A DNA stretch of 64,000 nt. It comes from Oculina patagonica (Eukaryota). Shown one piece after another: positions 1 through 64,000 of this stretch. A program made the position numbers and the translations under genes. Within the stretch, counting starts at the first letter, position 1, and the number at the start of each line of letters is the position of its first letter. The notes below the pieces were generated by a model, which made no database searches, was not told the origin of the DNA, and worked only from the letters and a program-made list of their open reading frames with translations. The stretch spans positions 248,001 through 312,000 of the forward strand of contig NC_135760.1 in assembly GCF_052425735.1 (NCBI RefSeq), read 5' to 3'.

Positions 1-327
1 AATTGTCGGAACGGAGCTGCTCTAGTAGTACTTCTAAATTCCTGCAAGACGCGTGGGGCGAGCATGATTTGGCAAATGGTACAGAGATTTTCTGGTCGTT
101 TTGGTTGGAATAGAAACGTCTTACTTGAATGTGCTTTCCCATAAGAGTTTCAAAAGAAAATTTTGGTATGACAAATGGTAAACGCCCCGGGATTCAGAAT
201 CCCGACTTGTGGAAAAATTAAACAGTTGGCTCTTAACATAAGATACCCCATTAGTTTCCTGTTGCATACAAGATCTTATATAATGACTTGCTAATTTACC
301 AAGCTGTGTGCCATCTTCCCGTTACAG

Positions 328-3300
328 GACATCCAACAGGCCTTAGCAGCTAAAGAACCAGAGGTATCCTCGTGCAAAGAGATGGGTGAAAACCTCAAGA
401 AATATCTCATCGACGACGAAAAACCGAAGGTAGACCAAGCTTTGAGCGAGGTGGATGAAAAATGGAACTCTTTGCAAGCAGAGGTGGACAAGCTCGCTAA
501 GAAGTTGTTCTCATCTCAGGAGCGTGTTGACAGCTTCCAGCTTGAAGTGAATGAACTAAAAGCATGGCTGACAGAGACGGAAGGGACGCTGAGCAGTGTG
601 GAGCCCGTGGGCGTGGAACCAGAGAAAGTTAAACAACAGCTGGGAGAACAGGCGGTAAGTGACCTCGCTTTGAGGACGAGGTTATGTTGATCAGGTTAAC
701 GTTTGAAGGCGAAGCATGTCATGACGCTTTTAGTTAATTTTGCAACAAGAAATTCATCCATGAGCATACAAATCATTTAAATAGAAAGAACATTAAGTTA
801 TTGTGCGGCGTTTGACAGGAAAAGGAGGAAACGTTCTACTCGTGAACGGCTGGAAAATATTGCCACAAATTTCTGTTGCGTTCTTTTTAGCAAATTTCTA
901 TTCGATTTTATAGGTAATCTAGGTTGTTTCGATTTTTAGGTTTGCTGAAACATGTCTAACAATTAAAAAAGACTAATCTATGTGAAAAAGGACCTAATAC
1001 TTGTTTCAGATGGTTTGTTTCATTTACTGGTTTTCTAATGAAAGTACCATCCCAAATCGGATTACATTTGAGATCAATCCAGCAATCTGCCTCTCTGGAT
1101 CGTGTTTATCACAATCTAAATAAAACTGATATTCGTGCCTCTAATTATAAATTCCTGTTTAAGCTGATGAGCTAAAGGAAACGCGTCATATTCGTGTAAG
1201 GAACATTTCGTTCATTATTCTACTTATTCCTCTCTCTGGAGTATCAACATGAACATTCTTGTTTTGTTTGTTTCCAGGCCCTTAATGCAGACGTGGCAGC
1301 GCATGAGAAACCCGTAAAGTCCGTATGTGAAAACGGTGAATCTCTGATCCCGGTGTTACAAGACGACGAACAACAAGCCGTGAGAGATGATCTTGACAAC
1401 ATCAAGACACGCTACCAGAATGTGAAGAGTGAAACATCAGCTCGGCAGGCCTCGCTTGTGGAAGCCCTGTTACTGTCTCAGCAATTCAGAGATATTCACA
1501 AGGAGGTGGTCACGTGGTTAGATCGCTGTGAAGAAAACTTCCGTAAGCTTGACGATGGATCAGTTGCAGAGCTTCAGCAAGAGAGAATCAAGGTAAGCCT
1601 GTAGTTTATTACGATCTTAAAGCCTTTTACTTTTACCTTAAATAAAGTTATGTCGTATCGCTCATAACGTCAGTCATATAAGGTACAAAACGTCATAAAA
1701 TAGTTCCCTAAAGTAGGGGTGAAAAGAAACTGAAAAAGAACCAAGATGATTCAGATTGAGAAGGATTACGATGGATTTCAAACCGTGCTGCGTCACCCGC
1801 GACGTTCTTCTGTTTTGTAACGCAATCTTCCCGAAATGTTGCGTGACCAGCACAAAAGAATGTCTGCTACCCGTGACCTAGTTCCATATAAGCCATTCGT
1901 GTGATGTCAGCTATACTTACTTTAAGACTCTTCGATAAATTACGATTTTTTAATTTGTTTCATTTTTTTAGTCAATCCAGGAAGGCATCACTGCCCTCAA
2001 AGTTTTGATCGGTAATTTGGAAGAAACCGGAAACGATCTGGTCAAGTTGAGTGGTCCGGGAGAGGGATCCAGTTCAATTGAAGAGAAAGTGGCGACCTGT
2101 CTGGAGCGCTATGAACGGCTGCAGAAGCAGACCGAGGAACGAGGAATAAAGATCGGCATTACACTAGCACAGGAAGAGGAGTTACAGAACAGACTCGAAG
2201 AACTGCAGGCTTTGTTGGAGAGAAGAAAGGATGAGTTCGGCAATCTAAAACCTATCAGCGTCCGACCAGATACCATTCGTGCACAGATTGAAGAGATGAA
2301 GGTATGTCATCGCTAAAAAGAGGCGTGAGTGTTGTGGTTCACTGTGAAAGGTGGAGCGAACTCAGAGAAAGAGCTAAAAGAGACATTGTATTACCGTTAC
2401 TTTTAGTATACAGAACCAAAAGAGATTTAATACCATGTTCTTCGGCAAATGTCAACTTGCCAACGATTCTTTTTATGTTTCCTCCATATATCCACAAGGA
2501 ACACAAAATCATTCACTTACTTTCACGTATCTCTAATGACTGATGTTCTACTATCGTCGTCGCCGTTAATTATGTTCTTAACGTCTGAAACTTTAACTGA
2601 TCTCCTGCATATTTTAGACCACATAACCTCTTTTGCTTTTCTATTTCTTGCGGGATCTTTAGGAAAGCAGCGTCATTCCTGTTTCCGTCTTGCGTATATT
2701 TAAGAGCCCAAATTAATTGTTGTTGTACATTTTCTTTAAGGGACTTCAGAGCGAGTTCGATCCTGAGAAGGAACTGGTTGAGGAAGTCAGACCGTTAGTG
2801 ACAGCTGTTGTAAACGCCAATCCAGATTCCAAAACATCACTACTCATGAAAGACAAAATGGCCAAAGTTTCCACGCTATCAGCCGATACTCAAACCTTGT
2901 ATGATGACAGGCTCAAAGCCCTTGAACAGGCCCTTGATGCTGGGGACAAGTTTTGGACGGGCTTAGATGAGATCAAGCACATTCTGAAGGATGTGCAGGA
3001 TCATCTCGACTCAGAGGAGCCTCCTGCCGCTGACCTGGAAGTTCTGGAGGAGCAGATTCATGATCACCAGGTTAGGAGCTTATAAACGTTTGTCCGATAA
3101 GATATTCAGATATAGTCACGCGTCAGGCCAAGCTTGAAGAGAAGTCTTAAACCAAAATGCGGCTTTGATATGATTGTTATTTAGAAGTTTCACTTTGTTT
3201 GGTGACAGTTTCGCCGTATCTAGTGTGGCCTTGTTCCTATATGGTTCTCTGAGATCATACAATCGAAAGGAATCTCATAATAACAGCTCCCGAGACACCA

Positions 3301-6300
3301 CAGAGATAATAATACGACAGAGGAACAAGGATAGTGAAGATTGGTACAGATAACAAATAACGAACTTGAACAAGTAAAGCTCGATTTTCAATATGTACCG
3401 TCTGTGATAACCTCATTAAGCTTCACAAGTTGATAAAGTGCCGTTTGTCAGAAAAATAAACTTTCTAGTGTCGTTGCACTGAGTCAGTGCACCTTTAATT
3501 TTACATGATTTTGTCTTTGTTTAGGAACTTCGTACGGAGCTGGATGCGCACAGCGAGGCAGTGAATGTGTTGTGCGAGGCCAGCCCTGTTCTTGTAGCGC
3601 ACTGCAGTTCTAGCGACAAGCAGTTGGTACAAACAGAACTGGCGCAGATCACGTCACAATGGGCAGACATCGAGAAGACGTGGAACAAGAGAGAGGCTGA
3701 CATGGGAGATGTCAAGGAAACCGCCACTCAATACCATAACACCCATGATCCTCTGCTGGCTAGGCTGACTGAACTGGAACAGAGGCTGGCCGAGCAGCCA
3801 CCTGTGGGGACTGAACTGGATATTGTCAAAGAACAGTTACAAGAGCAGAAGGTAGCTGTTTTGTGCTTGGCTAATTCTAATTTTTTTTTATTCTACCTCA
3901 ATCCAAAATCTGACTGAGACCAATTACAGTGAAACAAGAACATTACGAATGTAATTAAAGTATTTAAAAACTTATTTCAAAAGTGCCTTAACATAAAAGA
4001 AGTGTTCAATTCACCTTAATAGTTTTAAAAAAGTTTTAACCAGCGTGGCCGAGTGGTTGTAGCGCTCGTCTAAGACAGTTCTGAGCCGTTCCCCATGACA
4101 GTAGGGTCTTAGCAGTTCAGCTTTATATCCAACTGATCAGCCTCCTGCAAGTTGGAATTCTTGATTCCCTTTGTTAAATAAATAAATATTTCCTGTATAT
4201 CAGGCCTTCCAAAAAGAACTGACTCCAATCCAAAGCGATGTAACGGCAGTGAACCAAAAGGGAACAATGTTAAGCGAGCAGTGTCGCCCTGAAGACTCAG
4301 AGCTGATCACAGCGCAACTGGAGGACGTGAATGCTCGGTGGGATGACTTGTGTTTGCACTCCAGCGAGAGGCAGCAGACTATTGAAGAAGCTCTGTTACA
4401 GCTAGGGCAGTTCCAACTGGCGTTAGAAGAGCTGCTTGTGTGGGTGAAACAGACCAATGCCACTCTGGACGAACAACTGGCGAAGAATGTTCGTGGAGAT
4501 GTTAAGTTTATTGAAGTGGAGAAAGCAAAACATAAGGTGAGATTTGCTTCGTCTTTGGCATTCTTTAGGCAGTGTTCGTATGGATCCTGGAAAACCTGGA
4601 AAGCCCTGGAATTTTATTGTGGCACTTTTCCAGGCCTGGAAAGTCCAGGAAAAAGACTACCGGTCCTGCAAAGTTATAAAAATCTGTTGAACTCATGTAA
4701 CACCAGTATTCTCAGGACTAACAATATAAGAAATGCATGGCAGACAGTAAGGAGAAATAATATTGAGATGTTGAGAGTAAAAAATCCTGGAGAATTGTTT
4801 ATGAAAAAGGGTACGAACCCTGTTTAAAATAAAAACAAAAAATGCCAATAACATCGTATGCTGTGGCTACTGAATTTAAAAAATACTGGCTGGACTGTAA
4901 TTGAAATATTTTCTTTGTTTGTTTGTCAGATTCTCCACAATGACATCCTCGCACACGAACCGTCCGTGGAATCAGTGTCACGTGCCGCTTCCTCCCTCCT
5001 GATGGAGAACGGAGACAGTAAGCTGGAGAGCGGTGCCCTGCAGGCGAAGGTGACGGAGCTACAGGATGGCTGGCAGGAGATTCTAGACAAGGCTGCTCGC
5101 CTGGACGCCGAGCTTGAAGCTGCCCTGAGCGCGTCACATGACGTCATGGACCAAATGAAGGAACTTAGGACTTGGCTGAATGAGTCACGTGAATTCCTTT
5201 ACTCCAGGAGACAGATCGGTGGCCGACCCGAGAGTGCGCGGAATCAACTTGCCAAACATAAGGTTTGTTTGTCTGTTTGTTTGTTTAATCCATTGCACTG
5301 CTCTATTTCTTGGTCAATGGGTAGTCCCTGTTCCATACAGCTTTTAAAATGTCCATCTTCATTTTGTCTCCTTCAGCCGGTCAAGAATTTAATATGGTAA
5401 ATTTAGTTAACTAAGGAGAAAGTTGACACCAAAACAATCCTTGTCGACAGTGACAGTGAACCTGCGAGGCGGTCTAGCCGGTTCATGTTGTACTGTGTGT
5501 TAACTCCAGAGCAATTTTGTTAATGGCCTTGAGCTACCAAAAAGTTGGCCGTTTTCTTCAGATGTAGTGACCTTCCGTTTAATTTTATGCAATCGAGTTA
5601 TAATGCAAATCCTGACTAGGTGACCGTTTGGTAGGTTGTGTATGTCTTAACAGAATTTTATTTGTCATATCTCGATGTCATCGATCGCATTGTATCCACA
5701 GGACTTCTTGGACGTGCTAGAGAAACGTAAGGAAACCTACGAGCGAATCACAGAAGCTGTTCAAGCAATGATCAGTAACAGCGACCCAACCACGGCAGCC
5801 TCGCTTCAGAGGCAGCTGGATGAAGTGAAGGAAGCCTGGGAACAAGTAAGCACCAAGGCGGACGAGGAGGGTCATAAGCTGGACAATGCGCTCAAGAATG
5901 CGGAGGAATTGGAGAGACAACTGACCGACATGGACTTGTGGCTCACACAGGTTCATGATCAGATAGTCTCCTTTGATCATGTCAGCTCCATTCTGGATGT
6001 TTTGGAAAAACAACGGCAGGAATATAAGGTACAAAATATCGACCAAAACGATTGCTTTGCTGTTAATCTCTGAACATATATAAATATCATGGTAAACATC
6101 TCGTTTGCATCCGTCACATTTAGCGATACAATTTTTTTGACAAGCACTTTTTTCAAGCGTCTTCATAGCAATCATCTTGTTAGGCAACCAGGAAAATAAA
6201 AGCGATTATATTTTTCGGAGCTCGTACTCGAAATACCGAAAGTCGCGCTACTTCATCATTTCAAAGTGAAAAAATCTTGGAACTTTATGTGAAAATAAAA

Positions 6301-9300
6301 TAAGTCACTCGTGCTTGGGTATACTCTGGCCAATAATCGATCGTTTGGTTACTTATTTGCGCCTCGATGTGTTGTAATCTTTCCCCTGTCAACCGTTCGT
6401 CCTTCGTAGGATCTCAAAGACGACATCGATGCTCATCGTGAACCATTCAAACAGCTGAAGATTCTGGCGTACAAGATCACTGATGTCTGTATGCAGGAGG
6501 ATGTCGCTTATATCGAGGTCACTGTTACTGAATTAGAGGCTCGCTGGAAGGAGCTGCTTGGCCTGTCTTCTGGGAGGAAGAAAGATCTGGACGAAAATTA
6601 CAGGTTGTCACAGAAGTTCTTCAAGGGTGCTGAGGAGTTGTTGAAGATGTTGGATGAAGCAGAGCAAGGCCTTAAAGACGAAGAACCGATCGGAGTGGAT
6701 CCTGCTCACTTGAGGGCGCAGCTCAAAAAACACAAGGTTGGTATCAACGTTTTGTCTCTTTAGCCAAGTCCGCTCAATAGTACTAAAACTTGAGACGCAT
6801 TTACAGCCGTGTAAAACTAGTGCATTTCAGGCGAAAGAAGTGCAAATAACGCGTGACACGACTTGAAACTTTGATCGTGTACAACTCGACTTGTGGTACA
6901 AACGTAAGCTTTTGGTTAACTTTAAGTTGAATTTCGCGTGAGATGGTTTAGCCAAATACAACTCGACCTGTATACAGTGACTCTTGTGTTTCCCGAGCGC
7001 CACTGTACTTTAAGATGTTACTGCGTCTGCGTTTTTTTTTTTTTTTTCTCGCTTATGTTGTTTCACTTGTGCAAACTAGGCTTAATTTTCTGCACGTTAT
7101 AATGATTTGTCCTTTATTTGATTGTCAGGAGTTCCAGTCCATGTTGGGTGCAAGTCAAACATCAATGGATGGCACAATTAAGACAGGCAAAGTGTTGATG
7201 GACAAGTGTCCTGAAGATGACGCCATCACGATTGAAGGAAAGATAGCTGACCTCAAGGCACGATGGGACGCTATCTGTGCGCTGTCAGTGGAAAGGTACG
7301 TGAAAACTACGCAACTAGTTACAATGTTGTCCATCGTTACAAAACACTTTAAACACTGATTTATGCTATTTTAAGTTTTTTACAATTGACTAAAATTGCG
7401 TGACCTGGCGTGAAATAATCACCTGCAGCAGCGTGACCTTACGTGCCAGAATCGCAAACGAAAGCGTGACCCAACCCCATCAATTTATCGTTGATTCGAA
7501 GACAGTGATCGTCGACCCTCAGTAGCTTGTCTGTGGACATAAGTTGCCATGGTTACTAACTCTGTTTCATTCCCTGCACAGGCAACAAAAGCTCGAGGAA
7601 GCGCTTCTCTTCACTGGCATGTTCCAAGATGCTTTGCAGTCTCTGCTGGACTGGCTAAGTGCAGTGGAACCCAGTCTCTCCACGGAGACCGCCGTCATGG
7701 GTGATCCTGAAACAGTTCAGATCTTGATCGACAATCACAAGGTGAAGAAACAGTTCTGTGTTGTTTTTGTTAAAATGGAAGGCAGAATTACGATCAGACA
7801 ATGTTCTGCCTTTAACTAAGATACTGCCAAAATACTAAGCACACATTAGCTTGAATGAGACAAGATTCTGCCTTTCGACTAAGCTTTATTTCTTACAACA
7901 TGCAAAGCTGACCTGTTTTGTTCCATAGACGTTCCAACGTGAGCTTGGCCGCCGCCAAGCGAACTATGACTCTGTGATGAATGCAGGCAGGACAATGGTG
8001 GATGAAAACAAAGTTGAGGACCCGCAGAAACTGGAAGAGAGGCTTGAGGACTTGCGCGTGCGCTGGGAAGCTATCAGCGCCTTGTCCTCCACCAAACAAG
8101 ACAGGTGAAACAAAAATTAAACAATCTTATAATCTTTCTTTCTAAATCGTACCTGGAAAGAAAACGACTGCTTTTATTGGCTAGCAGGACTAGAAAATAC
8201 TCACATCAACCATCACCGCTTACTTTTGCTTTGCTTTAATTCCTCCTCTAGGTTGGAGAATGCGCTGGTTTTGGCGAAGGAGTTCGACACTGGTGTGAAG
8301 ACCGAGTTACGGATACTGAAGGACTTTGAAGACACGCTCAGGGGACTGGGTCCTATTGCCGAGGACCTGGAAACTATTAGCGAGCAGCTGACGGAACACA
8401 AGGTAAATGGGACATAATGACGTATCGTCATACTTGTCGTTTGTTTCGTTTCTTTAATTGTTCCTTCAGTATTGGAGGTGCAAGGGTCATAGCTTTGACG
8501 CCTCAGACTTTCACAACGGTTCCCTTTCTTTGGCCTAAGTTCTCTTTCAATTAAATTGAATTTTTTTGTTTGAAGTCGGCAAGTTTACTCGTGGTCTGTA
8601 TGACGTTATCAATTCAACTGACTGTCGTTTTCACTACAGGCTTTCCATGAGGACTTGATGGCAGAGGAAGTGAATGTACAATCAGCAATCAAGAAGGGTC
8701 AGGTGATAGCGCGCTTCTGTCATCCCAGCGCCCTGCAGATTATCCAGCAGTGGATTGCAAGACTCAAGAAACGCTGGGATGAGGTAACAAATGCGATCAA
8801 TTAATTAATGGAGCCCTTTTATAAAACAGCTTTGCACATTTCAATTAAAAGCTTGTTTACAAAACGGTTCATATAAAAATTTTGTTTAGCGTCAAGTAGT
8901 GTGTTTTCTTCTCTTAAAAACACAGAAACATTTATGTCTTTTATTTAAAGAAGCAGATACTTTCCAGTGTTCTTTTAGATACGGAAACACTTGTGAAATC
9001 TTGCAGCAAAATATCTGAATCCCCTCCCAATGTCCACAAATGTACGGGAAATGTTAGGAGTTTTTATTTTTCAAAGCAAGTCTTTTGTTGCTTTCCGAAG
9101 GGCTCGTAAAATGTTATAATGAAGATAGTATATCTAACGGACTGGCCGGCTGTGTTTTCAGGTACGCAAGTGGTCAGTTCAACGACTGACGCGCCTGGAA
9201 GAAGAACAAGCCAAGCTGACAGAAGAACAGAGTATGATGGAGGAACTACTAAAATGGATCGGAGAGAAGGAAGAAATCCTGATCGAGAAGGAAAACGAAC

Positions 9301-11581
9301 CCATACCAGACGACGATTACGAACAAGTCATGAAACTGTTGGAAGACCACAAAGGATTCCAAGAAGAAATGGCTAAGAAACAACCGACCTATGACAGACT
9401 TACTAAGTCAGTCAAACGGCGCGGCTCTGTTGTGCCTGCTGCTGCCGCTTCCCCGGTACACGCGCAGGTCACTCCAGAGCACAAACAAGGGCGCCGCCCA
9501 AGCAGCAGAATACCGAAACTCGCCAGCCCTGCCACCTCCTTTACACGGGAACGATCACGTGACAAGTTGACCAGCCCAGGCTCCTCGTTCACGCGGTCAG
9601 GTTCTGCCACGCTTGACAGAAACCATCCAGCTTTGCTGCACATGTCCAAACGATGGCAGCATTTGTGGCTTCTTTCAATGGAAAGACTGCGACGTCTTCA
9701 GGAGAAGCTGGAGAGAATTGCAATCGTAAGTACAGCTGCCACTTGGCTTGGTTTACGTTTTAGAAGATTTTCGCCAAAAGCCTGCGCCTAAGTCAATCTC
9801 GGTACTTTGAAGTGTGTGACTCGCGTTGCTTTGCGCTTCGGGCGCTACCGCAAAAATCTCTTTCAATAATTCACATGTAACTACAGGTAGTAGATAGTAA
9901 CACGCCCACCCTGTCGCTATTGTCGTTTCTTTGAGGCTTCTCTCGACACTTGATCAATATAAATCATGGTATCATTTCCTCTAAGCTAGTGTCGTAAAAT
10001 GCGATGGAAACTTTCTACATTTACTTGTAGACAGTGTTCTGATTTGTTTATTTTATTTTTATTACAGAGACGTGCCTCAGCGAAGTTTGACTTCAACGAG
10101 TGGAAGAATAGGGTAAGATTCCTACCTCGAATGTTCACATTACAATTTCGTTTACACTGCAGACTGGGAAAGATATTTTAGATTGATTTTAACATATATT
10201 GTACTTCCCAGTTAATGGGAGGCGCGGTAGCTTACTGAAACAAATCCATTTTGCCGCTGGGTTCCTTTTGCTAAGGAAAAATACTTTGCTCTAACAGGGC
10301 CGTCACTCTGTCTATCCGAGAAAGGAGATTGCAAGTGGGTCCCATCTTACTGTTAAGGCAACTTGACCGCACACTGGCTGAAAACACCTTATACTCTTAG
10401 TCCAGCTTTATGCTACAGAATAAAGCTCCTTCGATGCCTAAGAACGGCACAGACCAAACGTTAAACCTTAGCTTCAGATGTTTATTCGTAATTCTGTTTT
10501 GTTTGCACACAGTTTAACAAGTGGCTGCGTGACAGCAAGTCACGCGTTCTTGATATCTTCCGCCGCATGGATCACGACCGAGATGGTAAACTAACTCGAG
10601 AACAGTTCATCACTGGAATACTCAACACAAGTAAGCGTGACATAATGTTTTAACCAAGCGTGACATCCTGTTTCAAACCAGCGTGACTACCATGTACACG
10701 TATGTGGCACATTTTGTGTATTAGTTTAACACTGTATTTCTTTATTTTAAGGTTTCCCTACAGAAAGATGGGAGATGGAAATAGTCGCCAGCAAATTTGA
10801 ACGTGACGGACTCATTGACTACAAGGAGTTTGTGAATTCACTAAAAGACAAAAAACCGGTGAGTCGTAGTTTCTTGTTTATTTGTAGAACAGTACTTGAC
10901 AAATGGCAGGAATTTGTTTTGAAATGAGAATTACAAACGATGGGGAGGGTGAAAATGGATTACAATACGAACAAACTTGAAAACACTCGGTTGGCGGGCT
11001 TTTCTTTCAAATTTGCCTCGGGGTTTCTTCTTTTGTCCCAAAGCTTACACGAGGTTTTTCTTTCCGTAAATCGAGGGGACACGTTTTACTTTTCTAGGCA
11101 AACTCCTTTGTCGTCAGTAGAATTATATTTTGCAGTAGTATTAGGATGATTTTATTTTTCGTTTTGGTAAATATTTGCTTTGCTTTTTTATCAGTCGGCC
11201 AAGAAGCCGGAGAAACCGAAGACTGAAGAGCAACAGATCCAGTCAGAAGTGGAACGCCAATGTCGCAAGTGTGCGTGTTGCACTCAGTACCAATTCGTAA
11301 AAATAGCCGAGAACAAATACAGGGTAAGTTCATCTCTACCTGTAGTCCATAATATTTACCATTAGTAGAAACTCAGCTGTGTTCTATTGGAAATCCGCGA
11401 ATCTGATTGGTTCTCCCAATATTCGCCGATAGAAAACAGTCGCACACGCGAGTAGCTCTTCAAGCGGTAAATTTTGTTGATTTTTGTCTTCAAAGTGCAC
11501 AATATTGTAGGTTTTGGACTGCAATCCTTTAGAGTTTCTACTAAAACAATTAGACTACTCGTCCTCGTTTTCTATGAGCGA

Positions 11582-11613
<32 letters not shown>

Positions 11614-12860
11614 ATAGACGATTCCGTCACGACACGCCTTCACTTTTCCATAGTGGTATTATGTTTTTAACATTTCTTTACTTATCCCGTGCCATGAAAT
11701 TACGGTACCATATATCAGAAGCCGTTAGGTAAAAAACTGTTACATATCCGGTGGAATTGCATAACGTGTATTTAACTGACCTCTTTTCATGCATCTCTTG
11801 TAGTTCGGTGACTCCCAGAAGCTGCGATTGGTCCGTATTCTTCGCAGTACTGTCATGGTCCGAGTCGGAGGAGGCTGGGAAACACTAGATGAATTTCTTC
11901 AAAAGAACGACCCTTGCAGAGGTAAATAAACAGTTCTTATCGAACGCGCCTTGTGTGTGTACAGTAAATACTGATTAGTGAGCGCTCAGGTATGTTGACA
12001 CTGGCAGAATTTTCCTGCGCTTTGGTAATCATGTCAACACTTTTGGCCCGGGGGGAGAAGGGCGGGGTCAAATTTCTGATCCAAGATTTGTGTTGGACGA
12101 CTTTTGAACAACAGAGTCCAGGACTCTGAATAACTATTCAGAAGCATTACAATATTTTTCTGTTTATTGTTCTTCAGCTTCCGGCCGAACAAATGTAGAA
12201 CTCAGAGAACAGCTGTCAAGACCAGAAGGCGTAACGCAAACAATGGGGACCTTCACAAGCAGACGGCCCTCGGAACAGAGGACGTCAGTGGTTGCTGACA
12301 AACCACCCGCTGGACCGGGCCGAAAACCACGACTTGACGTGCCGAGCAGCGGTTACGGAATACGCCGAGAGAAATCTGGTGAACTTCGGCCTCGTCGTGA
12401 AAAGTCTGGAGAACTGAAACCGCCCAGTGGCCCTCCCAAGCAGAGAAGCGGGACAAGCTTAAAGGGGACGGCTTCTCCAGGAAAGAAAACTAGTGTCGGT
12501 TCAAGAGTAAAGAAAACCGACAGCCAAACGTCGCTTGGAAGTACGGGATCCCTCGAGGATTCTTCGGAGACCTCATCTCCTCGGGTATCTTCGGGAATTC
12601 CTTTAAGTCCCACTAGTAGCACCTCGTCTCGCGGGTCCCCGGATCGCCCCAGTTCAGCCGCGTCAAAATCTCCCGGTAAGGGGACTGGACTCTCAAGAAC
12701 TGGAACATCAGGAAGTCGTGAAAATGTGAGAAGTAGCAGAGAAAGTCTTCATAAACCTAAAGAAGGGGCGCGTGCCAGTCCAACATCCAAGAGTGCAAGT
12801 AAGAGCCCTGGAACAACAAAAGCAAGGAATGGCGAGGAGAAAAAGGGCGCAAGAAAGTAA
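328..12860 (+). CDS. MACF1: Spectraplakin (MACF1/dystonin/Shot family), 3' part; the 5' end lies upstream of the window
   Basis: GT-AG exons in consistent phase: 328-654, 1278-1592, 1972-2301, 2741-3070, 3525-3851, 4204-4536, 4930-5262, 5702-6028, 6410-6736, 7129-7295, 7582-7741, 7929-8104, 8252-8402, 8640-8783, 9162-9725, 10068-10112, 10513-10630, 10752-10858, 11195-11323, 11804-11921, 12178-12860 (TAA). Encodes spectrin repeats (conserved W, e.g. [22 protein letters not shown]), [29 protein letters not shown] (EF region), and a GAR domain [42 protein letters not shown]. The symbol denotes the family (co-ortholog of MACF1/DST). Confidence 0.96.
4570..4822. mobile_element. Non-autonomous TIR element (MITE) in a spectraplakin intron
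   Basis: Termini CAGTGTTCGTA...TACGAACCCTG; internal CCTGGAAA repeats; TSD degraded. Confidence 0.55.
10217..10470 (+). mobile_element. Degenerate tRNA-derived SINE
   Basis: GGGAGGCGCGG head and patchy similarity to the SINE at 16845-17108. Confidence 0.4.
10513..10858 (+). other. EF-hand pair exons of the spectraplakin
   Basis: Loops [13 protein letters not shown] and [12 protein letters not shown] align with the two spectraplakin EF-hands. Confidence 0.9.
11195..11921 (+). other. GAS2/GAR microtubule-binding domain exons
   Basis: [30 protein letters not shown]|[25 protein letters not shown]...NDPCR. Confidence 0.95.
11363..11615. mobile_element. Hairpin-ended repeat (Crypton-like non-autonomous element)
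   Basis: CTGATTGG head and an internal terminal hairpin TAGACTAC...GTAGTCTA; same architecture as 23513-24083 and 32263-32739. Confidence 0.4.
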
Positions 12861-13508
12861 ACATACAGATAAGGACAAAGCGAGTGCGATCATTTTTTGG
12901 TGTAAAAAACAAGTTAAAATGGACAGAGTGAAGCATTAGGTAGTCTTTAAAGTAAATTGTCTTTGACAGTCTAGGAAAGTATTTAATATAGATCTCTTTA
13001 AGAGTGAGAGTTTAATAAGTGGTATTCTAATATTATTTCAATTAAAAGTCGTTTATACGAAAATCTAGCAACGACCACAGATATGCAATCGTTTTTTACC
13101 CGCTAAGCCTAATTCTTCGTAATTGTAATAAGATTGACAATGGCCATTTTTCGAGAGTTGGGCAATTTTTATATCATGTAAAGCTCTCTCGCCTGTTTTG
13201 TTTGCTCAAAGATAAGCAAGCTTTGTATTCAATATTGCTAGCCATAATCACTTCAGTTGTAACATAGCCCTTTCATTGGGAACGTAATAGTAAACTAAGT
13301 TAATGAGACGTTTTTTGGACGATAATATTTGTTGAGAAATTGTAGAGTTTGAAACTATTTAAGTAGAAATTAATATTGTCACATTTGAATATTTCATAAC
13401 GCTAGCTGTCCGTGTTTGGCATGGGAGAGTTGACATCACTTTCAACTCTCTTTGCTTCCGTGTTTTTGCGAAAGCTAATTTAAAGTTATGAGCATTTTGT
13501 AGGAGTTT

Positions 13509-13514
13509 AATAAA
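13509..13514 (+). terminator. Probable polyadenylation signal of the spectraplakin
   Basis: AATAAA about 650 nt after the stop codon, followed by a GT/T-rich tract. Confidence 0.5.
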
Positions 13515-14910
13515 GGTAATTTTCTATGATTTGTGAGTGTTTCGTTGTTTAATTATAACACACTTTTTCCAAGCCATAGAGCTAATCAGAATACAGTCAA
13601 CTCTCACTATAACGGACACCTTCGGGACCACAATTTGGTGTCTTGTGCTTCTCAAGTGCGCTTCTAGTGTGTTCCCCATGCAATCACTGTGTTCCCAGTG
13701 ATTTTGGCGTATCTTAAGAAAACTAAGATCCCGTTAACTTCGTTTTCCTTGGTGTACAACAGAGTTTTTAGCCAGGTTCATCGTTATGTACACAGCGGTA
13801 AAGTTCATCTGTGTAACACGTGCGAGCGCCGCGCGAACTCACAACTTGCGTTCAGTTCTCGCGGGTTATCGACCGCTGCTCGGTGGCTATTTATAATTTC
13901 TCATAGCTTATTTTTCATTCTACATCATTACAGGACAGTCATTTCATTCTATATCATTACATTATGCATCATTAGCAACTTTAAGCTTGTTTTTTGTTTC
14001 ATATCGTGATGTTTAGACAGTTTTTCTATGCAACATTTTTATATGTACGAAAAAAACAGACCCAATATTAAGCAAATCAGTTTGAAACGCAAAGTACCTC
14101 CTATAATAATCTTCCCGAAAATAGAAAGACAACGCAAAAATAGTTGCAGACTTCTCCCTTCTCTGTTACCTTCAACTGTAGTGTCTCGTAGCTTAGAGGT
14201 ATATATTGAAAAGGACTAACTAACCTCAATAATGCACCAGTAAAATCAATCTTGTATCAGAAAGGGCGAGTTTTGGGTTAGTTCCTTCTGGAGTTGTAGT
14301 CATTAAAAAACAAAGCCAATTAAATGCACAGAGCAGTTGTACTCCGAGCAAGTTGTCAATCAAAATTGTCAAGCATCAGCTTCCATTACGGTCCATTACC
14401 AATGAGGATTTCTAAAGACCACCAGGAAGCTAAAGGCCATTTAGAACTAAGAAAATTAATGTTTTTATAGCGTGGCAAATCCTGCACAGCTCTCGAGAAA
14501 ATTAAAGTAATGTTCATACACATACACACAAATAGTTTTACACTTAAAGACCTAAACGAGCGATTTCATCATCCATCTTGTCACTGTTTTGTGTACCTTG
14601 GAATTTTAATCGCACTTTAACAAAAAAAGAGTATATTTTCAGCTTGGTGACGAGACATTATGCTCTGTAACAGTGAAATGAGATGTTTCTAAGATACGAA
14701 GCGCCCTTACAAAGAACCGGTTCAAGGAATTCATTACACCTAACTTCATTTATGCCGTTTGCATAGATTCCATTGTGAGGGTTTATAACAATTGAGTTTA
14801 TATTTGTTATTTGGCCGTATTGTGTAGGGAGGAAGTTTAAATGTACAGGCATTACATAGAAAAATCTCTTGAAATAAACGATTTCCAAGAAATTAAATCT
14901 TGCTGTCTTG

Positions 14911-15571
14911 CAACCTTGTCCCCAGGGTCTTCTGCGCTGTTCAAAATGGGGGGCGCCGACGCAAATTTCCCTTTCGTAAACGGTCGTTGCCATTTCTCAG
15001 AACGTTCGTTGCCATTTGAAACGGTCGATGCCATTTATACTTTGGATCAAATCGCATGAAAGGATCTTTCAAACTTCTTGAGAGTATCAGATGTTTGTTA
15101 AGAAATGTCAAGCGATTCCAAAAATTATTTTGGTTTTCTAGTTGACGACATATCCGAGCTTCGGTATACCATAAGATCTAAACAGGCATAGAATATTCTC
15201 ATTAGGTTACTAAAGTAAGTGGAGATATTCATCCATTCATTCGTTTGCGTGAGGTTTTCTGCAGTTTTCTGTTTCGATATTTCTTACTTCCGGGCTGAGC
15301 CAAATTTTTTACAAGTGTCGAGAACATAGCGATCTTATGGTATACCGAAGCTCGGATATTTCGTCAACTAGAAAACCAAAATAATTTTTGGAATCGCTTG
15401 ACATTTCTAAACAAACATCTGATACTCTCGAGAAGTTTGAAAGATCCTTTCATGCAATTTGGTCCAAAGTATAAATGGCATCGACCGTTTCAAATGGCAA
15501 CGACCGTTGACGAAAGGGAAATTTGCGGCGCCGACTTGGGCACCATTTTGAAAAGCGGAGAAGACCCTGGG
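14911..15571. mobile_element. Long inverted-repeat (foldback/MITE) element
   Basis: Arms of about 240-260 bp (~14921-15178 and ~15331-15571) are near-exact reverse complements around a ~150-bp spacer. The left terminus CAACCTTGTCCCCAGGG resembles the 38273 micro-element terminus. Confidence 0.85.
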
Positions 15572-16335
15572 TACTTTGGGCCCACTTACCATGCAAGGAA
15601 CGATTGAAATGTTACAAAAAGCTGACTGGCTTATTTTCAAAAAAAACAAGGGGAAACATTTACACTTATAGCCTTTTGTATTGAGAAAACACATGGCGAT
15701 CTCATTTTCCCACGTTTTGAAGTTTTTAATTATGTGCGTTAGATTACCTTTATTTAACAAAGCCAAGTTGACAATTGTTTCACATGCAGTTTATTTTGAC
15801 AGGGGAGTTTTCTCTGGGTTGATGAAGTTTTAAACTGAATGCGTGGCTATTCTCTGATGCAAGTTACTCAAGAACAATAAAATCTCATTTTATTCCATCT
15901 TTACTTACATGTTACATTGTTGCATAGTCTAATATTATGTCGTATCTTTATATATGCCAAGTAGATATTTATAATATATACCGAAAGTATTTTAAGAATA
16001 TACATAAAAGCATTTAGAAAAAAAAATTGAATAATTCCGTGCCATGTGGCCATTGCAACATATTTACAATATATCATAATATGAAAAAGACTTCAAAATT
16101 CATGGCATATAACATAATTGCAAAGATATTCAGTGATGTATCAAAAATATTCACAACAATCTTTCACAAAAATCACTGGCGTAATAAAATTAAATATTGA
16201 CAATATGAAAAATGAATGAAAAAAAAATGAAAAAAAAATATAAAAGCTTTAAAAGTCAACGACATATAAAAATATTTGGTTATTTACGACTATTTTCATA
16301 TATACAATCATATTTTTGAGTGCCAGTATATTTAC

Positions 16336-16835
16336 NNNNNNNNNNNNNNNNNNNNNNNNNNNNNNNNNNNNNNNNNNNNNNNNNNNNNNNNNNNNNNNNN
16401 NNNNNNNNNNNNNNNNNNNNNNNNNNNNNNNNNNNNNNNNNNNNNNNNNNNNNNNNNNNNNNNNNNNNNNNNNNNNNNNNNNNNNNNNNNNNNNNNNNNN
16501 NNNNNNNNNNNNNNNNNNNNNNNNNNNNNNNNNNNNNNNNNNNNNNNNNNNNNNNNNNNNNNNNNNNNNNNNNNNNNNNNNNNNNNNNNNNNNNNNNNNN
16601 NNNNNNNNNNNNNNNNNNNNNNNNNNNNNNNNNNNNNNNNNNNNNNNNNNNNNNNNNNNNNNNNNNNNNNNNNNNNNNNNNNNNNNNNNNNNNNNNNNNN
16701 NNNNNNNNNNNNNNNNNNNNNNNNNNNNNNNNNNNNNNNNNNNNNNNNNNNNNNNNNNNNNNNNNNNNNNNNNNNNNNNNNNNNNNNNNNNNNNNNNNNN
16801 NNNNNNNNNNNNNNNNNNNNNNNNNNNNNNNNNNN
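16336..16835. other. Assembly gap (500 N)
   Basis: Run of N. Confidence 1.
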
Positions 16836-16844
16836 GCAACTGTG

Positions 16845-17108
16845 GGAGGCGCGGATCGAACGGTTCCGGTTCGAGACCTAGCCGTGGCACTGCATTGTGT
16901 TCTTAGGCAAGACACTTTACTCTCATAGTGCCTCTCTCCACCCAGGTGTATAAATGGGTACCGGCAAATTTACTGCTGGGGGTAACCCTGCGATGGACTA
17001 GCATCCCATCCAGGGGGGAGTAGAAATGCTCCTAGCCGCTTAATGCTACAGAAACTGGAACAAGCTCCGGCCTGATGAGCCACTTGGCTCGTATGCGGGC
17101 TTAACCTT
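16845..17108 (+). mobile_element. tRNA-derived SINE
   Basis: B-box-like GGTTCGAGACC, conserved core TGTGTTCTTAGGCAAGACACTTTACTCTCA...CCACCCAGGTGTATAAATGGGTACCGGC, and a TTAACC tail. Related copies at ~26680-26860, ~44105-44297 and ~55915-56355 (- strand). Confidence 0.8.
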
Positions 17109-18708
17109 AACTAGCCTGCAACTATTTTACCTTTCTATTAATTTTTACCCTGTAAGCCTGATACAGTTTCCAAGGCTACACTAAAAAGTAGCCAGTACGA
17201 AGTAGTCGATCCCTTTCGCGCCCCTTCTCCCTAAGCACCCCAAGCTTTATACACGCCCCAAGCGCCTTCGGAAAGGAAGCAACTGAGCTATGGTTTTGCT
17301 ACAAGCTCCACGTTGACGTCTTGACGGGTTTATAACTAGGTGTACTGTAATTTAGCATGGTTCACTGTAACTAGGTGTACTGTAATTTAGCATGGTTCAC
17401 TAACTTTATTCAAAATACTTACTAGTATCCAAACAATTTTCCAAACGTTCTACTCAAGAAGCCTTCTTGTTCTGTAAAATAACATACAAAGAATTTAATA
17501 TTACCAATGATTGTACATTGCTTCATACTGATATAGAAGCTAAAGGACACTGAGTGAAAAACATTCATAGTTAAGTGCTTTGTGGACTCCGAAACCGGGA
17601 TTAAATATTATTGTTTCTTCTTTGACAAAATTACACTCAATAAAACACCGTGGACTTAGAAAACTAAGCTGCACGAGTCACACAAACCTTTACAGTGCAT
17701 TACATGTGAAGATAACTGAGTTTGTAAGCCGGAGTCCGTTTTTACTCCATTTAAATTCTCTTGTCATGTCAAAGCATTTTTGGTTTCTACTGATACAAAG
17801 TTCAAAGTTATTCTTCAAAGTGTCATATTTTGTATGTAAACAAGTTGCCGCGCTCAAACTTTAAATTTAGTCCAATAATTTACCTTATTATAGGAATATA
17901 ACGAAGCATTTTAACAACGCGAACAAAATGTACTCGTAATAAAATTAACGCGAATTTAAGAAAAGTTCTGGTTAGATGCTTATAGTAAACGTGTTTACAT
18001 AAATAAAATTAACGTGAATTTTTGAAATTCGCGTTAATAACATGTATCGTTAATTTTCTATAGTAAGGTAATTTAAACAGCAGAAAGCGAATGCCCTGAA
18101 ATTTTAAAGATTATTTACGTGCGTTATTAAACATACCGATATCAGGGAACGGCTGGGCACTACTTGTCTGAGTGAACGGATAAGCCGGGTAAGTGTTAGT
18201 CATTTGAGATCCATCGAACGGTAATGGTCGATGATGGGCGTATCCATTGCCTAAGCAAAAAACAGGAATATTCACCTTCAAAGGGACGGCTTCACTCGCG
18301 AAAAATTTAGGCGTGGCTCAAGCCACGACTGGCTATTTTTCATGTGTGATCGGTCTAGACTGACAACACAGTGTGACAGTTTTATATTTATTCGTGTGCA
18401 GCCATAAACGAGACCTTGACGGCTAAAAATATGGGCTTTAACTCCCCTAAGCGAGACAAAAAGCATCCTGAGCGTTTAAATGGGAGTCCCCCCGCGCCCC
18501 CAGGGCAACTGCCTTGAAGAAATCCTCAGAAACACAGTAGTCAAGGGAATGGATTCAAATTTTTCTTTGCTCTTTTTTGCTCTTAGATCAACATCTTTTC
18601 TTTGAGATATCCGTTTATAAGCCTTCCCTGTTAAAGGCCCATTTGTTACGCAACGAAAAAAATATTCCGGTTATATAAGCCCTCTTCCATCCAAGATTTG
18701 TATATTAA

Positions 18709-21700
18709 CTAACTGAAGTCCTTACGAAATTCTGTATAAGAAATAAGCAATAACAAGTTTGCAAGTAGCCTGTTTCAGGCTCTTGGTAGTTGGAGGAGAG
18801 CGAAAAAAAGCGGGCAAGCGAGGAAAGAGACGCGAGGCAGGACGAAGGCGAGCGAAGGAACCATAATACCTTCGCCTTCGTCCCGCTCATTTTTTTCCTC
18901 GCTTGCCCGCGTTTTTCGCTTTTCCCCAACTACCAAGAGACTGGAACAGCCTAGTTTGCAACTACAGAGCAGATAAAAACGTTTGATCAGAGTGGCTTTC
19001 TTAAAATATAAATATCCCTTATCAAAGTTCGGTATTACAACTAATCTTGTGTGTGTGTTTCCGTACCTTTCACTGCCTTTCTGAACGGGTTTATCGGTTT
19101 TTGAGAGCTGCCGGTCGCCTTAGCTTCAAAGCCATTTCTTTGAGTTGGGTTCGGTGGGTTGTCCTGGCCAGCTTGGGATGTAACAGCGGTGCCGTTCACG
19201 GGTGTAAATAGAGGTGATTGATGATTCACCTGTTGACTCTTCCCTAAAAAAAATATGGTGAATTCGAAATTTTCCATTTTGTTCACACTGCATAGTGTTT
19301 ATCATTTACTAAAAACGAATACACTGTTTAAAAGGAAACAAAATATGAAGATTTGGGGCACAAATAAGACCAAATAAAGCAGTAATCGTCCTGTCAAATT
19401 CCAATATTAAGGGTACAGTATTGTATGTTTCATTGTATGTACCTTTCGCTGCTGCCTTCCTAAATGGGTTTACGGGCCGCTTCTGAGAATTACCGGTTCT
19501 GTTTGGTTCAATTTTTGTTACGACTGGCTTGTTTTGATCAGCTTGGGGTGAAGTAGTGCTGTTCACAGGCGCGAGCTGTGGTGGTCCACAGCTTTTTTCT
19601 AAAAGAAATAACAATATTTATAATTTCACCAAGTGAAGCGCCTTGCTTTCTCAGGGAGTAAATCAGCACCAACACAAGAAAATGTTTTGGCCATGGTTTG
19701 ATTTTGATTTAGACACTTGTGTAAGTCACGGGCCATAAACGCTGCAAGTGAGTCTATAACAACGTAGTTACGACTGTTTAAATAATGCATATTGTGTAAC
19801 TGGAGTCAATAAAAGGAAAGGCTTCAGAATGAAGGCTTATCATGAAAAGAAAAATAAAATTTTCAAAGTAGTGGAGTATTGAGTGGTCCCGTGGGGGTAG
19901 GAATGGACAACCGGATTTGAGAGGTGGAGAGGGGCATGGTGAGAGCAAAGCGGAAGGCGGCTAGGGGTTGATAAAGCCCTTGGAGCGATGAAAAAATTAA
20001 TCTATTTATTGCTTATGCTTTGAAGCCCTGGAAATAGCCCTTACACCGCTTCATAAACCCCGACAAATCTTTCTTTTACTGTGATTTGACGCATTGGACA
20101 CTGATCAGCCCCCTTCAATGGACCGCATGTGTTTCGCCTGTCTTACCTTCAGCTGTCTTTGAGATCCTTGCATTCTCATGTTTCTTATCAGAAGAGCCCT
20201 TGATCCTGTTAGCATCAAGATCTTTTGCTCGGACTGGGTAGTTGTGAATTTGGAGGCATACAGTGTTGTTTGACAAAGTGTCAAACCATGATGGCTGAGG
20301 GTCGAAGTAATCTTTGGCTGAACAAGAGAAAAAAGGAACGAGGTAAAATACATGCAAACGTGCAACGCCAATTAACGAAGTCGCACAGTTTCGATATCAT
20401 GGACAAAAAGATAAATATCGAGTGTGGGGGCTAATTTTCGGAGTTTAAGGTGTGATTACGGTAGTTTATAGCAACTTATAGCTTACAAGTGTTTGGACTT
20501 AATCATGGGTCATACATCTTTGGAACCCATGTATGTTAGTCACTGAGGGCATTTGGTGTCCGCAATAAAGAAAGTCCGTAGTAACGGAAGGTTATTTTCA
20601 GAATTTCTTATTCACCGGGACTTTAAGTCCTGTCCGTAATAACGGGGTGTCCGTAATCGCGAGGTGACCGCAAGGCGGGAGTTGACCGTATGAGGTCGCT
20701 TTAATGATGCCACTGAGAGAGTACAAACCCGTCGTTGTTCTTTTTATTTCTTTGTCAATGAACTGAGTAACAGATTTTCCCTTCTATCGCTAATTCCCAA
20801 CTTCGTCGTCTAACCCCACGCCTCAACAGCTCGACATTACTTACTATAGCCACTTACCATTAAATAACTGTGGCTCAATCTGAAGACTTTCCACCTCTGC
20901 TTTCTTTCTAAAGAGGTTTTCTTCAGCTTGGGAGATATTCTCTTTCGTTTTCTCAAGTTCCCCATCAATTGTCTCCATTTGCTTTGCAAAATCAATCTCC
21001 GTTGTTTGCCCATTTTGCTCAGATAACTCTGACCCCGTTGTTTGCCCATTCTGATGTAGCTCCAAAACTGTTTCTTTAAGATGAGCAATTACCTTGTCTT
21101 TTGCCGACACACTCTCTTTCAGATAAGCGATTTCCTTTTCTTTAGCTGTCATGGTAGATAAAATAGAGAGTAAAATTGTCAAAGATGATAATGTCACTGG
21201 TTATAACTGATTCGCATATTCTTTACTCTGCAGCCTACAGTTAATTCGTTACTTAAATTTTTTGAGTTGCGAGCAGATACTTAACGCCAACTTCTCTTTA
21301 CTATAAATCATTCTTAAACTTACCATTACACTGTGCTTCGAGGACAGCAATCTTTTCTTCAAGCTCTTCCTTTTCTTGCTTGTACTAAGAGAAAAAAATA
21401 TCCAAATATCGAGTTAACTCTGATTTTCTAAAACTACTTATCTGTGGTGGTGGGGACAGGAGATGGTATCACAAAAACTGCTGGAATTGGAAAGACAGTA
21501 AGATAAGAGATACATTATTGGTACTAATTTCCAGGTCGCTTTAATTTCGCAATTTTCGCGATTTAAAAAAAAAATTTCCGCGAACTTTAATGTCGCGAAA
21601 TTGAATACCTTCCTATATTTTTTTGTCTACGTATTGTGTATAATGTGTAAAAGCTCTATGGCATGCCTACAAATAAGAGGCCCAAAAACTTTATGCCAAT

Positions 21701-22724
21701 GGTACACATAGCTCTAGCCAAGTATAATTCACGGCTACAATGTAAATATGCGTTATACAATTGCAAAGAACGTTAAGCACAAGGATAATGTCTTTGAATT
21801 TGCCTGTAGTACAAGATGTGTTTTTTATATAGTTTGGTTTTGTTGTAAGAAGTGTAAAATAATAATAAAATTCTCAAAATGAAATGTGTTTTTTAATTTT
21901 CGCGAAAAATAATTCCCTAAGAAAATAATTTTGCACGCAAATCGCGAAAATAAAGATCTGCGAAATATGCCGACTTTTTTTTTCGCGAAATTAAGTGCCC
22001 GCGAAAATATATTAGTACCAATAAGGTAATGACCAAAGGTAACAGATATGCTGAAGCGCTCATGTTTAGGCTATTGCTACTATGAACGAAATCTTATTTG
22101 TTTTTATTTTGGATAGTTACGTTGTGCAATTTTCATTTTAAACGTGGAAATTTGCGTCATAATTGAAAGAGTGAGTTTCCGCGCGCGCACTTTTTGTTTT
22201 TTCGGTGCAGGCGGAAATAAATAAATAATTTTCCCGAATCAGTAAATAGAGTTTAAAATGAGACAAATCCAATTCTGGTCCTATTTTATTTCAACACTTG
22301 AAACGCTTAATCAAAATGTTAATGATCTCTTCGATCTCGTCTTCAGTTGTCATTTCTTCAAAAGAAAAACGTTTGGCATCTAAATGTATCAAATTCTTAT
22401 ATCGCAATCGCGCGCTTTTGAAACATTTGTTCTCATATTTTGCTCACTCGCGAACGTAATAGTTTTATCCTTTGTAAGAGGAACGCAAAGCTGGACAGTT
22501 AATTCGATGAAAACTTAAAGCAATAAAAAGGAAACGCCCACCTCTCTAGCCATGATTCGCGCCACGTGTGAAGCGTCGAGTGGCTCATGTTTGTTTGTGC
22601 ACGGAAGATCACCAACATAAAATCCGCCCGTTCTCCCAGTCTCTACATCGCTAAAAGTATTTTGGCTGTAAAAGTCGCTAAACTCTTCAGCTGAAGTGTT
22701 TGATAAACACGAAGTACTATCCAT
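18709..22724 (-). CDS. Uncharacterised ~352-aa protein with coiled-coil segments and NPF-repeat exons (copy 1)
   Basis: Exons 22724-22542, 21384-21324, 21145-20858, 20317-20147, 19598-19443, 19243-19067 and 18731-18709 all have GT-AG sites, join in frame, and are open in both copies. The 3' end is uncertain: there may be an 18-nt microexon 18731-18714 plus a last exon 17883-17867. AATAAA at 17410-17405. Confidence 0.75.
18766..18953. mobile_element. Small TIR element (TAGCC...GGCTA family), 9-bp TSD
   Basis: TIR TAGCCTGTTTCAGGCTC; flanks GTTTGCAAG/GTTTGCAAC. Counterpart at ~36179-36381 and a relative at ~58029-58152. Confidence 0.75.
21513..22026. mobile_element. TA-flanked MITE (Tc1/mariner-type)
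   Basis: TA|CATTATTGGTACTAAT...ATTAGTACCAATAAGG|TA with internal TTCGCGAAA repeats; also present in copy 2 (~39215-39700). Confidence 0.7.
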
Positions 22725-22798
22725 CTTTTCTCAATTCTCTTTGCACTGTGCTTCAGCAAGCGCTCAACACCAAATGCGAAAAATTTTCAATCTGATAA

Positions 22799-22824
22799 GT
22801 TGCTATGACAACTTCCATGGTAAC
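22799..22824. promoter_or_regulatory. Tandem RFX X-box motifs upstream of the orphan gene (copy 1)
   Basis: GTTGCTATGACAAC plus an overlapping CTTCCATGGTAAC, ~75-100 bp upstream of the ATG; a CRE-like GACGTCAC at ~22845. Confidence 0.65.
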
Positions 22825-23512
22825 TGTTTGCGCCGTCACTTCAGGACGTCACTGAACGGGAAGCCTGGTGACTAAGATGTTTTCGCGCGAAAACGCAAAG
22901 TTGAAACTGATTCCCATCTGGCTGGTGATCTCGATTGATCCTAAAAAAAGTAAATAAAGCGTTCAGATTCTCTTTCTATTCTTTAGCTGTTTTGTAGTGT
23001 TTGAACTTCCTGACTTAATTATCAATTATTTGATTTTATAAACGATTAACACAATACTTACCGTTAAAAGTTCCAAAATATTCCGCTTCATGATATGTTG
23101 ATACATGTGTAGATGTAAAATTCTGACTTCAACATAACGTTAAATAAAACGTTAACTAGGAAAACTAAAAAAAAGGTTTCGTTACGTTGTCATTTTTTCG
23201 CCGTTTTGACTGAAAATCTTTGCCCTTCGCGCTTTAGAGTGACAAATTAGCAACTGAAAATACCAAAATTGCAGTCTGGAGTTGACATAACAAATTCTTG
23301 AAACGGTCTGACGCTGACTAAAGTGGAATGAAAACAACGTTCACAGTAAAATTTGTAACAAGACTTTTCGACCGCAAACCTACGACTTCGGTTTGAAAAA
23401 AGCAACAGCTAACTTAACGGTTCACATTTGCGCGTGCGCGGTTGACTGAATACAACAAAACACGCGAACTGCGCGAGACCGGTGAACATTGCGAAGCGAT
23501 TTGTATGACTAA

Positions 23513-24083
23513 TAAGTAATTATTGGATGAGGTTGAGCATGATATCGTGAATTATCAAAACCGAGGTCTGTGTTATCTGCCGAAGCCGAAGGCTGAGGCA
23601 AATAACACGGACACGAGGTTTTGATAATTCACGATATCATGCGAAAACCGAATTCAATAATTGTTTTATTATACGTTTTAAACAATTTGCCATCACTTTT
23701 TCTAGCACCGGCGTAAAACTTCGTCAGAACATTGGCTAAAGCAGTTTTATCTTGTGGTTCCTCCAGGTTCTTCTCCCTCAAATAATCATTCAGAATTTTT
23801 ACACTTGTTTTTGTTGTTCTCTTGGTGTTTTTAGAATCTTTATTCACGATCAAAACTTTTAATTCCTCTTCGGAAGCGGAGGCGAATCGCTCAGCCATAT
23901 TTTCAAAAGTTTGACAGCACTACACGGACGAGGGGCTTGGAAACTAGGCGGACTTTGAACTCGACATGATAACCCAATATCTGCTGCAGATATTGGGTTA
24001 TCATGTCAAGTTCACATGCTACTGTATATTGACTGAATGCTCTCGACCAATCACATGTTTCAAAGTAATTCTTATGTATAATA
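23513..24083 (-). mobile_element. Crypton-like (tyrosine-recombinase) non-autonomous element with a truncated ORF
   Basis: Absent from copy 2, with no TSD. Long terminal hairpin at ~23538-23642. ORF 23898-23629 MAERFASASEEELKVL...KNTKRTTKTSV...LTKFYAGARKSDGK resembles the N-terminus of Crypton/DUF3504-type recombinase proteins. Confidence 0.65.
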
Positions 24084-24662
24084 ATTGTTAAATATCTGGC
24101 ATTGCTGGTCTCTGCGAATGACACATGCTTCAAGGAAAAGCCTCAAGGTAATTGTTCGCTTTGTCAACAACAGTGGCGAGGTAAACATCCATTTCATGGT
24201 GAAAATGCAGGGTCGGACAGGGGGGTAAGTGGTATACCAGTATACCTGAAAAGCATGTACCCAGTATACCCAAAATTTCCCCTCAAAATCAAGCAAAATA
24301 CCAAATTTGGAATAACAAAGTATACTTTATGCAATTTTAGGATAATCTTAAATTAGTCTTGATCAAAAAGTGCAATCACGACATACTGTTAGTTACACGT
24401 GAATGCAAAATAGCCGCAAGCTCATAAACATGTCCGTACGGAGAGGTTCGACTGTAAATTGATGGGCCTGGAACAGGCTATCCTGGAACATGCGCTTAAT
24501 AAACCCCTATTTGCGCATGCCTTTTTCTTTTTTCTAAGACATCCTTATTGCAATTAGGTGTATATATATTTTAGATCGATTCCAAAGCCGAAATCTTACT
24601 ATATTCAGCGCTGGAAAGCGCAGAAATAAACTTCACCCAGAGGATGACACCTCTCTAATACG

Positions 24663-25368
24663 CCCGGGGTATGCAACCGAACAAAATCGAACCAAAAATC
24701 AATCGAACCCAATCGAACACCGATCGTTCGATCGGGTTCGGTAATCGAACAAAATCGAACATCTATTTTGCTGTGAGTTCGATTATCGAACCAATCGAAC
24801 CAATCGGACATAATCAAACACAATCGAACTCAATCGGGTTTGATTTTGTTTGGAATCTTTCTCTTGATAAGTAAATCACGCAGGACTAATCAAAATCAAC
24901 TTTTATTGAATGGAATAAATATAAAAATGTCCAAATATCGAACTGAATGTCAATGTTTAGTAAAATATATTTGGTAGAAGATAACAAAACAACGGTAAAA
25001 TAACTGAAATGCACTATTGTTTACATTCCTATATTAGAAGGAAGGATATGGTTTCTGCCCTGCTTTTCACCGTTACACTCAAACAGAATTTGCACCATTT
25101 CATTCACTGCAACACAGGCAGTTGTGTTTAATATGTGAAGAACACACATTTGGCAAAATTTCTCCCAACTTCGTGGCAGACTGCTGTGCCCGTGGCTATT
25201 GTGCAGACAATCGTCCTATCCCGAAGTATGACGAATCGCCAAAAAAGGATTAGGGGAACGGTGCACCGTACAATATGTACGCAGTATAAACAAACAGACC
25301 CCGAACCCAATCGAACGATTGGTGTTCGATTGAGTTCGATTACCGAACGTTCGATTGGATACCCCGGG
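24663..25368. mobile_element. 706-bp TIR element with a 6-bp TSD
   Basis: AATACG|CCCGGGGTAT...ATACCCCGGG|AATACG; empty site with a single AATACG at ~42180 in copy 2; subterminal AATCGAAC repeats. Confidence 0.9.
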
Positions 25369-26417
25369 AATACGGCCACCTCCCTATTACGGACGATCTC
25401 CAATGTCCCAACAAAATTTTCTTTTATTCTGTTTAGAAAAAAAACCTCTATAGTCTCAGCCCCAGGGAACAAATTCGTATAAACTTAACCCCCTTATAAT
25501 ATGGATACCTGTCTAATACGGACACTTTGCTCTGTCCCTTCGGTGTACGTATTAGAGAGGTTCAACTGTATCTTGTTACACCATAAGTGAAAAGATATTA
25601 GCGCGTGAGTTTTCTGTAATAGCTACCAGTCAATAACGTTATTGCAATTAGGTGTATACGGTAATTATGTGAGAATAAAATCGACCAATCAGCAAAACCG
25701 CGAATATAAAGCTATAAGGCGACGAGTGGAGGGTTTTTTGACACAGGCTATAGAAAAGAAAGAAAGTGTTGCAGCATGCAAAGAATGATTCCTGATTTTG
25801 TCTCGGTTTATATTTTCAGTATTTGATCTTAGATTTTAGTCTTTGAGTTAAATCGGCGTTTAATCGAGAAAATACAGCACTGAGACTTACAGTAACAGAT
25901 TTCTGTTGCTTGGATATTCCGCGGATTTTTTTTGCGAGAAAGACTTGCGACTTCGACACGCACAACATAGGCATACCCCTTCAAACGCGCACACAATCGT
26001 GTAGCAAATACTCCTTCTTACGGAGATATTTGCCTTTCAAAATACTGAAACAACAGGATTTTGCTAACGAGCTAAAATTTGCAAAAACTGGCCATTTTCA
26101 AGGCGGACCATTTTGCTCATTAACGTATTTCCAAACGTTGCACACAATAGAAGAGACCTTTTCATGGAATTAATTTAATATTTAAACCAACAGGAATCAG
26201 TACCGAGTAAGAAATTAACGGATTCTGTTGTCTTAATATTCAGAGAATTCCTCTCCATAAGAGACGTGACTTCGAAAGTTTGCACACAATAGACATGGAA
26301 TCGCACTCTTTCAAACGGGCACCCAATTGCCCAAGAAATCCTCCTTTTAAGGAAATATTTACATTATGTTTATTTGAATATTTAACGTGTATTTTCTTTC
26401 TCTTGAAATTTCGAACC

Positions 26418-26501
26418 ATCCTTTTAGCAGAGTTGCTTCGATCTTTCCTAGCTAAGTCCCAACTTATCAAGGTAAGATCGAAGCAACTCTGCTAAAAGGA
26501 T
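26418..26501. repeat. 84-nt near-perfect hairpin
   Basis: Perfect 28-bp arms extending to a 40-bp stem with 3 mismatches and a 4-nt loop; identical at ~43842-43925. Confidence 0.9.
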
Positions 26502-28135
26502 ACCTTTCACGGGGAAATACAGACATCAATATTAAACCAATAGGAATTGGGTAAAGAGTTAGAAACTGCCCAAAGTGACCATTTTCAGCGTAGACCATTC
26601 TGCTCATTAACAGATTTTTACCTGAATATTCAAATAACAGAAATCAGCTAACGAGAAAAATGGAGACTAGCAGTACTTCTACCTCCACCCCCAGGGTCAC
26701 CCCAACATTAAATTTGCCAGTACCCATTTGTATATCTGGAGAGAGGCGGACTGGGAGTCAAGTCTTCTGCCCCGTCTTTTGCCCAAGAACAGAAACAGGG
26801 CTCGAGTACCAACTACTTGATCCAAGTCCAGTCGGCTAACTGCTAGGGCCACGGCACCCTCACCACGTAACATAACACAAGAATAATCGCAAACACAAGG
26901 ATAAATGTGTTCACTTTTTAATAAGCCTACAGATACATGTGTGTGTTGCAGTGTACACTAGTGAGGTTATCAGGTTGTGCTCTTACATGTGTAAGTGAGA
27001 ATCAGCCAAGTCACAAAAAAGGACAGTCTCGAATTTGTTAATTTATTATTGTTAATTTATTATTATGATGTAAATGTAAACTAGTATTCATTAATTGTAA
27101 GACTGATAATGTAATAAATATAGAGTAGTTTTGATGGATGCATGGTATCATGTAGTGTCCAGTATTACACTAGTTGTGTTTGGTTAAAAAACAGAAAACA
27201 ATGATTTAAAAAAAATCCAGTCAGCTCCCATGGAGTAGACGCAAGGCCACGTTATCCCTCTTTGGTGTCATACAAGAGGCCTGAGGCATGAAGTAGTGAT
27301 CAGCCACCACTTAACCGTTGTGGAGTTGGATATTGGCATCTAGAAAGGAACAGAGGAAACAGTACAATTAATTGTTAATTTACCATGGCTGTGGGTAGTC
27401 AGTGAATTTTGGGTGGTGTGTTACTGGAGCTCTAAAACCCTTACCCTATACCCCATGCTCAGCTGCACTTTGCAACCATAATAACAAACTGTACATACCA
27501 AAAATCCCTACTCTAGATTGATCCCCAGACAAGCTAGTTTTCAGAACCTTTATAACTATTACAGTCAGTTGCTACTTAAGCTGCCACAATTATGCAAACA
27601 AGTGAGATATCAATTTGAACATGAGAAATTTCATATCTCCAAGCAGCCATGTATTTTATTTGTATTTCAATTTGTGTAAACCCATGTGTCAGGTTTTACA
27701 TGCAAAGTCTAGACTGAATTCTTCAAACCACTGATAAATGGTGTCACCCCATCAATGTCCTTGATAAAGCATGTGGCATCTGAAAACCCATCACTAAAAC
27801 GACTGGTTTATACTATCAAGGGAAAGAACTCTGGTTTAATTTTCACACCTTTTTTGATGAGATATTACAAATAAAATTTATGAAAAGCTGCTAAACTGTA
27901 AACTTCACAAGGTTAATTGTAAAATTCATTAACTATTCATGAGGGTGCAAACCAATCCCAGCACAGTATTCAGATCACATGTACACCCCTGTAAACCCCA
28001 ATACAAATCAAACAATATAATTAACTTTTGATACAGACTCCTGCTCAGCTAATTAGTATTCATTAACTTTTGATACAGATCTTGACTGATTCGCATAACA
28101 AAACTTTCCATTCAATTTATTGTTTTCATTTCACA

Positions 28136-28205
28136 AGTAGAATAAAAAATTCGCGTCCGATCTGTATGGCCGTTTACAATGGCTCGCCTAACGACTCGCC
28201 ATTGT

Positions 28206-28243
<38 letters not shown>
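28136..28243. repeat. Short hairpin-type repeat
   Basis: GATCTGTATGG.CGTTTACAATGGC...GCCATTGTAAACG.CCATACAGATC; also at ~45565-45672. Confidence 0.6.
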
Positions 28244-28246
<3 letters not shown>

Positions 28247-31200
28247 CTAAAAAATTCAACTTACAATCCAAACCTCCAATGGACAGGAGTAATGGCACTT
28301 CTCCAGCTGTATGTCCTTGTACAGGTACATTAGGAAATTAGTAGATCTTCAACACTGAGAGTTCCATTTTCCTCTGTTTAACTAGACAAAACGAAAAACA
28401 ATAGAGTGACATCAATTGTCATCACTGGGCAATTCCATGACTTAATTTCAATCATAACCTAATGATTTCACATTGGAAAATTATTGTGTACTAAATTACT
28501 GGTCATTATTTAGAAGATGATGCCACTTTATTTCAATTTATTTTAAAATGTAAAACCTAGAACTGAACACGAAAATTTGCTTGTCAACCATCTGTCCATT
28601 TTCAATAAATTATTTACCTTAAATCCAGGTTATTTTTAAGTTTGCAAGATTGACGACTTCAATTTGATGACCTTGTTTTTGCCAAAACAAGGTAAAACAG
28701 GTGATTTCTTCAGTTGAGTAGAACAAATTTAAAGAGCTAACTAAGGCTAATGTTTAAACTCGTTGCATTTAAGATTAACAACCATCACTGCATTTAGGGT
28801 TAATATCAATTTGACAAGCAGTGACTGTAACAAAAAGAAAAATATACTTAACCTTCTAAGAATGCACATTGTTGTACAATCCAGTTTTTTATTGTAACAG
28901 CAATTAATCTATCCTTTAAAATTAACCTGTTATATTTTATCCTTGGGTTATAATTCAAGTACTGTAAAAGCTGTCTTAAGCCCTAGGGGTACTTATTTCT
29001 TCTTCTGACCACCTTTTTTTGGAAGGGGGGGGGGGGGTTAATAGTCAAGTGGGATTGTTGAGATGGGGTGGCTTATAATATTTCAAATCATAATCAGTTA
29101 GTGTGTATGAAAAAAATTAAGTGGGCTTCCAAAGTTTGAGTGCTGTTTAGTAACACATTTTCACAAAAAGTAACAACAAAAAGAAAATGTGGTGGATGGA
29201 CAACTTTAAAAGTGTAAATAAAACCTTGTTTTCTTTTTCGTAAAATTAATTGTCACAATCTACTATCTAGAGAAAGGGGAGGCTATTTAAAAATTGAACT
29301 TCCAGATGGGGTCTTAAAACAGCTTTTAGAGTAACCATTAATAAAACAATAGATTTACCTTCAGATCATTACTCTGCTGGAATGAAGTCTTCTTCAAGGC
29401 TCATTTTGTTCTCAAAAGCTTTAGGCAGTTTCCATATTTAGCTTGGTTTCTTCATGTGTTACTACGACGTTTTTTTAAAAGTTGATTTGAATAATTTTAA
29501 AGGAGTGTTTTCTGCTGTCTGGTAGGTATTAATCCACATAATTACTAGCGCAAGTTTAATGTTATTACACCCTCTGCAATTTCAGGTTTTAGCTATGCAC
29601 GTCTGTGAAGGAAGTTATGGCAAACATTTTTTGTTCGGTACCTTTAGCAAAGTTGGTTCGGAGCTACCATATTCTTTTCGCTAAGCGTCTTTGGCTTTTA
29701 TTTCAAACTTACATGTAGCCTGGTGAACCCGGCGTTTATTTGACTCCTACCGTTTATTTGAACCTGATGTTGGGCATGATGCATCAGCAAAGGTTTACAC
29801 TTGATAAAAAACAAGCAACAAGTGACATCCATGTTAGAATGGAATTAAATTAGTTGCAAAATTGTTTATTTAACTTGATTCCAGTAAGGATGTGTATTGC
29901 AAGTGGGTTCAAATAGAAGTTGCTGTTCTATAGATTCAACAACAGAAGAGGAAGCCAGTGTTAATATACATGTACACATGTACTTCTGTACTTTTTTTAC
30001 CTTACTTTAAAACTGCATATGATACTACAGTAAGAATAAGACGTTGAGAGATCACTCAGTTACAAAATAGCCAAGCCTTTATTGATATATAACAGGAGGT
30101 TTAAAAAACGTTTACTCCTTATTTCAAAAGCTGAGTAATTCTTGAATAACTGGACATACATTTTGTCTGTATTCAAAGCACGGTTTCAAAACAAAACGAT
30201 CATGTTTATAAAAATACACATAAAACTATATCTGGGACATATTTATGTCACATTTTACCAAAAAATATATTGATTTTGCTTGGAAGCCTTCTCCAGTTGG
30301 AAGTGTTTAATACTTCATCCATGTTTAAAGAATGTATCAAATGTTATGGCTCATTGACGTGTTTAGTTTTTTGACACCACCTAACATTTCAAAGCCAGAA
30401 ATTCTTTATTAAGAAATTCAAGGAAGTATAAAACATTTATAAATGTATAAAACGGTGAGTAATTTGAGAGCAACAGAACAAAATAATTATTACAAACAAA
30501 AACATTGTGTTTATAAAAATAGATGCAAAACTCTGGGACTTATTTATTGAAAATAGTAGTCCAATCCATTTAGATAACCATATTTTACTCAAAAATATTT
30601 GATACCACTTGGAAGCCTTCTCTTGTTTAAATGTTACATATTTAAACAATGGTTTTACAAAAAAATGTGTCATTCATTTATGTCTCAGTGAAGATTTAGA
30701 TGTTTTTTTTTTCTGATTGTAAAGGTGTTTAGGAAAGGTCACAAAGATAACATTTAGTTCAGAGTTCATGCCAAGGGATTATTCTTTATAGTATAGTTAA
30801 GAAATTTCTGTGATCTTTCATAGATTAATGTTTCAATTTCTTAAAAACAACCATAGTGGAATGACCAAACAGTTTAGCAATGTTTATCACTTTATTGAGT
30901 TCAATAACAACAGGTAGCTTAAGAGGTTATTTAATTTTAACATACAAGCTTAACAACATTAGGTTTAATTAAGTTTTTTTAAAAATTAACCATTTAGTGG
31001 CTGACGATGCCCTTGTTTATCAAAAACTTAGGAGTTAAACGTTTGTTGTATCAGACATGATGACATGCAGTTTTAGATAATTTAAACATTATAAAAGAAA
31101 ATAAATCTCTCATCTCATAGATGAAAAAAGGGTTTAAGAGTACCAGTATACATGTCACATACTTTACCTTGACCTGTTTTATATGCTACATAATGTATTG

Positions 31201-31673
31201 GATAACATAAGGTTTAAATTTTAGCAACAAAACAAGCCTGGAATATTATGACATTGCCTAACAACTGGAAAGGTTTTTTTATGGTGTAACTGTTTAGCCA
31301 AAATAATCATTTTATACCGGTAAGTTTAAATGAATGGAACATTACTTGGTAAGGCATTAATTGTGTTCATCTTCCTTCTTTATCCACGTTTACCGAAGGC
31401 TCCATGCACAAAATTTCTTCAATTATGTACAAAAAAGAAATTAAATTGATTAACATTTCAATGTTTAGCAAAAGAAACCATGACTAAAAAACACTTATGA
31501 AAATAGCTGTCATCTCTACACTACAATGTAACAGAACGGGAAATAAGCACACTGCTACCTTTTTAACATGGAATATAGGCGTGTGCTTGTAATAATTTGT
31601 AAGAAATTTATCAAAACTCTATTAACAAGGCTTTAGATTCAAACGAGAATCCCTAGAAAAATTTGTAACTACT

Positions 31674-31771
31674 TCAATAAGGGTATGCTGCTTCACGAAC
31701 AATTTTCTTGACAGTACGAGCTGGTGGTGCCTTGAAAGTTGCAGATGAACTCACTGGAACTCTGGTTGGAG
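31674..31771 (-). pseudogene. Duplicated terminal coding exon of KHDRBS with no upstream exons in this contig
   Basis: Identical coding sequence to 49205-49108 ([32 protein letters not shown]) with an intact acceptor. Confidence 0.8.
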
Positions 31772-32262
31772 CTAAAATAAGAAGTTAATGTGAGTTTAAG
31801 ATTACCACTTATTGTAATGTTATGAGTTGAGCTGGAATAAAATTCATATTAGACTTAACAATATTTATTAAATTACACCGACTAAAGTTAGCCTTGTCTG
31901 AATAGTTTTAAAGAGTTATTCCTCGACCAATTAAACACACATGAACACTTTAAGCAACACCTTATTGTAGGAAGGTTTTGCAACAACCATTTTAACTTTA
32001 ACGATTGAAAAACATCACAAAGATTAGAGAGACAAAAAGTGAAAACAAATAATTTTAAAGTCTATATTTAAAACACCTCATAAACTACTTATTTGTCAAG
32101 CTGTGCTCCTCTCCACTTAAGTGTGAGAAAAGTAACAGCACCTTGTCTTTAGTTATTTGTCACTTTGAGAGGTACATTATATACTACACAGTTACATATT
32201 TATCAGAGTGGGCAGGGCTGATATTTTTAAATGGCAAAAGCAGTACTTTTAACCCATTTTAT

Positions 32263-32739
32263 TATATGTCTACAATAGTACGCGCGCTCTGATTGGCGGC
32301 TGAGCGGGCATTATTTTCTTGTAATGACCGGGCATTATGAAACTTTTTCTCGGCTTGACGGTTTTTTGAGTTGTGAGTTAAAGCTACTAGCGAGGGGGCA
32401 AAAAACAACAAAAAATGCCGACAAAATATAACTATCTTTTCAATAACTGAAAGAAAAATATAAGCATACCGATACTTCTTTAGTATGAGCGACGAAGAGA
32501 GCCACAGAGAGCGAGTTTTACCTCCAGTGTTTTTTCCCTTGATTATACTCTTTTTTTTGAATAGTGCTTAAAGGCCATATAATAAATAACTTATTAACCT
32601 CGTCCGTTCGGCCATTACAGGGGAATCTCAGACCTCGACCTTGATGTATTGACCTCGCTGTCGCTCGGTCAATACATCACGGCCTCGGTCTAAGATTCCC
32701 CTGTAATGACCTCACTCTCGGTTAATAAGTAGTATAACC
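32263..32739. mobile_element. Hairpin-ended (Crypton-like) repeat adjoining the gap
   Basis: Not present at the homologous position in copy 2; CTGATTGG head; terminal hairpin at ~32590-32730. Confidence 0.5.
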
Positions 32740-33239
32740 NNNNNNNNNNNNNNNNNNNNNNNNNNNNNNNNNNNNNNNNNNNNNNNNNNNNNNNNNNNNN
32801 NNNNNNNNNNNNNNNNNNNNNNNNNNNNNNNNNNNNNNNNNNNNNNNNNNNNNNNNNNNNNNNNNNNNNNNNNNNNNNNNNNNNNNNNNNNNNNNNNNNN
32901 NNNNNNNNNNNNNNNNNNNNNNNNNNNNNNNNNNNNNNNNNNNNNNNNNNNNNNNNNNNNNNNNNNNNNNNNNNNNNNNNNNNNNNNNNNNNNNNNNNNN
33001 NNNNNNNNNNNNNNNNNNNNNNNNNNNNNNNNNNNNNNNNNNNNNNNNNNNNNNNNNNNNNNNNNNNNNNNNNNNNNNNNNNNNNNNNNNNNNNNNNNNN
33101 NNNNNNNNNNNNNNNNNNNNNNNNNNNNNNNNNNNNNNNNNNNNNNNNNNNNNNNNNNNNNNNNNNNNNNNNNNNNNNNNNNNNNNNNNNNNNNNNNNNN
33201 NNNNNNNNNNNNNNNNNNNNNNNNNNNNNNNNNNNNNNN
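32740..33239. other. Assembly gap (500 N)
   Basis: Run of N. Confidence 1.
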
Positions 33240-35745
33240 ATCCGCAGGCAAGCTTATACAGGTGCTTTTGCATAACAGACACAACAAACCTTTTCTACTA
33301 CCGACAGAGCAATTCTCTTTTCGTGCGCCAGTAACATGAACGATTTGGCATATTATGTGAAGTATCTTCCTGGCGCCCGGTCCAGGCCGCTTCAAGCAAC
33401 TTCGTTAGAATGATGACCGATTCAGTTGACCAATGTCGAAATGACCATCGTGCTATTGAAGCATACAATTCTCAAATCAAAATATGTTTGTAGTGACATA
33501 CCTGACTTTTTTTCCGCCAAGCGAGTTCGCGCGCCGCTTAACATAATTTATTCTACCGCCAGACACGAAAATTGATCCACGTAACGTATAAGTGTTGACA
33601 ACATCATCTTACGAGACCGCGCGCAGCTTCAGTCCAAGAAAATCTGGAGCTTTTCGTCTTCTCATTCTGCGATACAGTGCTCAAGAGCATAATTTTAAAG
33701 CGACGAAAACAAAGCTGTGGGCCCGTTTTGCGGACTACATTCGTGAAAGCAGGGGAATTAATTTTAAATTTGTTTTTCCCCTACAAATGTTTGAGTTATA
33801 TACAAATGCTTTCTGGTGTTTTGTTTTGTTTTTTGTTCGTCAATTATTATTACTTTAGATCCTTGTTATTCATATTTAATATTGACTTTGCTTGCATAGC
33901 GCGGCTATGCAATCACTTTAATTGCCACATCACTTTAATTGCCGAATCCTGCAGATTCATAAAGTTATTTATAGCGAAAGTCTTGACGAACATCTCATTA
34001 CATCTGTCAAGTGATGAGTTGTGACTGATGTTTTGCACTCCTCCTGCGAGCTTTACCGAGCTTCAAATTGCAAGATCTGTCAACACGCCTATTGTTTACT
34101 ATTGCGAAATCGGTGCACTGAATGTACCCATGGCCGACACTATCGCAGGTTGCTAAGGCGTGCGGGTCCTCATGAACCTTACCTAACCTGCAACTATTTT
34201 TGCTTTCTATTAATTTTTACCCTGCAAGCCTGATACAGTTTCAAAGGCTACACTTACAGGTACGAAGTAGTCGATCCCTTTCGCGCCCCTTCTCCCTAAG
34301 CACCCCAAGCTTCATACACGCCCCACGCGCCTTCGGAAAGGAAGCAACTGAGCTATGGTTTTGCTACAAGCTCCACGTTGACGTCTTGACGGGTTTATAA
34401 CTAGGTGTACTGTAATTTAGCATGGTTCACTAACTTTATTCAAAATACTTACTAGTATCCAAACAATTTTCCAAACGTTCTACTCAAGAAGCCTTCTTGT
34501 TCTGTAAAATAAAATACAAAGAATTTAATATTACCAATGATTGTACGTTGCTTCATACTGATATAGAAGCTAAAGGACACTGAGCGAAAAACATTCATAG
34601 TTAAGTGCTTTGTGGACTCCGAAACCGGGATTAAATATTATTGTTTCTTCTTTGATAAAATAACACTCAATAAAACACCGTGGACTTAGAAAACTAAGCT
34701 GCACGAGTCACACAAACCTTTACAGTGCATTACATGTGAAGATAACCGAGTTTGTAAGCCGTAGTCCGTTTTTACTCCATTTAAATTTTCTTGTCATGTC
34801 AAAGCATTTTTGGTTTCTACTGATACAAAGTTCAAAGTTATTCTTTAAAGTGTCATATTTTTTTGTGAACAAGTTGCCGCACTCAACCTTTAAATTTAGT
34901 CCAATAATTTACCTTACTATAGGACTATAACGAAGCATTTTAACAACGCGAACAAAATGTCCGCGTAATAAAATTGACGCAAATTTAAGAAAAGTTCTGG
35001 TTAGATGCTTATAGTAAACGTGTTTACATAAATAAAATTAGCGCAAATTTTTGAAATTCGCGTTAATAACATGTATCGTAAATTTTCTATAATAAGGTAT
35101 CTTAAACAGCACTGAAAAAGCGAATGCCCTGAAATTTTAAAGATTAATTACGTGCGTTATTTAAAAATACCGATATCAGTGAACGGCTTGGCACTACTTG
35201 TCTGAGTGAACGGATAAGCCGGGTAAGTGTTAGTCATTTGAGATCCATCGAACGGTATTGGTCGATGATGGGCGTGTCCTAAGGAAAAAACAAGAACATT
35301 CACCTTCAAAGGGACGGCTTCACTCGCGAAGATTTTAATTTAACCCCTAAAGGAGTTCAATCTAGGCGTGGCTCAAGCCACGACTGGCTATTTTTCATGT
35401 CTGATTGTTCTAGCCCGACAAGACAGTGTGACAGTGTTTTATATTTATTCATGTGCAGCCCTAAACGAGACCTTGACGGCTAAAAATATTGGCTTTAACT
35501 CCCCTTAGCGAGACAACAAGCATCCTGAGCGTTTAAATGGTAGTTCCCCCGCGCCCCAAGGGCTACTGCCTTGAGGAAATCCTCATGAACACAGTAGTCT
35601 AGAGAATGGATTCAAATTTTTTTCGGAGAGAATATCACCCCGCTCTTAGATCAACATATTATCTATAAGCCTTCCCTGTGATAGGCCCATTTGTCATGTA
35701 ACTAAAAAAGAAATATTCCAGTTATATAAGCCCTCCCGGATTTAA

Positions 35746-36087
35746 AGCTGATTTCCAGTCCGTACTGCGCAGACTCGGCGTTTGTTTTCGTTTTTGTTTT
35801 GAATTCGTTGAAACGTTACACTTCGGTGACAGCATACATGAGGTTTTTTAGTCCGCCATTACAGTTCGTTTCGTTCACGAATTTCCGATGAGCTGAAACG
35901 TCGGTTTGAAATAGCGTCAAGGTTCTTCTACTCGTTATTATTTGTTCTGCAAGGATATCTGGCATTAATAATGAAGAAAAAGGTAAGTTTGTCGCGGAAT
36001 TTTTAGTTTTGCTTGTAAACATCTCTTCGTGTGAGGCTCACATAAACATTGCAGCCGAGATTGCGCAGTACGGACTGGAATTCATCT
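35746..36087. mobile_element. 342-bp TTAA-flanked TIR element (Kolobok-like 5'-AG termini)
   Basis: TTAA|AGCTGATTTCCAGTCCGTACTGCGCA...TGCGCAGTACGGACTGGAATTCATCT|TTAA; absent from copy 1 (~18680). Confidence 0.75.
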
Positions 36088-36121
36088 TTAAGCCCTCTTC
36101 CATCCAAGATTTGTATATTAA

Positions 36122-39100
36122 CTAACTGAAGTCCTCTAGAAATTCTGTATAAGAAATAAGCAATAATAAGTTTGCAAGTAGCATGTTCCAGGCTCTTGCA
36201 TTGGTAGTTGGGGGAAAGCGAAAAATGCGGGCGAGCGAGGAAAGAAACGTGAGGCCACGGGACGAAGGCGAGCCAAGGAACCATAATACCTTCGCCCTCG
36301 TCCCCACTCGTTTTTTTTTTCTTTTCTCGCTTGCCCACGTTTTTCGCTCTCCCCCAACTACCAAGAGCCTGGAACAGCTTAGTTTGCAACTAGAGAGCAG
36401 ATTAAAACGTTTGATCAGAGTGGCTTTCTTAAAATATATTTATATCCCTCATCAAAGTTCGGTATTTAATACAGTGTTATTGTCTTGTGTGTGTGTTTCC
36501 GTACCTTTCACTGCTTTTCTGTACGGGTTTATCGGTTTTTGAGAGCTGCCGGTCGCCTTAGCTTCAAAACCATTTTTTTGAGCTGGATTTAGTAGATTGT
36601 CCTGGCCAGCTTGGGATGTAACAGCGGTGCCGTTCACGGGTGTAAATAGAGGTGATTGATGATTCACCTGTTGACTCTTCCCTAAAAAAAAATTGTGGTG
36701 AATTCGAATTTTGCCGACTTGTTCAAACTGCAAGGTGTTTATCGTTTTCTTAAAGCGAATACACTAATTAGAGGGAAAGAACATTACGAAGATTTTCAGC
36801 ACAAATAAAGCAGTAATCTTTTTGTCAAATTCCAAGGAAATAAATATCAAGGAAACAATATTCATTGATCGGTGTCCTTCGTTCCCCGTACCTTTCGCTG
36901 CTGCCTTCCTAAATGGGTTTACGGGCCGCTTCTGAGAATTACCGGTTGTGCTTGGCTCAAAGTTTCTTACGACTGGCTTGCCGCGGTTTTGATCAGCTTG
37001 GGACGAAGTAGTGCTGTTCACAGGCGCAAGCTGTGGTGGTCCACAGCTTTTTTCTAAAAGAAATGACAATATTTATAATTTCACAAGTGAAGCACCATGC
37101 TTTCTCAGGGAGTAAATCAGCACCAACACAAGAAAATGTTTTGGTTTGATTTTGATTTAGTCGCTTGTGTTAGTCACGGGCCATAATTAAACGCTGCAAG
37201 TGAGTCTATAACAATGTAGAACAATTCATGTTTACGACTGTTCAAATAATGCATCCATGTAACTCAAGAAACTAAGTCAATAAAATGTGTCCCAAGGAAA
37301 GGCCTCAGGATGAAATCTTATCATGAAAATAAAAATAAAATATCTCAAAGAAGTGGAGTATTGAGGGGTCCCGTGGGGGTAAAAATGGACAACCGGGTTT
37401 GAGAGGTGGCGAGGGGCGCGGTGAGAGCAAAGGGGAAGGTGGCGAGGGGTTGATAAAGTCCCTGAAGCGATGAAAAAAAAATCATATATTTATTGCTTAT
37501 GCTTTGGAGCCCTGGACATAGCCCTAACATCGCTTCAGAAACCCCGAAAAATCTTTCTTTTACTGCGATTAGACGCATTGGGCATTGATCAGCACCCTTC
37601 AATGGACCGCATGTGTTTCGCCTGTCTTACCTTCAGCTGACTTTGAGATAATTGCATTCGCATGTTTCTCATCAGAAGAACCATTGATCCTGTTAGCATC
37701 AAGATCTTTTGCTCGTACTGGGTAGTTGTCAATTTGGAGGCATACAGTGTTGTTTGACAAGGTGTCGAACCATGATGGCTGAGGGTCGAAGTAATCTTTG
37801 GCTGAACAAGAGAAAAAAAAGAAAAAGGTAAAATACATGCAAACTTGCAACGCTAATTAACGAAGTCGCACAGTTCTGATATCATGGATAAATGGATAAA
37901 AAGCGAGTGTGGGGGCTAATTTTCGGAGTTAAGGTATGATTACGGTAGTGTATAGCAACTAATAGCTTACAAGTGTTTGGACTTATCATGGGTCATACAT
38001 CTTTGGGACCCATGTATGTTAGTCACAGAGGGCATTTGGTGTCCGCAATAAAGGAAGTCCGTAGTAACGCAAGTTATTTTCAGTATTTCTTATTCACCGG
38101 GACTTTAAGTCCTGTCCGTAATAACGCGGTGTCCGTAATAGCGAGGTGTCCGCAAGGCGGGAGTTGACCGTATGAGGTCGCTTTTATGATGCCACTGAGA
38201 GAGTACATAGCCGTCGTTAATCTTCTTATTTCTGTGTCAATGAACATAGTAACAGACTTTCCCTTCCATCGCCAACCTCGTTCCCAGGGTTTTCCCCTTT
38301 GTAATTTGGAACGGGCGAGCCGTTCCAAATTACCAAGGGGAAAGCCCTGGGAACGAGGTTGTTCTATCGCTAATTCCCAACTTTACCTCAAGTCTAAGCC
38401 CGCCTCAACAGCTCAACATTACTTTCTAAAGCCACTTACCATTGAATAACTGTGGCTCAATGTGAAGATTTTCCACCTCTGTTTTCTTTCTAAGGAGGTT
38501 TTCTTCAGCTTGAGAGATGTTCTCTTTCGTTTTTTCAAGTTCCTCATCTATTGTCTCCATTTCCTTTGCAAAATCAATCTCCGTTGTTTGTCCATTACGC
38601 TCAGGTACCTGTGATACCATTGTGTGCCCATTCTGCTGCAGCTCTAAAACTGTTTCTTTTAGATGAGCAATTACCTTGTCCTTTACCGACACCCTCTCTT
38701 TAAGATAAGCAATTTCCTTTTCTTTAGCTGTCATGGTAGATAAAATAGAGAGTAAAATTGTCAAAGATGATAATATCACTGGTTATAACTGATTCGCATA
38801 TTCTTTACTCTGCAGCCTACAGTTAATTTGTAGTTTGGCTATTATATTTTTGCAGTATTCAGAGTGCTTACCGATCAATCGTTGTATGAATGATATTAAT
38901 CAATCTTTCAATTTCTCGTTTTATTAAAATAATCAAATGAGTTTTCGTCACTGAAATTTGTTTGAGTTGCGTGCAGATACTTAAGGCCAAGTTCTTTTTA
39001 CCATAAATCATTCCTATAAACTTACCATTACACTGTGCTTCGAGGACAGCAATCTTTTCTTCAAGCTCTTCCTTTTCTTGCTTGTACTAAGAGAAAAAAA

Positions 39101-40401
39101 TATCCAAATATCGAGTTAACTCTGATTTTCTAAAACTACTTATCTGTGGTGGTGGGGACAGGAGATGGTATCACAAAAACTGCTGGAATTGGAAAGACAG
39201 TAAGATAAGAGATACATTATTGGTACTAATTTCCAGATCGCTTTAATTTCGCAATTTTCGCGATTTAAAAAAAAAAATTCCCGCGAACTTTAATGTCGCG
39301 AAATTTAATACCTTCCTATATTTTTTGTCTACGTATTGTGTATAATGTGTAAAAGCTCTATAGCATGCCTACATATGAGAGGCCCAAAAACTTTATGCCA
39401 ATGGTACACATAGCTCTAGCCGAGTATAATTCACGGCTACAATGTAAATATGCATTGTACAATTGCAAAGAACGTTAAGCACAAGGATAATGTCTTTGAA
39501 TTTGCCTGTAGTACAAGATGTGTTTTCTATAGTTTGGTTTTGTTATAAAAAGTGTAAAATAATGATAAAATTCTCGAAATGAAATGTGTTGTATTTTAAT
39601 TTTCGCGAAATATAATTCCCCAAGAAAATAAGCTTGCACGCAAATCGCGACCTTTTTTTCGCGAAATTAAGTACCCGCGAAAATTAGTACCAATAATGGG
39701 AGTAATGACCAAAGGTAACAGATATTGCTGAAGCGCTCATGTTTAGGCTATTGTTAATATGAACAAACTCTTATTTGTTTTTATTTTGGATAATCACGTT
39801 GCGCAATTTTCATTTTAAACATGGAAATTTGCGTCATAATTGAAAGAGGTGAGTTTCCGCGCGCGCACTTTTTGTTTTTCGGTGCAGGCGGAAATAAATA
39901 AATAATTTTCCCGAATCAGTAAATAGAGTTTAAAATTAGACAAATCAGATGAGTCCAATTCTGGTCCTAATTTATTTTAACACTCGAAAAGCTTTTGGTA
40001 ATGATCTCTTCGATCTCGTCCTCAGTTTTCATGTCTTCAAAAGAAAACGTTTGGCAACTAAAAGTATCAAATTCTTTTATCGCAATCGCGCGCTTTGAAA
40101 CGTTTGTTCTCATATTTTGCTCACATGCGAACGTAATAATTTTATCCTTTGTAAAAGCGACGCAAAGCTTAACAACTAATTCAAAGAAAACTTAATGTAA
40201 TAAAAAGGAAACGCCCACCTCTCTAGCCATGATTCGCGCCACGTGTGAAGCGTCGAGTGGCTCATGTTTGTTTGTGCACGAAAAATCACCAACACAAACT
40301 CCGTCCGTTCTCCCAGTCTCTACATCTCTAAAAGTATTTTGGCTGTAAAAGTCGCTAAACTCTTTAGCTGAAGTGTTTGATAAACACGAAGTACTATCCA
40401 T
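36122..40401 (-). CDS. Uncharacterised ~354-aa coiled-coil/NPF protein (copy 2)
   Basis: Exons 40401-40219, 39086-39026, 38727-38440, 37801-37631, 37053-36892 (6-nt in-frame insertion), 36681-36505 and 36144-36122. Splice sites and frame are conserved with copy 1. Confidence 0.75.
38273..38361. mobile_element. 89-bp palindromic micro-MITE, 9-bp TSD
   Basis: TTCCATCGC|CAACCTCGTTCCCAGGG...CCCTGGGAACGAGGTTG|TTCTATCGC; empty site in copy 1 at ~20782-20790. Confidence 0.9.
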
Positions 40402-40474
40402 CTTTTCTCAATTCTCTTTGCACAGTGCTTCAGCAAGCGCTCAACACCAAATGCAAAAATTTTCAATCTGATAA

Positions 40475-40500
40475 GTTGCTATGACAACTTCCATGGTAAC
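40475..40500. promoter_or_regulatory. Tandem RFX X-box motifs (copy 2)
   Basis: Identical to copy 1. Confidence 0.65.
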
Positions 40501-41028
40501 TGTTTGCGCCGTCACTTCAGGACGTCACTGAACGGGAAGCCTGGTGACTAAGATGTATTCGCGCGAAAACGCAAAGTTGAAACTGATTCCCGTCTGGCTG
40601 GCAATCTCGATTGATCCTAAAAAAAAATAAAGCTTTCAGATTCTGTTTCTATTCTTTAGCTGTTTGTAGAGTGTTTGAACACCCTGACTTAATTATCAAT
40701 TATTTGATTCTATAAGCGATTAACACAATACTTACCGTTAAAAGTTCCAAAATTTCCCACTTCATGATATGTATAGATGTAAAATTTTGACTTCAACATA
40801 ACGTTAAATAAAACGTTAACTAGGAGAACTAAAATTAATTTTGTCGTTTTGACTGAAAATATTTGCCCTTTCACGCTTTAGAGTGACAAATTAGCAACTG
40901 AAAATATCAAAATTGCAGTCTGGAGTTGACATAACAAATTCTTGAAACGGTCTGACGCTGACTTAAGTGGAACGTAAAACAACGTTCACAGTTAAACTTG
41001 TAACAAGACTTTTCGACCGCAAACCTAA

Positions 41029-41472
41029 AGGCCTGGCCAAACGCACCCAACATTTCAACGCAACATATCCCAACATTGTTGCGCACAGCATGTTGCAATC
41101 GTTTGGCCACCCTGTCGCAACATGTTGCAACATGTTGGATGATGTTGGATCAAGTTTGAAAATGGTCAAATTTTTCTTCCAACATCTCGCAACATTTTTG
41201 GATGTTGCATGATGTTGTACTCGTTTGGCCACGTTCGTGCAACATTGTTGCGCTGGAGCATGCGCACTAGTTCGATATTCGCCATCCAACATATCGCAAC
41301 ATATCGCAACAGGGTGGCCAAACGCGTGCAACATGTTTTGCACAACAATGTTGCGATGTGTTGCGTTGAAATGTTGCGTGCGTTTGGCCAGCTGCTTCAC
41401 AACATCTCACAACATGACCCAACAATGTTGGGATATGTTGCGTTGAAATGTTGCGTGCGTTTGGCCGGGCCT
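41029..41472. mobile_element. PIF/Harbinger-like MITE with internal CAACAT/ATGTTG repeats
   Basis: TAA|AGGCCTGGCCAAACGCAC...GTGCGTTTGGCCGGGCCT|TAA; absent from copy 1 (~23380). Confidence 0.8.
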
Positions 41473-43178
41473 TAAGGCCTTCTTCGGTTTGAAAAAAGCA
41501 ACAGCTAACTTAACGGTTCACATTTGCGCGTGCGCGGTTGACTGAATACAACAAAACACGCGAACTGCGCGAGACCGGTGAACATTGCGCAAGCGATTTG
41601 TATATGACTAATTGTATATATCTGGCATTGCTGGTCTCTGCGAATGCCATGCTTCAAGGAAAAGCCTCAAGGTAATTGTTCGCTTTGTCAACAACAGTGG
41701 CGTGGTAAACATCCATTTCATGGTGAAAATAAGGGTCGGACAGGGGGGTAAGTGGTATACCAGTATACTTGAAAAGCTTGTACCCAGTACACCCAAAAAT
41801 TCCCCTCAAAATCATGCAAAATACCAAATTTGGAATAACACAGTATACTTTATGCAATTTTAGGAAAATCTTAAGCTAGTCTTGATCAAAAAGTGCAATC
41901 ACGACATACTGTTAGTTACACGTGAATGCAAAATAGCCGCAAGCTCATAAACCTGTCCGTACGGAGAGGTTCGACTGTAAATTGATGAGCCTGGAACAGG
42001 CTATCCTGGAACATGCGCTTAATTAACTCTTATTTGCGCATACCTTTTTCTTTTTTCTAAGACATCCTTATTGCAATTAGGTGTATATATATTTTAGATC
42101 GATTCCAAAGCCTAAATCTTACTATATTCAGCGCTGGAAAGCGCAGAAATAAACTTCACCCAGAGAATGACACCTCTCTAATACGGCCACCTCCCTATTA
42201 CGGACGATCTCCAATGTCCCAACAAAATTCTCTTTAGAAAAAAACCTCTATGATACGGACTCTCTCCAATACGGACAACAGACACTAAATCTCAGCCCCA
42301 GGGAACAAATTCGTATAAACTTAACCCCCTTATAATATGGATACACTTTGCTCTGTCCCTTCGGTGTACGTATTAGAGAGGTTCAACTGTATCTTGTTAC
42401 ACCATAAATAAGTGAAAAGATATTAGCGCGTGAGTTTTCTGTAAAAGCTACCAGTCAATAACGTTATTGCAATTAGGTGTATACGGCAATTATGTGAGAA
42501 TAAAATCGACCAATCAGCAAAACCGCGAATATAAAGCTATAAGGCGACGAGTGGAGGGTTTTTTGACACAGGCTATAGAAAAGAAAGAAAGTGTTGCAGC
42601 ATGCAAAGAATGATTCCTGATTTTGTCTCGGTTTATATTTTCAGTATTTGATCTTAGATTTTAGTCTTTGAGTTAAATCGGCGTTTAATCGAGAAAATAC
42701 AGCACTGAGACTTACAGTAACAGATTTCTGTTGCTTGGATATTCCGCGGATTTTTTTTGCGATAAAGACTTGCGACTTCGACACGCACAACATAGGCATA
42801 CCCCTTCAAACGCGCACACAATCGTGTAGCAAATACTCCTTCTTACGGAGATATTTGCCTTTCAAAATACTGAAACAACAGGATTTTGCTAACGAGCTAA
42901 AATTTGCAAAAACTGGCCATTTTCAAGGCGGACCATTTTGCTCATTAACGTATTTCCAAACGTTGCACACAATAGAAGAGTGACCTTTTCATGGAATTAA
43001 TTTAATATTTAAACCAACAGGAATCAGTACCGAGTAAGAAATTAACGGATTCTGTTGTCTTAATATTCAGAGAATTCCTCTCCATAAGAGACGTGACTTC
43101 GAAAGTTTGCACACAATAGACATGGAATCGCACTCTTTCAAACGGGCACCCAATTGCCCAAGAAATCCTCCTTTTTAA

Positions 43179-43769
43179 CTCTTTCAGTGCTAAAGTCGAC
43201 TTTTGTCGACATTTGGAGGAGCAGTCAATGAACCACTTGTGACGTCATTAATTTAAAAGTCAGCAGATTTTGGTGATAAGCATCTGATAGAGCTAGGTTT
43301 GACCTTTTCAAAGAACTATTCACTTTGCGTATCGGTCGCATCCTAACAGAGCTAATCGAGAAAAAGTCAATCACTTTTTAGTGCAAAATCGGTGCTTAAA
43401 AAGGCCAAAACACCTGTAAAAGATCGAGGTCCTCTTGACAGGGTTTACCAATGTTTTTATCAAAACTTTTTTGGTCTAAAGGAAGGACGAATACAGTAGA
43501 AAGAAGTGGAAATAACAAAGCCAAGAGAAACGAAAGGAAAAGGAGCAAGAAAAAAAATGGAAACGATTTCAAAGTCCAAATTTTGGCTTATGCGCATGCA
43601 CCAAAGTACATTTTTGTACATTTTTTAATGGAATCTTCCTCAAAATCTTGCTGCATTGTGGAAAAGTGCTTTTTAAGTAAAGTTAAGGGAAATCCAGGAT
43701 CGTAGCATCAAAAATTCAGTTTGACGGTAAAAAAAACCCAGTTTTTGGAGGAATTCAGCACTGAAAGGG
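43179..43769. mobile_element. piggyBac-like non-autonomous element (591 bp)
   Basis: TTAA|CTCTTTCAGTGCT...AGCACTGAAAGGG|TTAA; single-TTAA empty site at 26347-26350 in copy 1. Confidence 0.88.
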
Positions 43770-44479
43770 TTAAGGAAATATTTACATTATGTTTATTTGA
43801 ATATTTAACGTGGATTTTCTTTCTCTTGAATATTTCGAACCATCCTTTTAGCAGAGTTGCTTCGATCTTTCCTAGCTAAGTCCCAACTTATCAAGGTAAG
43901 ATCGAAGCAACTCTGCTAAAAGGATACCTTTCACGGGGAAATACAGACATCAATATTAAACCAATAGGAATTGGGTAAAGAGTTAGAAACTGCCCAAAGT
44001 GACCATTTTCAGCGTAGACCATTCTGCTCATTAACAGATTTTTACCGGAATATTCAAATAACAGAAATCAGCTAACGAGAAAAATGGAGACTAGCAGTAC
44101 TTCTACCTCCACCCCCAGGGTCACCCCAACATTAAATTTGCCAGTACCCATTTGTATATCTGGAGAGAGGCGGACTGGGAGTCAAGTCTTCTGCCCCGTC
44201 TTTTGCCCAAGAACAGAATGCAATAACCCTGGTCAGGGCTCGAGTACCAACTACTTGATCCAAGTCCAGTCGGCTAACTGCTAGGGCCACGGCACCCTCA
44301 CCACGTAACATAACACAAGAATAATCGCAAACACAAGGATAAATGTGTTCACTTTTTAATAAGCCTACAGATACATGTGTGTGTTGCAGTGTACACTAGT
44401 GAGGTTATCAGGTTGTGCTCTTACATGTGTAAGTGAGAATCAGCCAAGTCACAAAAAAGGACAGTCTCGAATTTGTTAA

Positions 44480-45633
44480 TTTATTATTGTTAATTTATTA
44501 TTATGATGTAAATGTAAACTAGTATTCATTAATTGTAAGACTGATAATGTAATAAATATAGAGTAGTTTTGATGGATGCATGGTATCATGTAGTGTCCAG
44601 TATTACACTAGTTGTGTTTGGTTAAAAAACAGAAAACAATGATTTAAAAAAAATCCAGTCAGCTCCCATGGAGTAGACGCAAGGCCACGTTATCCCTCTT
44701 TGGTGTCATACAAGAGGCCTGAGGCATGAAGTAGTGATCAGCCACCACTTAACCGTTGTGGAGTTGGATATTGGCATCTAGAAAGGAACAGAGGAAACAG
44801 TACAATTAACTGTTAATTTACCATGGCTTTCGGTAGTCAGTGAATTTTGGGTGGTGTGTTACGGGAGCTCTAAAACCCTTACCCTATACCCCATGCTCAG
44901 CTGCACTTTGCAACCATAATAACAAACTGTACATACCAAAAATCCCTACTCTAGATTGATCCCCAGACAAGCTAGTTTTCAGAACCTTTATAACTATTAC
45001 AGTCAGTTGCTACTTAAGCTGCCACAATTATGCAAACAAGTGAGATATCAATTTGAACATGAGAAATTTCATATCTCCAAGCAGCCATGTATTTTATTTG
45101 TATTTCAATTTGTGTAAACCCATGTGTCAGGTTTTACATGCGAAGTCTAGACTAAATTCTTCAAACCACTGATAAATGGTGTCACCCCATCAATGTTCTT
45201 GATGACAATAAAGCATGTGGCATCTGAAAACCCATCACTAAAACGACTGGTTTATACTATCAAGGGAAAGAACTCTGGTTTAATTTTCACACCTTTTTTG
45301 ATGAGATATTACAAATAAAATTTATGAAAAGCTGCTAAACTCTAAACTTCACAAGGGTTATTGTAAAATTCATTAACTATTCATGAGGGTGCAAACCAAT
45401 CCCAGCACAGTATTCAGATCACATGTACACCCCTGTAAACCCCAATACAAATCAAACAATATAATTAACTTTTGATACAGACTCCTGCTCAGCTAATTAG
45501 TATTCATTAACTTTTGATACAGATCTCGACTGATTCCATTCAATTTATTGTTTTCATTTCACAAGTAGAATAAAATATTCGCGTCCGATCTGTATGGCCG
45601 TTTACAATGGCTCGCCTAACGACTCGCCATTGT

Positions 45634-45674
<41 letters not shown>

Positions 45675-46951
45675 CTAAAAAATTCAACTTACAATCCAAA
45701 CCTCCAATGGACAGGAGTAATGGCACTTCTCCAGCTGTATGTCCTTGTACAGGTACATTAGGAAATTAGTAGATCTTCAACACTGAGAGTTCCATTTTCC
45801 TCTGTTTAACTAGACAAAACGAAAAACAATAGATTGACATCAATTGTCATCACTGGGCAATTCCATGACTTAATTTCAATCATAAGCTAATGATTTCACA
45901 TTGGAAAATTATTGTGTACTAAATTACTGGTCATTATTTAGAAGATGATGCTACTTTATTTCAATTTATTTTAAAATGTAAAACCTAGAACTGAAAACGA
46001 AAATTTGCTTGTCAAACCATCTGTCCATTTTCAATAAATTATTTACCTTACATCCAGGTTATTTTTAAGTTTGCAAGATTGACGACTTCAATTTGATGAC
46101 CTTGTTTTTGCCAAACAAGGCAAAACAGGCGATTTCTTCAGTTGAGTAGAACAAATTTAAAGAGCTAACTAAGGCTAATGTTTAAACTCGTTGCATTTAA
46201 GATTAACAACCATCACTGCATTTAGGGTTAATATCAATTTGACAAGCAGTGACTGTAACAAAAAGGAAAATATACTTAACCTTCTAAGAATGCACATTGT
46301 TGTACAATCCAGTTTTTATTGTAACAGCAATTAGTCTATCCTTTAAAATTAACCTGTTATATTTTATCCTTGGGTTATAACTCAAGTACTGTAAAAGCTG
46401 TCTTAAGCCCTAGGGGTACTTATTTCTTCTTCTGACCGCCTTTTTTTTGGAAGGGGGGGGGATTAATAGTCAAGGGGGATTGTTGAGATAGGGTGGCTTA
46501 AAATATTTCAAATCATAATCAGTTAGGGTGTGTATGAAAAAATTAAGTGGGCTTTCCAAAGTTTGAGTGCTGTTTAGTAACACATTTTCACAAAAAGTAA
46601 AAACAAAAAGAAAATGTGGTGGATGGGCAACTTTAAAAGTGTAAATAAAACCTTGTTTTCTTTTTCATAAAATTAATTGTCACGATCTATTATCTAGAGA
46701 AAGGGGAGGGGAGGCTATTTAAAAAATTGAACTTCCAGATGGGGTCTTAAAAGAGCTTTTAGAGTAACCATTAATAAAACAATAGATTTACCTTCAGATC
46801 ATTACTCTGCTGGAATGAAGTCTTCTTCAAGGCTCATTTTGTTCTCAAAAGCTTTAGGCAGTTTCCATATTTAGCTTGGTTTCTTCATGTGTTACTACGA
46901 CGTTTTTTTAAAAGTTGATTTAAATAATTTTAAAAGAGTGTTTTCTGCTTT
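44480..46951 (-). other. Putative spliced non-coding exons downstream of the KHDRBS stop codon
   Basis: Candidate exons 46951-46792, ~46340-46281, 45809-45693 and 44777-~44480. Strong acceptors (ttttcgttttgtctag, tttcctctgttcctttctag), donors (gtaaat, gttaag, gtaagt) and AATAAA at ~44499-44480. No long ORF. Confidence 0.4.
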
Positions 46952-49107
46952 CTGGTAGGTATTAATCCACATAATTACTAGCGCAAGTTTAATGTTATTA
47001 CACCCTCTGCCATTTCAGGTTTTAGCTATGCACGTCTGTGAAGGAAGTTATGGCAAACATTTTTTGTTCGGTACCTTTAGCAAAAGTTGGTTGGGAGCTA
47101 CCATATTCTTTTCACTAAGCGTCTTTGGCTTTTATTTCAAACTTACATGTAGCCTGGTGAACCCGGCGTTTATTTGACTCCTACCGTTTATTTGAACCTG
47201 ATGTTGGGTATGATGCATCAGCAAAGGTTTACGCTTGATAAAACACAAGCAACAAGTGACATCCATGTTAGAATGGAATTAAATTAGTTGCAAAATTGTT
47301 TATTTAACTTGATTCCAGTAAGGATGTGTATTGCAAGTGGGTACAAATAGAAGTTGCTGTTCTATAGATTCAACAACAGAAGAGGAAGCCAGTGTTAATA
47401 TACACAATCATGTACTTCTGTACCTTTTTTTACCTTACTTTAAAACTGCATATGATACTACAGTAAGAATAAGACGTTGAGAGATCACTCAGTTACAAAA
47501 TAGCCAAGCCTTTATTGATATATAACAGGAGGTTTAAAAAACGTTTACTCCTTATTTCAAAAGCTGAGTAATTCTTGAATAACTGGACATACATTTTGTC
47601 TGTATTCAAAGCACGGTTTCAAAACAAAACGATCATGTTTATAAAAATACACATAAAACTATATCTGGGACATATTTATGTCACATTTCACCAAAAAATA
47701 TATTGATTTTGCTTGGAAGCCTTCTCCAGTTGGAAGTGTTAAAGTACTTCATCCATGTTTAAAGAATGTGTCAAATGTTATGGCTCATTGATGTGTTTAG
47801 TTTTTTGACACCACCTAACATTTCAAAGCCAGAAATTCTTTATTAAGAAATTCAAGGAAGTATAAAACATTTATAAATGTATAAAACGGTGAGTAATTCG
47901 AGAGCAACAGAACAAAATAATTATCACAAACAAAAACATTGTGTTTATAAAAATAGATGCAAAACTCTGGGACTTATTTATTGAAAATAGTAGTCCAATC
48001 CATTTAGATAACCATATTTTACTCAAAAATATTTGATACCACTTGGAAGCCTTCTCTAGTTTAAATGTTACATATTTAAACAATGGTTTTACAAAAAAAT
48101 GTGTCATTCATTTATGTCTCAGTGAAGATTTAAATGTTTTTTTTTTCTGATTGTAAAGGTGTTTAGGAAAGGTCACAAAGATAACATTTAGTTCAGAGTT
48201 CATGCCAAGGGATTATTCTTTATAGCATAGTTAAGAAATTTCTGTGATCTTTCATAGATTAATGTTTCAATTTCTTAAAAACAACCATAGTGGAATGACC
48301 AAACAGTTTAGCAATGTTTATCACTTTATTGAGTTCAATAACAACAGGTAGCTTAAGAGGTTATTTAATTTTAACATACAAGCTTAACAACATTAGGTTT
48401 AATTAAGTTTTTAAAAAATTAACCATTTAGTGGCTGACGATGCCCTTGTTTATCAAAAAACTTAGGAGTTAAATGTTTGTTGTATCAGACAGGATGACAT
48501 GCAGTTTTAGATAATTTAAACATTATAAAAGAAAATAAATCACTCATCTCATAGATGAAAAAAGGGTTTAAGAGTACCAGTATACATGTTACATACTTTA
48601 CCTTGACCTGTTTTATATGCTACACAATGTATTGGATAACATAAGGTTTAAATTTTAGCAACAAAACAAGCCTGGAATATTATGACATTGCCTAACAACT
48701 GGAAAGGTTTTTTTATGGTGTAACTGTTTAGCCAAAATAATCATTTTATACCGGTAAGTTTAAATGAATGGAACATTACTTGGTAAGGCATTAATTGTGT
48801 TCATCTTCCTTCTTTATCCACGTTTACCGAAGGCTCCATGCATAAAATTTCTTCAATTATGTACAGAAAAGAAATTAAATTGATTAACATTTCAATGTTT
48901 AGCAAAAGAAACCATGACTAAAAAACACTTATGAAAATAGCTGTCATCTCTACACTACAATGTAACAGAACAGGAAATAAGCACACTGCTACCTTTTTAA
49001 CACAGAATATAGGCGTGTGCTTGTAATAATTTGTAAGAAATTTATCAAAACTCTATTAACAAGGCTTTAGATTCAAACGAGAATCCCTAGAAAAATTTGT
49101 AACTACT

Positions 49108-49384
49108 TCAATAAGGGTATGCTGCTTCACGAACAATTTTCTTGACAGTACGAGCTGGTGGTGCCTTGAAAGTTGCAGATGAACTCACTGGAACTCTGGT
49201 TGGAGCTAAAATAAGAAGTTAATGTGAGTTTAAGATTAACCACTTATTGTAATGTTATGAGTTGAGCTGGAATAAAATTCATATTAGACTTAACAATATT
49301 TATTACATTACACCGACTAAAGTTAGCCTTGTCTGAATAGTTTTAAAGAGTTATTCCTCGACCAATTAAACACACTTCTCAAAC

Positions 49385-49421
<37 letters not shown>

Positions 49422-52400
49422 TAGCCGTGACGGTGGTTTGGATTCCCGATCTTAATTAGCATAGATTTTTACGATTTTATTTCTCCGTTTACTCCGTAGT
49501 TTTTGTTTCGATTGAGAAGATATATCAAACACTCGAGACAGTGTTTCATCGGCTATCCAAACACCTCAAATTTCGTCAAAAATACTCCGCTGCACGTCGT
49601 ATTTTCAACTCTCTTCTCAGTGTTTGGATATCCCGATGAAACACTGCCTCTCGTGTTTGATATATTACATGAACACTTTAAGCAACACCTTATTGTAGGC
49701 AAGTTTTGCAACAACCATTTTAACTTTAATGATTGAAAAACATCACAAAGATTAGAGAGACAAAAAGTGAAAACAAATAAAATTTTAAAGTCTATATTTA
49801 AAACACCTCATAAACTACTTATTTGTCAAGCTGTGCTCCTCTCCACTTAAGTGTGAGAAAAGTAACAGCACCTTTTGTTTTTAGTTATTTGTCACTTTGA
49901 GAGGTACATTATATACTACACAGTTACATATTTATCAGAGTGGGCAGGGCTGATATTTTTAAATGGCAAAAGCAGTACTTTTAACCCATTATTATTGTTG
50001 GGGGGTAAGCTAATTACTCAGCAATTAACATGAAATCAAACAATAGCTTGAAAAGCACCTACAGTATAATGTTAAATTGAGTTGTTGCAAAAGTGCTCTA
50101 CAATAAGGCAGTGACATGTACATGTATACTGTAATTTTAATTGTGAAAAACAACAAAATTAAAATAATTGATCAAGATAATATCCAACTTTGGCCACTAA
50201 CCTTTTTTGTATGTGTACATGTAAAGATGTAAATGCAAACCTCTTGGTTAAGCATATACCAGTTTGTTACCAAAAGAAAGTTTGTGTGTACATGACTGTA
50301 CATGTACAGTAATTTATTTCATAAAATGTAAAATTCTTGTTAATCAAGTTACAAGCACAAACATGTAGTTCAAAATGAAGTTTTAAAGTTTTAAAACAAT
50401 CATTCTTATTATGTGTTCATCTAATTTTAACCAAAGAATTGGAACAATGATAAAGGCAACACAACAGGAAATAAAGAAATAAATGTACTACACCATTTAT
50501 GCTAAAATTATGAGAAAAGTCATTACTCTTTCCACACAATTATTTTTCAGGGGAACACTGAAAATCACTAATTTACACAGAATATGATTTTAACAACAAT
50601 AATTAAAGTTCATTTACTAATTATGTTGAGGATTAAAATAAAGCATGAAGATAAATGCCAATTTTTTTTTTCTAGTCTTAAAGGTGGATATTATCTTGAT
50701 CACAGGATTTAAGTTTATTATACACAATGTAACAGAGCATTTTCTTATTACCAATGAAGTCATCTTTGTATTAAGATAGTGGTCTCATATTATTTTATAC
50801 ATACAGAGAGAAACTATCAGTAACTTGACAAAAAAGGTTACATGAAACAAAAATGTACAACAATTTGATGTCATGTTAGAAATCCACTTTTTATGTAAAA
50901 TTCATTCCAGTATGATTTGTTTAATTTTTTTAATTAAAAAAATGTCGCCTTATCATGTCAACTCACCTACAGACTTGTGCACCAAGGTATTCAATTTCAG
51001 ATTAAAGCTACATGTACATTTAATTATAATGGGACTTGCATGTTTCCGGGAATCTAAAAGAATGGCATACGGAATGTAGACAAACAGATCACCTACCTGG
51101 ATATGCTGTTTCATAAACCTCTGGCTGTCCATACTCATAATACACTGTGTCGCTGTTGATTTGTACAACAAACAGTCACCCATCGTATAAAGACTACAGA
51201 ATTTCGTTGGTTGCTATCCCAAATTCATAATCAACCGATCAAATGCTCTATGTATCTACTGCCATGCTGCCGCAATTATGACAATATGTAATTTGTGATA
51301 ATCAGAATTTTTATTTGTTTGAAATAGAAAATACCATTAGAGTCCATTGAGAAATGGTCAGCCTCCTTGGCCTACACATTACTCTGTCAAATTAAATTTT
51401 TATTATTTCGTTTTGTGAAAATATTGTTCTTTGATAATCATTTTCTTTCATTATTGTGATACTATTGTTCTTAGTTTGCTCTGGTGCATGTACATGAATG
51501 TTTTTAGCTATGCTGCTGTATCCTATTGATGTGCCAATTAAATGTTTCGTGGCCTAGCAGACGTGCCAATGCAACCAGATTTTGTAAACACATACATGTA
51601 CAATGACTTGTAGCTGTCAGGTAATACTTACCCAGCTTCAGGATAAGCTGCTTCAAATTCATAACCAGGCTCATAAGGTTCATAACCCTAAAAAACAAAC
51701 ATCATCATCAATAAATCATAACAAAGCAATACTCATAAAAGATAATACTCATAAAAGATAAAAACTGCCAAAGGGCTTATATTTTTCTGTTAAAATAAGG
51801 ATACTTATTTTATTCATGTCTGACACAAAGGTTGCATAACACTTCTGGAATGAAATAAGTTAAAGAATCGAATCAAGGTTTCAAATAATAAGGTTTATTT
51901 TACACTTATTTTGTCATTTATATTTGGTTTAGGATTTATAATTAAACTTAAAATTTACAGGTGTAAAGAAAACAGACAGTATTGTTGGTTTAGTTAGTCA
52001 TGGTTACATCAATGTACTGCAAGAATTTAAGTTTTTTTTAACATGCTACCATGTCACTTATTGAGGCCCTTCCACTTACAATCACTTGTTCTCCTGAAGT
52101 CAGCAGTTGAACCCCGATTGTTGCTGGAAGAGCATGCACTGCCTAACAGATAACAAGTAAAATTTGCTCGGGATTATCAGTTATGCAGTAGTAGCATTTT
52201 ATAACCAAGTTATTTGTGTTTATATGTAAAATGTGGTTAGTACGGGTCTCCTTCCAGTAACTACACTACTAGGAACAATCTTTTACAAGAACAATGAAAT
52301 TATTATCTTGGAATGACTATTTTGAATTTGTTTAAGATGGCTCCATACATTTATCATTAATTTTACAGATTTGCACACACCAATGTTCTCTAGGAAAGTG

Positions 52401-55400
52401 TTTTTCTTGTTTCTTTACATGTACAGTACTTTTACATGTAAGTTGTAATACATTGCAATAAGGGCAAAATCCCGGGGGGGGGGGGGGCACCGTGTATATT
52501 TTTGGGTGGGGGTGTGCCGCTGGATATTTGAAGCCCTTGCCCTATACCAGACCATGTCCAGCTGATTTTTGCAACCCTATACTAGACTAGACACCGTAAA
52601 TCCCTACCCTATAGAGATAAATAACACATGCAATGCACAACCAACATGCTGCTGGTACTAGAAAATCTTTCAAAGCTTTTCCACAGTCTAAAAGTTTATG
52701 TCAAATTTAATTGTTTAAAGATTATATGTTAGATTTTAGCTTGTAATACATATTGAAATCTGCCAAAACACATTTAAACAGTAACAAGCAATGTGCAAAT
52801 TTACAATAATTTAAAAGTTAACTTTTAAATTAAAAAAGTTACACAAATTACATTTATTATAATTATTGAAAGTTGAAAGCTTTCATTCTTTTTTGCAAGT
52901 TTAGACTTACACACAATCTAACAAATTTTACTGAACTTTTAAGTGGGAAGAGAGCCATTTTGTAAACCGGGTGCAAGTTAACTTACTCCATAAGGATCAC
53001 CAGGGACTGCTGCTGCCCTTGGTGCTGCATGAGCTACTGTAGGCGAAGAAGGCCCAAGCCCTGCTGCGGAGCGTGCTGCTGTTACACTTACATGACCAAC
53101 AGGGGGTCCTCTAGGTCTTGGAACTGATGTCATACGTGGAACTGGACCACCTCGACCATGATGTGCAGGATGGTGGGGATGGTGTGGCATCCCCCTGGGA
53201 TGTGGGCGTCCCCTAGGAACAGGTGCAGGGACTGCAACTGGTTGAGCCGCAGGTACTGGCTCCTCTATGCCATTAAGAATTGCCATTTCTCGCATCTGCT
53301 CCTGGTGGATTTCATCGTTGTTTTCCTAAAGAGAACAATGTACATTCAATTAAGTTTGGTTACGAAGCTATATTGCAATCCAAGGAGCAGGAAAGCCAAA
53401 TTACAATTATTAACAAATTTGATTCATCCCAGTTTCTTTTATACTGATTTAGACAACAGAAGACCTACAAATAAAATAAGATTGTTAATGGACAAACTGT
53501 TAGCATAGCATCTTTAAAATCTCTGCTTGGCTCAAAAGTAAAACAAGTACCGTAATGATTCGATTTAGCGCCCGGGGCACTTATTTACTTTTGGCACCTT
53601 AAGGGAGGGCGCTTATTCGGGACAGGGCGCTTATTTAATTTTTTGCAAAACAACCAAATGTTCAAAACAGAACTTTAATATATTTTAAATAACTAGCAAT
53701 AACATAAACTGTAACAGTAACAAATTGTTGAAAGTTCAGTTACTTTTACAAGAATTGTTCTTTTTAAGCAGTAAATTTATACATATACAGTACGGTGAAT
53801 GTTCATGAGTTTATCTTTTCGACGTCGACGACTTCAGTAGGGTCAGTTAGCCAAAATAGGAGCGCTTTTAAGAACAGGGGCGCTTATAAGAATGGGGGTG
53901 CTTATTGGAATAGGGGCGCTTATAAACAAAAACACATTCAAAGGGGGCCGCTTATCAGGAAGGGCGCTTATTGGAAGGAGGGCGCTTAATCGAATTATTA
54001 CGGTAAATGTATCACACTTTGGTGGTATGAATTTCTACTGGCACTTATTTGGAGGGGTGGTGAATGGTCCTTCAATAAATGTGTGTCTCGCAAATTTTTA
54101 GCCAAATTTCAAGGGTCTCGTCGTCTCGAATTTTTCTTTGACGCCTTCTCGGAGTCTCGATTTCTTTTGCAAGGCTAAAAAGCTCTCAAAAGGTCTCGGG
54201 CGCACAGAAAAGAGATCAGTCTCGCCGTCTCGCAAAGTCTCGCATTTACCATTCGACACCCCTATTAGGAGAAGATAAAACAATAGTATTACAAAGCATA
54301 CTTACAGGTACAAGAAATTTCTTAATCTCTTCAATAGCAAGACCTAATCTGGCATGAGCCTGCCCTGGAGGGGCTTCCACTTCAATAAGGACATGCAGTT
54401 CTTCATCAAGGTGTGTGTATTTTGGATCACCAGAGCTTCGCAGCTCTTCCTCCTAGAATTAAAATAGCCATCTTTTAACCAAACTGTAAGAGAAAGCTTA
54501 ATAAATATACAGAAAATGTATTTTGTATAGTTAAATACAATATAAGGTACAGGTACTCTGAACACTATTATCATTTTTCAAATGTCATTGAAAACCAGTT
54601 CAATTTGTGGGAAATCATGGACAAAGACTATCAACTGACCTTTTCTTTCTCTCTCATTGAGCCTTTACCAAGGATAGACATTTTTGTACCAGTATTTGCC
54701 TGAAGTCTCTTGAAGGTGTTGCCTCTTGGACCAAGCAACTTTCCTACGAAGTTAAACTGCACAAAAATAAATTATCAGTGTTACTTTGAATAAAAAGTCA
54801 TGTCAGAAGGCTTGGAAATGGCCTGGCAAAAGGGTCAAAACAGCCTTATAAGTAAATGAAAGGAATACAAGTCAAAAAATGCTATGACATTTTGTACTTA
54901 TGAGGTAAAAGAGGACTTACATTGTAAAACCTACATGTATGTATGCAGATCTTTATACTAACCTTGGGATAATCTTTAACTGGGATGAATACTTTTTCAC
55001 TCAATTTTGTGGGCTGATAAAGCTTGCTATCAAAAACATCAGCAGGTCTACGAAATTGATGCGGAGGTGGCCTAGGATTGGGTGCGACTGGGGTCTCGGG
55101 GCTTGCAACAGGGGGGAGCTGGCCACTAGCAGGTAATGGTTTAGACACCACTGGGCTTTCTGACAAAGGTAGTATGGAACTTCCATTAGTTGTTGTTTCT
55201 ACTTTTGGCTTTTTCACTTGTCCAGCTGGAAGGGCTCCACCATTTTGCATTCTGTTGATTTCTGAAAAATCCATACAAAATGAATGAATAATTACACATG
55301 TATGCATTTTACATCTGTTATGCAACATTATATACAGGTTAGAAATCATGGTCCAAGATAAGAGTCCACTTCCAATTCAGGTTTAGAAATTACCGGGTAT

Positions 55401-57618
55401 CAATAATCATTACTCTTAGACTTAGTTATTTTTGTTTAAACATTATTAAACAGTCCATTTCGTGCGGCACAACAGAAAACTGTCTTGTACATGTGACTTG
55501 CAGCTGGACTGTTTAATTTACGAAATGCTTTTTATTAGAAGACATAAAGCCCAAACTTAACACAATCAGATTCTGTGCGTGCTAACTGTTTTAAATCTAT
55601 TATGCTAATATATTATCACACCCTAGATCACAATAAGCCAACTCCGTTTTTCTGAAATGACATGGCGTCATCGAACTCTCTTTTCCTATCGCTCTTTCTT
55701 CTTAATGTTCACAAAACATTTTGTTATTAGAAATAGAAACCCAAGATAAACAAATTTTAAGGGTCAGCAGAAAGTACCCTACTGCTTTCTTTAAGCCATC
55801 TTTATGATTTACTTTGCAAACATGTTTCTGAAAGTTAGGAGCACAATGATTAGTGTTAGAGAAAGTTACAGGAAACATTGGATAGTGTATAATGTATTCA
55901 CCACAAAAAAGGTCTGTGTCAGGCTAAGTAGCCTATACTGCCAGAGCTTATCCTAGTTTCTGTAGCATTAAGCAACTACATGTAGTAAAAGTACATGTAT
56001 TTCTTAGTCTATCACATGGTTACCTCCTGGCATTAAATTCACCAGTACCCATTTATACACCTGGATGGAGAGAGGCACTGTGATAGATAAGTGTCTTGCC
56101 CAAGAACACAGTGCAATGACCCAGCCAGCGCTTGAACATGCACTGCTCAATGATGGGGGTGAATAGGGGTATGCAAATCCGCCGATCCGTCACAATTTAA
56201 TGACCAAATTCGATTGAAGGATCCGAAAATCTGTTTAAAAATGTGCTCTGAATCCGAAATCCGGGCCAAAATATAGTCAAAATCCGTTGATCCGTTTTCC
56301 TTTTCACCCCCCTCCTCAATCTGAAGTCCAGCACACTAACCATTAGGCCACCATGTTTTCCAACACCTCAAGGCAGTGCATAAAATGTTTGTTGCAGCAT
56401 TGCTTTGATCATCCCCAAAAATGAACTTAATTTTACTTTGTGCAATGCTTGTTGTAATGAAAATGTTGGAAACCTGTTTATTTTAGGGTGTGTTGCACAA
56501 GAAAATTTCTAATGTAACTTGTTACAACAAAATTGCAAGACGTGGAAACTGGCCAACGCAGGGAAAGAGAGGGAAATGAGGACAACCTGACAAAAAGCAT
56601 GTCATGGACAGAACACCAAGGAAGAAAGTCTGGCGGGAAAACAGAGAAAAACACACAAGTTTTGTACTTGAGCAATTTAATTGTTTTTATCTGACTGCAA
56701 ATGAGCAATGGTGATCATTTCCATTTGAAGTTTTCCGCACATACCAACCCAAACCTTGAAACAGAACTAAACGTGTAAGCATACAGACAGACCATGCACA
56801 TTTATCACAAAACCTTCAAGGAATGTTAAAATCCACTTCTTGTTTTGAAATGCCCATTATCTGAATGCCAAAGCACACTTGCCGATTATTTCTGCTTTTA
56901 AAGTTTTATATTTTCTTCAATGTCTGGTTACAATATATTTCAGGCGTATTGCACGAGATCATAACACTTGTATCTTCATTTTGTCAAGAACGAGCCAGAA
57001 AGTTAAAATACAAGACAAAATGCGATTGTATTTGAGCTTGTACTCGCCCACATTTGAAAAGCGAAGCGGAGCAATCGAGTTTAAAGAAATGAAATAGGTA
57101 CGGGTCTGTTTTAGAATAAGAGTTGTTTAACGACGTGGAAGATGGAATTAAGAAATATGCTGAATGGTTTAAGACAAACTGATGTAAAAGAACGAAAACT
57201 GATCAAAACAGGTCTAAAATTCATAAACCGTGAAAACATTCTTCGTTGTCCCTGCGGGCTGCGGCGATTCGAAACGAAGAAATTTTTACTTTCTTGAAGG
57301 CTGCGAGAAACGTCGACTAAACAATATTTCAAAATGTTGGATGATATTTTCCTTAACAAATCGTTGATCTATAAGCATCATTCTGGCGTGAGGTGGAACA
57401 TATTAAAGATTTACAAGCAACTGGTGGTTATTGACCGCGAAGGAATGCAAATATTACTTTCCTTCATGCTTCAACCTTCCGTGACGCCGCAGAGCGGTGA
57501 TTTTAAAGAAGATTCATCACTTACCTTCGGTTAATAAGCGCATTGAATGTACAAAAGAGGGATCTAAGTTGTCCTTTTCAGTGAGAAGCTCGGTTAGGTA
57601 GCCTCCTTCTGCAGTCAT
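49108..57618 (-). CDS. KHDRBS: STAR-family KH RNA-binding protein, Sam68/SLM (KHDRBS1/2/3) ortholog, 422 aa
   Basis: Exons 57618-57525 (QUA1 [23 protein letters not shown]), 55261-54963, 54756-54640 ([37 protein letters not shown]), 54452-54306 ([23 protein letters not shown]), 53325-52987 (QUA2 [18 protein letters not shown]/Pro-rich), 52142-52080, 51687-51632 and 51152-51097 (Tyr-rich, DTVYYEYG), and 49205-49108 (KAPPARTVK...YPY*, a Sam68-type C-terminal NLS). Total 1269 nt in frame. Confidence 0.95.
49376..49668. mobile_element. Hairpin-ended repeat inserted without a TSD (Crypton-like)
   Basis: Absent from copy 1 (~31940); long hairpin ATATCAAACAC...GTGTTTGATAT. Confidence 0.6.
53550..54003. 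mobile_element. TA-flanked MITE (pogo/Tc1-mariner type) in a KHDRBS intron
   Basis: TA|CCGTAATGATTCGATTTAGCGCC...GGCGCTTAATCGAATTATTACGG|TA; GGGCGCTTA subterminal repeats. Confidence 0.8.
55915..56355 (-). mobile_element. tRNA-derived SINE interrupted by a ~170-bp insert
   Basis: Reverse complement of the SINE core (CCAGTACCCATTTATACACCTGG...GTGTCTTGCCCAAGAACAC). The insert at ~56152-56313 has GGGGGTGAA...TTCACCCCC termini. Confidence 0.65.
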
Positions 57619-57925
57619 GGCGGAGAAATACGATAAATTCCAGCTAAAATCAGTGAACTACATCAACTACAAATGCACAAAATGGCGCCAACCAAAGTTT
57701 CTTTCATGCGTCAGTGAGCATTCATCAAACAATGCCGGCTGACTCGAGTTTTTGATTGGTTAATCTTTCGATCAATTCTTGATTTTGATTGGATTAAAAT
57801 TTCATTCTTTTCCTTCAAGGTCACGAGGTCAGTGATCGAGATCAGGAGACCGCGTTCCAAATATTGACTGCGTAACAGGCGCATTCAGGAGCGCATTGGA
57901 CAAACTTTCACATAAACCTTAGCCC

Positions 57926-58025
57926 AAGCCTCCTACGCAGACGTTCTTTGGGCTCGTCACGCGTCTCTCCCCCACGTGGGGGAGAAACGCGTGACGAGCC
58001 CAAAGAACATCTGCGTAGGAGGCTA
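57926..58025. mobile_element. 100-bp palindromic micro-MITE, 9-bp TSD, near the KHDRBS promoter
   Basis: Near-perfect palindrome centred on CCCCCACGTGGGGG, flanked by CCTTAGCCC duplicates. Confidence 0.88.
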
Positions 58026-58219
58026 CCTTAGCCCATGTCCAGGCTCTCGGTAGTTGAAAGGGGAAAGCGAAAAACGCGGGCCCTCGCGGGTGAACGCTTG
58101 CTCACCCGCGTTATTCGCTCTCCCATAACTACCGAGAGCCTGGAACAGGCTAACATAATCTGCGATCAGGCGTTCTTTTTCTTTAACTTTCACATGGCCC
58201 GTAAACAGGCTCCCAAGTG

Positions 58220-59497
58220 CATAGGCGTGCGGGCAATTTTTTGCCAGGGGGGGGGGGGGGGGCGGTGAGATATTTGCCCAAAAAATTCTCGCAAGTTGCC
58301 CAAATTTTTTCGAAACAGTCGAGAGGAAACGAGGGTCATACGATGCACTAACATAGGCTTACAAATGAAGTGAAAAATCCTTACAAAAGAATATATGATA
58401 TGAGCTCATAAAACACGTTTAAAGAAATAGCTGCCGCTAGCATTTCGACGGCCGTAGATATCTACAATGCGATCCATGTTATTGTTGACTACAGAGTTTG
58501 AATATACCAATAAATGCTAATAAATGCGACTACACGTAATAATTTAGGCCAAGTAGAAAAAACAAATGTTTCTCGTCCGGATTTCTATAAGAAAAAGAGA
58601 GCGGGCGGGCACGTTTTTTGTTATTTTTTGATTATTTATTATCTTGTCGTAGCGATACGTGTGTTGTTCGAATATCGATTTTTTTTCTCCCTCGTCAAAT
58701 TTTCCAGGCCAGAAGCGAACTTACAAAATAAATCCTGCAAGGTAATTGACCTATCCAATAGGGACCTAGCGTAACAAGGATCGATTTAAAGTTTTGGCCT
58801 TAGTTTGAATTAAAAGGCAGACAAAAGCCATACCTTACTCCGTACAAAGTACAAGTAAATAGTGTTGGTTTTTGTTCGTTCTAACTTTTCCAAAAACAGA
58901 TAATAAAAAAAAGAGACCGCCCAAAAAATGAAACGGGCGGAACGAGAAACATTTGTTTTTTAACTTGGCCTTACAGACACGTTTTTGCCCCATCAGGTGC
59001 TGTAGCGGTAAGTTTTCAATCTGCGCAATGCACTGAATGATCGTTCAGCAGAACACGATGTATCACATGGATATGAACCACGTAAAGAAACTCTGAAAAC
59101 AACCCTGCTGAAAACTTAGCAAATATATTATTCTCTCATTTTGCATTTCTAAAACAGTCATATAGCCTATTCCGCGCACATTACGAAAACTCACGCACAT
59201 TTTCTACTCGGCTTCCAGAATCTCGCTGTCGATTTTGTAAAATTTAGCAACGTGGAGAAACTATCTTTATCAGTTGTTTAACTGTGACAGAGATTTGCAG
59301 TACAGTGCCCAACAGTAAAAGAATTTAAAATCTGTGAATTGAACTGGCTTTAACACGCCGACTTCAGGTTAAAACTTCAAAAAAAAACTTCTTAAAAACT
59401 GGCTTTGCCCAAATTTCTCTTGCTGCCCAAAAAATCTGTGTTGCCCAAAATTTGGGGGGGGCTGCAGCCCCCCTGCCCCCCGGCCCGTACGCCTATG
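58220..59497. mobile_element. hAT-like non-autonomous element (1278 bp), 8-bp TSD
   Basis: CCCAAGTG|CATAGGCGTGCGGGC...GCCCGTACGCCTATG|CCCAAGTG. Confidence 0.88.
58547..58970. mobile_element. PIF/Harbinger-like MITE nested in the hAT element
   Basis: TTA|GGCCAAGTAGAAAAAACAAATGTTTCTCGT...ACGAGAAACATTTGTTTTTTAACTTGGCC|TTA. Confidence 0.85.
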
Positions 59498-60154
59498 CCC
59501 AAGTGGAGTACTGGGCGTAAAAAATAATCGGGAGCCTGTTCGCAGGTAGACTTGCCCCAAGTCGCTCGTTTTGTGTCAATAGAGTTACTTCAGTAAGATT
59601 GCTTTTGTTCGTGGAGCGGAAATGCACGAAGCACACTGAATGACACACTAAATGAAATACTCGAAAAGTCACCCACCACCATTTTCAATTTTTCAAGTAT
59701 TTTTCTGTTTTTCAAGCTTTTCAATGTTTCAACCTTCGGCTCATTCAGCATAAAAAATTACAAACTCGATTTTGTTAAACCTCTAAAAATTTCACTTAAC
59801 CATTGAAGTTCAAATACGGAAGGGCGATACTCAGAAACCATTTTTTGAAGTAGCTTTCGAACAACTTTTTTTTTAACTTTTTGTTGTTGTTGTTTTGTTT
59901 TTGTTTTTAGCAACGTTTGGGCAACTTTTTGAGAAATTTCAGTCGAGCGGGCGTCAAAGTGCGGGCGTCATGTGTTGTCAACAAAACGTCTGGAACCAGA
60001 CATGAACGCCCAAGGCATTTATACCTGACAAGTTAATTATTCATATGTAAAATGGAACGGAAACAGTAAACTTCCCTAAAAGTTTAAAACAGCCGCTGCG
60101 AAGCATTGCACTTTCTTCGTGAGAAATATTTTGCTTTGGGCTTAAAATTCAGGG

Positions 60155-60212
60155 TAGCCTGCGAACACGGCTCCCAAGTGTTAACCCCACTCGGGAGCCT
60201 GTTCGCAGGCTA
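60155..60212. mobile_element. 58-bp micro-MITE with a perfect 9-bp TSD
   Basis: AATTCAGGG|TAGCCTGCGAACA...TGTTCGCAGGCTA|AATTCAGGG. Confidence 0.88.
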
Positions 60213-62290
60213 AATTCAGGGCCACTCAACGCTACAACACAAGCTCAAGATAGGAAGCCAACTGTCAGGTAATTTGAAGTACCGAAAAGCTATGTTAAAC
60301 TTGTAAGTCCCATTCCGTATATGGTAGATCGTTTAGCAATACACTTTTCAGTAAAGTTTTTAATCCACAACGCTGATTTTCTTTTTATGGTTACTATTTT
60401 GTGAAAATGCGTTGTTAAACAGCACTAAAACATCAAAAAATACACATCACTTACTATTTTTCCTATTGAGCTAATGCTTACCCTGATGTACATAAAAATA
60501 CGACTACAATTTGCCTTTGTCTTTAAGTTTTCTCCACAGACTGGAAAAGGGTTGAAGATTTGTGGAAAATTAAGAAAGCACATTTCTTCTTTCTGAATGC
60601 TTATTCTCGTGCATTCTAAAGGCTCTCTACAAATGTGTTATGATATTTACAACAGCTCGACGGGCTTATTACACATATTGATACCGTCTGTTGTTACAAT
60701 TTGCATAAGGTGCGTTATTACAAATGCAACAAGCTTTACTACAAGATGTCATTCCAACCTACGATAGGTGTCACGAAACGGTCAAAATTGTGATTTTATA
60801 ACAACTCACGATAGTACATGGCGGGAGGGGGTGGGGGGGGGGGGCAGGTTAAAAAAAACCGCAGGTTTACATCCTTTTAAAAAAGAAAGCCTTCTCTCTT
60901 TTGGATCCCGGGCCTAGATTGCCCACTCAGAAATGTCTCTGTTATTAAAAATGGTTGGAAAGGGTTCATGCGTGACACGTGAAAAGGAAAAAAATAGTCC
61001 GTGACGCGTGAAAATAGGGCAAAAAGTATACCGTGACGCGTGAAAATAGCAAGAAAAGACCAGAAGTACAAAAACACGTGATTCGTGAATTCTGCTGATT
61101 CAAGTACACTTGACGTGTGAATTTGGTTAAAATTTGTGCGTGAATCGTGATCACGACAGTTCTCTCGTCTGGTCTACAACGTGAAAAGCGCGAGGAAAAA
61201 CTCACAAGTCGATTATTTAGTCGACAGTCGAAGTCAAAATGACAGAAATATCGCCGTTTGACGTTTTATTAGTTTTTCAATGTGGCAGCTGGTATCTTAC
61301 AATTCCAACAACTGGAGTGGCGAAGTGGCCTATCCATGCGCGCCACAGAACAAAACAAATTTCCTTCAATCTTATCCATATAGCCCGCCTTTCCATTGGT
61401 CGGCACCAAAAGCGCACTCTTTGCGTTCAAGTTTGGACATTCGCGAAATCTAATTGGCTGACAATCGATAAAAGCACTTTGTGCAAGCTAAAAAATCGCA
61501 GTCGACAAGCTTGAGTCCGCCTTCTCAGTGCTGAGCAAAAAAAAGGGGGGGGGGGGTCAGAAGACGACTTTGGACTTCTTCTTCTTTCCTTTTCCCACAG
61601 GCATGCGCAGGAGGTGGATAAGACGGAAAAAAGATACAAGCACTGATTTGGAGAGGCAAAGATTTGTTTGTCCAAGCTATTCTTTTTGCCAATTATCAGT
61701 GAAAAGTGCAAAACGTTTTTGTTGTTTCACGCCACTTTTGTGGGCTTTTTAATTGACTTTTCTGATTATTCATTGTAAGTAAAGCGCCCTGGTTGGTCGA
61801 ATGCGTAGTTTGCGCTGGCGAACTTGTTTAGTTTAGGTTTTGACAAAGTCAGTACAACAACCTCCCTATTCAAACAAAACGAAGCATGCAATCTGTTTTG
61901 ACATCCAAGAACAATAGAGCCAAAGTAAAAAGAGAGAAATCATTACAATAATTCTATTCAATATCTATTTAGCAACTAAACATTGAGGGAGAAAAGGTGT
62001 TGCGGTGAATGATAATACTTGTGCGTCATCCTTTTTTCAGATCGACAAGTTCTGCTCTATTTTTTTTCTCTGCAACTGCAATCTTTCGAGAACAGCCCGA
62101 GAGAGTGAGGTGGTTTGCGGTTCAGTTGTGAATTCAAATCTTCGTTCTGGATTCTAACTACATCACACGTTCTGAAAATATTTACACGGGAATCGTTTTC
62201 AAATAGTTTGGTTTCCACGGGGAAAGTTGACACAAGCAGGACGGCAGACATTCTTTTATTGGAAAGACAGTGGGTACTCTACAAGTGAAA

Positions 62291-63694
62291 ATGTCCAACC
62301 AAAACTGTTCAACACAGTCAAACGATTCTGAGCTCCAAAACGGTTGCACATCTGTTGGCGGCCAAGGCAACGCTCCTATTTCGTCAGTGGAAAAAATTGC
62401 AGCCTTTTCTATAGTGTATGGAGTATTATTTCTTTTCGCCGTCGTAGGTAAGTAGGTTAATGCTTTAACGAGGTTCTACTAATTACTTGAGTGAAAACAA
62501 AGGTTAAAGAACAGAGTTAGAGACTAAGGAATCTGAAGAATGATAGCATCACAACCTGTACTTATATGAAATGGGCTAAAAATATTAATCCCATTACCCA
62601 TTCAGCGTTTTATTCAATGGATGAAAGTAAGGGAACAACAGCCTTAGATCTCAGTGTCACACAAAATGATGAATTGACTGTCAGGTGCATTGAACTGTGT
62701 CCCGGCCCTAAAAAATTAAAACTGAATTTAATATCAATTATTAAAGCTCACTCTGATACAAAACATGGAAAAAAGCAGCTTAAATGCTGACATTTCTAAT
62801 CTGGTAACGTGTGGTAAATACAGCTCTTATATGTCCGATATGTAGAAGAAACACAACAATGAGAAACCAATTTAAAGACTTTGGAAGCACTTCACATCAA
62901 TTTCGTGTTCTATTCTAAATTAATTAGACGAGAGTAGCCGCGGTTTTACATGTCTTGAGTAAATAAACTCACTCTCAGTATTCTAACGATCCCTAAAAAG
63001 CCTCAAAACAGTTCTTCCTGTGAGGAAGGTTTTTTTTATTTTCAAAAAAATTTCGACTGTAAAACCTGTCCCATAATATTTCAGTAATTCATCATGTGAT
63101 TATTTGAAATATGCACAATTGCCAAGAGCAAAACCTGAGATAATCAATTTGGCTTAATTATTTCTACTATCTTCCAATATGTAATATTCTTTCGCTATTT
63201 CGTCACGCACATCATGAGCCATACCAATGCAAAGGTCCAGAGTACTAGTCTAACCCTTTTATCGGCTGAGCATATATATAATAAGCGAGGGATACGTAGG
63301 GGGAGGAAGGAATTAAACCGTTTAAAAAGACTTTGCAAATTATTAGCAATCAAGTTTCTTTCCTTTTCAATACATAAGCTTGTGAAAATATAATACGCCT
63401 TTCCTATCCACATACTAATTGCCTAGGTTTGTTTGTTTATTTTTCAGGCAATGCACTTGTTTGCATCGTTGTCTTCAAGCGAAAAGACATGCGTACAGTG
63501 ACAAACTTGTTCCTTCTTAACATGGCCATCTCGGACATATTGTCAACTGTCTTTGGTGTTCCAGCACTGCTAGCCTTTGAGATCTCTCCTTTCTACTGGC
63601 CTCTTGGAGGTTTCATGTGCCGAGCAACCCGATTGATTTCTGCAATTTCCGTGTCGGTCTCAATTTACACTATGGTGGCCCTAGCACTGGAAAG
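62291..63694 (+). CDS. Class A (rhodopsin-like) neuropeptide-receptor-like GPCR, exons encoding the N-terminus to TM3; continues beyond the window
   Basis: Exon 62291-62447 has N-glycosylation sequons NCS and NDS and TM1 YGVLFLFAVVG. Exon 63448-63694 reads GNALVCIVV...MRTVTNLFLLNMAISD...WPLGGFMC...SIYTMVALALER and is split within the ERY motif. A likely 5'UTR intron lies at 61775-62040. Confidence 0.92.
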
Positions 63695-63734
63695 GTAAAT
63701 AAAAGTGAACTAACAAGAACGAGGTTTTCTAACC

Positions 63735-63930
63735 TATCCCTAAGTCCCTTGGCCTAAGTTGACTTATCTCCGGCCCCCTGGCCTACGTTTTTATTCGTCC
63801 CGAGTCATCGGTGTACTTTGTCACTCACGCCAATCCCCTAGGCCTATTTTGATTCGTCCCGAGTCCCTTGGCTCACTTTTTTGACTCGCCCCAACTCCCT
63901 TGGCTTACTTTGTGACTCTCCACAAGTCGT
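63735..63930. repeat. Degenerate ~30-bp minisatellite in a GPCR intron
   Basis: About 6 units resembling GACTCGTCCCGAGTCCCTTGGCCTACTTTT. Confidence 0.65.
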
Positions 63931-64000
63931 AACTAGCCAGCGTAGCTTGGCGTTCTATTCAGTCGGGGAGAGCGAGAAATCGCGCGCGCGAGCAAAGCGA

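Follow-up and report, generated by a model that had tools for sequence, protein, structure and literature searches.

The analysed window, a 64,000-nucleotide stretch of the Oculina patagonica genome (contig NC_135760.1, positions 248,001 to 312,000), contains two intact versions of one gene on its minus strand, here termed copy A and copy B. Copy A is a genuine protein-coding gene of eight exons and 399 amino acids. It corresponds to isoform X2 of RefSeq LOC144645967, an "uncharacterized protein" of O. patagonica that is also held as a GenBank protein, and its spliced translation is identical to P0032 (XP_078361605.1/KAL9979904.1). The introns are canonical GT-AG introns, with polypyrimidine-AG acceptors and GT donors at exons 1-6.

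Exon 1 (22542..22724, with the ATG at 22724) comprises 61 codons and encodes a disordered N terminus with the conserved motif HEPLDASH..RIMA. A coiled coil begins in exon 2 (21324..21384) and occupies exon 3 (20858..21145). Exon 4 (20147..20317) encodes the module DYFDPQPSWFDTL...NYPVRAKDL, which shows the highest conservation of any part across the family and is also under the strongest constraint between the two copies (dN/dS 0.12). The following two exons are homologous to each other, both of phase 1-1, and each carries an NPF module: the first, in exon 5 (19443..19598), ends in PVNPFRKAAAK, and the second, in exon 6 (19067..19243), ends in PINPFRKAVK, with NPY at this position in copy B. 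Exon 7 (18137..18250) encodes GNGYAHHRPLPF...PFPDI, and exon 8 (17422..17471), which includes the stop codon, encodes EQEGFLSRTFGKLFGY, a conserved C-terminal amphipathic helix.

The initial annotation had placed an open reading frame of seven exons and approximately 352 amino acids between positions 18709 and 22860. Exons 1-6 stand exactly as they were drawn there, and the quoted coiled-coil peptides and two NPF motifs are all present in copy A. By contrast, its seventh exon (approximately 18731-18709, ending in EFRKDFS and a stop) was dropped, because exons 7 and 8 as given above match P0032 and the C terminus is conserved in all relatives. The true exon 7 had been overlooked, and the gene extends about 1.3 kb beyond that span. 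The region formerly described as a low-complexity tail is better understood as a disordered region made of repeated NPF modules.

Copy B (34452..40401, minus strand) has the same exons, all eight of them unbroken: exons 1-4 are located at 40401-40219, 39086-39026, 38727-38440 and 37801-37631, and exons 5-8 at 37053-36892, 36681-36505, 35278-35171 and 34501-34452. The earlier statement that the gene is intact in both copies is thus borne out, as is the count of 16 differing residues among the 96 of exon 3, which a recount reproduced exactly.

Relationship between the two copies

The proteins encoded by copies A and B are 88.9% identical. Between them, dN/dS is 0.46, which is significantly below 1 (Fisher p = 0.003) and indicates purifying selection, and derived amino acid changes are symmetric at 12 versus 12; the gene had been called fast-diverging, which is therefore an overstatement and has no support if it is meant as positive selection on a reproductive protein. 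Exon 1 has 7 non-synonymous and 0 synonymous differences. There was no region of clear dN/dS excess except for exons with small counts. Gene conversion from the paralogue as the source of the excess divergence of exon 3 is unsupported, because derived bases, judged by eye over the first ~100 columns of the exon 3 alignment, are present on both copies and derived amino acid changes, counted over the whole protein, are split evenly between them.

Copy A resides on a contig of 15.9 kb (16836..32739) that is delimited by gaps of 500 N on either side (16336-16835 and 32740-33239). The copies are about 17 kb apart, and positions 17103-32263 are homologous to 34175-49996. The duplicated block thus corresponds to a small contig of its own, set next to its partner. 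Non-coding divergence is a mosaic, amounting to 2.3-2.7% over 25.4-32.3 kb versus 9-13% over 18.7-23.4 kb, and this contrast cannot be explained by one duplication date without invoking gene conversion. Moreover, RefSeq isoforms X1 and X3 consist of copy B exons 1-6 or 1-4 joined to exactly the next homologous exon of copy A. They have the appearance of recombinant alleles that were mapped onto a doubled locus, not of real read-through splicing. Two possibilities had been proposed initially, diverging paralogues or deeply diverged alleles, and the contig between gaps, the mosaic divergence and the exon-swapping isoforms lean towards alleles. We consider it probable, by a moderate margin of confidence, that copy B represents the second parental haplotype, which the assembly failed to collapse. 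If so, the 11% amino acid difference is allelic.

Three observations run counter to an uncollapsed haplotype. At its two ends, the copy A contig has 267 bp and 476 bp without a match in copy B; for alleles, 11% is a very high protein divergence; and a true tandem duplication would also be expected to leave gaps at repeat boundaries. Recent tandem paralogy would involve a 16-kb duplication of the last KHDRBS exon, its 3' region and the gene, followed by a conversion that homogenised the KHDRBS-proximal half. Each copy is a complete gene whose splice sites are all intact, the two have equal counts of derived changes, and the family is prone to duplication; both ends of the copy A block are TE-like and have no counterpart in copy B, as a TE-mediated duplication would leave them. 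An independent Logan contig is 99.6% B-like and 84% A-like, indicating that copy B is real sequence outside this assembly. However, tandem paralogy leaves unaccounted the coincidence of copy A with a small contig flanked by gaps, it requires an extra assumption for the contrast of 2.3% and 9-13% in non-coding divergence, and the chimeric isoforms preserve exon order from n to n+1 across the copies, which is unlikely for read-through in cis. We regard it as the less likely account of the locus, although one with appreciable weight.

The O. patagonica assembly thus probably retains haplotigs that have given rise to chimeric gene models in GenBank and RefSeq, which matters for duplicate-gene counts and for paralogue dN/dS in this genome. 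A literature search did not find a paper on the O. patagonica genome assembly.

A gene family of robust corals

As initially noted, the protein belongs to no known family: Pfam searches with single exons and with full-length members returned sub-threshold coiled-coil noise alone, and a sequence profile search of the PDB returned fibrinogen and designed coiled coils alone. In the ESM Atlas, the best scores of 0.84 were to unrelated hypothetical proteins and are uninformative. The proposed restriction to one lineage also holds, given that searches of 1.84 billion and 5.8 billion proteins gave matches confined to robust-clade Scleractinia, in the genera Oculina, Desmophyllum, Pocillopora and Stylophora (LOC111328744 and LOC111330191 in Stylophora pistillata), and that neither a profile search nor a search with the C-terminal region found relatives beyond robust corals. 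The term orphan should be used with a caveat, since RefSeq already annotates the gene, a paralogue lies on a different chromosome and the gene is part of a multi-gene family. Literature searches by gene, protein and run accession found no paper naming them.

Family members, roughly 15 in number, share a HEPL[DE]A motif, a coiled coil of ~115 amino acids, one to three "QPSWFD" modules, zero to four NP[FY][RS]K modules and a C-terminal GFLSRTFxKWFG helix. In Oculina, Stylophora, P. meandrina and one further coral, every repeated module closes with the motif NP[FY][RS]K, and the SWFD module and the C terminus are conserved. NPF is found twice in copy A and three times each in the Oculina paralogue, Stylophora and P. 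meandrina, and in every case it closes a repeated module. It is replaced by NPY in copy B and, twice, in a Logan protein (P0055). The pocilloporid double-SWFD type, which makes up half of the family, has no NPF.

Between genera the protein evolves fast, at 39-56% identity to relatives. The tree has the topology (Desmophyllum,(Oculina profilin-linked paralogue,(A,B))) with support of 100/98. Profilin synteny was found at two loci (L002 and L003), and orthologous loci showed no KHDRBS synteny, the ancestral neighbour being profilin. On this comparative evidence, the locus in the window is an Oculina-lineage duplicate of an older profilin-adjacent gene. The family as a whole has expanded both through whole-gene duplication and through duplication of symmetric phase 1-1 exons that encode the SWFD and NPF modules. 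For the Stylophora orthologue, three runs yielded three Logan contigs of 2.1-3.3 kb that carry a contiguous open reading frame of 562 amino acids, whereas the genomic locus spans 4.2 kb with introns. The Stylophora contigs speak for both expression and splicing of the family.

From N to C terminus, the copy A protein consists of a disordered region with HEPLDASH, helices, one QPSWFD module, two NP[FY]RK modules and the C-terminal amphipathic helix GFLSRTFGKLFGY. An AlphaFold2 model based on the family alignment comprises two helices and disorder, with a mean pLDDT of 51. Values above 90 are reached solely in two long helices (residues 51-121 and 134-168), which are predicted to form a coiled-coil stalk; the remainder is below 50, including the region that contains the two NP[FY]RK modules, and a short helix is modelled at 388-397. 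In fold searches, bare helices give meaningless matches. The protein has neither a signal peptide nor a domain of the gamete-recognition type.

We also considered a highly diverged member of the CEP63/DEUP1 family of centrosomal coiled-coil proteins. These proteins have an N-terminal coiled coil of similar length, and their profile PF17045 gave the most consistent sub-threshold match, in 4 of 8 members, aligning the start of the coiled coil with profile positions ~16-110 (best score 24.6 bits, E = 2.5e-5, in P0022). This score is nevertheless below the Pfam gathering cut-off of 33 bits, and the copy A protein itself (P0032) has no PF17045 match. The unrelated coiled-coil families Fib_alpha, Fez1 and Mis12 score similarly, all matches are confined to heptad-like sequence in the helices, and CEP63/DEUP1 has nothing equivalent to the SWFD, NPF and C-terminal modules. 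We therefore judge membership in this family to be highly improbable.

Promoter element and proposed function

Upstream of the ATG of copy A, at a distance of 75-100 bp, there is a twin X-box block of 26 bp (22799..22824, minus strand), which on the gene strand reads GTTACCATGGAAGT overlapping GTTGTCATAGCAAC. Sites were scored against the X-box consensus GTHNYYATRRNAAC, or GTNRCC N0-3 RGYAAC. GTTGTCATAGCAAC is a perfect 14-bp match to GTHNYYATRRNAAC and is present at 22799-22812 and 40475-40488, with a second X-box-like site abutting it in copy A; the block of copy B (40475..40500, minus strand) is identical to that of copy A. Perfect matches to the X-box pattern number 5 in the window, versus 0.6 expected.

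We aligned eight family promoters from four genera, namely those of Oculina copies A and B and the Oculina paralogue, Desmophyllum, two P. verrucosa genes and two Stylophora genes. All eight have an X-box that starts with GTTACC about 75-100 bp upstream of the ATG, and the core GTTACCA.G.A is invariant in them and is the longest such run in the alignment. Oculina and Desmophyllum share the 26-bp twin block without a single difference, the P. verrucosa site GTTACCAAGCAAC fits the spaced form of the consensus, and the Stylophora site GTTACCATGCAAC is one base from consensus. The X-box lies ~45 nt upstream of the point where the longest Stylophora Logan contig begins, which gives a minimum estimate of the transcription start site. 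There is no divergent gene within 3 kb. Directly 5' of the X-box, a conserved block (22825..22852, minus strand) contains GTGACGTC, which we take to be CRE-like, GTGACGG, and a CAAACA core that is presumably Fox-like; this block is present in 7 of the 8 aligned promoters, the Oculina paralogue being without it.

The X-box near the start, which had been pointed out from the window alone, is accordingly both a perfect match and retained throughout the aligned promoters, and it is the strongest result of this analysis. The gene is likely to be under RFX control, from which it would follow that expression in ciliated or flagellated cells is likely. X-boxes indicate ciliary genes, some of which carry two (PMC3245922). 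In ciliome targets of RFX/DAF-19, for example xbx, bbs and IFT genes of C. elegans, an imperfect palindrome of 13-14 bp is located within ~100 bp of the ATG and kept among orthologues, as it is in the coral genes, although here RFX dependence is putative, known ciliary proteins include no homologue of the protein, and the family is found in robust stony corals only. The two adjacent sites of Oculina and Desmophyllum are reminiscent of two-X-box ciliome genes such as F25B4.2 (PMC3245922), where the sites are 50 bp apart, whereas the coral sites abut or overlap.

We propose that an RFX factor switches the gene on in ciliated or flagellated cells, and that the protein would most likely act as a dimeric coiled-coil scaffold with a disordered tail bearing short linear motifs. 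The NPF modules could serve as ligands for trafficking proteins with EH domains, of the Eps15/intersectin/EHD type, and membrane contact could be made by the C-terminal amphipathic helix, for a role in vesicle traffic at the ciliary base. In known NPF adaptors (epsin, AGFG1/Hrb, Rab11-FIP2, MICAL-L1, PACSIN2), several NPF motifs are likewise located in a long disordered region beside a dimerising or membrane-binding element, and are likewise conserved while the neighbouring sequence drifts. Unlike them, the coral protein has no ENTH, C2, BAR, CH or ArfGAP domain and no sequence homology, and its motif is NP[FY][RS]K. Two features depart from classical EH-domain ligands: the residues that follow NPF are basic, not acidic, and in copy B and another coral Y stands in place of F. 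As half of the family is without NPF, the motif cannot account for what the family does at its core.

X-boxes are also used by non-ciliary RFX programmes, and so the element could be functional in such a programme, or in repression, with the protein having a general role in cytoplasmic trafficking or scaffolding that has nothing to do with cilia. RFX factors have non-ciliary target genes too, and a pair of X-boxes can act repressively (PMC3245922); the protein resembles no known ciliary component. Two results make this rather unlikely, namely the position of the X-box just upstream of the minimum estimate of the transcription start site, which is the classical arrangement of ciliary targets, and its retention in at least 8 gene copies although the protein evolves fast.

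Still less probable, in our view, is a sperm-specific, rapidly evolving reproductive protein. In the mouse, RFX2 is a major regulator of spermiogenesis (PMC4498915). The CRE-like sites upstream of the X-box, the low identity between genera together with family turnover by duplication, and the exclusively non-synonymous differences in exon 1 are also in keeping with such a protein. However, the overall dN/dS between the copies, the lack of a signal peptide or gamete-recognition-type domain, and the full-length transcripts of the Stylophora orthologue from three ordinary sequencing runs, which would argue for more than a rare germline message, all speak against it.

Taken jointly, an RFX-driven coiled-coil gene of robust corals with an EH-adaptor role, present here together with an uncollapsed haplotype, is the explanation that we hold to be somewhat better than an even chance. 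A bolder version, to which we give little credence, is that a robust-coral invention was wired into the ancient RFX cilia programme as an EH-vesicle adaptor at the ciliary or flagellar base, and that the alleles at this Oculina locus, 11% apart, are under balancing or diversifying selection, with a peak of divergence over the gene and flanks at ~2.5%.

In corals, cilia move mucus, create feeding currents, and propel larvae and sperm. Given its conserved X-box, this family is a concrete candidate for a component that was added to the coral ciliome in one lineage. Like other taxonomically restricted modular families of Scleractinia, it is confined to a single coral clade, multi-copy and fast-evolving, with duplicated symmetric exons. 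It differs from most of them in that the protein is intracellular, without a signal peptide, and in its cilia-type promoter element, which provides a concrete, testable prediction.

Gene structure and the relationship between the two copies

The coiled-coil gene is placed on chromosome CM126637.1 of the stony coral Oculina patagonica at ~0.26 Mb, in a window of ~40% G+C with two 500-N gaps (16336-16835 and 32740-33239), and all genes treated here (copy A, copy B, and KHDRBS) lie on the minus strand. Minus-strand reading and scripted splicing of copy A reproduced the first six exons of the initial annotation, at 22724-22542, 21384-21324, 21145-20858, 20317-20147, 19598-19443, and 19243-19067, with GT at every donor, a pyrimidine tract and AG at every acceptor, and exons 3-6 in phase 1-1 throughout. 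The coiled-coil peptides and two NPF motifs reported earlier are present in the spliced translation. That annotation was largely right, but its last exon was incorrect and it made the gene too short. When exon 3 was searched with phmmer against 1.84 billion representatives, annotated Oculina proteins were retrieved, and mapping these back placed the true 3' end in exons 7 (18250-18137) and 8 (17471-17422) on the minus strand. The spliced 8-exon translation matches Oculina protein P0032 exactly (399 aa; KAL9979904.1 = XP_078361605.1, LOC144645967 isoform X2), and exons 7-8 encode a C terminus (...HRPLP...FP..EQ.GFLSRTF.KWFGY) kept in every relative. Intron 6, where the 3' end had been put, contains a ~190-bp near-perfect hairpin (a MITE-like inverted repeat, 18770-18961; copy B counterpart 36172-36377).

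The second copy was correctly recognized as intact. Exons 1-6 of copy B are whole (40401-36505), as are its own exons 7 (35278-35171, with a 6-bp in-frame deletion) and 8 (34501-34452), also on the minus strand. The earlier hand count of 16 differing residues among the 96 of exon 3 was exact.

Both paralogs and alleles had been proposed to explain the two copies; we consider it probable that they are alleles, that is, an uncollapsed haplotype. The repeated unit (17103-32263 versus 34175-49996) comprises the last coding exon of KHDRBS, the KHDRBS 3' region, and the coiled-coil gene. This last KHDRBS (Sam68-like) exon occurs at 31772-31677 and 49206-49111 (minus strand) with identical encoded protein sequence; upstream of it, the other KHDRBS exons (57618-51047) occur only once. 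The 15.9-kb contig between the two gaps corresponds precisely to copy A, and B lacks the TE-like sequence at the two contig ends (16836-17102, 267 bp; 32264-32739, 476 bp), of which the right one is a palindromic MITE-like element. Noncoding identity between A and B is a mosaic, 97.3-97.7% over 25.4-32.3 kb and 87-91% over 18.7-23.4 kb, which is naturally explained by varying coalescence times along recombining alleles. A true tandem duplicate, which we regard as possible though rather unlikely, would need gene conversion in addition to a single duplication to produce this pattern.

The available gene models also bear on the allelic reading. RefSeq LOC144645967 merges both copies as one gene, and two of its three isoforms switch from B to A (X1, B exons 1-6 plus A exons 7-8; X3, B exons 1-4 plus A exons 5-8). 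These joins always occur at the next homologous exon, as expected for transcripts of recombinant alleles aligned to a doubled locus; the switching reflects either recombinant alleles or an annotation artifact of that locus. The GenBank model of copy B, P0001 (ACROYT_G008423), is chimeric, running from exon 6 (36505) across the N gap to 31778-31677; it ends in the duplicated last KHDRBS exon and bypasses copy B's own intact exons 7-8. B-type sequence also exists beyond this assembly, given an independent Logan contig that is 99.6% B-like.

X-boxes in the promoter

The strict C. elegans-type pattern for the X-box, the RFX binding site, has five matches in the window compared with 0.6 expected from shuffles. 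These fall at three loci, two of them palindromic, and the promoters of copies A and B account for two of the three, in agreement with the twin X-box described initially. On the gene strand, GTTACCATGGAAGT overlaps GTTGTCATAGCAAC 75-100 bp 5' of the ATG. We aligned the 150 bp immediately 5' of the ATG at orthologous and paralogous loci, eight promoters in all (Oculina A, B, and paralog; Desmophyllum; two genes each of P. verrucosa and Stylophora), and the X-box is at the same position in every one. The full 26-mer is the same in Oculina and Desmophyllum and differs by two bases in the Oculina paralog, pocilloporid promoters carry one 13-bp X-box, GTTACCA[TA]GCAAC, and no invariant run in the alignment is longer than the core GTTACCA.G.A. 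Seven of the eight promoters also share the block AAGTGACGGCACAAACA, with a CRE-like TGA[CT]GTC in front of it. In Stylophora, the longest Logan transcript contig starts ~45 nt 3' of the X-box. There is no divergent gene within 3 kb upstream, and the element thus belongs to the coiled-coil gene.

X-boxes of such size are established markers of ciliary genes, and some genes are known to carry two of them (PMC3245922). In mouse, RFX2 is reported to drive spermiogenesis as well (PMC4498915). Because the X-box is kept in all eight promoters, the predicted RFX control is well supported by phylogenetic footprinting, and this uncharacterized X-box gene is a candidate ciliary gene, which may serve either somatic cilia or the sperm flagellum.

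The third perfect X-box of the window (7543-7556, GTAACCATGGCAAC) lies within or at an exon edge of a plus-strand gene, the ORF of which is spectrin-repeat-like by eye; it could be a chance match or an intragenic RFX site. At the Desmophyllum locus (L003:4557-4700), GenBank model KAJ7373446.1 lacks exon 1, and an ATG (MDS...) homologous to the Oculina start is located ~75 bp 3' of the conserved X-box block.

A protein family of robust-clade corals

No Pfam family scored above threshold for the coral proteins; all matches were coiled-coil cross-matches, the most consistent being CEP63 (24.6 bits versus a 33-bit cut-off). Searches of PDB sequence profiles and the ESM Atlas gave nothing informative on protein identity. 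AlphaFold2, run with the family alignment, modeled two long helices (51-121 and 134-168, pLDDT >90) and a short C-terminal helix (388-397), with the remainder disordered. The suggested lineage restriction was borne out: among the proteins searched, relatives were found exclusively in robust-clade Scleractinia, and the C-terminal half as sole query recovered no additional ones. They comprise Oculina LOC144663575 (on a different chromosome, seven RefSeq isoforms), a Desmophyllum pertusum gene, several paralogs in Pocillopora verrucosa, P. meandrina, and P. damicornis, two Stylophora pistillata genes, and metagenome and Logan fragments of coral origin.

Family proteins consist of an N-terminal HEPL[DE]A..RIMA motif, the coiled coil, the modules, and the C-terminal helix, in this order. 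The SWFD module ([DY]FD.QPSWFD.L..N..C....N.PV.AKDL) is well conserved and present in one to three copies; NPF-type modules number zero to four, each terminating in [VI]NP[FY][RS]K.A. Symmetric-exon duplication alters module number in the family. The C-terminal GFLSRTF.KWFG helix is amphipathic (hydrophobic moment ~0.45). A maximum likelihood tree gave (Desmophyllum,(Oculina LOC144663575,(copy A, copy B))) with support of 100/98, and pocilloporid genes formed separate expansions. Profilin adjoins both LOC144663575 and the Desmophyllum gene, so that the locus in the window, which lies downstream of KHDRBS, is a derived duplicate of the Oculina lineage. The Stylophora NPF-type ortholog has an unbroken 562-aa ORF on contigs from three sequencing runs and introns at its genomic locus; family members are transcribed and spliced.

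Several database entries deserve comment. The P. verrucosa protein P0033 is labeled 'structural maintenance of chromosomes protein 2' in NCBI and UniRef, evidently a misnomer arising from the coiled coil. Coral Logan contigs from two independent runs (L009:637-1991 and L010; SRR28002483 and SRR28002497) contain family transcripts frameshifted within the SWFD exon, with coiled coil and NPF modules in separate frames; in the source species this member may be a pseudogene, or else a broken allele that is expressed. On another Logan contig (L013:564-977, SRR28110921), ORF P0069 runs through an in-frame stop, apparently called under an alternative genetic code, which makes it unreliable to look up such ORFs by exact protein match.

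Rate of evolution and a possible role

Across the full set of 397 aligned codons, 45.5 nonsynonymous and 25.5 synonymous changes separate A from B (dN 0.050, dS 0.108, dN/dS 0.46; Fisher p = 0.003 against neutrality), so that the fast divergence claimed initially did not translate into demonstrable rapid adaptive evolution. Constraint is strongest in the SWFD module (0.12) and weakest in the disordered NPF region (0.55). The divergence over these codons reflects relaxed purifying selection as typical for disordered protein, not positive selection. Polarized with the paralog and Desmophyllum, 12 changes are A-derived and 12 B-derived; neither copy is therefore decaying. Two features depart from this picture: exon 1 has seven replacement and no silent differences, exons 7-8 four and none, and synonymous divergence in exon 3 (20858-21145 versus 38440-38727) is 0.28, far higher than the 0.05-0.07 of flanking introns. 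Seven exon 3 differences are grouped in a 12-residue insert unique to the window locus (an internal QNGQTT duplication).

The most economical reading would be that RFX drives the gene and that its product is a dimeric coiled-coil scaffold, the disordered tail of which would present short linear motifs and the C-terminal amphipathic helix of which could touch membrane. EH domains (Eps15, intersectin, EHD) classically bind NPF, and ciliary vesicle formation involves EHD proteins and their NPF partners. Unlike classical EH-domain ligands, the coral NPF motifs are atypical, with a basic flank and F/Y exchange, and NPF is missing from many family members. It is thus more likely that family function centers on the invariant SWFD module and the C-terminal helix, and that the NPF modules are an add-on of one subfamily.

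Follow-up and report, generated by a model that had tools for sequence, protein, structure and literature searches.

Oculina patagonica has a single KHDRBS (Sam68/SLM-like) gene, and the region downstream of the last coding exon at this locus is its extended 3' end. As a whole, it is best explained as an extended, spliced 3' end that follows the logic of a decay-coupled feedback, a reading to which we give a probability of roughly 0.55. The region lies in a 64,000-nt window of contig NC_135760.1 (positions 248,001 to 312,000 of the forward strand, assembly GCF_052425735.1), and coordinates below are those of the window (Table 1); a slash marks an exon boundary. An earlier note, made from the sequence alone, had described here a chain of spliced non-coding exons and interpreted them as a possible NMD-coupled autoregulatory 3' end. 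The splice motifs that it observed and the layout that it proposed are supported, and its exact exon chain is not.

Only one KHDRBS (Sam68/SLM) homologue was identified in the O. patagonica genome. Thus, any such loop in this coral would be auto-regulation, not cross-regulation. The protein matches the Pfam models for Qua1 (PF16274, 41.6 bits; cut-off 29.3) and KH-I (PF22675, 55.9 bits; cut-off 30), as well as PF00013 (24.6 bits; cut-off 21.5), and therefore has both the Qua1 dimerisation region and the STAR-type KH domain of the KHDRBS subfamily. Its top matches in protein searches are cnidarian and vertebrate KHDRBS1-3 (E values of 1e-60 and better), and its composition is KHDRBS1-3-like, with a Pro/Arg-rich region, a Tyr-rich region and a C-terminal KAPxAR..PY motif. 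The vertebrate Sam68-YY model (PF16568) gave no match to the coral proteins. Exon 9, the translation of which is identical to O. patagonica protein P0013, encodes the C-terminal KAPxAR..K..RE..PY motif that an alignment of C-termini places in all of vertebrate KHDRBS1-3; its coding part is 0.93-0.98 identical to Orbicella. After the GDPYG exon, the intron contains a conserved peptide that was considered as a second poison exon and rejected, since isoform X1 of Oculina, Acropora and Montipora already has it annotated as an in-frame cassette of 21 aa.

Table 1. Features of the KHDRBS 3' end and of its second copy in the window.
Feature	Positions	Strand	Remarks
Exon 8, penultimate coding exon	51097..51152	-	donor 51097 shared by two alternative joints
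Exon 9, coding part	49108..49205	-	stop TGA at 49110-49108
3'UTR continuation of exon 9	45693..49107	-	3415 nt, unspliced in the main RNA contigs
U(U/A)AA cluster ending in conserved AAUAAA (48330-48325)	48276..48500	-	motif count and conservation
Best conserved non-coding block, exon-like boundaries (first exon of the earlier note)	46792..46951	-	conservation only
Dispersed-repeat insertion within the 3'UTR, Oculina-specific	46381..46772	-	at least 40 genome copies
Alternative exon, 117 nt	45693..45809	-	RNA joint and conserved splice sites
3'UTR intron	44778..45692	-	contig exit at 45693; acceptor inferred
Terminal non-coding exon (inferred)	44464..44777	-	length fit and conservation
Copy A of the same 3' region	26347..31940	-	on a contig between two N gaps

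RNA evidence comes from the contigs of three runs (X1, X2 and X5) and three studies. The canonical joint of exon 8 to exon 9 (51097 to 49205, GT..AG, minus strand) is present in all three. RNA depth is 45-65 across 49205-45693 compared with 0-13 in intron 8, and contigs cover the UTR without a gap (X1, 46474-49207; X5, 45782-48796; X2, 45693-46694 and 46754-47740). Given this unbroken cover, most of the stretch flagged in the earlier note is one 3.4 kb 3'UTR; of the spliced exons claimed within it, 45809-45693 stands and the remainder is mostly continuous UTR. The cDNA contigs of other corals also contain continuous 3'UTRs of at least 1.5-2.3 kb. Montipora has a long continuous 3'UTR, the available genomic locus stopping 2.1 kb into it, and the sole stretch that its cDNA contigs have in common with the Oculina UTR is one 25-nt motif. 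In X2, the contig with the CDS and the proximal UTR is covered about six-fold more deeply than the distal UTR, and in X1 the depth of the long spliced form is near that of the coding contig, although contig depth is a poor gauge of expression. The dispersed repeat in the UTR is missing at the homologous place in Orbicella and in the metagenome corals. A 78-aa ORF in the UTR found no match when used as a query for cDNA contigs, and the small-RNA run X22 has a single read in the stretch.

The UTR ends at an internal 5' splice site (ATT/GTAAGT at 45693) that is used in two runs, as the X2 and X5 contigs leave the genome exactly there and carry 314 and 436 more letters, respectively. The X2 contig passes from 46694 through 45693 into its 314 letters without a branch and so ties 1 kb of UTR to the junction; the X5 contig likewise runs on into its 436 letters. 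Neither set of letters has a partner within 45201-45692. The contig break falls 38 nt before a nearby repeat; the intron contains a MITE-like inverted repeat (~45570-45667), and an Rfam search with the inverted repeats returned hairpin matches below threshold only. Joined at 44777, the further letters of X2 (314) and X5 (436) would bring the transcript ends to 16 and 13 nt, respectively, past two hexamers: the poly(A) signal AATAAA at 44485-44480, correctly located by the earlier note at ~44480, and ATTAAA at 44360-44355, after which there is a possible second transcript end near 44342. The acceptor (TGTTCCTTTCTAG/) and the first 45-110 nt of the terminal exon are conserved in four other coral contigs. 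Based on this conservation and on the length fit to the poly(A) signals, 45693 is probably spliced to 44777. Exon 9 with the stop codon thus continues into the 3.4 kb 3'UTR up to its internal 5' splice site, which is joined to sequence beyond it; that sequence probably starts at acceptor 44777, with candidate poly(A) sites near 44464 and 44342. We consider the transcript architecture very likely to be correct.

A minor isoform joins exon 8 straight to 45809 and ends in a short basic tail. This joint (51097 to 45809, GT..AG, minus strand) is found in X5 only, one of the three runs, with a depth of 24 versus 104 for the canonical joint. Its product reads ...AYP-VKQRKMELSVLKIY followed by a stop, and exon 9 with the C-terminal motif is skipped. 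The stop ends at 45766, 73 nt before donor 45693. This bears out the claim that exon 8 has an alternative splice which omits the exon with the C-terminal motif and brings in a premature stop, over 55 nt ahead of another junction. In the long-UTR form, 45809-45693 is simply the end of exon 9. Acceptor TTGTCYAG/ and donor GGATT/GTARGT are kept in five taxa. The earlier note had proposed looking for equivalent exons in other anthozoans, and a homologous VK(R/Q)xK... tail does occur in RefSeq isoforms of Stylophora and Pocillopora and in the Logan-derived protein P0167; in the homologous exon of Pocillopora a GTAAAG donor follows ~80 nt after the stop. Conservation of the first five tail residues (VKxRK) could indicate a functional protein isoform and not a target of decay.

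Comparison of the distal exons covers the robust-clade stony corals. Among them, the splice-site motifs at 46951/46792, 45809/45693 and 44777 are invariant across 4-6 taxa, with a background identity of 0.6-0.7. In Orbicella a gap of 3.7 kb interrupts the locus immediately past the homologue of 45693, and the Pocillopora contig is scrambled between gaps, so the last exon was compared via metagenome contigs. The second copy in the window adds nothing to this comparison. The two copies (26347-31940 and 43770-49375) are 97.7% identical, RNA contig variants are in the copy-A state at 19 of 35 positions and at six indels, and each RNA run carries one copy state only. They thus behave as alleles, and copy A is best read as the other haplotype. 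Preservation in both copies, to which the earlier note appealed, is therefore void as evidence of constraint.

The best conserved non-coding block, 46951-46792, has an identity of 0.90-0.95 that drops ~20 nt beyond its donor, and its CTACCAG/ and AAG/GTAA motifs are invariant in six taxa including Pocillopora. It contains in-frame stops and is kept better than its flanks, and its indels across taxa are not multiples of three. In the RNA contigs of the three runs, which lose rare forms, it forms no joint. The block is a candidate for a rarely used poison exon or for a conserved element resembling a 5' splice site.

U(U/A)AA motifs, of which the earlier note had found the region very rich, are truly but modestly enriched across the 3'UTR (138 observed against 107 expected, z 3.4, 1.3-fold) and are densest at 48500-48276 (18 motifs where 9.3 are expected, z 3.8, reached in 0 of 500 shuffles). 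This cluster is 0.80-0.93 identical to Orbicella; five coral taxa have 19-24 motifs per ~300 nt at this place, and CTCAATAAAGTGATAAAC is almost invariant. Judging by these counts, the coral has the UAAA/UUAA motifs of the KHDRBS "alternative 3' end 2" feedback, and the cluster is a candidate binding platform for KHDRBS protein. Conservation and a drop in X2 depth led us to hypothesize a proximal poly(A) site at ~48310, which we treat as hypothetical because the drop sits elsewhere, at 48558-48412, and does not coincide with the AAUAAA at 48330.

In both spliced forms the stop precedes an exon junction by more than 55 nt (3415 nt in the long-UTR form and 73 nt in the exon-9-skipping form), so that both would be NMD substrates. 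We propose that KHDRBS protein would bind the U(U/A)AA cluster adjoining AAUAAA at 48330, and that binding may change how often a short stable 3' end is used rather than a long, spliced, unstable one. This would be the logic of the "alternative 3' end 2" feedback of vertebrate SLM2 and Sam68. NMD-coupled self-regulation of coral KHDRBS is a tentative proposal, to which we give somewhat less than an even chance. The abundance of the long spliced form (depth 45-65) counts against it, because an mRNA that is degraded efficiently would be expected to be scarcer.

An equivalent layout is found in the vertebrate loop; the earlier note had pointed to alternative 3' exons of mammalian SLM genes coupled to NMD. 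SLM2 (KHDRBS3) and Sam68 (KHDRBS1) belong to the orthologous family and, like the coral gene, have the stop in terminal coding exon 9; this exon contains an internal 5' splice site with non-coding exons downstream (Ehrmann et al. 2016, PMC5199341). The mRNA with the alternative end is sensitive to NMD, and its production is induced by the encoded protein. UAAA/UUAA sites are present in the region, and SLM2 and Sam68 levels are held steady via this NMD-prone 3' end (PMC5199341). In vertebrates, and probably in the coral gene, the internal 5' splice site leads to a non-coding exon with the junction far past the stop. In both, UAAA/UUAA motifs are enriched yet sparse just upstream of that site, and the arrangement is kept between species. 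The coral gene differs in having this site 3.4 kb into the UTR, a single inferred downstream exon where vertebrates have two, and an additional exon-9-skipping variant; its spliced form is also abundant, whereas that of vertebrates is barely detectable. NMD sensitivity and induction by the protein were shown in vertebrates and in the coral are predicted from the layout.

Two further systems offer partial parallels. Slm1 is described as cross-regulated by SLM2 via alternative splicing coupled to NMD (Traunmuller et al. 2014, as cited in PMC5199341). On that account an alternative 3' exon leads to an unproductive KHDRBS mRNA, as may occur in the coral; with a single coral KHDRBS, in contrast, only self-regulation is possible. 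In the unproductive splicing of SR and hnRNP genes, as presented in Lareau and Brenner (2015, PMC4379411), conserved stop-bearing exons recall the exon-like block 46951-46792, and the 3'UTR intron in a splicing-regulator gene is likewise found among the RNA-binding protein genes of that account. In contrast to those poison exons, inclusion of 46951-46792 was not observed in three runs, and the block is ~90% conserved over 120 nt among robust-clade corals rather than ultraconserved.

Three other explanations of the region were weighed. In the exact model of the earlier note, four non-coding exons (46951-46792, 46340-46281, 45809-45693 and 44777 to the poly(A) site) are spliced into a chain that is entered from exon 8 at 46951. 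All its motifs are at the claimed places, both acceptors (ctaccag/ before 46951, tttaaag/ before 46340, ttgtctag/ before 45809 and cctttctag/ before 44777) and donors (AAG/gtaaat at 46792, AAG/gttaag at 46281 and ATT/gtaagt at 45693), and 46951-46792 is the best conserved non-coding block, with splice motifs invariant in six taxa. Splicing exon 8 to 46951 would indeed read ESRKHSFKII and a stop, but the junction 51097 to 46951 has no RNA joint. Donor 45693 and acceptor 45809 are used, whereas contigs of the three runs cross 46951, 46792, 46340 and 46281 unbroken. An NMD-degraded form could be too rare for contigs; however, junction contigs with depths of 4-24 were seen elsewhere and none at these four sites. 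In addition, other corals have only a weak donor at 46281 (GTCAAG), where conservation also extends past the exon, and without the Oculina repeat insertion the intron separating 46951-46792 from 46340-46281 would measure only ~60 nt. We regard this chain as very unlikely. Still less probable, and rejected on contig linkage, is an independent lncRNA downstream of KHDRBS with its own start site, which the earlier note had offered as its alternative. It has the absence of coding potential in its favor and nothing else. The contigs physically join exon 8 to 45809 and link the distal UTR to exon 9, as expected if the downstream sequence is part of the KHDRBS transcript. Even depth over 49205-45693 and a splice orientation that matches KHDRBS also speak against a separate RNA, and in other corals single cDNA contigs span both the CDS and a long 3'UTR.

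A third alternative, on the whole unlikely, is an ordinary long 3'UTR whose intron is spliced constitutively, combined with a genuine alternative protein isoform and without decay-coupled feedback. The PY-type C-terminal motif would then be swapped for a basic tail (VKxRK...), altering localisation or partners. The abundance of the distal UTR form agrees with this explanation, as does the intron of X2, which seems fully spliced because the contig has no branch at 45693. The tail begins VK(Q/R)(R/I)K in Oculina, Orbicella, Stylophora and Pocillopora, its stop position is kept, and four of the seven nucleotide changes between Oculina and Orbicella within it are synonymous. However, past five residues the tail is poorly kept (its length is 9-14 aa), and that of one taxon is frameshifted to an earlier stop. 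Nucleotide conservation runs beyond the stop to the donor, which is itself conserved and lies 73-80 nt downstream of the stop in Oculina and Pocillopora. A protein isoform would also leave the U(U/A)AA cluster and the unused-looking exon 46951-46792 unexplained.

For the extended 3' end with decay-coupled feedback logic, there is a bolder version, in which a self-limiting KHDRBS 3' end predates the cnidarian-bilaterian split and was kept for more than 600 million years, with 46951-46792 as a second, strongly degraded poison exon. We consider this quite improbable. If true, the decay-coupled 3' end would be no vertebrate invention, and the splice site, downstream exon and UWAA sites would already have been present in the cnidarian-bilaterian common ancestor. 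The authors of the vertebrate study could date the loop only to before the vertebrate gene triplication (PMC5199341), and in a cnidarian that has one KHDRBS gene and a matching 3'-end arrangement, its age would become directly testable. The gene model itself is corrected to a 3'UTR of ~3.7 kb with an intron, together with an exon-9-skipping isoform that is unannotated in Oculina. The coral would offer a simple one-gene system for studying the KHDRBS loop, in which the conserved UWAA cluster and the conserved silent exon are concrete targets for binding and splicing assays.

The KHDRBS (Sam68/SLM-like) gene is encoded on the minus strand of the window, and its exons translate exactly to the Oculina patagonica protein P0013 (401 aa), which has Qua1 and STAR-type KH domains. 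The last exon encodes a KAPxAR..K..RE..PY motif common, in our alignment, to vertebrate KHDRBS1-3. Except for a duplicated 3' part, KHDRBS is single copy in the Oculina genome. An in-frame cassette exon is kept in Pocillopora, Acropora and Montipora and included in the Oculina isoform P0153 (422 aa); some gene models (P0016, P0132) read through its donor and terminate there.

Coordinates of features at and around the KHDRBS locus (window positions unless a locus is named)
Feature	Position	Strand	Context
Copy A contig, 15.9 kb	16836-32739		between N gaps 16336-16835 and 32740-33239
In-frame cassette exon, 63 nt	52080-52142	-	between GDPYG exon and GYEPYEP exon
Dispersed repeat	46772-46381	-	inserted in Oculina only
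Upstream 7TM receptor gene	L001 (Orbicella) 1-2244; L004 (Pocillopora) 2729-5295	opposite to KHDRBS	

RNA contigs from three runs (X1, X2, X5), each of a different study, were aligned over 45201-51200. We take them as RNA because the GT..AG joint 51097->49205, from exon 8 to the stop-bearing exon 9, is found in all three, and depth is 0-13 in intron 8 versus 45-65 after the stop codon. The contigs cover 49205 to 45693 unbroken (X1, 46474-49207; X5, 45782-48796; X2, 45693-46694 and 46754-47740), and none of the three runs has a reported joint at 46951, 46792, 46340 or 46281, even though joints with depths of 4-24 were reported at other positions. Therefore, the bulk of this stretch is one long, plain 3'UTR. 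The earlier note had proposed a chain of four non-coding exons here; three of them do not form exons of their own in the main transcripts of these runs, and the real junctions differ from those it drew. Its attribution of the downstream sequence to KHDRBS holds: RNA contigs join exon 8 to 45809 and the UTR to the coding exons, and the sequence belongs to the KHDRBS mRNA. The note's observation is partly confirmed and its interpretation partly supported. A 5'-splice-site-like AAG/GTAAAG at 48602 (-), ~500 nt past the stop, is kept as AAG/GTAGGC in Orbicella; no joint from it was seen in the RNA contigs.

The exon at 45809-45693 is real. X5 contains a GT..AG joint 51097->45809 (depth 24; canonical joint, 104), and contigs of X2 and X5 diverge from the genome precisely at 45693, immediately before GTAAGT, continuing for 314 and 436 letters that are absent from 45201-45692 and from all of the aligned stretch. 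Because this departure precedes the nearby inverted repeat by 38 nt, a polymorphic insertion does not explain it. The X2 contig passes unbranched from 46694 through the 45693 junction, so essentially every long-UTR transcript in X2 has the 3'UTR intron spliced out. The KHDRBS mRNA contains an alternative exon, conserved and bearing a premature stop, and a 3'UTR intron whose splicing is seen in the RNA. MITE-like inverted repeats are present in this intron (45570-45667) and in intron 8 (49522-49663); with contig depths up to 2,900 and 9,000 and many irregular "joints", they are dispersed repeats expressed elsewhere, and Rfam gave only sub-threshold miRNA-like matches to them.

We infer that the 45693 donor is spliced to the acceptor that the earlier note placed at 44777. 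Beginning there, exons of 314 and 436 nt would end at 44464, 16 nt past AATAAA (44485-44480), and at 44342, 13 nt past ATTAAA (44360-44355), and TGTTCCTTTCTAG, which ends at the acceptor, is conserved together with the next 45-110 nt in four further coral contigs, where it lies ~450 nt beyond the homologue of 45693.

Window 17103-32263 repeats 34175-49996. The contig carrying copy A holds only exon 9 of KHDRBS plus downstream sequence; it is 88-97.7% identical to 34175-49996, its left part (88-91%) far more diverged than its right, and 26347-31940 matches 43770-49375 at 97.7%. A true tandem duplication fits less well, as RNA variants of other individuals match copy-A states one haplotype at a time: 19 of 35 single-base variants in RNA contigs of other samples, and six indels likewise, have exactly the copy-A state, each run shows one state only, and run X1 joins copy-A states in the UTR to exon 8. 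The two copies therefore behave as alleles, and copy A is most likely a haplotig retained in the scaffold; preservation in both copies, cited in the earlier note, says nothing about constraint. Assembling this locus seems difficult in several corals: in Orbicella scaffold L001 (19473-23971) the conserved 3'UTR block is repeated after a 3.7 kb gap, and in Pocillopora L004 exons 7-8 and UTR blocks lie in inverted order between gaps.

We compared the locus with Orbicella faveolata (L001) and Pocillopora damicornis (L004) genomic sequence and with seven coral metagenome contigs (L016-L022) retrieved by a pattern from a conserved block, the distal exons being compared only within robust-clade stony corals. 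Over a UTR background identity of 0.6-0.7 to Orbicella, peaks occur at the coding exon (0.93-0.98), 48380-48291 (0.92) and 46910-46791 (0.90-0.95). Six taxa, Pocillopora among them, have an invariant acceptor CTACCAG/46951 and donor AAG/GTAA at 46792; conservation ends ~20 nt past this donor, and indels in 46951-46792 are not multiples of three. The 45809 acceptor and 45693 donor are kept in five taxa. At 46340-46281 the acceptor is conserved, the donor is weak elsewhere, and conservation extends beyond the exon. Montipora cDNA and genomic sequence match, at 96% identity, a 25-nt motif at 47942-47966 (-) that has a related copy at 47636-47671, although elsewhere the UTR cannot be aligned across the two coral clades. 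A 7TM receptor gene (7tm_1 family) upstream of KHDRBS in Orbicella and Pocillopora, and a putative Oculina ORF (63429-63698, +), 7TM-receptor-like by eye, suggest that local synteny is conserved.

The U(U/A)AA richness remarked on earlier is real, if modest, over the UTR sense strand (138 motifs versus 107 expected from dinucleotide-preserving shuffles, z 3.4) and is concentrated at 48500-48276 (18 versus 9.3, z 3.8, 0/500 shuffles). This cluster is conserved in five coral taxa at similar motif density and ends with a nearly invariant CTCAATAAAGTGATAAAC, ~780 nt past the stop, likely a proximal poly(A) signal. In X2, depth on the contig with the CDS and the initial 650 nt of UTR is six times that on the distal UTR, which fits a proximal 3' end in most X2 transcripts, contig depth being a poor measure and the drop not located at that signal.

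A rule known in other animals predicts NMD for stops more than 50-55 nt upstream of a junction. From the canonical stop (49110-49108) it is 3415 nt downstream to the 45693 junction. When exon 8 is joined to 45809, exon 9 is lost and the frame reads ...AYP-VKQRKMELSVLKIY-stop, the stop ending 73 nt before 45693. A stop in an NMD-type position, as the earlier note supposed, arises via 51097->45809 and not via its proposed 51097->46951; both spliced forms are configured as NMD substrates, assuming that the rule applies in corals. The exon-9-skipping isoform is, judging from gene models and contigs, not peculiar to Oculina: homologous tails occur in RefSeq models of Stylophora (P0157, ...ATFA-VKRIKVISKR-stop) and Pocillopora (P0161, P0162, ...ATFA-VKRRKVIFQ-stop) and in P0167, recorded from Logan contigs. 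The tail may itself function as a short basic peptide, and VKxRK is kept across taxa; nothing else in it is, it is 9 to 14 residues long depending on the taxon, and a frameshift in one contig gives an earlier stop. What stays constant in the exon is its splice sites and a stop that comes early, well before the donor, as in Pocillopora (~112 nt, stop ~80 nt before a GTAAAG donor).

In mouse, human and chicken SLM2, and in Sam68, an internal 5' splice site in exon 9 leads to two downstream non-coding exons; this "alternative 3' end 2", whose regulated region has UAAA/UUAA sites, is induced by the encoded protein itself and stabilised by cycloheximide or UPF1 depletion, and Ehrmann et al. (2016) inferred a loop older than the SLM2/Sam68 split (PMC5199341). 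Coral KHDRBS, an orthologue present in single copy, shares this layout, and U(U/A)AA motifs are sparse just upstream of 45693, like the vertebrate internal site (PMC5199341). Unlike the vertebrate genes, it has its splice site 3.4 kb inside the UTR, with one probable downstream exon instead of two, and unlike "alternative 3' end 2" its spliced form is abundant and accompanied by an exon-9-skipping variant. No report of such a layout in cnidarians was found in the literature searched. As to an origin before the cnidarian-bilaterian split, the distal-exon comparison covers robust-clade stony corals only. The spliced forms of the coral KHDRBS 3' end may be coupled to NMD and to self-regulation, to which we assign a probability of about 0.4.
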